Source: a virus. Taken from it: a stretch of DNA of 30,972 nt. Location of the stretch: the IMG/VR virus record IMGVR_UViG_3300005393_000308; one strand, 5' to 3'. Position 1 is the stretch's first letter. Every line of letters begins with the position of its first letter. The translations under genes and the position numbers were made by a program. Positions 1 to 30,972 of this stretch are shown here, piece after piece. The notes under the pieces were generated by a model. It did no database searches. It had not been told where the DNA came from and saw only the letters and a list, made by a program, of their open reading frames with translations.

Positions 1-61
1 CGGACTCAAAATCCGCCGGGGCTCACACCCCGTAGGGGTTCGACTCCCCTCTTCGGCACCA
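1..61 (+). tRNA. tRNA-Leu(CAA), 5'-truncated by the window edge
   Basis: Anticodon arm CGGA-CTCAAAA-TCCG, long variable arm (CGGGG...CCCCG), T arm AGGGG-TTCGACT-CCCCT, ends GGCACCA at 61. Confidence 0.93.
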
Positions 62-71
62 GCTAATTTTT

Positions 72-114
72 AAGCCTTTCCAGGCTCGCTTACACGGGCA
101 GCAGGAAAGGCTTT
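72..114. terminator. Probable bidirectional intrinsic terminator between tRNA-Leu and the convergent c-di-GMP gene
   Basis: AAGCCTTTCC (72-81) is the reverse complement of GGAAAGGCTT (104-113), with T-rich flanks, between two converging 3' ends. Confidence 0.6.
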
Positions 115-121
115 TCAATGT

Positions 122-2512
122 TTATTGATGCTTTTTATTCATTAACTGAATAAACTTTGTCACCAGCTGCGGATCAAATTGAGTACCAGCACACCTTTGC
201 AGCTCATGTACAGCCTCCTCATGGGTCATGGCTTTGTGGTAAGGTCTGTCGCTGGTCATGGCGTCATAGGCATCCACAATTGCCAGCATGCGGCACTCCA
301 GAGGTATTTCTTCACCCTTGAGCCCAAGCGGGTACCCCTCGCCGTTCCACCATTCATGGTGTTTAAGAATCCAATCGGCAATTGGAGCAAGATCCGGCGC
401 GAGGACAGCAATACGATGTCCGATTATGCAGTGCCGCTGCATTTCGGCAAACTCCTCACTTGTAAGAGGACCTGGTTTAAAAAGTATGCTGTCCGGTACT
501 CCTACTTTACCGATATCGTGAAACTGCGCCAGGAGGCGGAGGTCGGTTAAACTGCGTTCGGGCAGGCCCATAGCCACAGCTAAATCTACCACCAGGGCCT
601 GCAGCCGGTCCGTGTGCTCCTCAGTATGAAAATCCCGTGCTTCCAGTATCTTCATGAGGGTTTGCACCACAACGCTGCGGGTGCTTTGGGTACGGTGAAG
701 TTTTTCCCGGTACATCTTGTTGTCAGCTTCTTTAAAGAGCTCACTTACATTTATCGGCGCTCCGCTTCTTGCAGCAAACCCTACAGATATGTTCAGCGGC
801 AGCTCCGGCTCTGTCGCGTTATATCTCGCTACTGCATCCCTTATCCTTTTACAGGCGCTCTCAATAGTTTTTTCTTCACTGTTCGGGAGTATCACGGCAA
901 ACTCGTCACCCCCGATTCTGGCTACCACATCATTTTCACGAAAGGAACTTTTGATAATATTGGCAGCGGTCAAAAGCAACGTATCCCCGACCTCATGCCC
1001 AAGCGTGTCGTTGATAAATTTAAGTCCGTCCACATCACAAACGATAATACCGGCCGAAGTATAGCGCCCATCCTCCACCCGCCGCATTTCCTCCTCAAAA
1101 TAAGCACGGTTATGGAGGCCGGTGAGCGGATCGTGCAGGCTCAAATACTTCAGGCGATCCTCCATTTGCTTTTGTTTAGTCACATCCCGGATAATCTCAA
1201 TGGCACCTACGATATTCCCTTCTTTATCAAAAAGAGGGGAGGCCGTTCCCCAGATATAGGCTCCCTTTCCGCCATACATTTTGGGCAAAAAAGATGCACA
1301 GTGCAAAACATCGCCTTTTCTCTCAAAAATATCGTAGAACAGGCTCGGCTGGCTCTCTGGATCAAAAATAAAATCAGCTAAAACCGGACGCGGGTTTTCG
1401 TAAAAGGGTATCGAGTACTCATAATTACCCTTACCCAGCATTTCTTCTTTTGGTACCCCGGTCATCTCCTCCATCGCCCGGTTCCAGGCAATAACCTTCC
1501 TCTCGCGGTTAATTACAAAGGTAGCGTCGGGAAGAAATTCAATGATATCCTGGAGCCGCTGGTTGGCTAACGCCAGGTCTTTCTCTTTTTCCTCCAATTT
1601 TTTATACTGCTGCCTGAGCTCCTCCTCTGTAGCCATCAGCTCTTCATTAATAGCAGTCAACTCCTCATTGGCTGCTATCAATTCCTCATTGTTCATCCGC
1701 AGCTCTTCTTTAATCCGCTCACGCTCGGTTATGTCTATCCCCGTGGCTATAACATACTCCACCAAGCCGTTATCACCAGGAAGTATGGTAGCTGACCAGG
1801 CAATCAAACGTCTGTCCCCGACTTTTGTTAAACAATAACTGTCAAATAGCTTTGGATACAGGCCGTTACAAAGCTCCTCGAAAGCAGCCATCACCATTTC
1901 CACCTGTTCCGGTATTAAGAATAACTCCCAGAAGCACTTATCTTTTACCTCGTTGAACAGGTAGCCTGTGATTTGTTCGCAGGTCTGGTTGAAGCGGACT
2001 ATCCTTCCTGCTGGGTCCAAAACTACTACCAGGCAACCGGCCACATCAAGGACCGCTAAAATGAAATCACGCTCTTTTTTGAGCTCACGCTCGGCCTGCT
2101 TTCTCCCTGTAATATCAGTAATCAGCCCCACTGAGCCGGCAAAACGCCCATCCCTGTCACAAAAGGGGGCGGCAGACACTATTGCCCATAAGTCTGTGCC
2201 GTCTTTCCGGCGGTACTTACAATCGTATTGCTCCGCAATACCCTGCTTGCGGCGCTTCATGACGGTCCTTACAGCATCATGGTACCTTTCATCAATAAAA
2301 TCATATATTGCCCGGCCGATCATCTCCTCTACGAAATAGCCCAGCATCTCGGCCATCTTTTCATTAACAAAGGCTACCCTACCGTCAGCGTCAATTACCA
2401 GGATACCTTCGTTGGCTGTTTTAACTACCCAACGGTACCACTCTTCATGTTCCGCCAGCGCCATCTCCACCGGTTTTATTTCAATTTTATTAAGTTGCAT
2501 AATTTGCAACAT
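122..2512 (-). CDS. PAS x3 / GGDEF / HD-GYP c-di-GMP turnover protein (host gene)
   Basis: Three PAS/PAC units ending DITGRK, DITERE and DVTKQK; a coiled coil; HDPLTGLHNR; intact GGDEF preceded by an RxxD I-site (REND); HDIGK and HHEWWNGEGYP HD-GYP motifs. Confidence 0.95.
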   Translation of the reverse strand: MLQIMQLNKIEIKPVEMALAEHEEWYRWVVKTANEGILVIDADGRVAFVNEKMAEMLGYFVEEMIGRAIYDFIDERYHDAVRTVMKRRKQGIAEQYDCKYRRKDGTDLWAIVSAAPFCDRDGRFAGSVGLITDITGRKQAERELKKERDFILAVLDVAGCLVVVLDPAGRIVRFNQTCEQITGYLFNEVKDKCFWELFLIPEQVEMVMAAFEELCNGLYPKLFDSYCLTKVGDRRLIAWSATILPGDNGLVEYVIATGIDITERERIKEELRMNNEELIAANEELTAINEELMATEEELRQQYKKLEEKEKDLALANQRLQDIIEFLPDATFVINRERKVIAWNRAMEEMTGVPKEEMLGKGNYEYSIPFYENPRPVLADFIFDPESQPSLFYDIFERKGDVLHCASFLPKMYGGKGAYIWGTASPLFDKEGNIVGAIEIIRDVTKQKQMEDRLKYLSLHDPLTGLHNRAYFEEEMRRVEDGRYTSAGIIVCDVDGLKFINDTLGHEVGDTLLLTAANIIKSSFRENDVVARIGGDEFAVILPNSEEKTIESACKRIRDAVARYNATEPELPLNISVGFAARSGAPINVSELFKEADNKMYREKLHRTQSTRSVVVQTLMKILEARDFHTEEHTDRLQALVVDLAVAMGLPERSLTDLRLLAQFHDIGKVGVPDSILFKPGPLTSEEFAEMQRHCIIGHRIAVLAPDLAPIADWILKHHEWWNGEGYPLGLKGEEIPLECRMLAIVDAYDAMTSDRPYHKAMTHEEAVHELQRCAGTQFDPQLVTKFIQLMNKKHQ

Positions 2513-2760
2513 TTCCTTTCATACCTTCCTGACAATGGAACAAATCTTTAACCTGGTTTCTGAAACCCAGGCAAATATGACCGCCTGAATTCCTCTCCCG
2601 CCAGTCAAGTGGGAGATTAGGGTCACAGAGTTCAATCTCCGAATCTGTGACTCGCCCCAAAAACCTTTTCCTTTCTTGAAATAATTTATTTATAAATAAT
2701 TTATTTACCTAATATCGATTTGCCAAATTAACAGGTAAATGATAGGGTATTGGTATTTTT

Positions 2761-2819
2761 TTCGACAATGTTTACCGATTACCTGCTACAATTATCGACA
2801 ATTATCGAGAAATTCGACT
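2761..2819 (-). promoter_or_regulatory. Cluster of Spo0A-box-like heptamers upstream of the c-di-GMP gene
   Basis: Perfect TGTCGAA on the minus strand (2761-2767) plus near matches at 2794-2800, 2804-2810 and 2813-2819. Confidence 0.4.
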
Positions 2820-2870
2820 TTAAATATCAGTAAATTCTGACTTTAATTTATATTTTTCTCCTAATAATTA

Positions 2871-2907
2871 AGTTGTCCAGAAAGCACTGCCAGCTAACTG
2901 GACAACT
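2871..2907 (-). terminator. Inverted repeat downstream of the tRNA-Gly 3' end; likely the original tRNA terminator
   Basis: AGTTGTCCAG (2871-2880) / CTGGACAACT (2898-2907), a perfect 10-bp inverted repeat about 60 bp past the CCA end. Confidence 0.4.
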
Positions 2908-2967
2908 GAACTCCCACTTGTTTTTCATACCCCAAAACAAAATCCATATAAATCAATTAGACAAATC

Positions 2968-3017
2968 TGGAGCGGGTGATGGGAATCGAACCCACGTACC
3001 CGGCTTGGAAGGCCGGG
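2968..3017 (-). repeat. Prophage att site: displaced 3' half of tRNA-Gly(TCC)
   Basis: Minus strand reads CCCGGC-CTTCCAA-GCCGGG TAC GTGGG-TTCGATT-CCCAT CACCCGC TCCA. Anticodon arm, T arm and 3' acceptor strand are present, but there is no 5' GCGGGTG strand or D arm upstream. It sits exactly at the host/phage gene boundary. Confidence 0.88.
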
Positions 3018-3178
3018 TTAACCTGTTTTAACTCCTGAGATGTTGGTGCTACTAGACTACCCTAGTTTCACCACCCTGCCAGCGTAACCGGCTAGGACTA
3101 CCTGCTATATGTCTCACAAATAGCCAGGCCGGTGGCCTTAGTTGATCTTATCATCTTATTATTCGTGGGTCAAGATCT

Positions 3179-3454
3179 TTATATACCGACCTGTACCTCG
3201 TTACTCTGCAGCGACCTGTTTCCTTTCTTGTCCACACTGGTCATCACGAAGTAGTACTTTCCGGCATGCATGCTCGCCAGAGTGTACTGGCTGATGTTCC
3301 GCTCATTGATTATATCAGCTATGAAGTATGGCCCTCTCTTCCTGTAACTTATCCATATCTCATACTTCACGACATCCGCAGACCGCGACAGTCTCCACTT
3401 CAGCCTGATATTGCTGGTGTTAGTTATATACCACCCCTGTGCTGCGTGTATCAA
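3179..3454 (-). CDS. Small fibronectin type III-like protein
   Basis: IRLKW...VVKYEI...YTL..M..GKYYFVMTSVDKKGNRS..SN follows the FN3 pattern; abuts the upstream gene. Confidence 0.65.
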   Translation of the reverse strand: MIHAAQGWYITNTSNIRLKWRLSRSADVVKYEIWISYRKRGPYFIADIINERNISQYTLASMHAGKYYFVMTSVDKKGNRSLQSNEVQVGI

Positions 3455-3676
3455 TTAAACCACCAGCCTGCATATGATGTAATCCCCTTCTTCAACCGGG
3501 AAGTCTATATGCAGCTTTCTTCCTTCAACTGTATAGTCACTTTTGCTTACAAGTATCCCGTTGCGAAAGACCAGTATCGAGCCATACCATGGATTGAAGT
3601 CAAGGTCGAAGTCAACCTGGTCTGTTGATGTGATTGCGAATGTATTCTCCTGTTCTGTTTCTGTCCACAGAGCCAT
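3455..3676 (-). CDS. Small beta-rich phage protein
   Basis: RBS AAGGAAGGG; VFRNG...DY...IDFP..GDYI motif that recurs in the structural genes of this window. Confidence 0.65.
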   Translation of the reverse strand: MALWTETEQENTFAITSTDQVDFDLDFNPWYGSILVFRNGILVSKSDYTVEGRKLHIDFPVEEGDYIICRLVV

Positions 3677-3698
3677 GATAAATCCCTTCCTTAATTAT

Positions 3699-3880
3699 GT
3701 GACGTACCCTACGCCTAAAGGCATAGGGCTTCTCGCTTCATCCTATCTAGCGGTAGTCCACGAAGGCTCCGTCCGAGCCTAGTAATAGTGGTACCTAAGC
3801 TGCTTGCATAGCTAATGCTCTCTGAAGGATGTTCCTGGCAGCGTTAACGTCGCGGTCTATAGAGAGCCCACAGTATGGGC
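3699..3880 (-). ncRNA. Putative TnpB omegaRNA (right-end RNA) scaffold; 5' limit approximate
   Basis: Overlaps the tnpB 3' end and runs through hairpin AGGCTC-GGACG-GAGCCT and the right-end hairpin to TCAC. The predicted guide is the flank ATAATTAAGGAAGGGA. Confidence 0.55.
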
Positions 3881-3983
3881 AACAGTGCCAGCGGTCATTA
3901 AGGGTTTTGGGCACAACGTTACCACAAGCAGAGCACTCCTGGGATGTGTTGCGTGGGTCAACTGCGACTACTTGCCTATCAGC
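3795..3983 (-). pseudogene. tnpB: TnpB C-terminal remnant (Zn ribbon and RuvC-III), absent from the ORF track
   Basis: Translates ADRQVVAVDPRNTSQECSACGNVVPKTLNDRWHCCPYCGLSIDRDVNAARNILQRALAMQAA*. No upstream ATG in frame, and out of frame with the LAGLIDADG ORF. Confidence 0.9.
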
Positions 3984-4011
3984 TAGGCAGAAACTGAATG
4001 ATTTGTAAACG

Positions 4012-4492
4012 TTAGTTACGTAATGCCTGGCGAAACGCTTCTCGCTTCTGTATATCCTCGATAGTTAGTTTCTTGTTTGACCTTTGTGTACTCATATATC
4101 TTTGAAACTCGATTGCGATCTGCGCTTGTTGTTTTTTTAACACGCAGAAATGGTTGAATTGCGCTCAGGAATTCCATTGCTTGCATCGACATAATTCGCC
4201 AAGCCCAGCAAGGGCGTCGTCCTTTCCTGTTGCGGTAATGCGAGTTATCAGAAATGTGTCCTCCAAATGTAGTGTGAAGCCATTCTATTAATTCTCTGTC
4301 TGTGTTGGTAATGCTAACTTGTAGCCAATAATGTGGGCTCTCCGTGCCCTTTTTAGGCTTACTGACACAAATAGTAATTGAGCCTTCGCCATCGAATAAA
4401 CCTACAACATAAGCTAAGGTTAAGGAAACGACTTCAAGCCTCTTCTCTTGCTCCGTATTCGGGTAGAGCTTGTACTTGTACAGCTTGAGCAT
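4012..4492 (-). CDS. TnpB N-terminus::LAGLIDADG endonuclease fusion with an apparent 1-nt frameshift at an A7 run (4132-4138)
   Basis: RBS then ATG at 4492: MLKLYKYKLYPNTEQEKRLE (TnpB start) runs in frame into LAYVVGLFDGEGSI...QVSITNTDRELIEWLHTTFGG...IQPFLRVKK. Removing one A gives a typical tail, QQAQIAIEFQ...KREAFRQALRN* (stop 4012-4014). Confidence 0.82.
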
Positions 4493-4625
4493 CCTTCTCC
4501 GCCTCCCTCCTGAGTACATCAATGACATACTGGTGCATGGACCTGCGTCTAGCGAAGGCAGCACGCCGTAGCAACTCGTGCAAGTCTGGAGTTAGGCGGA
4601 GAGGAAACTTAACCGTCTTCTCCAT
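4434..4625 (-). CDS. Arc-like ribbon-helix-helix DNA-binding protein inside the IS element
   Basis: KFPLRLTPDLHELLRRAA...RSMHQYVIDVL is an Arc/RHH pattern; RBS GGAGGTG. Confidence 0.8.
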   Translation of the reverse strand: MEKTVKFPLRLTPDLHELLRRAAFARRRSMHQYVIDVLRREAEKDAQAVQVQALPEYGAREEA

Positions 4626-4778
4626 AGGTACACCTCCATTTGGCTATTATGGACCTCCATTACTATATAGTACCTATAGAGAGCATTGTTACTTCGCTCG
4701 TACTGATGACTTTAGTACCGCCGCTTTCATCCCATCCCCTAAAGGAGATGGGTTTTCCCGCGGCTGTGATATAAGTAC

Positions 4779-6635
4779 TTACACGCCCGCTATTGTATAT
4801 GCCATGTATATACCAGAGGAGTGCAGGTCTTTTTTCTCACAGGCGGTATTGATTATTATACTGTCATCTTTATAGGAAATCAGGTCCAGTTCCTCCAGAG
4901 TTGCCAGCGCTGGCTGGAGCACTTCAGCGTAGTTTCCAGCGATCCTGTTTAGCCTGTTGGTGTAGATTGCCTCGTAGATGATGCCTATCAGATTTCTGCT
5001 GAGACTTATATGCTGTGTGACCGCCTGAACTATTCCCTTGGGTTCCAACCTGTCATTGTAGTTATTAATGTCAAGTGTAAGGGCAATGTCCCAGGGTTTC
5101 CTGACTGAACTATATGTATCACCGCCGCCAAACCAGATGAACCATGTGTTGTCCAGTCTGAACCGGATGTGCTCGCCCGTATTTGTCTTGCTGAGGCACG
5201 CTGGGTTTGCCCGCCGGATTAGGAACACCGGCTGGGGGTTACTGCAACCGTACGGCTCCAATATCTTAAGCTGAGCAATCTCGTCCATATTGCCAGCGTC
5301 CTTAGCTGTGATGACAGCGTCAATATTTACAGCCGGCGGCTTTGGCAACGGAAGTATCTTATTTAGCACAGCCCGCAAAGTATCTACTTTGTCCGGGTAT
5401 ACATTTACTCCTACGGCCTGCTTGTGGCCGCCGTAGGAGGCCAGGCATTCTTCCGTTTGCCTCAGCGCGTCTATCAGGTCATACCCGCCAGGCGCCCGGC
5501 CTGATCCCTTCCATGCATCACCATGTTCACCAAGCACTATAGCCGGCCGCCCGTAGTGGCTGCACAGGTGACCCGCCACCAGACCGGCTATACCATGAGG
5601 TATATTCTCGTCAGAGACGACTATTATCCTGTCGTCCTTTGTGACACTTAGTCTTTCCAGTATTGATGTCTTTATCTCCGCCACCAGCCGCCGGCGTTCC
5701 TGGTTGAGTTCTACCAGCCGTTCTGCCAGCCTGTATGTTTCACGTACGTCATCGGCAATGAACATTTCAAGGGCAACGTCTGGACTGCCAAGGCGGCCCG
5801 GGGCGTTAATACATGGAGCTACTATATATCCTATCGACTGTGCGTCCGGCGTGTCCAGTTCCAGCACATCCCGCAGGGCTGTTATACCCGGCAGGCTGAC
5901 CAGAGGCCACAACTCCAGTCCCTGTTTGACTATATACCTGTTTTCATGCTCCAGGGGCATTATATCGGCCACTGTGGCTACCGCAGCAAGCACAGTCATT
6001 TCAGGGGGTATCCGCATCTTGAGTTCCTGTCCTATTTCTTCTATAAGCTTGTAGACCAGTCCCGCCGCACAGTAACCGGTAAACTTCATCTGTCCGCTAT
6101 AGTACTCGGGATTGACAAAGCATGCAACCGGCGGCCGGCCGTACATCGGCTCGTGGTGGTCCACGACTATGACTTCAATACCCCTGGCCCGGGCCTCCGC
6201 ACATGCTTCAATATCATTGGTGCCGCTGTCCACAGCTATGATCAGCGTGGTACCTGCCTCCGTTGCCTTTTCCACGGCATACCTGTTAAACCCGTATCCA
6301 ATAGAGCGGTCGGGTAGGTACCAGTCGACGACACCTCCCAGCCGTCTCAGCCACAACACCAGCATCGCTGTAGCGCAGATCCCGTCTGCATCGTAGTCGC
6401 CTGATACAAGTATCTTGCCATCTCTTGTATGCCTTATCACCAGGCGGCTCGCGTCCTTAAGCTCGGGAATGGCTGACGGGATCGTCCTCTTGTCCGCTGA
6501 TATATAGTCGTAGGCATCCTTGCTGGACCTGAATCTGCCGGCCAGCACCTCGCTGACCAATTTGCCGACGCCATCTGCCGTTAGCTCCGCAGGGTTAAAG
6601 TTCCGCTTGTTCAGCCGCCAGATCGGGTTAGACAT
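4779..6635 (-). CDS. recJ: RecJ-like ssDNA exonuclease (DHH/DHHA1)
   Basis: GDYDADG, VDSG, VDHH, TVADIMPLEHENR, INAPGRL, GSGR, GGH and LEPYG.SNPQP motifs. Confidence 0.92.
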   Translation of the reverse strand: MSNPIWRLNKRNFNPAELTADGVGKLVSEVLAGRFRSSKDAYDYISADKRTIPSAIPELKDASRLVIRHTRDGKILVSGDYDADGICATAMLVLWLRRLGGVVDWYLPDRSIGYGFNRYAVEKATEAGTTLIIAVDSGTNDIEACAEARARGIEVIVVDHHEPMYGRPPVACFVNPEYYSGQMKFTGYCAAGLVYKLIEEIGQELKMRIPPEMTVLAAVATVADIMPLEHENRYIVKQGLELWPLVSLPGITALRDVLELDTPDAQSIGYIVAPCINAPGRLGSPDVALEMFIADDVRETYRLAERLVELNQERRRLVAEIKTSILERLSVTKDDRIIVVSDENIPHGIAGLVAGHLCSHYGRPAIVLGEHGDAWKGSGRAPGGYDLIDALRQTEECLASYGGHKQAVGVNVYPDKVDTLRAVLNKILPLPKPPAVNIDAVITAKDAGNMDEIAQLKILEPYGCSNPQPVFLIRRANPACLSKTNTGEHIRFRLDNTWFIWFGGGDTYSSVRKPWDIALTLDINNYNDRLEPKGIVQAVTQHISLSRNLIGIIYEAIYTNRLNRIAGNYAEVLQPALATLEELDLISYKDDSIIINTACEKKDLHSSGIYMAYTIAGV

Positions 6636-6636
6636 G

Positions 6637-6960
6637 TTATCCCCCCAGGATAGTTCCTTTGAACTGCTGTTCGCCGGGTATCTCGTGAATTACTTTCAAT
6701 ATGACATTGGTTGACTGGGGTAATCTGGTTCCCCTGTCGGCCAGGTAAGCCGTCCTTACAGTCGGAGATGTCTGCATCACGTACCACGGTTCCGGATCTT
6801 CGCCCACATATAGCCTGAACTCCGCCGAACACGTGCCGGTGCCACAGAATCCTATGAGATACCTGATTCCGTCTGCTGTCCAGCGGCAGATCTCCTGTTC
6901 TACATTCGGCGGGATCGATATGCCGGTATTATTTCTTGCCAGCATGCGGTTCTCCACCAC
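6637..6960 (-). CDS. Hypothetical phage protein
   Basis: 107-aa ORF filling the gap between the sigma factor and recJ; translationally coupled layout. Confidence 0.6.
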   Translation of the reverse strand: MVENRMLARNNTGISIPPNVEQEICRWTADGIRYLIGFCGTGTCSAEFRLYVGEDPEPWYVMQTSPTVRTAYLADRGTRLPQSTNVILKVIHEIPGEQQFKGTILGG

Positions 6961-7744
6961 CCGCTAGCTTTAGTTTTGCTTCGTTCCGTATCCTGCGCAC
7001 CTTTGTGGTGCTGAATCCAAATTCTTCGCCTATTTCTCTATCCTTCCATCCCTTATCATAGTACAATGCAAGTATTCTCCTTTCAAGAGGCGACAGGTTA
7101 TGGAATATCTCTGAACAGGTGTCGCCGTTAATCCAGTTTTCGTCCAGCGGCGTATCCCCTTCATCTATCAGCGCGAGGAGCGGTTCATCTACTCGAATCT
7201 GCTCTACCAGGTTCGCGTCGTCTTCAAACTCGTCCGGTTCCGTTACGTTGTAGTTGCGGGCGATCATTGAAACCGGGTCATTTGTCCAGGCTGACAGTCT
7301 CTTGTAAGCTCTGTAATGAAAAGCTTTGCTGACGTAAACATGAAAAAAGCACCCGTTGTCGTTGTGGTACTTCTTGGCCATAGCCAGAAGCTCGCTGACC
7401 AGCTCCGACCGGATGTCTTCCTCGTCATAGGGTGAGAACTGTTTTGTAATCATGTTAACCATTATGAAGATTAGCTGTTTTGCCTCATTGTCCTTATAGT
7501 AGGCGCTTATTACCTTGTATCTGTCCAGCCGATTCCTCATGAACAGGGTTATAAAGCGCCTGAGGCATATGTTCCTGATATCTATTACGCCGTTTTTGAT
7601 CAACTGCACGAAGTTTTCTATAAAACCGCTGAATGCCTGGATAAGCTTCAGGGCGGCCTCGTTATTGCCGCCCTGGTAAGCTTTTACCAACCTGTCCACT
7701 TCCTGATAGTCATATCTCTTTCGTTGTGTTCTCTTTAATGTCAT
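6929..7744 (-). CDS. Phage-encoded sigma-70 family sigma factor
   Basis: Region 2-like LVKAYQGGNNEAALKLI...EEDIRSEL...AKKY...FHVYV; region 4 HTH LSPLERRILALYY..GWKDREIGEEFGFSTTKVRRIRNEA. Confidence 0.8.
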   Translation of the reverse strand: MTLKRTQRKRYDYQEVDRLVKAYQGGNNEAALKLIQAFSGFIENFVQLIKNGVIDIRNICLRRFITLFMRNRLDRYKVISAYYKDNEAKQLIFIMVNMITKQFSPYDEEDIRSELVSELLAMAKKYHNDNGCFFHVYVSKAFHYRAYKRLSAWTNDPVSMIARNYNVTEPDEFEDDANLVEQIRVDEPLLALIDEGDTPLDENWINGDTCSEIFHNLSPLERRILALYYDKGWKDREIGEEFGFSTTKVRRIRNEAKLKLAGGGEPHAGKK

Positions 7745-8294
7745 GTTGCTTCATCCTTTTGTGGGTCGTTGTGCTTTTGGACCTGTGGTTTTTCCTTCCT
7801 TTGCCATCTATCTGGTTGTCACCCTGCATATACATATGCAGGATAGCGATTGCATCGGTAATGTCGTCCGCATGGGGTTTTTCTTTTATGCAGTCAAAAT
7901 CCAGCTCGCCACTGTAGAGCTCCACCACAGCCCGGGCCACATCTTCTTTGTTCGCATTGCCACGGCCGGTTACCGCCCTCTTCACTTTGGCTGGCGGTAT
8001 TATAGCTACCTTCACTCCATACCTGCTGGCCGTCAGCATTACGGCGCCATGCACAAGGCTTAATTGGTAGGTGGTTTTGGGATTACAGGCTGTGTAACAC
8101 CCCTCCATAGCTATCTCATCTATCTTATGCTTTTTGATCAGTTCGCCTAGCCACTCGCTTATAGCCAGTAACTTGTCCTGCAATGGTCTATTTTTGTCCA
8201 GAGTAAATATTCCTGTTATCCATTTTTCATCGTCACAAATTGCGTAGCCACTGTGATTGAGTGCCGCATCAATGGCGCAAACAGTTTTCAGCAT
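7710..8294 (-). CDS. ruvC: RuvC-like Holliday junction resolvase (start moved to 8294)
   Basis: RBS AGGAGG before MLKTVCAIDAALNHSGYA; IAMEG, VKRAVTGRGNANKEDV and DDITDAIA catalytic motifs. Confidence 0.88.
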   Translation of the reverse strand: MLKTVCAIDAALNHSGYAICDDEKWITGIFTLDKNRPLQDKLLAISEWLGELIKKHKIDEIAMEGCYTACNPKTTYQLSLVHGAVMLTASRYGVKVAIIPPAKVKRAVTGRGNANKEDVARAVVELYSGELDFDCIKEKPHADDITDAIAILHMYMQGDNQIDGKGRKNHRSKSTTTHKRMKQHDIKENTTKEI

Positions 8295-8572
8295 TTGCCC
8301 TCCTGTTGGCCTATAATTATACCAGTGCTTATTCGCACCAATTGTCATACCTGTCACTGTTTCTTATGCCGGCGTAGAAGCCATCTACGAACGCCCTCAT
8401 AAGGTCTATTGTCCGCTTGTCGGTCGGCATGTTGGGAAATCTTTTACTCAGTTCTTCTCTTAATATATAGTTGCCCCAAAACTCATTAGTGGCTTTTATG
8501 ATGAATTCACAGGTAATTGCGGCTGGATGCCCCCGATTTCAATCGGGGGAGGAAAGCCGCCTAACCTCCCTT

Positions 8573-8770
8573 CTATGCAACGTATTTGTACCTCCAAGAG
8601 GCAAAACATACAAACTTGCAATCATCTGGTTTAGCCTGTTGGGTTAGTCTCTTGCCAGTATTGATGTCATGCAGACTTATTCTGTTGTTTATGTGCCCGC
8701 CAACATAGCACAGGCCGTATTTTGGGTGCTTAACGTAACTGCCACGTTTGAAGCCAAGTGACCTTGTACC
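8573..8770 (-). pseudogene. isrB: IsrB-like C-terminal remnant, absent from the ORF track
   Basis: Translates GTRSLGFKRGSYVKHPKYGLCYVGGHINNRISLHDINTGKRLTQQAKPDDCKFVCFASWRYKYVA*, which I recognise as the C-terminus of RRXRR/IsrB-type proteins. Confidence 0.75.
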
Positions 8771-8776
8771 ACATGA

Positions 8777-9442
8777 TCAGTAAGTAATTATCTTGTCTCT
8801 TTTGTACCACCTATTGCATTTACTACACAAAACCGAAAGATTTTCTAATGCAAAAAGTTGAACTATTTCTTGTTCGTTTTTAGCTGTTGACAGTGGAACT
8901 TTATGATCTATATCGAAATTATTCCAATCAATTGCTGAACCACATATTGGACACTTGTAATTATAGCGTTCCATCTCTCGTTTAATATGAGCTACAAACT
9001 CTTTTTTGGTATATGGTAAACAATTCCAACTTTTGCCTTTTAGATACTGTCGTAAAGCTACACGCAATCTATTAATCATTTTACCTTCTGGAGTTTGCCG
9101 CCATCTCCTACGATACTCTCTGTTCTTTTTACACCTCTTCAAAATTCTTTGTTTATCAGTTAATAGTGGTAAATATCTAGGACTTAGTCCCATAGATTTA
9201 CATCTCTCATTATGAGCCAACAGAATTTGTTTCGCTTTTCCTGGATTACGATTTCTATTTATAACAATTTTATTCTTGCACGTCTTACATGGTTTTCCTT
9301 CGCTAACAGAACGCTTCTGTACTTCATAAACCTTCTTACAAATTGGGCATAAACAAACTACCAACTTATGGCTGCCATTGGATAGTTCATTAGGATAATA
9401 ACCAAAACGTCTTTTTGTTTCCTCATTCAAGACAATTCCCAT
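8777..9442 (-). CDS. HNH endonuclease with an N-terminal zinc-ribbon
   Basis: N-terminal CPIC...CKTC; C-terminal CPICG...FDIDHKVPLS...ENLSVLCSKCN; visibly AT-richer than the flanks; RBS AAGGGAGG. Confidence 0.88.
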   Translation of the reverse strand: MGIVLNEETKRRFGYYPNELSNGSHKLVVCLCPICKKVYEVQKRSVSEGKPCKTCKNKIVINRNRNPGKAKQILLAHNERCKSMGLSPRYLPLLTDKQRILKRCKKNREYRRRWRQTPEGKMINRLRVALRQYLKGKSWNCLPYTKKEFVAHIKREMERYNYKCPICGSAIDWNNFDIDHKVPLSTAKNEQEIVQLFALENLSVLCSKCNRWYKRDKIITY

Positions 9443-9444
9443 TT

Positions 9445-9507
9445 ATCAACCTCCCTTACGTTGCTACCGCCATCGCAAGCCCCCGAATTTATTCGGGGGT
9501 AGTTGAC
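9445..9507 (-). ncRNA. Retained 5' domain of an IsrB/IscB omegaRNA (truncated)
   Basis: GUCAACUACC pairs with GGAGGUUGAU and encloses hairpins CCCCCGAA/UUCGGGGG and CUUGCG/CGUAAG; same architecture as the 5' end of the 21822-22003 element. Confidence 0.65.
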
Positions 9508-9735
9508 TGTCTGCCGGATACGGTTCTTCTTTGAGTTGCTCTTCCATTTCTCTTTTCTTTCTTCTGAGAAACTCCTTCAGGCTTTCCCTCGGATAAGAAG
9601 GTTCTTTGTGGGAATAGCTGCCTGCCGGATCTGTCTCTTCCTGCAAGCACTTTACAAAGTGTTTGATAAACTCATCTTCTCTTTTCTCAAAGAACTCCTC
9701 TAAGCTCTCTGCCATCGAATGATTCGCCTCCACTC

Positions 9736-10368
9736 TTAATCTGACTCGCCGGTCATCGCCAGGTACTGGTTCCATTCGTCGTCTGAATATGCCTCAGACT
9801 TGAAGGGAGGCGGTTCCTTTTTAAACTGCTTGTAATGTTTGGAGAGGTGGGAATACGCTGCTTTCTTATCAGGGGGCGAGGTTTTCATAAGGAAACTCAT
9901 TGCAGCTTTTACTCCTCCCCAGACTACGTAAAGCGTACCATTCTTGACATCGTGGTGAGGATATTTATATGACCCGAAGTTTTCTGGATCTCCATCAACG
10001 ATCAGGAAGGCCTTTTTATACTTTCCCCAGTTAATCTTGTCCTTTGAACCGGAGCCATCACTGCTTGCCCATTTGGCAATTCTCGCTCTTGCGGCGGCCG
10101 CGTCCCAGCTACTACTGTCATCGGTTGGCCCGCTGCTATAGGGGACTACGCCTTCAGTTGCGTTTCCTTCAGGCTCCACATCCCCGGCGGCAAGTTCGAT
10201 TTCCCTGACCATCTGCTGGATTTCTTCTCCTGTCGGTATCCTACCCTCGTCTGCAAACTCCTCCATGGCCTTCCTGTATTCCTCGGAGATTACCTTAATA
10301 GTGCCATCGTCGTGTTCCTCGATTACTGTCTGTCCAGTTTTGGGGTTAACGATTCTTATAAATCCCAT
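9736..10368 (-). CDS. Phage hypothetical protein with a WDAAAA...KY.KAF...SYK.PHH domain
   Basis: Strong RBS AAGGAGG; acidic N-terminus followed by a domain resembling accessory domains of phage prohead proteases (recognition from memory). Confidence 0.7.
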   Translation of the reverse strand: MGFIRIVNPKTGQTVIEEHDDGTIKVISEEYRKAMEEFADEGRIPTGEEIQQMVREIELAAGDVEPEGNATEGVVPYSSGPTDDSSSWDAAAARARIAKWASSDGSGSKDKINWGKYKKAFLIVDGDPENFGSYKYPHHDVKNGTLYVVWGGVKAAMSFLMKTSPPDKKAAYSHLSKHYKQFKKEPPPFKSEAYSDDEWNQYLAMTGESD

Positions 10369-10386
10369 TTGTAGTCCTCCTTTTGG

Positions 10387-11175
10387 CTAATTAGCTAGTA
10401 ACCATTTCATCTGTGCGCACAGGAAGTAGTATGTGCATCTATCGCAGTCCCGGCCGGCCGCCGGGTAGTAAACCCTGCGCCCTATGCTGTCGATTACGCT
10501 GTCAACCACTACTTCTGTTACCTTCAGGTCTTTGCTTCCTATATTGATTGATTCAAAGCGCCCCTGTTCAATGTAATATACGCCTACCGCGTTGAGCGGC
10601 TTGTTCAGCAGTTTCCGGCAGGCGGCGCTGGCCGCTATCACCGAGAGGTCAGCGCTGACCAGTTTGCGCTGTTGTTTGTTCTTGTCCTGCTGCAGCATGA
10701 CCAGTTCCAGTTGGCGGCCTCGTTTGACCACTGTGTCTATTACTCCAGTTACTGCCCCATGTTTCAGGTCTATTGTATATTTGCAGTTTATCAGCACCGG
10801 CTGGCCTCCATATTGTTTTAGCTGCTCCTGCATGGCAACGCACTGTTCGAGTCCCCGTTTGAGCGCGCCCGGGTCAAGCTTCTTTCTTACAGCAGAGAGA
10901 TGTTTAAACGTGGACTTTATAAGCCTGTTGTAGGCGTTCTTGACCTCGTGTTTATTCGGGTATGAACCTCCTTGTGCGCTGTACATAATAAAGTAAAACA
11001 CCCGCCTGATACAGGTATAGTGCAGGTTGTCGCTGTCTGTTTTCACACCTGCGGGCGTTTCATGTTTGTAGTGGTAATATAGTGGGCAATAGCAGTAATC
11101 TTTGATCGATTCTATATCATACGTTTTCTGCTCTGCGTTGCACACCATACGGTATTGCACTGCCCATCTGGCCAC
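10387..11175 (-). CDS. PD-(D/E)XK superfamily (Cas4/RecB/AddB-like) protein, possibly inactive
   Basis: N-terminal YCYCPLYYHY and C-terminal CDRCTYYFLC (Fe-S staple pattern), plus GVID. Start uncertain. Confidence 0.7.
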   Translation of the reverse strand: MARWAVQYRMVCNAEQKTYDIESIKDYCYCPLYYHYKHETPAGVKTDSDNLHYTCIRRVFYFIMYSAQGGSYPNKHEVKNAYNRLIKSTFKHLSAVRKKLDPGALKRGLEQCVAMQEQLKQYGGQPVLINCKYTIDLKHGAVTGVIDTVVKRGRQLELVMLQQDKNKQQRKLVSADLSVIAASAACRKLLNKPLNAVGVYYIEQGRFESINIGSKDLKVTEVVVDSVIDSIGRRVYYPAAGRDCDRCTYYFLCAQMKWLLAN

Positions 11176-11317
11176 CCGGCACAGATCGATCCAGTATGTC
11201 TTCTACTTTATTGCGCACACATTCCCAGTGAATGCTCCACTTTCTTTCGTATGCGGCTACCCGCGGGTCGCTTGAGTACTCCGTAATCTCCTGCTTACAC
11301 CAGATGCATTTCTGCAT
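11117..11317 (-). CDS. Small putative zinc-binding protein
   Basis: RBS AAGGAG; ATG overlaps the upstream stop (TAATG); CIWC...HWEC. Confidence 0.5.
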   Translation of the reverse strand: MQKCIWCKQEITEYSSDPRVAAYERKWSIHWECVRNKVEDILDRSVPGGQMGSAIPYGVQRRAENV

Positions 11318-11502
11318 TACTTCAACTCTCCTTCTGTTGCCTTGTTGGACTTCTGGTAGTTTGCCAGGGAAATGATTAGCTTGGGCTGGGGCTTGTTCTT
11401 CATAAGCCACCTCAGCCTGAACCAGTTTGTGCATTTGTAAACTCCGTACCAGGTGATTACCCTATGCCTTTTATCGCTGCAAATAAAGTCCAGCACTTTC
11501 AA
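11317..11502 (-). CDS. Small hypothetical protein
   Basis: GGAGG upstream of a TTG start; stop coupled to the next gene. Confidence 0.45.
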   Translation of the reverse strand: MKVLDFICSDKRHRVITWYGVYKCTNWFRLRWLMKNKPQPKLIISLANYQKSNKATEGELK

Positions 11503-12139
11503 TAAACCTCCAGATATCTTCCAGGTCGTAATCAGGATATATGCCGAGGAGTAGGGGCTTGTCTTGTTGGAGGATAATCAGCGTCGTTTCTTCCGGCTGT
11601 AGCAAGATATTGTATCTTACGGAAAACCTGTTGTCGTCGATTGAGTTTATATGTGTAATCAGCCCGGTCTGTATGCGGTATTGATCGTTCTCAGGCCACG
11701 ACACCGCTATTATTTCCTGTAATGGCCTAAGGGATTTAGCTGTCGCGTCATCACACAGCTCAAGATAGTAGTTGTATTTTACGTCGTCCAGTAACCGTAC
11801 AAGGCAAAGTTTCTTTGCTGCTTTCCTGTCGTCTACTGCTTCTACGCAGCCTGGTATCACCCTCTGTACCGGGATTAGCCCTTTCTCGCCCGGCTCATAC
11901 TGAAGCATTGTCACCGGTATTATGTTTCCCTGCTGCAGGTACCCCGTGCAGGTCAATACCCTGGTAATGTACTGTGTGCCGTCGGTTGACGGCCTTGAAT
12001 CTATCACGGCTCCCGTACTTCCGCCGGCCGTCACTACCGGATAGAGTACATATTTATAATAGTCATCTCCTACGCTCTCATCCTGGGGAAGGAGCATTAA
12101 TTTTGCCCTCCGCCCGCTTCCTGGTCCTCCTATAGTCAA
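11471..12139 (-). CDS. Hypothetical protein, possibly a catalytically dead trypsin-like fold
   Basis: RBS AAAGGAGG with TTG start; motif order resembles HtrA/trypsin-2 without the catalytic triad (see findings). Confidence 0.6.
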   Translation of the reverse strand: MTIGGPGSGRRAKLMLLPQDESVGDDYYKYVLYPVVTAGGSTGAVIDSRPSTDGTQYITRVLTCTGYLQQGNIIPVTMLQYEPGEKGLIPVQRVIPGCVEAVDDRKAAKKLCLVRLLDDVKYNYYLELCDDATAKSLRPLQEIIAVSWPENDQYRIQTGLITHINSIDDNRFSVRYNILLQPEETTLIILQQDKPLLLGIYPDYDLEDIWRFIESAGLYLQR

Positions 12140-12149
12140 TCCCTCCTTT

Positions 12150-12386
12150 CTACTTATGTCTGTGAGCTCTGTTGGAGAAGTTTTCCCGCCTGATCATCAA
12201 TTCCCTCTCTTTCTCTGTGTGGTGGCATACGGGAATCTCGCACCTCTGGCATTTGACGAACAGGTGAGAGGCTTTGACCATGCACCTGAAACATATAGGA
12301 CAGGGGGAGTAGCGCGGGCAGTTTACCCGGGCCGCTTCCTCTTCCCATATTCTTCTGTTTGATCTGATGGTGAATGTATCAGACAT
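12150..12386 (-). CDS. Small Cys/His-rich putative zinc-finger protein (start moved to 12386)
   Basis: AGAGGTG before MSDTFTIR; CPRYSPCPICFRC...CQRC...CHH. Confidence 0.6.
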   Translation of the reverse strand: MSDTFTIRSNRRIWEEEAARVNCPRYSPCPICFRCMVKASHLFVKCQRCEIPVCHHTEKERELMIRRENFSNRAHRHK

Positions 12387-12391
12387 TTGTA

Positions 12392-13336
12392 CTACACCTC
12401 TTGATCGCTGTCGCCGGCTTGTGCTTCTTGTTCCTTTTTTATTGGGGAACCTGCCTGACAATATTGCTCCAGTCGTTGCTGGATTGCCTTGTTATATGCA
12501 CTTGATCTTCCAGTATATGGCCCACTGACCATCCCTATCTTGTAAGTGATTGCCGTGTCTACGATTACTTTATCTGTGTCAGCGTCCATGTATAATGCCG
12601 GTTCACTACAGTTGGTCAGGTCAAAATACATTTCACACCCATATTCATTTGCACATTGGATTACAATGTCGCATTCATCTGGCCATACAGGGTATCTATA
12701 ATATAAGGGAACCCAGATTTTGATTGTGTTGTTCTCTATTGCTACTCTTTTAATTGACCCTGTGAGAGTGCTATAAACTACTTCGTCTTCGCTCAGCACT
12801 ATGACATGGATATCTGCTGATCCGTATGTTACGATGTATGCTTCGTTGTTTTCGTGGTGACCGTTCTCCATTAACTTATCTGCTACCTCATTAAACCTAT
12901 CAATAAGCGGCCACCTGTTGTATTTTTCATCATCACTACGTGGTTCGAGTTTTATCGGCCCGCTGATACCTTCCCGCCCGCCTGTAGTTTCATCACTCTT
13001 ATCTGGTAATGGTCTGATATATGCCAAGAGTGGGTCTTTTTGTGGAACTACCGTATAGCCGCATTTTTGGCCGAACTCAATTATATTTACCCATGGGAAC
13101 CCGTCTATTAGTGTGTAGTTGAGTAACCTCCCTTTTATTGCTAGCTTGAAACCATCCCATTCGAGGACTTCCCCAGTGATACGCGCCAGCTGGTGCGCAT
13201 GTGCCAGGTAAATCGCTATCTGGTCTTTTTCGTTGATTCTGATATATGGCTTGCTGATAGCCGCCATACCGACAACGTCGGCCAGCTTGTTGTCGATTTG
13301 AATGATTCTGATATATGGCTCGCTGATAATCGCCAT
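12392..13336 (-). CDS. Hypothetical protein with a duplicated N-terminal peptide and a possible copper-amine-oxidase-N-like domain
   Basis: RBS AGGAGG; QLARITGEVLEWDG and TLIDGFPWVNIIEFGQKCGYTV echo the Cu_amine_oxidN1 repeat pattern (weak). Confidence 0.65.
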   Translation of the reverse strand: MAIISEPYIRIIQIDNKLADVVGMAAISKPYIRINEKDQIAIYLAHAHQLARITGEVLEWDGFKLAIKGRLLNYTLIDGFPWVNIIEFGQKCGYTVVPQKDPLLAYIRPLPDKSDETTGGREGISGPIKLEPRSDDEKYNRWPLIDRFNEVADKLMENGHHENNEAYIVTYGSADIHVIVLSEDEVVYSTLTGSIKRVAIENNTIKIWVPLYYRYPVWPDECDIVIQCANEYGCEMYFDLTNCSEPALYMDADTDKVIVDTAITYKIGMVSGPYTGRSSAYNKAIQQRLEQYCQAGSPIKKEQEAQAGDSDQEV

Positions 13337-13339
13337 ACC
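13234..13339. repeat. 37-bp direct repeat pair (34/37 identical) with a 69-bp period
   Basis: 13234-13270 and 13303-13339; they encode MAIISEPYIRI and MAAISKPYIRI. Confidence 0.85.
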
Positions 13340-13347
13340 TGTGCCTC

Positions 13348-14325
13348 CTATCTATTTTTACTGCTGATAGTATCTAGGTACTTCCGGTGGGTCGCATCGT
13401 CGGGTTCCTGGAAGTATGCCAGCTCGGGAATGAATTCAAAACAGATGCGCCCCTTGTAGGAGTTAAACTTGTTCTTTGCTACATGGGTCTCGAAGACGGG
13501 ATATTTGGCCACGTCGTTGGGCAGGTAGAAGAAGACGTCGGCGTTCTCGCCCCTGCTGCCCACGTCGTTGTAGCACAGGAGGATAGACTTGGCTTCGTAG
13601 CGGATCTTGACTGACTCCCGGATATCATCCAGCACTGGTCGCCGTAGACCGTTTAGCTTTCTCAGTTCGGCAGTGCAGACTACCGGAATATCAAGTTCGT
13701 TGGCGGCTTCAGAGAGGGTTTGCGCTATGTAGTCAAACTTGCTGTTCTCGCTGGATGTCTTTATATCGGGCAGGATATCGTGAAAGCTGTCGACGAATAC
13801 TACCAGCTGCATGGGCTCTTCCAGGGCGAGCAGGTCAACCCGCCGGCTTTTGATTAACTCCAGCAGCTGCCCGATGTTGCCCGCCTGGGCCCCGTCTATT
13901 ATTTCATATTTAAGTGCCATCTGTTTGAGAGTTTCTACCACGCTTTTTACAGAATTGAACGGCCCAGGCTCTCTTTCTTTGACTACACCCGCCCGTTTTA
14001 CCGTGTTTATCGGCAGTCCGGAGATGTGAGCTATCAGGCGGCAGTACTTCTCAAACTTCGTATCATCCAGGGTAACGTCAATGATGTGTATGTTGTTATT
14101 GTAATTAACCATCTGCCAGGCCAGCTGGTTGATAAACAAGCTTTTGCCGGAGTTCGACTCAGCGGCAACAATATGAAGGCCCGGCTGGAGTCCATTTAAG
14201 GCTCTGTCTAATCTGCGCCACCCTGTTTTGAGCCCTTCCCTCCCGCTTTCTATTACGGTTATGAACTCCTCAAGGTCGCCTATTGCGCTGTCCATCCAGG
14301 GCAGTACTGCTGCGTTACTTGCCAA
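13348..14325 (-). CDS. DnaB-like (SF4) replicative helicase, C-terminal domain only
   Basis: GLKTGWRRLDRALNGLQPG, Walker A AESNSGKS, Walker B VFVDS, RRPVLDDIRES and VAKNK. Confidence 0.88.
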   Translation of the reverse strand: MASNAAVLPWMDSAIGDLEEFITVIESGREGLKTGWRRLDRALNGLQPGLHIVAAESNSGKSLFINQLAWQMVNYNNNIHIIDVTLDDTKFEKYCRLIAHISGLPINTVKRAGVVKEREPGPFNSVKSVVETLKQMALKYEIIDGAQAGNIGQLLELIKSRRVDLLALEEPMQLVVFVDSFHDILPDIKTSSENSKFDYIAQTLSEAANELDIPVVCTAELRKLNGLRRPVLDDIRESVKIRYEAKSILLCYNDVGSRGENADVFFYLPNDVAKYPVFETHVAKNKFNSYKGRICFEFIPELAYFQEPDDATHRKYLDTISSKNR

Positions 14326-15325
14326 ACCTGCATTCCTCCGGTGTACACAGGGCTACCTGTTTAAAAGTGCGGCACCCAAATTTGTAGTCGTGCTTGTAAA
14401 CAGAGTTTACCGAACGCACTACCTCCCTGCTGTCAAGGCGCGGCTGGCACATGGCCCTATTCCAGTCCAGCAGTCTGGCTGTGGCCGTTTTTATATCCAT
14501 TCCCGTCTGTTTGAAGTAGCTGGCCAGCGCAGTTGCAATGTTGTTTCTGGTTCCTTTGGAGGCAGTTGTGGTCAACACATTCTTGACACATGGCGGCATA
14601 TACTTCAGGGTGCCGGCTTTTCTACCGCTGCTCACTTCTCTGTTATCCCTTATTTCGTTTACCCTGGCCAGGGCGCGTGCTACAGCTGTTCCAACAGGCG
14701 GCGGGTCTTCTCTAGGGTTTTTGGCTATAGCCTTGATCTCGTCAAGACCCAATCTGAGCACCTCATCATGCGCAATCCGCACTTTGTACAGCCCGCTCTT
14801 TTCGTGCCTGGAATTGACCAGCCGCCACATGCGCACCCGGTCGTATATCCGCAGGTCAATACTGTCCAAGTGCCGGCCGGGATGACAGGTGTGGATATCG
14901 GAAGCGATCTGGTGAAAGATGTCGTTCAGGTTTTCGCACGGTTCCAGACCGAAGACCTTTGACGGAATCAGCACGCTCAGCCCCTTACAGCCGGAGAAGT
15001 ACACGGCAGTATGGTTTTTCTTTATCCCGTAGTAGGTATCAAGGATAGCCATCAGGTAGAGAAAATCACGCCGTAGCCTTTGCCATGCTTCTTCCCCACC
15101 TTCAAACAGGCCGGGCATGTCCAGGTCGATATAGAAAAAGGGAGCATAGATCCTGCCCCTCTTTTCCATGTTTGCATACCTGTAGGCGGTTGCAAACACG
15201 CCGGTGTTGCCGTACCTGGCTCTCAGCGTTTCTATATCTTCCGGCGTAACCATGATATTACGGTGGAATCCGCTTTTGCTTTTAACACCAAACTCAACCC
15301 ACCGGAATTCCTTGTCCTGCTGCAT
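14315..15325 (-). CDS. Archaeo-eukaryotic primase (AEP)-like protein with a PriCT-1-like C-terminus
   Basis: YIDLD, YFSGCKG, RMWRLVNSRHEKSGLY; C-terminal KGTRNN...WN...CQPRL..REV; adjacent to the helicase. Confidence 0.8.
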   Translation of the reverse strand: MQQDKEFRWVEFGVKSKSGFHRNIMVTPEDIETLRARYGNTGVFATAYRYANMEKRGRIYAPFFYIDLDMPGLFEGGEEAWQRLRRDFLYLMAILDTYYGIKKNHTAVYFSGCKGLSVLIPSKVFGLEPCENLNDIFHQIASDIHTCHPGRHLDSIDLRIYDRVRMWRLVNSRHEKSGLYKVRIAHDEVLRLGLDEIKAIAKNPREDPPPVGTAVARALARVNEIRDNREVSSGRKAGTLKYMPPCVKNVLTTTASKGTRNNIATALASYFKQTGMDIKTATARLLDWNRAMCQPRLDSREVVRSVNSVYKHDYKFGCRTFKQVALCTPEECRFGK

Positions 15326-15343
15326 ATACTACCCCCTACTTTA

Positions 15344-15372
15344 ATGATATACTGTATCTCAACTTATGTCAA
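15344..15372 (-). promoter_or_regulatory. SigmaA-type promoter of the replication operon
   Basis: TTGACA (15367-15372), 17-bp spacer, TATCAT (15344-15349), just upstream of RBS AGGGGG and the primase ATG. Confidence 0.75.
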
Positions 15373-15428
15373 TACCGTGTTACATAGTTTGTAATACTAA
15401 CTTACCCGGCCTGTAATATTGACCCGAC

Positions 15429-15453
15429 AAAAAACCCGCCTTCTGGCGGGGTT
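15429..15453 (-). terminator. Intrinsic terminator closing the structural operon
   Basis: CCCGCC-AGAA-GGCGGG-TTTTTT, about 15 bp after the stop at 15468. Confidence 0.88.
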
Positions 15454-15467
15454 GCAGTAGCATAATA

Positions 15468-16547
15468 TTAGATATAGTCTGACGAGCTGTCTCTGTAGTA
15501 TAGCTCAATGCGTCTTAAGACCGGCCGGTATAGCTGGCTGTCAGTTGTCATGGAAACCTTCAGGTTGAGCCTGCCGTCCACGATGTCAGCGGGAAGGTTG
15601 TGCGGTTTTATCGTTGTGCCTCCCGAGGCGATTTCCCATTCTATATAGTCGGGCGTGTCAGGGACGATTTCCACCTGTTCCAGTTTCCACGGCGCTACGC
15701 CTGCCATATCAACAGTAGCAGTAAATATAGCCTTCTCTTTTGTGGGCACGACCATTTCGACATTGAATGAGGCTAGCCCAAGATGATATACTGGTCCCTC
15801 TATGGAATACTGCGGCGTAGACTGTTTGAGCGTTACCCTTACAGCCTGTGCTGTCTGTTGAGGTACGGGAATAAGAATCATCCCATTATCTCCAGGCCAG
15901 ATGTTTTCCACTGTCTGCCACGTTGACTGGTTCATATACTCGACCTTTTCTACACTGACTGTGTAGAGCGGAAAGGTGATTATCCTGATCTGGTTGAATA
16001 CTGCTCTGTCCAGAACCTCCACCGGCAGCTGAACAGTATAGACAGCCGTGGTGCTGTTTGTCTCACTGTCACCTGTTACCTGCCTCCACCACGGCATATT
16101 GCCGTATATGGCGCATAATGGATTTGTTTCTGTACCACCATAGCCGGCGTCGGGGGACACATCCACTTTAAGCGCCTGCGGCGCCAGCACAGTACCGTCC
16201 TGCGCCGTGACAGTCAGGAGTGAGTTTTCTGCCTCCGTTCTTAGTGTGGCAAGGTTGTAGCCGGCCAGGATTAGACCATTAATGTCAGGAAATAGCGCAG
16301 CTGCCGGCACCACCTGCCGCCATAAACCGTCGGGCTGGAGCACTGGCCTCTCCAGTTCACTCTTGAGAGCCCGGACCTTACTGGCCACTGCCGCCTCCTG
16401 TATTCTGGTTACGGCAATCATTGTTTCCATATCAGCTTCAAGCTGGTTGTATTTTTCGTACAGCAGGTTTATATCACTGGTCACCTGCCGATAGAACTCG
16501 TTAAGGTTGTGGCTTTGGCTACGGAACGGGATGAGCTTTTCCTGCAT
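15468..16547 (-). CDS. Putative virion structural protein (paralog family member)
   Basis: N-terminal coiled coil, beta-rich body and C-terminal LKVSM...RPVLRRIELYY motif shared with neighbours. Confidence 0.6.
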   Translation of the reverse strand: MQEKLIPFRSQSHNLNEFYRQVTSDINLLYEKYNQLEADMETMIAVTRIQEAAVASKVRALKSELERPVLQPDGLWRQVVPAAALFPDINGLILAGYNLATLRTEAENSLLTVTAQDGTVLAPQALKVDVSPDAGYGGTETNPLCAIYGNMPWWRQVTGDSETNSTTAVYTVQLPVEVLDRAVFNQIRIITFPLYTVSVEKVEYMNQSTWQTVENIWPGDNGMILIPVPQQTAQAVRVTLKQSTPQYSIEGPVYHLGLASFNVEMVVPTKEKAIFTATVDMAGVAPWKLEQVEIVPDTPDYIEWEIASGGTTIKPHNLPADIVDGRLNLKVSMTTDSQLYRPVLRRIELYYRDSSSDYI

Positions 16548-16728
16548 TAATATACTCCCCCGGTATTATGAGATTTTCTATCTGCTTTACCTTCGTGCAC
16601 AGTTGCTGGGTATGTTTTTCCAGCACTGCTATGTCGCGAGTTATGGTGTTTTTGATCTGGTTAACTTTATAACTCTCAATCGGCCCACAAAAGCGCATGT
16701 TTACCAGGCGCGAGTACAGAGTCGGCAT
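16519..16728 (-). CDS. Small coiled-coil phage protein
   Basis: RBS GGAGGT; fills the gap between two structural genes. Confidence 0.55.
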   Translation of the reverse strand: MPTLYSRLVNMRFCGPIESYKVNQIKNTITRDIAVLEKHTQQLCTKVKQIENLIIPGEYINAGKAHPVP

Positions 16729-16735
16729 CTGTTAA

Positions 16736-18577
16736 TTACCTCCATTGTATAGTGTAGCCGGTTAGAATCGGGCTGAAATCGGGCGTGTCTGTGTCCATAC
16801 TGGCCATAAACCTGACTAGAGCGCCGGTGCTGCCCTGGATGTAGTACCGGCAGAGGTAGCGCATAAAACCTGTCGATTTTGCTGGATAGTTGACCAACAG
16901 CATGCCATTGTGGTAAGCAGCTATATTTAGAACTGGACTACTTCCTGTATGTTTCATATTCTCCAGGGAAACTATCTGTGCTGGTTTTTGAGACAGACAA
17001 GTAATGGACGCGCTGTCTTCAAGGTACAGCATTGGGTCGAAGAAGAATTCTTTATCCGGTGTCACTATTATCTCAATAAGGTTCCATCCATTGTACAGTT
17101 TGAGGTTGTATTTGTTGTTTTCCTTTGCCTGTTCTATGCTGTTCACATATACATTGCATGCTGCACTTGCCGGGGCCGGCCGCCAGTTTTCTATTACTGC
17201 CCCGTCGGGCATATCTATCAATGCATAGGTGTAGAGCCGGTACATCTGGCCGCTATGAACGGTCAGGCCGGTGGACATTGGTATGTAGCGATATATAGTC
17301 GCTCCTTGTCTCAGTTTAAACCAGTTCTCCAGCGTGGGTTCGCCATTATCTACTGTGACATTTTCTACTGCCCACATATTTAGACCGGGGTATAACTCGA
17401 TACTGCTGACGTCTGGTTGTTCGCTGAACTGGTAGAGTACATAGATACCATTCTCTGTCTGTACAGGTGTATCAGTAGGATTATACGAGATATACTCGGT
17501 CGTTTTGTCTCCAAGCCAGGGTATTCTTACCCATTTGCCTGCCGAGACAATCTGCCAGTGAATGCGGCGGTCCTCTTGAAAGCCTATATGGTATGTCACG
17601 CTAGTTCCCTCGGGCAGGCTGATCTCCGGTTTTACCCGGACCTCACTACCTTCAATCTCCACTGCATGTGAGACATATGTCCCATTGTTTGTGTACTTGT
17701 TGTACAGCAGGGTAATATTGCGTATGCAAAAGTAATGTTTCTTGCCCGTGTCGGTGTCGTAGTTGCTTTTGGTAATAACTAGCTCTATTGAACTTACAGG
17801 CTGGGTGGAAAATACCCACCAGGTCTTGTCCTCGTTGACAGCTGTTGCTTTATTGCCGTTTACCAACACTGATATATCGTCATACCTGCTAATGATATCA
17901 ACAAATACAGTATTACCAGTAACGGCTCGCCGCGGCCTGACTGTAATAACCAGCGTCGCTGATGTCGTGTCGCCCGCGGAAAGTACCCATGCCTCATCGT
18001 TGCCGGCTATAATGCTGGTTATACTACCGCTCTGCTTGGTAGGGCTTTTTGCTGGCTCTACACGCCATAGCATATCACTATCTGATATGTCCTGTTTGCT
18101 ACACCACCCATCTTGCTGTTGGAGGGTGACACACATGCGTTGAAAGTCGATTTCGCAGTTTTGTTCTGGAAGTTCTTCTGCTTCTTTATCAAACAGATAA
18201 GATAGATGGGTGAATCTCTCTACAAAGCTGCCGGTAGCGCTGTCTGTCTTGATGCTATTCAACCCCTCGACGTACGCCAGCTGTCTCTTTATGTACTGCC
18301 AGTCATTTTCAAGACTGCCACTTTCCAGTACGGTCAGCTGTCGCCTGATGGCCTCGAGGTCGGTATTCAGGTTTTCCAGGGCGGTTTTCCACTGTCCGCT
18401 GCTGGCTGTTGTTCCCGCTTCAATGGGCGGGCAGGCTGTCAGATAGGAGGAGCGATCTCCTGTTATATTCCGCACATACTCACTTACCAGCACACCCTCT
18501 GGCCGCGTGCCGTGTTTCACTAACCAGCTTATCCCATTGTTCGCCAGCAGCTTGTTTTGTTTGCTCTTGACTGCCAA
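16736..18577 (-). CDS. Putative virion structural protein (paralog family member)
   Basis: Coiled coil, NGTYVSH motif and C-terminal VRFMASM...SPILTGYTI. Confidence 0.6.
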   Translation of the reverse strand: MAVKSKQNKLLANNGISWLVKHGTRPEGVLVSEYVRNITGDRSSYLTACPPIEAGTTASSGQWKTALENLNTDLEAIRRQLTVLESGSLENDWQYIKRQLAYVEGLNSIKTDSATGSFVERFTHLSYLFDKEAEELPEQNCEIDFQRMCVTLQQQDGWCSKQDISDSDMLWRVEPAKSPTKQSGSITSIIAGNDEAWVLSAGDTTSATLVITVRPRRAVTGNTVFVDIISRYDDISVLVNGNKATAVNEDKTWWVFSTQPVSSIELVITKSNYDTDTGKKHYFCIRNITLLYNKYTNNGTYVSHAVEIEGSEVRVKPEISLPEGTSVTYHIGFQEDRRIHWQIVSAGKWVRIPWLGDKTTEYISYNPTDTPVQTENGIYVLYQFSEQPDVSSIELYPGLNMWAVENVTVDNGEPTLENWFKLRQGATIYRYIPMSTGLTVHSGQMYRLYTYALIDMPDGAVIENWRPAPASAACNVYVNSIEQAKENNKYNLKLYNGWNLIEIIVTPDKEFFFDPMLYLEDSASITCLSQKPAQIVSLENMKHTGSSPVLNIAAYHNGMLLVNYPAKSTGFMRYLCRYYIQGSTGALVRFMASMDTDTPDFSPILTGYTIQWR

Positions 18578-18579
18578 CC

Positions 18580-20037
18580 CTACTCACCCGCCCTGGCCTG
18601 TTCGATGATAATAGTGTACTCACTCACTACTGGTGTAATATACTGGGCATAGCTAATGTCACCGTCACCAGGTCTGGCCAGTTCGATTCTCACCCGCAGT
18701 GTGTCTGGATGGCCATTCATATAAAGAGTATCGCTGTTACGCATGAACTGCGGTACATACTTGCCAAAGACAATGCGCCGCGGCAGATGGAACAGGGTGG
18801 CGTCCAGATCATTGCCGGCAATGTAATGCCAAGTTGCGCAATCGTCTACACTGAGACTGACTTTGACAGGCTGGCTCTGGCGCAGTGTAGATGGTACGGT
18901 ATAGTCTACGTCCAGTTGTACTGAACCAATTCCACCCGGTATTTGATACAGTTTTGACACGTACTCAGCCTCTTCGTTGTACATGTGTGCAAGTAAACTT
19001 ATCTGTTTCAACCCAATCTGGTACCTCAGGGCCGGTGCCATTTCTGCGGTGGGCAAGCTGAACAACTGTTCTATGACTACCGCCTCGTCAATAGTGGTTG
19101 TGCTGTTGGAACATTCAGGCTGAGAAATAAGCCCGGTAGCCGGATCGTATTTCATGCCGACTATGCTGATTGGGTATGGCTCCACTGGTACTCCAATCCA
19201 TGTCTGGTAGCTTGTGTCTTGGGTTAGCAGTGACCTTGCTTTTCTCGTTAACTGGGGTATACAGGTTATAAACTTGGTCCGGTCAAGCACGGTGTATGCC
19301 AGCTGCTGTCTGGCGCCCCGTCCATCGTCAATGATAATGCTGTCAAGTTTGGCCGGTTTGTAGCCGGCAATTGATGGTATGAACGGCTCAACGACCACAG
19401 CTCCTATTACTTCAAGACTGTCCAGTTCCAGTTCCAGGTTTACAAACAGGCCGGCCGGGTCAAATTTCAGCCAGTGCAGGCCGCCGGAAAACATCGTATT
19501 GTGGTACCTGTTGTCTCTCAAGCCGCGGATCTTTTCGTATTCAAACCAGGTGTCGGCATTTCCATCCACAATGTGCCAGAGGTTTGTATGTAGTCCATCC
19601 CTGGCGTGATACATAGCGGTTTCTCTGTATACCTGGTGGATATTGCCCGGCTGGCCGTTGCCGTCGAGAATTCTCACCGACGCCACTGCAGCCTCGTGAC
19701 TGACGGTACGCCCCAGGGTTAGCATGTTATAATCCGTAACTATCTCCGCTTCCTGTTTGTGTATAGCCATGCGGTCGTAGCTCTTATCGTCTACAAACGG
19801 CTCGTGAATGACCAGAATGTTGCCTGCGCCGGTATCAATGTCTGCCATATACACTTCATGTTCCAGTTTTGTGAGGCGGCAGTCTATCTCCGCCTGTCTG
19901 ATGTTTGCTGTGTCGTTCCAGCGAATAACAGCCGCGCGTATTGCGTTTACCTCTTCTACCAGATTGTCTATCTTTTCTTTCGTTTCAGATAGGAACTGTA
20001 GAAAGTCCTCAGAGAGCGGGTAATCGTACAGCCGCAT
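18580..20037 (-). CDS. Putative virion structural protein with a discoidin/galactose-binding-like segment
   Basis: RBS AAAGGAG; IVDGNADTWFE, EAEYVSK, SVDDCATW and C-terminal LRVRIEL...TPVVSEYTI. Confidence 0.6.
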   Translation of the reverse strand: MRLYDYPLSEDFLQFLSETKEKIDNLVEEVNAIRAAVIRWNDTANIRQAEIDCRLTKLEHEVYMADIDTGAGNILVIHEPFVDDKSYDRMAIHKQEAEIVTDYNMLTLGRTVSHEAAVASVRILDGNGQPGNIHQVYRETAMYHARDGLHTNLWHIVDGNADTWFEYEKIRGLRDNRYHNTMFSGGLHWLKFDPAGLFVNLELELDSLEVIGAVVVEPFIPSIAGYKPAKLDSIIIDDGRGARQQLAYTVLDRTKFITCIPQLTRKARSLLTQDTSYQTWIGVPVEPYPISIVGMKYDPATGLISQPECSNSTTTIDEAVVIEQLFSLPTAEMAPALRYQIGLKQISLLAHMYNEEAEYVSKLYQIPGGIGSVQLDVDYTVPSTLRQSQPVKVSLSVDDCATWHYIAGNDLDATLFHLPRRIVFGKYVPQFMRNSDTLYMNGHPDTLRVRIELARPGDGDISYAQYITPVVSEYTIIIEQARAGE

Positions 20038-20052
20038 GATTGACTCCTTTCT

Positions 20053-21813
20053 CTAGTGCATAATTATCTTGATGCCGGCAATTTCAGGCGTGATACCGGT
20101 GAGTTTTCGACTGTGGCGCAGGAGTGTTGCTCTGACTCTCGCCCTTTCCAGTGCCTTCCAGTATGTCACGGTGATTGTCGAGTCGCCGTCAATCTTCTGG
20201 TCAAAGGTGATTGTCCTACCCGAGCAGGTGTAGTTAATTTGTCCGGTTACGAGAGTGCCACTCCTGTAGGCGGTCACGTTGTAAATTCCCTCGCCGCCGG
20301 CTGTTGCCGGCTGGGTAAGCACCCGGCCGTCGGGTGTGCGTATACTTACCTTTATCGGCACATACTGGCTATCCAGGTAGGAGGGGTTCCAGTCATCCGG
20401 AAGTAGCTCGATCAACCTGTTATTGATATATACATTGGCCGCGAGGGTGATCGTTTTATCCTCGTTTGTGCCTGCGAACTCTTCTGTAACCTCTGTCAGA
20501 TGTTCGCCTGTTAATAAGTTGACTGTCTGTGCTGACTCATCGGGATCATATTTTGCGGTCAACACCCCAGGATACCTGGAGTGAAATACTATTGTTCTGC
20601 TGTCCACCAGACTATAGTCTATTCCTGGTTTCAGCATGACATGGTCGCAGTACACAGCCAGGTTGCCATTGACGGGAAAACGCAGTATGGCTGTGCGCTT
20701 TTCGTCCCCACCAGATATTCTAAGCAGTTCACGCTCTACCCTGGTCTGCCTGGCGGGTAATATCGGAAACCAGTTATACCCGTCTACAGATACGTCATAT
20801 TCAATAGAGGTCTCCATATTGGCCGCTATGTTGGTGCCCGGATAGATCCCGTATTCCTCTACGGTTTCTATCTGGATACTATTGATGATGCTGTTGTTCT
20901 CTATTGGAGCGGACACCCACTGTCCTTCCGGGTGGTAGTCTATGGCGCCGACAAACAACCTGTCCAGGCTGAGTTCATACTCATACCAGACTCTTCTGGT
21001 TGCAGCATCTTCCTGTTTTGTGTAGTGCCTCTGGTTTAGCAGCAATGATACTCCAGTAACCGTTTTGTAAGGGAAACGCATATATACTGGTGTAAACATT
21101 ACCGTACTATGCCAGCCTATATTCCACCCCGCGGGTGCAAGCAGTACCTGTTCGTTGCCGTCTGGTTCGTACAGGCTGACCGCTATCAGGTCCATTGGAA
21201 ACTGGCTTGCTGGAGTGATGGTAATGCAGTTTATCCTGTACGGCTGGTTGAAATATATGTTAAGCAATAGGGGCGCTCCGGTTGTGATGCCGTAAAACCC
21301 TTCAGTTGGTTCAATAACCGTCGGCCTGGTTACCCGTGCTACTGCTCTCCACTGTTTTCCTTGCTTCAGATTCTCTATTCCACTGTCCTCGGTGTGGCTA
21401 CCGTGTCTGTATCCAAACTCTAACCGAGCCTTGGGCAGGTAATTGATACTCCTGGCCTCTGGCAGTATGAGTTTGCCGTTCTCGTCCGGATGTATCATGC
21501 GGCAGGTGTACAACTCCTGGTCGTGTTCCATATCGCTGCTGAAATCTATATTCCCTGAGTTCGCTATGTTCAGTGCAACCTCTATCTGTTTGAGTCTCTG
21601 TTTGTACCTGGATACACTGTTCATCTCGTTGTACTGCTGCCTGTTTATAGCCATTTCCAACTGGTCTGCGGCAGCATACAGGCTTTCAATACTACTTCTG
21701 ATTTCTTCCCAGGCAGTGGCAATTTCCTCTACGTCTATCAGCCCGCTGAATTTGTGTTCCCGCATCTGGTTTTCAATTCCCTGGGGCAGGTCGTAGTTGA
21801 ACAAGTCGCCCAC
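20053..21813 (-). CDS. Putative virion structural protein (start may be TTG at 21804)
   Basis: Coiled coil, EGQWVSAP, SVDGYNW and C-terminal RVRATL...TPEIAGIKI; AGAGGTG is well placed as an RBS for TTG 21804. Confidence 0.6.
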   Translation of the reverse strand: MGDLFNYDLPQGIENQMREHKFSGLIDVEEIATAWEEIRSSIESLYAAADQLEMAINRQQYNEMNSVSRYKQRLKQIEVALNIANSGNIDFSSDMEHDQELYTCRMIHPDENGKLILPEARSINYLPKARLEFGYRHGSHTEDSGIENLKQGKQWRAVARVTRPTVIEPTEGFYGITTGAPLLLNIYFNQPYRINCITITPASQFPMDLIAVSLYEPDGNEQVLLAPAGWNIGWHSTVMFTPVYMRFPYKTVTGVSLLLNQRHYTKQEDAATRRVWYEYELSLDRLFVGAIDYHPEGQWVSAPIENNSIINSIQIETVEEYGIYPGTNIAANMETSIEYDVSVDGYNWFPILPARQTRVERELLRISGGDEKRTAILRFPVNGNLAVYCDHVMLKPGIDYSLVDSRTIVFHSRYPGVLTAKYDPDESAQTVNLLTGEHLTEVTEEFAGTNEDKTITLAANVYINNRLIELLPDDWNPSYLDSQYVPIKVSIRTPDGRVLTQPATAGGEGIYNVTAYRSGTLVTGQINYTCSGRTITFDQKIDGDSTITVTYWKALERARVRATLLRHSRKLTGITPEIAGIKIIMH

Positions 21814-21821
21814 CTCTTTAT

Positions 21822-22003
21822 ATAGCGTCGGGAGCCCCGGCCTTCAGGCCGGGGAAGGAGACGCTATGAATTTTATACCCATACCCGTCGCTCCTCGCTC
21901 CCCGGTAACGTAGCCCCGTCAGACTTACACCTGGTGGCTGAGGCTGGTCACGGCCAGGCTTGCTTTCGCAAGCCCCCCGGGCTTTAGCCGCGGGGTCCGT
22001 GAC
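21822..22003 (-). mobile_element. 182-bp miniature IS200/IS605 element carrying the 5' part of an IscB-type omegaRNA
   Basis: GTCACGGACCCCGCGGC-TAAA-GCCCGGGGGGCTTGC-GAAA-GCAAGCCTGGCCGTGACCAGCCTCAGCC...GGCTACGTT at one end; ATAGCGTC...CCCCGGCC-TGAA-GGCCGGGG...GACGCTAT at the other, followed by ATAAA; no ORF. Confidence 0.85.
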
Positions 22004-22010
22004 CTCTACT

Positions 22011-23417
22011 TTAGTTCCCGAGAATCATATATACATAGTCCAGGTACACACCAATTTTGCCTGATGGTAGGAATTCTACTGCCAGCTGCCCGCCCGCATA
22101 GCTGAAGGTTAGCTGCACAACGGCATATCCACCCGCGCCAAACGTGTTGCCGCTTATATCGAGACTGGCGATCAGGTTGCTGTTCTCCGTAACATTTATA
22201 ACTCCAACTGCCTCAGAGGTGGGTACTTCAGGGCGCATACGAATGTATAGCCTGTAGGGGCCTGGGCAGATTTGTATCTCCTCGCCCGGACAATCTATTA
22301 CATTTGTTGCAGTCCCTGCCGGTATGTACACAGCATTGTACGCACCGGGGTCGTCAGCTGGGACTGCCGGCGGCAGATAGACATCAACCCCTGGCCAGAG
22401 ATGCGCCGCTTTGACCCTGTCTTCTGTGGTTTCCGACCACTCCAGGTTTCCGTCGATCTTGAGGTCACAGTTGAGGATCAGCCTGTTGTCGGAATACTCC
22501 AGCATACCGCCCCCTACCATGATTGCCCCTTGGGTAGAGCCGTCTCCGCATATCACAGCCGGCGAGTCCGTTCTGGTGAACTGGCCGCTGAAGAAAGTGT
22601 ACCTTTCACCTGCATTTATATGCCCGGGAAGCACGGCGCCAGTGCTGATGTTGCCACTTCCTATCACCAGCGGGCTGATGTTTAGACAAGCCACAGCCTC
22701 TACTTCTTTGGCTATGTCCAGGCCAATATCATAGGTACACGATGTATTTTTGCTTGCCATCAGAAACTGGAGTATATTCCAGCCAGGGTTAAGACGGATA
22801 GTTACCTGCTCCGAAGTACCTTCCACGTTATTGCCAGACAGCATTGCTATTTTGTTGCCATTGTGATAAGTTACTATATAATCCTCGTGTATTACCGGAA
22901 GAATTAGTTGCCTGGCGGCACTGGCGTAAATGCTTATGCTGTAGCGGCGCATTGTGTCGGGACCAAAGGTCGTGTCAGGTGTTCCTTTCAACCTGGCCCA
23001 TGGGAAGTGCTTATACCCAATAAGCTTCTTATCCAGCGGGGTCGTGTCGAAAAACTCGTTCTTGGGGGGTTCATACTGGTGATTGATTTCTTCCATATAG
23101 TAAGCCGCCAGCATGGCATTGACTTCGCTCCTGGTATAGTAGCTGTCCAAACTGGCACCGCTGCTGGATTCCAGCGCTGCAAGACGTCCTTCTATGGCAT
23201 TTATACTGTTTGTGATACCATTTAAGGCGGCGTTTATATTGTTAATACTAGCAGAGATGGTATCTATAGTCTGTGCCAACTTGTTATGCTGCGCCTGAAG
23301 AAGGTAGCCAAACTCCACCCGTTCCTTTTCCTCTATCTTGATACGCTCGTACAGCTTGCTCTCCACTGGTGTGAGGGTTTTGATATAGACGCCATCTGCT
23401 ATCTGCTGCACTCTCAA
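22011..23417 (-). CDS. Putative tail fibre-like protein
   Basis: Long heptad coiled coil, YYTRSEV spacer motif, GNISTGAV..GHI repeat-like segment and a beta-sandwich-like C-terminus. Confidence 0.6.
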   Translation of the reverse strand: MRVQQIADGVYIKTLTPVESKLYERIKIEEKERVEFGYLLQAQHNKLAQTIDTISASINNINAALNGITNSINAIEGRLAALESSSGASLDSYYTRSEVNAMLAAYYMEEINHQYEPPKNEFFDTTPLDKKLIGYKHFPWARLKGTPDTTFGPDTMRRYSISIYASAARQLILPVIHEDYIVTYHNGNKIAMLSGNNVEGTSEQVTIRLNPGWNILQFLMASKNTSCTYDIGLDIAKEVEAVACLNISPLVIGSGNISTGAVLPGHINAGERYTFFSGQFTRTDSPAVICGDGSTQGAIMVGGGMLEYSDNRLILNCDLKIDGNLEWSETTEDRVKAAHLWPGVDVYLPPAVPADDPGAYNAVYIPAGTATNVIDCPGEEIQICPGPYRLYIRMRPEVPTSEAVGVINVTENSNLIASLDISGNTFGAGGYAVVQLTFSYAGGQLAVEFLPSGKIGVYLDYVYMILGN

Positions 23418-24496
23418 GATCCTGACACCTCTTCTCTGGTAATCTGCACACCGACCACGGCATCCTCTGCGGTTCCATCGGCATAGGTATACGGCTGCCA
23501 GGCAAGCGTGGTCGTAACTGTTGTGTCCGGAGCAGTCCTGATTGCCTGTACTAACCGTTCCCCTTCATAAACCAGGTCCACCACCCATGCAGGTGCTTCT
23601 ATCTTGACCAACCTGTCCTCCCGGTTTGGGTCACGGGTAAGTTTTATGTATCCCTCGTCCGGCCGAAGTTCGGGCGGCAGGTGTTCCCACCACAGTACGT
23701 TTTTGACCTCCTGGACAAGATCTATCTTGTCGTTTTCGCCGGGCTCACCACTATGGCTGTGTATTTTCGGGTGATGGTCGTCCGGCCCTATTTCTAGAAG
23801 CTCGCTATGGTACAGTTGCGGTTTTGGCAGGGGCGAGACAGCAGGCGGCGGCAGTGTGGGATCCTCAAAGTCCAGGCTGACCTCTTCATGTTCATCGAGG
23901 TTGATGTACAGCGTTGAATCGTAGTACAGCACACCCCAGGCGTCAAGACGCGGGCCGGCACTCTGTGGCTCTCTCTTAAACTTTGCTCTCAAATAGAGCC
24001 TGCTCCCATCTGTCCCGAGCTGTACTATTTCTCCGGTGTTTGGCGTTACCGGGAAGAAGTCTAGGCCGTTGTTGGATAGTTCGTAAGCAATCTCGTCTCC
24101 TGCTGGGATGTAGTCTCTTACAAACAGCATGACCTTCTTGATATTACACCTGCTGGCTGGCACATACCCTTTGCTGGTCATATAACCCAGCATTGCGTCG
24201 CCAGTCATGCAGACACCATACTCTTCCTGGCTATAGACTGTTGACAGGCTGTTGTGCAGGTCGATGTACTGCCCGCTCTGTAGCAGTTCGACCCACATAG
24301 AGTTCATGTTGGGGTTGTGCTCAAAGGTGTCTACCAGCATACGGATAAAGTCTTCGTCCTGCTGGCGAAATCCCTCTTTTTCCAGGCGCTCGACCAGTTC
24401 CTGCAGTTTGTTTATGTCTGCCGCAGTGACAATCTGTCCTGTGTTGTCTATCTTGGGTGTAAGATCGGTAAAACGCCCAATCTCGTCTCTGGCCAT
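23414..24496 (-). CDS. Putative virion structural protein
   Basis: RBS GGGAGG; GQIVTAADINKLQ N-terminus, YELSNNG..F, LYLRAKF...PRL and His-rich HSELLEIGPDDHHPKIHSH. Confidence 0.6.
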   Translation of the reverse strand: MARDEIGRFTDLTPKIDNTGQIVTAADINKLQELVERLEKEGFRQQDEDFIRMLVDTFEHNPNMNSMWVELLQSGQYIDLHNSLSTVYSQEEYGVCMTGDAMLGYMTSKGYVPASRCNIKKVMLFVRDYIPAGDEIAYELSNNGLDFFPVTPNTGEIVQLGTDGSRLYLRAKFKREPQSAGPRLDAWGVLYYDSTLYINLDEHEEVSLDFEDPTLPPPAVSPLPKPQLYHSELLEIGPDDHHPKIHSHSGEPGENDKIDLVQEVKNVLWWEHLPPELRPDEGYIKLTRDPNREDRLVKIEAPAWVVDLVYEGERLVQAIRTAPDTTVTTTLAWQPYTYADGTAEDAVVGVQITREEVSGS

Positions 24497-24508
24497 GGTA
24501 AACCTCCC

Positions 24509-25642
24509 CTAGATCACTTCGACATCGACTATCTCTGGCGCCTCCGGCGGTATCAGGTCGGATGTGTCAACGGTTATGACCGCTGCTTCTGAGATATTCT
24601 CTGCTGCGTCTATAGCGCACACACTGTAGGTGTAATTCATATATGGCATTACCGTTTTGTCGGCAAACTCCTGCTCAGTCGTCTCGCCAAGCACAATCTC
24701 GTTACTACCATCTGTCCGTTTTATCCTGTATCTGACCGCGACGTGCGGCACCTCCTCCGGCCCCACCGCGACCGACGGGTCGGACAGCGCATCCAAAGCT
24801 GATCTGGTGATCACTCTGTACATATGGGTTATGCCATTGTCAGGCGCGGGTGTGCTCCACATAAGACGTACCTCACCTGGAGTTTCCCTATCTGCTGGTA
24901 TTACTTGAGCGGACAGATCCGCCGGCGGGGCGGTGGGGCCGCTGAATTGCGGCATATCCAGGACGAACAGCTCCCTGGTTTCCTTGAAGTTTTCCCATGT
25001 GGCGCCTCCGTCAGTGGAGCGCTGTACAACGTAGGGCACCTCGCCAATACTCTGGTTAAGTGTGGCCGACATTTCAGTTGACGGCCACGACCTGTTGCCT
25101 CTCGTATCTGCTGCAACCACGAAGTACCTATACGTTGTTCCTTCTGTAAGTGGCGGCTCTTCAAAGGATATCCTGGCCAGCTTTGTCTCTGGGTCAAGAC
25201 TGATGACCGGGTTCTGCACGGGTTTCGGTGGGTTTCGGTCTACTGCCGGCGGGGCAACTCTGGTCACACCCGGCGCCGCCATGGACGTGTCTACCAGTTC
25301 TACCCCGTCGTACCAGTAGGAAGCCGTTACCGCGCTGTCCGGCTCGGGCAAAAAACTGAAGCGAATCACGCCGTTGTGGTAGTCCACCATAACCGGTTCG
25401 ATAACCTGGTCATCCACTTTGACCTCTATGCTTCTGTCCTCGATTATGTTGCCGTGGCTTGTATAATACACATCTCCAGTTCTCTGCAGTATGTCGCCGG
25501 TTACCCGTATCAGGTTGACTTCCGCAGGGTGTTCCACGATATACGCCAGCACCGGCTCGTTCGAACCGAGCGCCCGGTAAATCAGGTACTGCTGTGTCAC
25601 GCTGTCCTGATTACGGTCAAAGGCGATTTTGACACGTTGCAT
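24509..25642 (-). CDS. Fibronectin type III domain-containing structural protein (start moved to 25642)
   Basis: GGAGGAG before MQRVKIAF; FN3 motifs YRYFVVAADTRGNRS, VRLMWSTP and YTYSVCAIDAAENIS. The longer ORF-track start lies inside the IS remnant. Confidence 0.75.
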   Translation of the reverse strand: MQRVKIAFDRNQDSVTQQYLIYRALGSNEPVLAYIVEHPAEVNLIRVTGDILQRTGDVYYTSHGNIIEDRSIEVKVDDQVIEPVMVDYHNGVIRFSFLPEPDSAVTASYWYDGVELVDTSMAAPGVTRVAPPAVDRNPPKPVQNPVISLDPETKLARISFEEPPLTEGTTYRYFVVAADTRGNRSWPSTEMSATLNQSIGEVPYVVQRSTDGGATWENFKETRELFVLDMPQFSGPTAPPADLSAQVIPADRETPGEVRLMWSTPAPDNGITHMYRVITRSALDALSDPSVAVGPEEVPHVAVRYRIKRTDGSNEIVLGETTEQEFADKTVMPYMNYTYSVCAIDAAENISEAAVITVDTSDLIPPEAPEIVDVEVI

Positions 25643-25669
25643 GATTCTCCTCCAGTCTGTTATATTTCC

Positions 25670-25808
25670 TTGACATACTCCCATGAATAAATTCGCGGGA
25701 TTCTGGTTCATCGAAGGACGCCCGCCGAAGCGGGCCTTACTCCTTCTCCCGCAAGGGTTGATGCCCCAACCCTGAGAATATTTATAGCCGCATTGAGATC
25801 CCGATCAT
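25670..25808 (-). mobile_element. Orphan IS605 tnpB 3' end plus right end (omegaRNA-sized remnant)
   Basis: Translates HDRDLNAAINILRVGASTLAGEGVRPASAGVLR*, followed by GAATCCCGCGAA-TTTA-TTCATGGGAGTATGTCAA ending at 25670; no left end or upstream tnpB seen. Confidence 0.82.
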
Positions 25809-28534
25809 GAAGTAATTGTGCCCAGTATGAGGTGTTTCGGCGGCGCAAAACCTGTTTCTTCCGAGATCTCAACCGTATCAATAACTAGCCGCGCCGGTCG
25901 GTCTGGGTATCTCTCCTCGGCGTCCCAGTAGTCTACCAGTGCCAGGTTGCCCGATACCTTGTGTTTGTTGACCTTCTGCTTGACCAGTTCCTCGGACCAG
26001 TACGGCTTGGATTTGAGCCTTTCGGGTAGGAACACCTTTGCTGCTCCACTAGCCTGCCACGGTTCGCCGTCCCAGTACCCGATATCGAAGTAATGCCTGC
26101 TTTCAGGTTCAATCAAGGCAGCTTGCGGCAATAAGTCTTCTCTGATACCGCCGCCGCGACTCCTGGCATCGTACAGAACGGCATCTTCGGGTTTGCAGTC
26201 GGGAAATACCCCTACCCGCCCGAGGTACAGCCAGTCTTCGTTATCTATCTCCTCTTCGCTGTGGAAGATATAGTCCTGCCAGTTGTAGGCCTCCTCGATG
26301 TGCCATTCTTTATCGTAGTAATAGTAGTCGGCGTAGTAGTATTCCGGCATTTTACCGGCAGGGTCAGGAATGATGTCAGGGTTATGGATTATAATGACGT
26401 TCTGCTCTGTTTCAGACCATGTCCAGTATACCCTGCCGTGGCCGTACGGCACCTCCTCATTGTTGCTACGCCTGTAGACTTTGGTTTTCCTGTCTTTGGC
26501 GGGAGTGTTTTCTAACCGTACGTACCACAGTATCTGCTTTCTCTTTCTGCCTGTTTTGAAGGGAATAAGTCGCTCCTGGTATGTGTACCCTGTATTGCTC
26601 AGCTTGGCGCTTGGCCGTGCGTAAATGTGAAATTCCCGGCCTATGCAGCATGTTCTTTCGGCCGGGTTGAGGTTTAATTCCCTGTATTCGCCTGTATCTG
26701 TATAACCATGGTATTCTGCCCAGTCCACCCTGTATGTGTAGCTGGCTGTCACTGCGCTTTTCGACCCGGCCTGTGTGTTTATCTTGGCCAGCCCGCTGGT
26801 TAGGTCGTACCACTCTACTTCTGTGGGCTTGTCGTCAATGAAAACTGCCAGCCCGGCGGGTTGACCGTTTACTGTCATACCGGTTATAAGCGGACTGTGC
26901 CTAAACTTGATTAGGCCACCATCAAACACTCCTACGGATATGTTGTTTACGGTCTTAACTATAGGTTCTTCGGCCAGCTCGTAGAGCAGCGCAGTGTTTC
27001 CATCTACAATACGCACCATCCGGCCGCGTTTGACGCGTACGTACCACGGTGTACTTAGCTCCTGCTCGGGGACATCGATCTGCAGGGATACGTTTTTGGT
27101 CAGTTTTACTCCATACAGGTGTACGAAACAGCCAGGCCTGTACACTTCTCTAATTTTCGCCACTACCTGCCCTTCCTGTTTTACCCTGCTCCACTTTACC
27201 GCCAATTCCCCATTGGGCCCGAAACATTCTTGCCCTCCCACGTAAAGCTGGATATCAATACCCACCGGGCGGTTGGCAAGCTCAATCTCCAATACCGCAT
27301 CTTCAGGTATACCTGGGAAATCCTCGGGCCTTATGGTTATCTCCCTGCTGTCAAACCCATAACTGCCTTCGATATCATAGATACGCCATTTTACTGGCCT
27401 ATCATTTATAGTTACAGTAGCAACTACTCTTACGTCTCTTTTAATATCCTTGAATCCTAGGTTTGCCAGTGATTCCTTAGTATACTCAATATACCTCCAC
27501 TTTCTGCCCTTCTGTTGGACTATGGCCGGCGGCTGGCCAGTGTTGACCTCGGTATATGCGTAGGGAACGCTTTCACCATCCGGCCGGCAACTCACCTGCA
27601 CATACTTGTTGTTAGAGAGAACGCTATACCTTATGACTGTGTCCGGATCTGAAAGCACCTCCTTGCCGATGAGCGGCGCCATGATGTCGTTGACCTTTCT
27701 ATTGTCCAGTATCTTGCGGCCGTTGTTATATATAGATTCGTCTATATACGTAAGGCAGGCGGGGTTAAGGACTGTTTCCGCCTGCCATGGTGTTTGGTAG
27801 ACTATCTTCTCGCCATTACTCTTTGTTGCCTCTGCCACTATCGAGTAGCGGAATGCTACAGGATGCCTGGTGTCATGGATTATGCTGTCATTCACCGCAA
27901 TCCTGATGCTGCTCGGGGTGCCGGCTCTGCTGACTGTATATGTAAGACCCGCCAAACCCGGCACCTCGCTGGCCGATAGCATACCAACAGGTTGTGGGTA
28001 CAGCGCTTCTGTGTAATTTGGGATTACCCTTTTCCTTCCGCGCCTGTCGGTGATTTCTGCGGTATAACTGACTATATACTCGTCATCGTGCAGAAAGTTA
28101 GTGTACACATATACCCTAAACAGCTTGCCGTCATTCTGTATGTCAACCAGGTACTTGTTTTCCTGCGGCCATTCCCCGCCGCCGGCAAGCGATACTGTTA
28201 CGCCTGCCGGGTCGGGGTTGGGCGTGGGCAGATGGGAGACGTGGAGATAGAAAAGAGGCTTGTCTTCGCTGAACACATCCGTCACGTTTGCCCATATTGC
28301 CTCATGTTCTCTGTTCCACTGGTAATCGCACAGAATTCCAGCCGGGGAGGGAAACATCTCCACAATTTCTTCCGCTTCCTGGCTGTCGTCAAACATACTG
28401 TCACAGGTAACCACAGAACTTGAGGTTATATGAGGCAGCTTATAGTAGGCCAGCAGGATATCACCCGGCTCTTTCTTTTGTTTAATTGCCAACTCCAATG
28501 CTGGTATTGAGCTATGCGGTCTGGTAGCCTGCAT
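25805..28534 (-). CDS. Large putative virion structural protein
   Basis: 909-aa ORF with RBS GGAGG, within the structural cluster; no family recognised. Confidence 0.6.
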   Translation of the reverse strand: MQATRPHSSIPALELAIKQKKEPGDILLAYYKLPHITSSSVVTCDSMFDDSQEAEEIVEMFPSPAGILCDYQWNREHEAIWANVTDVFSEDKPLFYLHVSHLPTPNPDPAGVTVSLAGGGEWPQENKYLVDIQNDGKLFRVYVYTNFLHDDEYIVSYTAEITDRRGRKRVIPNYTEALYPQPVGMLSASEVPGLAGLTYTVSRAGTPSSIRIAVNDSIIHDTRHPVAFRYSIVAEATKSNGEKIVYQTPWQAETVLNPACLTYIDESIYNNGRKILDNRKVNDIMAPLIGKEVLSDPDTVIRYSVLSNNKYVQVSCRPDGESVPYAYTEVNTGQPPAIVQQKGRKWRYIEYTKESLANLGFKDIKRDVRVVATVTINDRPVKWRIYDIEGSYGFDSREITIRPEDFPGIPEDAVLEIELANRPVGIDIQLYVGGQECFGPNGELAVKWSRVKQEGQVVAKIREVYRPGCFVHLYGVKLTKNVSLQIDVPEQELSTPWYVRVKRGRMVRIVDGNTALLYELAEEPIVKTVNNISVGVFDGGLIKFRHSPLITGMTVNGQPAGLAVFIDDKPTEVEWYDLTSGLAKINTQAGSKSAVTASYTYRVDWAEYHGYTDTGEYRELNLNPAERTCCIGREFHIYARPSAKLSNTGYTYQERLIPFKTGRKRKQILWYVRLENTPAKDRKTKVYRRSNNEEVPYGHGRVYWTWSETEQNVIIIHNPDIIPDPAGKMPEYYYADYYYYDKEWHIEEAYNWQDYIFHSEEEIDNEDWLYLGRVGVFPDCKPEDAVLYDARSRGGGIREDLLPQAALIEPESRHYFDIGYWDGEPWQASGAAKVFLPERLKSKPYWSEELVKQKVNKHKVSGNLALVDYWDAEERYPDRPARLVIDTVEISEETGFAPPKHLILGTITS

Positions 28535-28551
28535 GTTACCAGCCCTCCAGG

Positions 28552-30972
28552 TTACAGATTTCTACCTTTATTGCTGTAGTTTTCGCAGCTAGTGACCTCC
28601 TGGTTGTTTGTGGTTACTTTGGCCAGTAATGCTCTTGTCCTCGTGCTTGGCCGCATTATCGAGTCTATAGTAAACTGTTGCCCATTTTCGTCGTGTTCAA
28701 GATATACATACATCGTACTGTTTGCTGGTAATTCAATTTTCTTTGTCTGTGAGATATAGTACCAGTCACCCACCCAGCACGGTACGCCGGGCGGTACGAA
28801 ACAGTACAAACCCGAAGACGGCATTACTGGCAGCATTATACTTAAACTACTGCTCCATGTGGTGCCGTCTGTAGAACTTCTGTAGACGATACCCTGGGCT
28901 TCTGCCCAGGAACCTAGCATATACGCCGTTCCCTGAACTTCATATACTGTACAATATGAGCTTCCCATTACAGTTGTCCTGCTTTCATAAGTTATTCCAT
29001 CTGTCTCTAGCACTGCTGCTACGACATGCGCCCAACTAGTAAAATAATGCCATATCGCAAGCAGTATCTTGCCGCTGCTGAGTACACATGCGCCTCTGAC
29101 AAATATATGCTTCAGATGTGCCGTCGTGCCGCTGTAGCCGGTCACAACAGTGTTGTCCAGTATTGGATTACCGTTGTTCAGCAGTGTGAAGTTTAGACCG
29201 TCTGCGCTGCTTGCCGCATAGACCTTGTATATGTTATCGCTTTTATCCCTGGCACTGAAGTACATCATATAGCCAGAGGCAGTCTGGACTACTGCAACAG
29301 AACTGTCATATCCATTCCCATACTGCGGATCTATATATGACGTAAAAGGTGGCCCGTCGTATGCAGATCCGGCTGGTACTCTGTACCCGCTCTCGCGCGT
29401 CCACAGACCGCAGTCAGATGACCAGTAGCTGCCGCCATCCCGGGTATACATGCGGTATCCTCCTGTTACCCGTATAATAGAAGTACTATGTGTACCAATA
29501 TATATATCGGGCGGTGCCTCCCCAGGTGTGCTAGGGTTGGTCAACGTGAGCGCCCTGTCTTCGACTATCCATGTGCCGGGCAATCCTGTCTGGCTTGTTG
29601 CCCTTAGCGCGCTATAACCATGCCTGGTGCTTTGGCCGAGGAAATACATTAGATAGGTGTTGTCATGTTTTTTCACTACAGTTGGTCCTGCCACGCTTAT
29701 ATGATAGTATGACCCGCCGTCTGGAGTAAGCATTATTTTGCCACTGGACACGGTATCTATAGGCAACGGGAATTGGCTGCTGTCATATATATATATTTTG
29801 ACACGGCTTGTTTCATCTTCTATTAGAAAGAAGTATGTCTTCCCGCTCTCTATGAACGATCTGGCGCCACTGTACCAGTACCATCTTTTTGAACTCAATT
29901 CAGGCGGCCATTCGACAAATGTAAAGCTTGTGCCGGTATCAGAGTAGGCGAAGTGGCGCTCAGCGTGGTCTACGCCATTGCTATCTCTGTAATATATAAC
30001 TGCATGAAGGCCATAGCGCGTTGGTGATATTTTGAAATAGTTAGTCCATATCATTCCCTTGCCATGTGCCCGATAGAAATAAGGCGTAAATGATGAATCC
30101 TTGGTATAGTATGTTTGTGCATTTGAAGCATTGGCAACCGTGGTGTAACTGCTTGTATCCCAGGTAAGTCCGTCACTGCTGGTGAACCTCTTATCAAGGG
30201 CGAAAGCGACCCAGGTACTTTCTTCTCTGAATACCTGTCCGTATCCAATGCCGTTTCCTGTGGCGATTGGGTTTCCGCTGTTGTACCAGTTCCAGTTGCG
30301 CGCATCGCTGCTGGTGGCGCAGTAAAGCCCATTGTCGCCGATGATTTCACCATTTGAACCCGTCTTTAAACTACACAAGTATAACCTGTATGTCCCGTCA
30401 TCTAATTTAAACACAGAAGATGGTATCAGGTGCAAAGAACTGTCGCTGTGTTGAAGAAACGGGGCCGTCTCAGGTATCCAGGTTGAGTTGTAGTCGAGTT
30501 TTTCAGTCCAGGCTATAAACGGCCTGTGCGTCCCACTGTCGCTGCCGCCGAAGAAGATTAGATATCCCCCTTGCGGGTCGGGTAGTGCAGCTAGACCAGA
30601 GATATTGAAGGCAAACTCAAATGTACCAGAGATGTGCATCTCTCCGGTCCCGTCCACATTTATGAAGGGATTGTTGGGAAGCGGCAGGAAGTGTTTGCTG
30701 TTTTCCACTTCGGCGGACCATTCGGTTTTTTCCTGGTCAATTGCTGTGGCCAGGTCATTCTTTGTGGCGAATTTGTTATCTGATTCTGTCTTAGTGTAAA
30801 TATCGGTTTTCAGAGGGTATCGGTAATCCGATTCCGTCTTGGTATAGACATCGGTTTTAGTGTATACGTTAGTCTTTAGTGGATATCTATTGTCTGATTC
30901 CGTCTTGGTATAGACATCGGTCTTTAAGGGGTATAGATTATCCGATTCGCTTTTGGTATATACGTTAGTCTT
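28552..30972 (-). CDS. Tail fibre/receptor-binding protein with YTKxExD repeats and Asp-box beta-propeller(s); 5'-truncated
   Basis: The frame stays open from 30708 to the window end (KTNVYTKSESDNLYPLKTDVYTKTESD...). Asp-box-like SSDARNW, SSDGLTW, SADGLNF and STDGTTW; GPTVVK...YLMYF blades resemble GH43/GH32 propellers. Confidence 0.72.
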   Translation of the reverse strand, partial: KTNVYTKSESDNLYPLKTDVYTKTESDNRYPLKTNVYTKTDVYTKTESDYRYPLKTDIYTKTESDNKFATKNDLATAIDQEKTEWSAEVENSKHFLPLPNNPFINVDGTGEMHISGTFEFAFNISGLAALPDPQGGYLIFFGGSDSGTHRPFIAWTEKLDYNSTWIPETAPFLQHSDSSLHLIPSSVFKLDDGTYRLYLCSLKTGSNGEIIGDNGLYCATSSDARNWNWYNSGNPIATGNGIGYGQVFREESTWVAFALDKRFTSSDGLTWDTSSYTTVANASNAQTYYTKDSSFTPYFYRAHGKGMIWTNYFKISPTRYGLHAVIYYRDSNGVDHAERHFAYSDTGTSFTFVEWPPELSSKRWYWYSGARSFIESGKTYFFLIEDETSRVKIYIYDSSQFPLPIDTVSSGKIMLTPDGGSYYHISVAGPTVVKKHDNTYLMYFLGQSTRHGYSALRATSQTGLPGTWIVEDRALTLTNPSTPGEAPPDIYIGTHSTSIIRVTGGYRMYTRDGGSYWSSDCGLWTRESGYRVPAGSAYDGPPFTSYIDPQYGNGYDSSVAVVQTASGYMMYFSARDKSDNIYKVYAASSADGLNFTLLNNGNPILDNTVVTGYSGTTAHLKHIFVRGACVLSSGKILLAIWHYFTSWAHVVAAVLETDGITYESRTTVMGSSYCTVYEVQGTAYMLGSWAEAQGIVYRSSTDGTTWSSSLSIMLPVMPSSGLYCFVPPGVPCWVGDWYYISQTKKIELPANSTMYVYLEHDENGQQFTIDSIMRPSTRTRALLAKVTTNNQEVTSCENYSNKGRNL
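30772..30972 (-). repeat. Coding tandem repeat with a ~48-bp unit (KTDVYTKTESDNRYPL)
   Basis: Four near-complete 16-aa units plus one extra 6-aa KTNVYT insert; continues past the window edge. Confidence 0.85.

Follow-up and report, generated by a model that had tools for sequence, protein, structure and literature searches.

Free-standing homing endonucleases appear to invade tnpB and isrB, the nuclease genes of RNA-guided IS200/IS605 elements, and to spread by converting intact elements, a reading to which we give a probability of about 0.68. Two such invaded elements, E1 and E2, lie within the window, the whole 30,972-nt stretch of viral DNA that was analysed (Table 1). Comparison with related loci reveals a site-restricted insertion into tnpB, apparent graded erosion of that gene, young arms, enzymes that appear to be under selection, and intact element ends. 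In the window, E2 looks like the working copy and E1 like a decaying one.

The window reads as a prophage. Its phage genes, on the minus strand, encode a RecJ-like protein, a primase, DnaB and a virion protein; near the window start a host-type gene (PAS-GGDEF-HD-GYP-type) follows a tRNA. Of that tRNA the 3' part is present, at the window start itself (1-58, plus strand), and the 3' part of a tRNA-Gly (2974-3030, minus strand) lies at the apparent prophage border and is the likely attachment site. E1 (1072 bp) and E2 (997 bp) are 3.74 kb apart, in keeping with the initial annotation, which had described two IS200/IS605 elements of about 1 kb, about 3.7 kb from each other, with hairpins at both ends. 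A third IS200/IS605 remnant of about 180 bases (21820-22003, minus strand) has the start of an omegaRNA (HEARO, 36.8 bits) and both end hairpins; it contains no ORF and sits between two phage genes. A fourth (25670-25812, minus strand) consists of the last ~35 tnpB codons and the right-end hairpin, with no left end seen, and spans the boundary between two successive structural genes, overlapping the last part of one and the beginning of the other. A long structural-type ORF that leaves the window begins, at 30700-30972 (minus strand), with tandem peptide repeats (KT.VYTKTESD..YPL). JGI contig L074 is identical to the window over 1714-13334 and probably represents the same assembly.

Table 1. 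Features of E1, E2 and the phage gene interrupted by E2 (window coordinates)
Feature	Positions	Strand	Remarks
E1, non-autonomous IS605-type element (Arc + tnpB shell) with LAGLIDADG cassette	3699..4770	-	intact family relative L215
E1 left end	4731..4774	-	cleavage motif TTAT 4771-4774 (outside element), guide AAAA 4753-4756, hairpin 4731-4752
Arc-type ribbon-helix-helix gene, 63 aa	4434..4625	-	Pfam TacA1/HicB/RHH; 56% to Arc of L075
tnpB 5' stub, codons 1-20	4436..4495	-	PF12323 (HTH_OrfB_IS605); 74% to L215 TnpB residues 1-19
Single-motif I-CreI-like LAGLIDADG gene	3983..4435	-	Pfam LAGLIDADG_1 E 1.3e-5; start lost
tnpB 3' stub from residue 302 (zinc ribbon, RuvC-III), ~62 codons	3795..3983	-	PF07282 (Cas12f1-like_TNB) E 1.3e-18
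E1 right end	3699..3732	-	guide GAAG, hairpin 3707-3728, terminal TCAC
E2, isrB/omegaRNA shell with HNH cassette, inserted adjoining GTGAA	8511..9507	-	second copy L070; intact parent L197
omegaRNA 5' stub (first stem only)	9450..9507	-	end hairpin 9480-9499; weak HEARO match E 0.039
HNH endonuclease, 221 aa, N-terminal zinc finger	8777..9442	-	Pfam HNH E 1.3e-5
isrB 3' stub, intact IsrB residues 273-337	8573..8772	-	98.5% aa to L197 IsrB
E2 end on TnpA strand	8507..8549	+	TCAC 8507-8510 (outside), guide GATG, hairpin 8530-8549
Interrupted phage ORF, 5' part	9508..9775	-	exact excision of 8511-9507 leaves a single open frame
Interrupted phage ORF, 3' part, 59 codons	8329..8510	-	joined by same removal

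Judged by sequence, the ends of both elements look TnpA-competent. Each end has a subterminal hairpin (four in all), and the guide and cleavage motifs fit one another at every end: AAAA/TTAT, GAAG/TCAC, GATG/TCAC and CAAG/TGAC. In IS608 the cleavage motif base-pairs with a guide located at the foot of the hairpin (PMC3201880), and the first two pairs were judged by that source. The fourth is read on the plus strand of the omegaRNA-stub end of E2, where the guide is CAAG and the terminal motif TGAC. Other features of the IS200/IS605 type are also found, namely insertion at a fixed motif with no target duplication and, for E2, scarless removal, and the two empty-site sequences given in the initial annotation are correct to the base. 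The ends of E2 are fixed independently, because excising 8511-9507 restores the phage ORF; a search for homologues of this ORF found none. No tnpA is present within the window.

In E1 the Arc gene overlaps the tnpB start, and the tnpB 5' stub is joined in frame to the LAGLIDADG gene. The RuvC nuclease gene is incomplete, with only TnpB residues 1-20 and 302-end kept. On the tnpB-omegaRNA side the 3' ~285 bases are retained, and the 3' stub is what we take to be the region where a TnpB omegaRNA is expected. E2 likewise has an incomplete RuvC nuclease gene, keeping only IsrB residues 273-337, and its omegaRNA is also incomplete (27.9 bits vs 108.9 bits in the parent). Since most of the omegaRNA and isrB residues 1-271 are lost, E2 can neither make nor guide IsrB. 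The identification of a TnpB stub in one element and an IsrB-like stub in the other is thus borne out (PF07282 in E1; 98.9% identity of the E2 isrB stub to an intact IsrB element). The idea that each keeps a single terminal stub applies to E2 but not to E1, which has two tnpB stubs (20 + ~62 codons) and an Arc-type gene. The interior genes are AT-richer, as had been noticed: GC is 41.9% in the LAGLIDADG gene vs 52.6-52.9% in its shell and 33.8% in the HNH gene vs 44.4%, and both endonuclease genes lie ~11 points below their stubs.

The homing-family nuclease domain and its catalytic residues are intact in the E2 HNH and in the LAGLIDADG relatives but damaged in E1. The E1 gene has an extra base within an A7 run (4132-4138) and a compensating loss near 4017 that leaves an early stop at 4016-4018, the family-type stop being at 3983-3985; its tail falls into two frames, which cover model positions 5-104 and 98-141. 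Its motif helix has Val vs Ala in 32/32 relatives. The two indels, unless they stem from misassembly, and the Val in place of an invariant Ala make it probable that the E1 enzyme is dead. Two indels, one of them in a homopolymer run, and a sole identical record (L074) that is probably the same assembly could also suggest that both chimeras are singletons produced by chance decay or misassembly. However, this is scarcely credible: an independent sample contains E2 again, with the same junction region, and the E1 architecture is found again in L075 and 14 other shells. The chimeras are therefore recurrent, as the initial annotation had supposed, and not singletons.

The E2 HNH retains the catalytic residues D179-H180...N201...N210. 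Its predicted structure (pLDDT 92) contains an HNH-type domain, and a Foldseek search with this model gave weak HNH-domain matches only (best E 1e-3). The gene has a ribosome-binding site at the omegaRNA-stub junction, which is not that of isrB and is different in L070. Consequently, the proposal that each endonuclease gene is wired to the element's own translation signals holds for the in-frame tnpB-start fusion of E1 but fails for E2. The HNH-containing OMEGA proteins IscB and IshB offer a comparison, since E2 too has an HNH domain between omegaRNA-type ends. Unlike those proteins, the E2 HNH has no PLMP or RuvC, and its omegaRNA is deleted. In addition, the E2 junction falls after RuvC-III (IsrB residue 272; H..D at 221), not at the position of the HNH in IscB. 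Membership in IscB/IshB was rejected: the HNH ORF has no match to IsrB, and Pfam shows only the zinc finger and HNH.

The clearest evidence for invasion comes from the relatives of E1. About 54 proteins are 52-70% identical to its LAGLIDADG protein, and the family profile aligns with I-CreI (E about 1e-8) across the core, KxKQA helix included. Remains of tnpB are found at 13 of the 14 distinct LAGLIDADG loci scoring at least 140 bits; a survey of distant LAGLIDADG loci (n=166), which otherwise lack tnpB, flagged only a second lineage (L106/L108/L110), a partial clade member (L121) and three weak matches. The clade occupies 16 distinct tnpB shells, whose stubs are mostly 40-65% alike. Nevertheless, where a 3' stub is present (16 composites), tnpB picks up again at TnpB residue 300-302 (KAE/xAG, the slash marking the junction) in 15, and at residue 309 only in L095. 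The second lineage (L097, L106; ~40% identity) uses the same tnpB junction. The upstream part of tnpB is nearly all kept in L078, L080, L081, L090, L106 and L230, is ~28-46 codons long in L075, L085, L092, L093, L097 and L220 and 20 codons in E1, and is missing from L076, L094 and L095. In L090 and L106 almost the whole of tnpB is present, the insertion maps to KAE/xAG, and the cassette is the ORF plus <30 bases, ending in a stop codon. These near-complete tnpB relatives show the apparent order of events, insertion first and erosion of tnpB later. An intron, intein or IStron origin was rejected, given this stop-terminated cassette in L090/L106 and the lack of any intron family in Rfam searches.

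In L092 (180-900) the LAGLIDADG cassette is inverted within the tnpB shell at the same junction, and promoter-like TTGAC...TA(C/T)AT pairs immediately precede the LAGLIDADG start in L095 and L097. The cassette can therefore do without the element's signals. The in-frame fusion of E1 is a derived state. A promoter scan of E1 gave nothing convincing. Three further arrangements were seen. At L121 (2440-2800), which is L090's locus, a shortened LAGLIDADG is followed by an intact KAEEA junction, which points either to recombination between invaded and intact tnpB or to chimeric assembly. At L072 (1082-1756) LAGLIDADG continues in frame into the TnpB zinc ribbon as a 224-aa fusion. At L098 (2500-3450) there are tandem LAGLIDADG domains, with no IS ends seen. 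A pseudo-palindrome, RGC-N7-GCY, surrounds the tnpB junction; it was set aside as the LAGLIDADG target, its odd centre being unlike LAGLIDADG sites.

The histories of the enzymes and their shells also differ. L215, an intact Arc-tnpB element from a Chloroflexota MAG, matches the two arms of L075 at 95.2% and 98.7% identity. The endonuclease of L075 is nearest to that of L078 (79%), yet their stubs are only 56% alike. Across 14 composites, the distance between endonucleases shows no correlation with that between stubs (Mantel r 0.11, p 0.29); with stubs of 156 bases, this comparison has low power. For close pairs within the LAGLIDADG family, dN/dS is 0.13-0.26. A pattern search of GTDB did not find the clade, ~800 sampled genomes of two phyla holding intact Arc-tnpB relatives gave only distant matches, and pattern scans of viral contigs for the E1 stub plus right end gave no match. 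An identical composite at two sites was not seen among the contigs listed for P0046, where the 10 look like one locus (five compared, all identical), or for P0044, whose contigs have common neighbours.

E2 provides a second case in an unrelated family. A search for further copies at other loci, as had been suggested, found the whole composite end to end at 89.75% in another phage (L070, an independent sample), where it sits between an SMC-like gene and a helicase. L197, the intact parent, carries a complete omegaRNA together with an IsrB of 337 residues that matches DtIsrB (8DMB) with E 2.9e-45; an unlinked tnpA is present in its phage record. Between E2 and L070 the HNH genes differ at 82/666 bases (12.3%; dN/dS 0.15-0.26) vs 7/262 bases (2.7%) for the 3' arms (Fisher p 1.5e-6), and L197 is nearer to each arm (3 and 6 differences) than the two arms are to each other. 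Five of the stub differences are silent and 1 is a replacement, a pattern expected of changes that accumulated in functional isrB alleles. Since co-inherited arms should diverge at least as much as the HNH gene, the arms seem to have been taken recently from such alleles. In both families, then, the endonuclease genes appear to be older than the shell arms and under purifying selection.

HNH relatives at 40-49% occur in three other isrB shells (L200, L207, L209), with stubs 49-60% alike. The 3' junction of the HNH varies, falling at IsrB residues 265, ~270, 272-273 and 303, and no HNH within a near-complete isrB was found among the relatives; for these two reasons the HNH home site is less sure. 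Thus, recurrence at a conserved site in diverged shells, together with signs of lateral transfer, is looser for the HNH (IsrB 265-303) than for the LAGLIDADG (TnpB 300-302). The tree leaves the shell-resident HNHs unresolved as one clade, and direct scans of viral contigs with the E2 HNH gave nothing close. In L207 (80-860) the HNH-isrB composite is flanked by a pair of similar gene starts (WTELTD.QR..AI.RVF.GE), which may reflect a local duplication. In L199 (238-1098) an HNH relative is directly followed by a LAGLIDADG-like frame, and IS ends were not seen. E2-type ends also enclose an unrelated ~375-aa TnpB-like ORF in opposite orientation at several loci (L235, L238, L239, L240), followed by GTGA in L235, L238 and L239; one end family therefore carries IsrB, TnpB and HNH cargo.

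An enzyme could instead be passive cargo, entering each shell once by chance, having some other target such as a neighbouring phage gene, and riding on TnpA while ordinary recombination with intact elements refreshes the arms. The intact ends that fit the TnpA rule, the presence of E2 next to GTGAA at two unrelated phage loci, and the unrelated, oppositely oriented tnpB carried by the same end family would all agree with this. Many HNH relatives are free-standing phage genes (4 of the 7 distant ones checked are plain phage genes), L121 shows recombination of invaded with intact tnpB, and young arms could also arise by passive gene conversion. However, a junction fixed to one codon across such diverged stubs, used by the second lineage and by the inverted cassette as well, is hard to obtain without site-specific invasion. 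Passive carriage is consequently considered unlikely, though less so for the HNH.

The initial annotation favoured a functional swap, in which the element's protein-guided enzyme cuts its own empty donor site to promote retention. In its favour, both elements have lost the RNA-guided nuclease but not their ends, purifying selection acts on the undamaged E2 HNH, and in E1 the endonuclease, positioned behind Arc, continues from the tnpB start as a fusion. However, the three E2-family empty sites (window, L070, L197) have nothing in common except the adjoining GTGAA, and although TTAT precedes E1, L075 and L215, the flanks of the LAGLIDADG composites are unrelated to one another. It has been considered almost impossible for a protein-guided enzyme to follow a transposon to unrelated sites (PMC13565253 section 6.3). 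The swap is very improbable because one protein would have to recognise unrelated empty sites; moreover, near-complete tnpB relatives indicate insertion followed by erosion, not exchange, one cassette is inverted, and the E1 enzyme is damaged and probably inactive. The fallback offered at that time, invasion of IS shells by free-standing homing endonucleases, fits the data and can be sharpened to site-specific invasion inside tnpB and isrB.

By this site-specific invasion, each element would have begun as an ordinary RNA-guided IS200/IS605 element, and the home site of the invader would lie in its nuclease gene, at tnpB KAE/xAG for the LAGLIDADG and near the isrB GG.RR.YGGT codons for the HNH. 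The enzyme would cut or nick intact copies of tnpB or isrB, and recombinational repair from an invaded copy, whose retained end segments would act as homology arms, would convert an intact element into a short composite wherever that element sits. The retained 3' stub would then be both a homology arm and the far side of the insertion site; its omegaRNA may be a further reason for its retention in E1, an explanation inapplicable to E2. As the ends remain intact, the composite is probably still mobile when TnpA is provided in trans. The fullest form of the proposal, that two unrelated homing families are hyperparasites that cut OMEGA nuclease genes, convert the elements and still travel on TnpA, is one on which we would place even odds.

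Free-standing homing endonucleases, and homing into an insertion sequence, are already known. The closest parallels are the seg and mob enzymes of T4-like phages, which carry out intronless homing (PMC2988022): the endonuclease genes of both composites likewise lie in phage DNA with no intron or intein, and their spread is presumed to occur by break repair and co-conversion of flanks. Unlike seg and mob, the inferred home site lies within the nuclease gene of another selfish element, which is destroyed, and the cassette is found inside intact transposon ends. The group II intron RmInt1 homes into ISRm2011-2 (PMC1802570) and so also targets an insertion sequence, but it is a splicing retroelement, whereas the cargo of E1 and E2 consists of bare endonuclease cassettes. 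Unlike I-CreI and I-MsoI, the LAGLIDADG family of E1 is bacterial and not intron-encoded, and the window copy is frameshifted just before the KxKQA helix ends. As to the shells, E1 resembles Arc-tnpB IS605 elements (bioRxiv 10.64898/2026.09.24.754181; Meers et al., bioRxiv 10.1101/2023.03.14.532601) in its ends, its Arc gene and the start and tail of tnpB and, like most of them, contains no tnpA. It differs in having the LAGLIDADG gene in place of ~280 tnpB codons, RuvC-I and -II among them. L197 resembles DtIsrB-omegaRNA (8DMB; PMC9581776) in having a full HEARO-type RNA, and its GTGA flank fits the IsrB TAM, NTGA (PMC9581776), as does the GTGAA that follows E2 and L070. A literature search, with many subscription papers outside its coverage, found no report of homing endonucleases within tnpB or isrB.

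These composites give no support for a new class of protein-guided transposon. They do supply new enzymes of bacterial origin (LAGLIDADG and HNH) for which a site can be predicted, and invaded and intact alleles are both at hand (L075 with L215; E2 and L070 with L197), the predicted target being one short conserved stretch. An HNH landing in isrB also bears on how IscB may have gained its HNH, a link that is speculative because the site here differs. TnpB, IscB and IsrB elements are thought to persist through re-homing by their RNA-guided nucleases. If the proposed invasion is true, enzymes that cut and seize the genes for these nucleases would naturally limit how far such elements spread and would provide one route to short non-autonomous shells. 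The invasion would then represent a gene drive guided by protein whose targets are themselves gene drives, guided by RNA, IsrB elements included.

Follow-up and report, generated by a model that had tools for sequence, protein, structure and literature searches.

TnpB is a homing-like nuclease and the ancestor of Cas12. Its guide follows changing donor sites, which a protein-guided cutter cannot do. The tnpB gene of IS200/IS605 elements is dispensable for transposition, and trans-acting guide RNAs on non-autonomous elements (PATEs) have already been proposed (10.1101/2023.03.14.532601). Processed omegaRNAs measure 79 to 466 nt (PMC10278001), and Arc proteins are repressors of IS605 promoters (10.64898/2026.09.24.754181). 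Homodimeric LAGLIDADG enzymes, for their part, typically read palindromes (PMC13565253). In our incomplete coverage of the literature, we found no description of LAGLIDADG genes in tnpB or IS605 elements, nor of free-standing homing endonucleases associated with tnpB.

Here we analyse an element that combines these components. It lies in a 30,972-nucleotide stretch of viral DNA (IMG/VR virus record IMGVR_UViG_3300005393_000308; the window), where it occupies 1,072 bp on the minus strand (4770-3699). The element is of the IS605 type, without tnpA and without a target duplication, and contains an Arc-like gene, codons 1-20 of tnpB fused to an I-CreI-like LAGLIDADG gene, the last 62 codons of tnpB and the right end. 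In the feature list below, L260 is an intact sister element, and L071 and L072 are one element at two sites that, like the window, carries a LAGLIDADG gene of the same family (a carrier).

4715..4770, minus strand: IS200/IS605 left end with subterminal hairpin (4752-4731); start of the L260 alignment, and a junction common to L071/L072
directly outside the left end: CTTAT motif, TTTAT in relatives
4434..4625, minus strand: Arc-like ribbon-helix-helix gene, 63 aa, overlapping the tnpB start (Pfam TacA1/HicB/RHH/Arc); kept in L260 and L071
4433..4492, minus strand: tnpB codons 1-20, with the start codon for the LAGLIDADG frame (HTH_OrfB_IS605 residues 1-20; L260 match up to 4432)
3983..4432, minus strand: single-motif LAGLIDADG (I-CreI-like) gene, degenerate, with a family-type stop at 3985-3983
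3795..3983, minus strand: tnpB codons 302-363 (zinc finger, RuvC-III) in a different frame and with no start codon, beginning at the 3' arm of a palindrome described below
3699..3779, minus strand: omegaRNA core and right end, near-identical to L260, with terminal hairpin (3728-3707) and TCAC (3702-3699)
3683..3698, minus strand: flank, the would-be guide segment, a role suggested by TnpB biology

The subterminal hairpins, the TCAC right end and the upstream motif are all present, as in a non-autonomous IS200/IS605 element. The omegaRNA core and right end fold as in L260, with a z-score of -3.1 against shuffled sequences. No second copy of the flank (3683-3698) was found in the whole window, and the window element is known from one site only. 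The GC content of the LAGLIDADG gene is 0.42, compared with 0.49-0.53 in its flanks. By analogy with described Arc proteins, the Arc-like gene is a probable repressor of the element's promoter, in which case the nuclease frame would also be under Arc control.

The element is flanked by a recJ-like gene on one side and a gene for a 73-aa protein on the other, in phage-like surroundings that include recJ, a helicase, a primase and virion proteins. About 700 bp from the element, the minus strand at 3022-2968 contains the 3' half of a tRNA-Gly(TCC) ending in CCA, from which the normal 5' half is absent. It sits between the phage-like genes and a host-like PAS/GGDEF/HD-GYP gene and is probably a prophage attachment site. 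A second IS200/IS605-type element with both end hairpins is found at 8511-9507 on the minus strand; it contains a 221-aa HNH/zinc-finger gene followed by the short tail of another nuclease, and may reflect a parallel invasion of an IscB/IsrB element by a homing endonuclease.

The ATG at 4492 opens a frame of 158 aa that ends at an ORF stop at 4016. Its residues 1-20 match HTH_OrfB_IS605 (Pfam, E 1e-4), and the in-frame continuation after tnpB codon 20 matches LAGLIDADG_1 (Pfam, E 1.3e-5), which bears out an earlier, sequence-only reading of the locus that had some 20 tnpB codons leading into a single-motif LAGLIDADG domain. The same reading had the last ~62 tnpB codons and the full right end retained: the segment 3983-3795 indeed matches Cas12f1-like_TNB (E 1e-18), the zinc-finger/RuvC-III tail of TnpB, and the sequence is intact to the TCAC at 3699. 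Its description of an in-frame chimera is accurate for the 5' end of the insert. The tail lies in another frame and lacks a start codon, which leaves the 5' junction as the sole fusion.

The tail is best matched by the intact 363-aa TnpB P0050 (87%) of element L260, whose contig comes from the same metagenome sample as the contig with the window's gene. Aligning the window to this closest full-length tnpB element, a check that had been suggested beforehand, accounts for both stubs: L260 matches from the left end to 4432 with 83% nucleotide identity and from 3984 to the TCAC at 3699 with 85%, which places the breakpoints at 4432 (5') and 3984 (3') and reveals a right end that has not decayed. 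The differences between L260 and the window are mostly synonymous (dN/dS 0.13 in the tail and 0.07 in the Arc-like gene), indicating that most of the divergence arose while tnpB still worked and that the insertion was a late event. At the 5' breakpoint, the stop codon of the Arc-like gene is 1-2 nt upstream, and the overlap of this gene with the first tnpB codons rationalizes the presence of a 20-codon 5' stub.

The LAGLIDADG gene itself belongs to a family of about 40 relatives of 147-166 aa that share 55-70% identity. PDB profile matches and Pfam reveal one LAGLIDADG motif and an alpha-beta-beta-alpha-beta-beta-alpha fold, and the structural model (pLDDT 88.7) resembles I-CreI and I-MsoI with TM scores of 0.72-0.74 (0.70-0.74 with I-CvuI included; Foldseek to I-CreI, E 3e-8). 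Residues Glu19 and Lys102, which align to Asp20 and Lys98 of I-CreI, are invariant in 37 relatives and kept in the window copy. The family is under purifying selection (dN/dS 0.12-0.25), and selection on the tnpB tail is relaxed in carriers (dN/dS 0.55 in L184/L081). By analogy, we infer that the family protein acts as an I-CreI-like homodimer that cleaves a palindrome in tnpB. At the sensitivities used, searches of IMG/VR, GTDB representatives, PLSDB and INPHARED returned distant LAGLIDADG proteins and no member of the family.

The window copy carries two indels. One base is extra in an A7 run at 4138-4132, after which the relatives go on in another frame, and one base is missing near 4016, followed by the family-type end. 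In addition, an Ala-to-Val change is found at a position of the LAGLIDADG motif that is invariant in 37 relatives. These three changes suggest that the copy is inactive, and it probably represents a late, dead stage. The sequence is identical in a second assembly (L070; 100% over 11,621 bp), with which it may share reads.

The degenerate state of the copy had been overlooked in the sequence-only reading, as had the Arc-like gene and the recurrence of the LAGLIDADG gene as an invader of tnpB. We scanned the loci of the relatives with a family profile and a TnpB profile: tnpB lies within 400 bp at 41 of 46 family loci; among more distant LAGLIDADG genes, the count is 0 of 217 loci. The family loci collapse to 20 independent elements, and in 16 of them tnpB resumes at codon 298-302 (codons in P0050 numbering). 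The stop codon of the cassette is often at codon 300 and abuts tnpB sequence in most carriers. No carrier keeps 3' tnpB sequence before codon 298, and the junctions are sharp to a few codons. Three carriers are eroded further on the 3' side (L200, L078 and L197), of which the most eroded, L078 and L197, still keep the last 125-170 nt; L194/L195 contains a family member without a tnpB remnant.

The extent of 5' tnpB sequence varies widely. It is nearly complete in L184, L189 and L261, which represent near-clean insertions. It ends at codon 277-288 in three elements, at about codon 142 in one and at codon 20 in the window. Seven diverged carriers (L071, L078, L186, L196, L199, L262 and L265) have a stub that stops within codons 38-48. 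In four elements no 5' part is left, and the LAGLIDADG gene lies directly behind the left end. Several cassettes have a promoter-like leader of their own; others are coupled to the tnpB stub. In L199 the cassette is inverted, yet its 3' junction is the same as in other carriers. At L199:159-974 the tnpB frame reads through the entire LAGLIDADG gene in antisense, and no stop separates the 5' stub from the tail. In another element (L198:1082-1756, P0179), an in-frame fusion of the LAGLIDADG domain to the TnpB zinc-finger/RuvC-III tail immediately follows the left end, and an apparent 2-nt insertion at this site is possibly a repair scar. At L081:3531-5657 a carrier immediately follows another tnpB element, one that has decayed.

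Splicing elements were considered and rejected. A group I or group II intron or an IStron is contradicted by the lack of an Rfam intron match and by the stop codon that abuts tnpB in most carriers, and an intein by the stops at the 3' junction and by the lack of a long TnpB fusion among the longer homologues. The view that the window holds a replacement rather than a splicing insertion, with neither intein signatures nor a group I intron core, was thus right. The further proposal that a deletion had spared exactly the parts needed for expression, mobility and guide production fits poorly, because the retained 3' part is explained by the site at which the family inserts (codon 298-302) and clean insertions exist among the relatives.

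To place carriers among intact genes, we used a tree of the 168-nt tail that includes 13 carriers, a short alignment of moderate strength. The carriers are scattered among intact tnpBs, with 10 gains or losses on the tree, at least 4 of them forced, and a single carrier clade is rejected (AU p 0.039, a modest value from a 168-nt tree). The tail of the window is 83% identical to that of intact L260 and at most 64% to that of any other carrier; L260 is thus one example of the empty alleles that exist. Four clustered carriers group as a clade. The Mantel coefficient between host and cassette distances is 0.45 and drops to 0.28, not significant, without one cluster, weakly suggesting some co-descent of cassette and host. 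L071 and L072 are found behind the same motif at each of their two sites, which indicates that carriers can still move. Between the two copies, the LAGLIDADG gene has 1 difference in 456 bases and the flanks have 16 in 375 (p 2.5e-5), which is the pattern of a recent gene conversion.

The insertion site has a conspicuous property in intact genes. Among about 80 intact tnpBs, the wobble bases of Lys298 and Ala302 covary: AAA/GCT occurs 40 times, AAG/GCC 25 times, AAG/GCT 10 times and AAA/GCC never (p 2e-12 with kinship ignored), and the association holds across GC classes. Further pairs are found at 297:303-304 and 299:301. When 78 intact tnpB genes were scanned over the whole ORF, again with kinship ignored, codons 295-298 with 302-305 emerged as the top covarying inverted repeat (1.74 versus 0.41 +/- 0.12), with the start of the omegaRNA core ranking lower. 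Native sequences of this hairpin, which lies at 2282-2322 in L260 and about 190 nt before the tnpB stop codon, have a folding energy of -12.4 kcal/mol, compared with -8.0 for swapped halves. The cassette occupies the loop of this repeat, and its insertion destroys the conserved hairpin; the idea that the 3' end of the cassette rebuilds it was not supported (permutation p 0.17). Codon 302 is GCT in 16 of 16 carriers and in 50 of 77 intact genes, which provides a lead to the specificity of the enzyme, not a result; intact L260 has the AAG/GCC combination. The palindrome's two stems are not centred on quite the same point, and a clean symmetric 22-bp site could therefore not be written. In the literature, we found no description of a role for this hairpin in the tnpB coding sequence, be it in RNA processing or in regulation. 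By analogy with homodimeric LAGLIDADG enzymes, a site kept constant by both a protein motif and base pairing is what such an enzyme would exploit.

We consider it likely that the family is a free-standing homing endonuclease, without intron or intein, that targets the tnpB gene of IS200/IS605 elements. The argument draws on sequence features, namely the fixed site, its recurrence, the empty alleles, polyphyly, purifying selection, the conversion-like pattern, the palindrome and the retained ends; we infer dimerisation, cleavage and the cleavage position. An I-CreI-like homodimer would cut intact tnpB at the imperfect palindrome around codons 295-305, and repair templated by the cassette-bearing copy would convert the cut one. 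Because tnpB is dispensable for transposition, its loss would come at little cost and splicing would not be needed. The converted element would keep both ends and move with a transposase supplied in trans; the 5' part of tnpB, useless after conversion, would erode, and finally the nuclease itself would decay, as in the window. Plain copying would not produce the inverted cassette, for which either an inversion or a further capture event is required. The clustering of 5' stubs at codons 38-48, including that of the inverted copy, is not fully explained by the homing model, and neither long-range pairing nor a second hairpin near codon 40 was found that could cause it.

The earlier claim that the omegaRNA end is retained was confirmed, and with the core and the right end intact, both mobilisation and guide supply in trans are possible. 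Guide supply in trans may, on a tentative view of these sequences, be a side effect of the insertion and not its cause. The alternative that it is the cause appears unlikely; here, selection would have favoured a deletion or replacement that preserved expression signals, ends and omegaRNA, the element would donate guides to a TnpB in trans, and the LAGLIDADG gene would merely ride along as a passenger. It would fit the intact omegaRNA core of the window, the last 125-170 nt kept even in L078 and L197, the intact cognate TnpB in the same sample and the proposal that omegaRNA-bearing PATEs are served in trans. However, selection for a guide sets only a minimum, yet no carrier extends upstream of codon 298 and the junctions are sharp; some insertions are clean; the hairpin upstream is lost without being rebuilt; and the omegaRNA core overlaps the right end, which is needed for mobility. 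The notion of one ancient insertion, inherited vertically with an element lineage and perhaps domesticated to stand in as a maintenance nuclease or to act as a regulator, is very unlikely. The weakly positive Mantel correlation, the clade of four carriers and the purifying selection on the LAGLIDADG gene are in line with it, but carriers are polyphyletic, the nearest relative of the window is intact, two orientations occur and the L071/L072 gene is more alike than its flanks. As a maintenance nuclease, moreover, a protein-guided cutter could not track donor sites as the TnpB guide does.

Slightly less credible again is the arrival of the cassette by a route other than its own cleavage, either by hairpin-directed insertion into single-stranded DNA or by capture at a fragile hairpin, with the target of the nuclease elsewhere. 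Such a route would agree with a site that is a hairpin loop, with the single-stranded DNA stage of IS605 elements and with the occurrence of both orientations. In contrast, the cassette has no recombinase, reverse transcriptase, terminal repeats or RNA structure, the LAGLIDADG family alone and no other gene is seen at the site, and a palindrome is what homodimeric LAGLIDADG enzymes typically read (PMC13565253). Finally, we attach almost no weight to the idea that the split tnpB yields a working two-chain TnpB, like the mobE-split nrdA of phage Aeh1. Such an arrangement is conceivable for L184 and L181, in which the 5' frame is open and includes RuvC-I and RuvC-II, and for L196 and L265, which have an in-frame ATG before the tail. 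But the window lacks codons 21-301, the 5' parts of most carriers are deleted or frameshifted, and the tail usually lacks a start and evolves under the relaxed selection noted above for L184/L081.

Extending the homing endonuclease reading, it is conceivable, at somewhat less than even odds, that bacteria harbour a widespread and active LAGLIDADG family that spreads as a drive through IS605 populations, with a previously unrecognised, structurally constrained mid-gene RNA/DNA hairpin of tnpB (codons 295-305) as its cleavage site, that carriers use TnpA and possibly, via the retained guide, TnpB in trans, and that the wobble alleles AAA/GCT versus AAG/GCC set susceptibility. If true, a protein-guided homing nuclease would be preying on an RNA-guided one, a parasite of a parasite. 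A multi-copy, dispensable target such as tnpB would explain how homing endonuclease genes persist without introns, and the process would offer one way in which full elements could shrink to miniature, guide-only ones, besides adding a new level to the conflict between mobile elements. Testing the claim is inexpensive, since the prediction pins the target to within a few codons. The intact family members, among them P0003, P0008 and the L184 copy, are, at about 150 aa, compact candidate meganucleases with a new specificity.

The family resembles the single-motif homodimers I-CreI, I-MsoI and I-CvuI in size, fold, single motif and the positions of the catalytic acid and lysine, and its presumed target, like theirs, lies in a conserved stem-forming sequence. 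Unlike the I-CreI group, which is encoded in rRNA group I introns and shares 20-24% identity with it, the tnpB family has no intron and resides in a transposon gene that it destroys. It also resembles the seg and mob genes of T4-like phages, especially mobE in nrdA of Aeh1, which have no splicing element and lie in or beside a conserved gene (PMC3045599), and for which, as proposed here, spread by cleavage and gene conversion, known as intronless homing, is inferred (PMC3045599; PMC13565253). The seg and mob enzymes are of the HNH or GIY-YIG type and are found in phage genes, and nrdA is rescued as a split enzyme; the tnpB family is LAGLIDADG, and its host is a dispensable, multi-copy gene that is inactivated. 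The element as a whole shares hairpin ends, TCAC, the upstream motif, the lack of a target duplication and of tnpA, an Arc-like gene and an omegaRNA core with IS1341-type (tnpB-only) IS200/IS605 elements with Arc and with PATEs (10.1101/2023.03.14.532601; 10.64898/2026.09.24.754181), but differs from them in having, at a fixed site, a foreign nuclease gene in place of tnpB. Like IStrons, which combine IS605/IS607 elements with a group I intron (PMC4227781; 10.1101/2023.11.20.567912), it is an IS605 composite with an intron-associated part; in contrast to IStrons, it has no ribozyme, and the foreign part lies inside tnpB rather than at the 5' end of the element.
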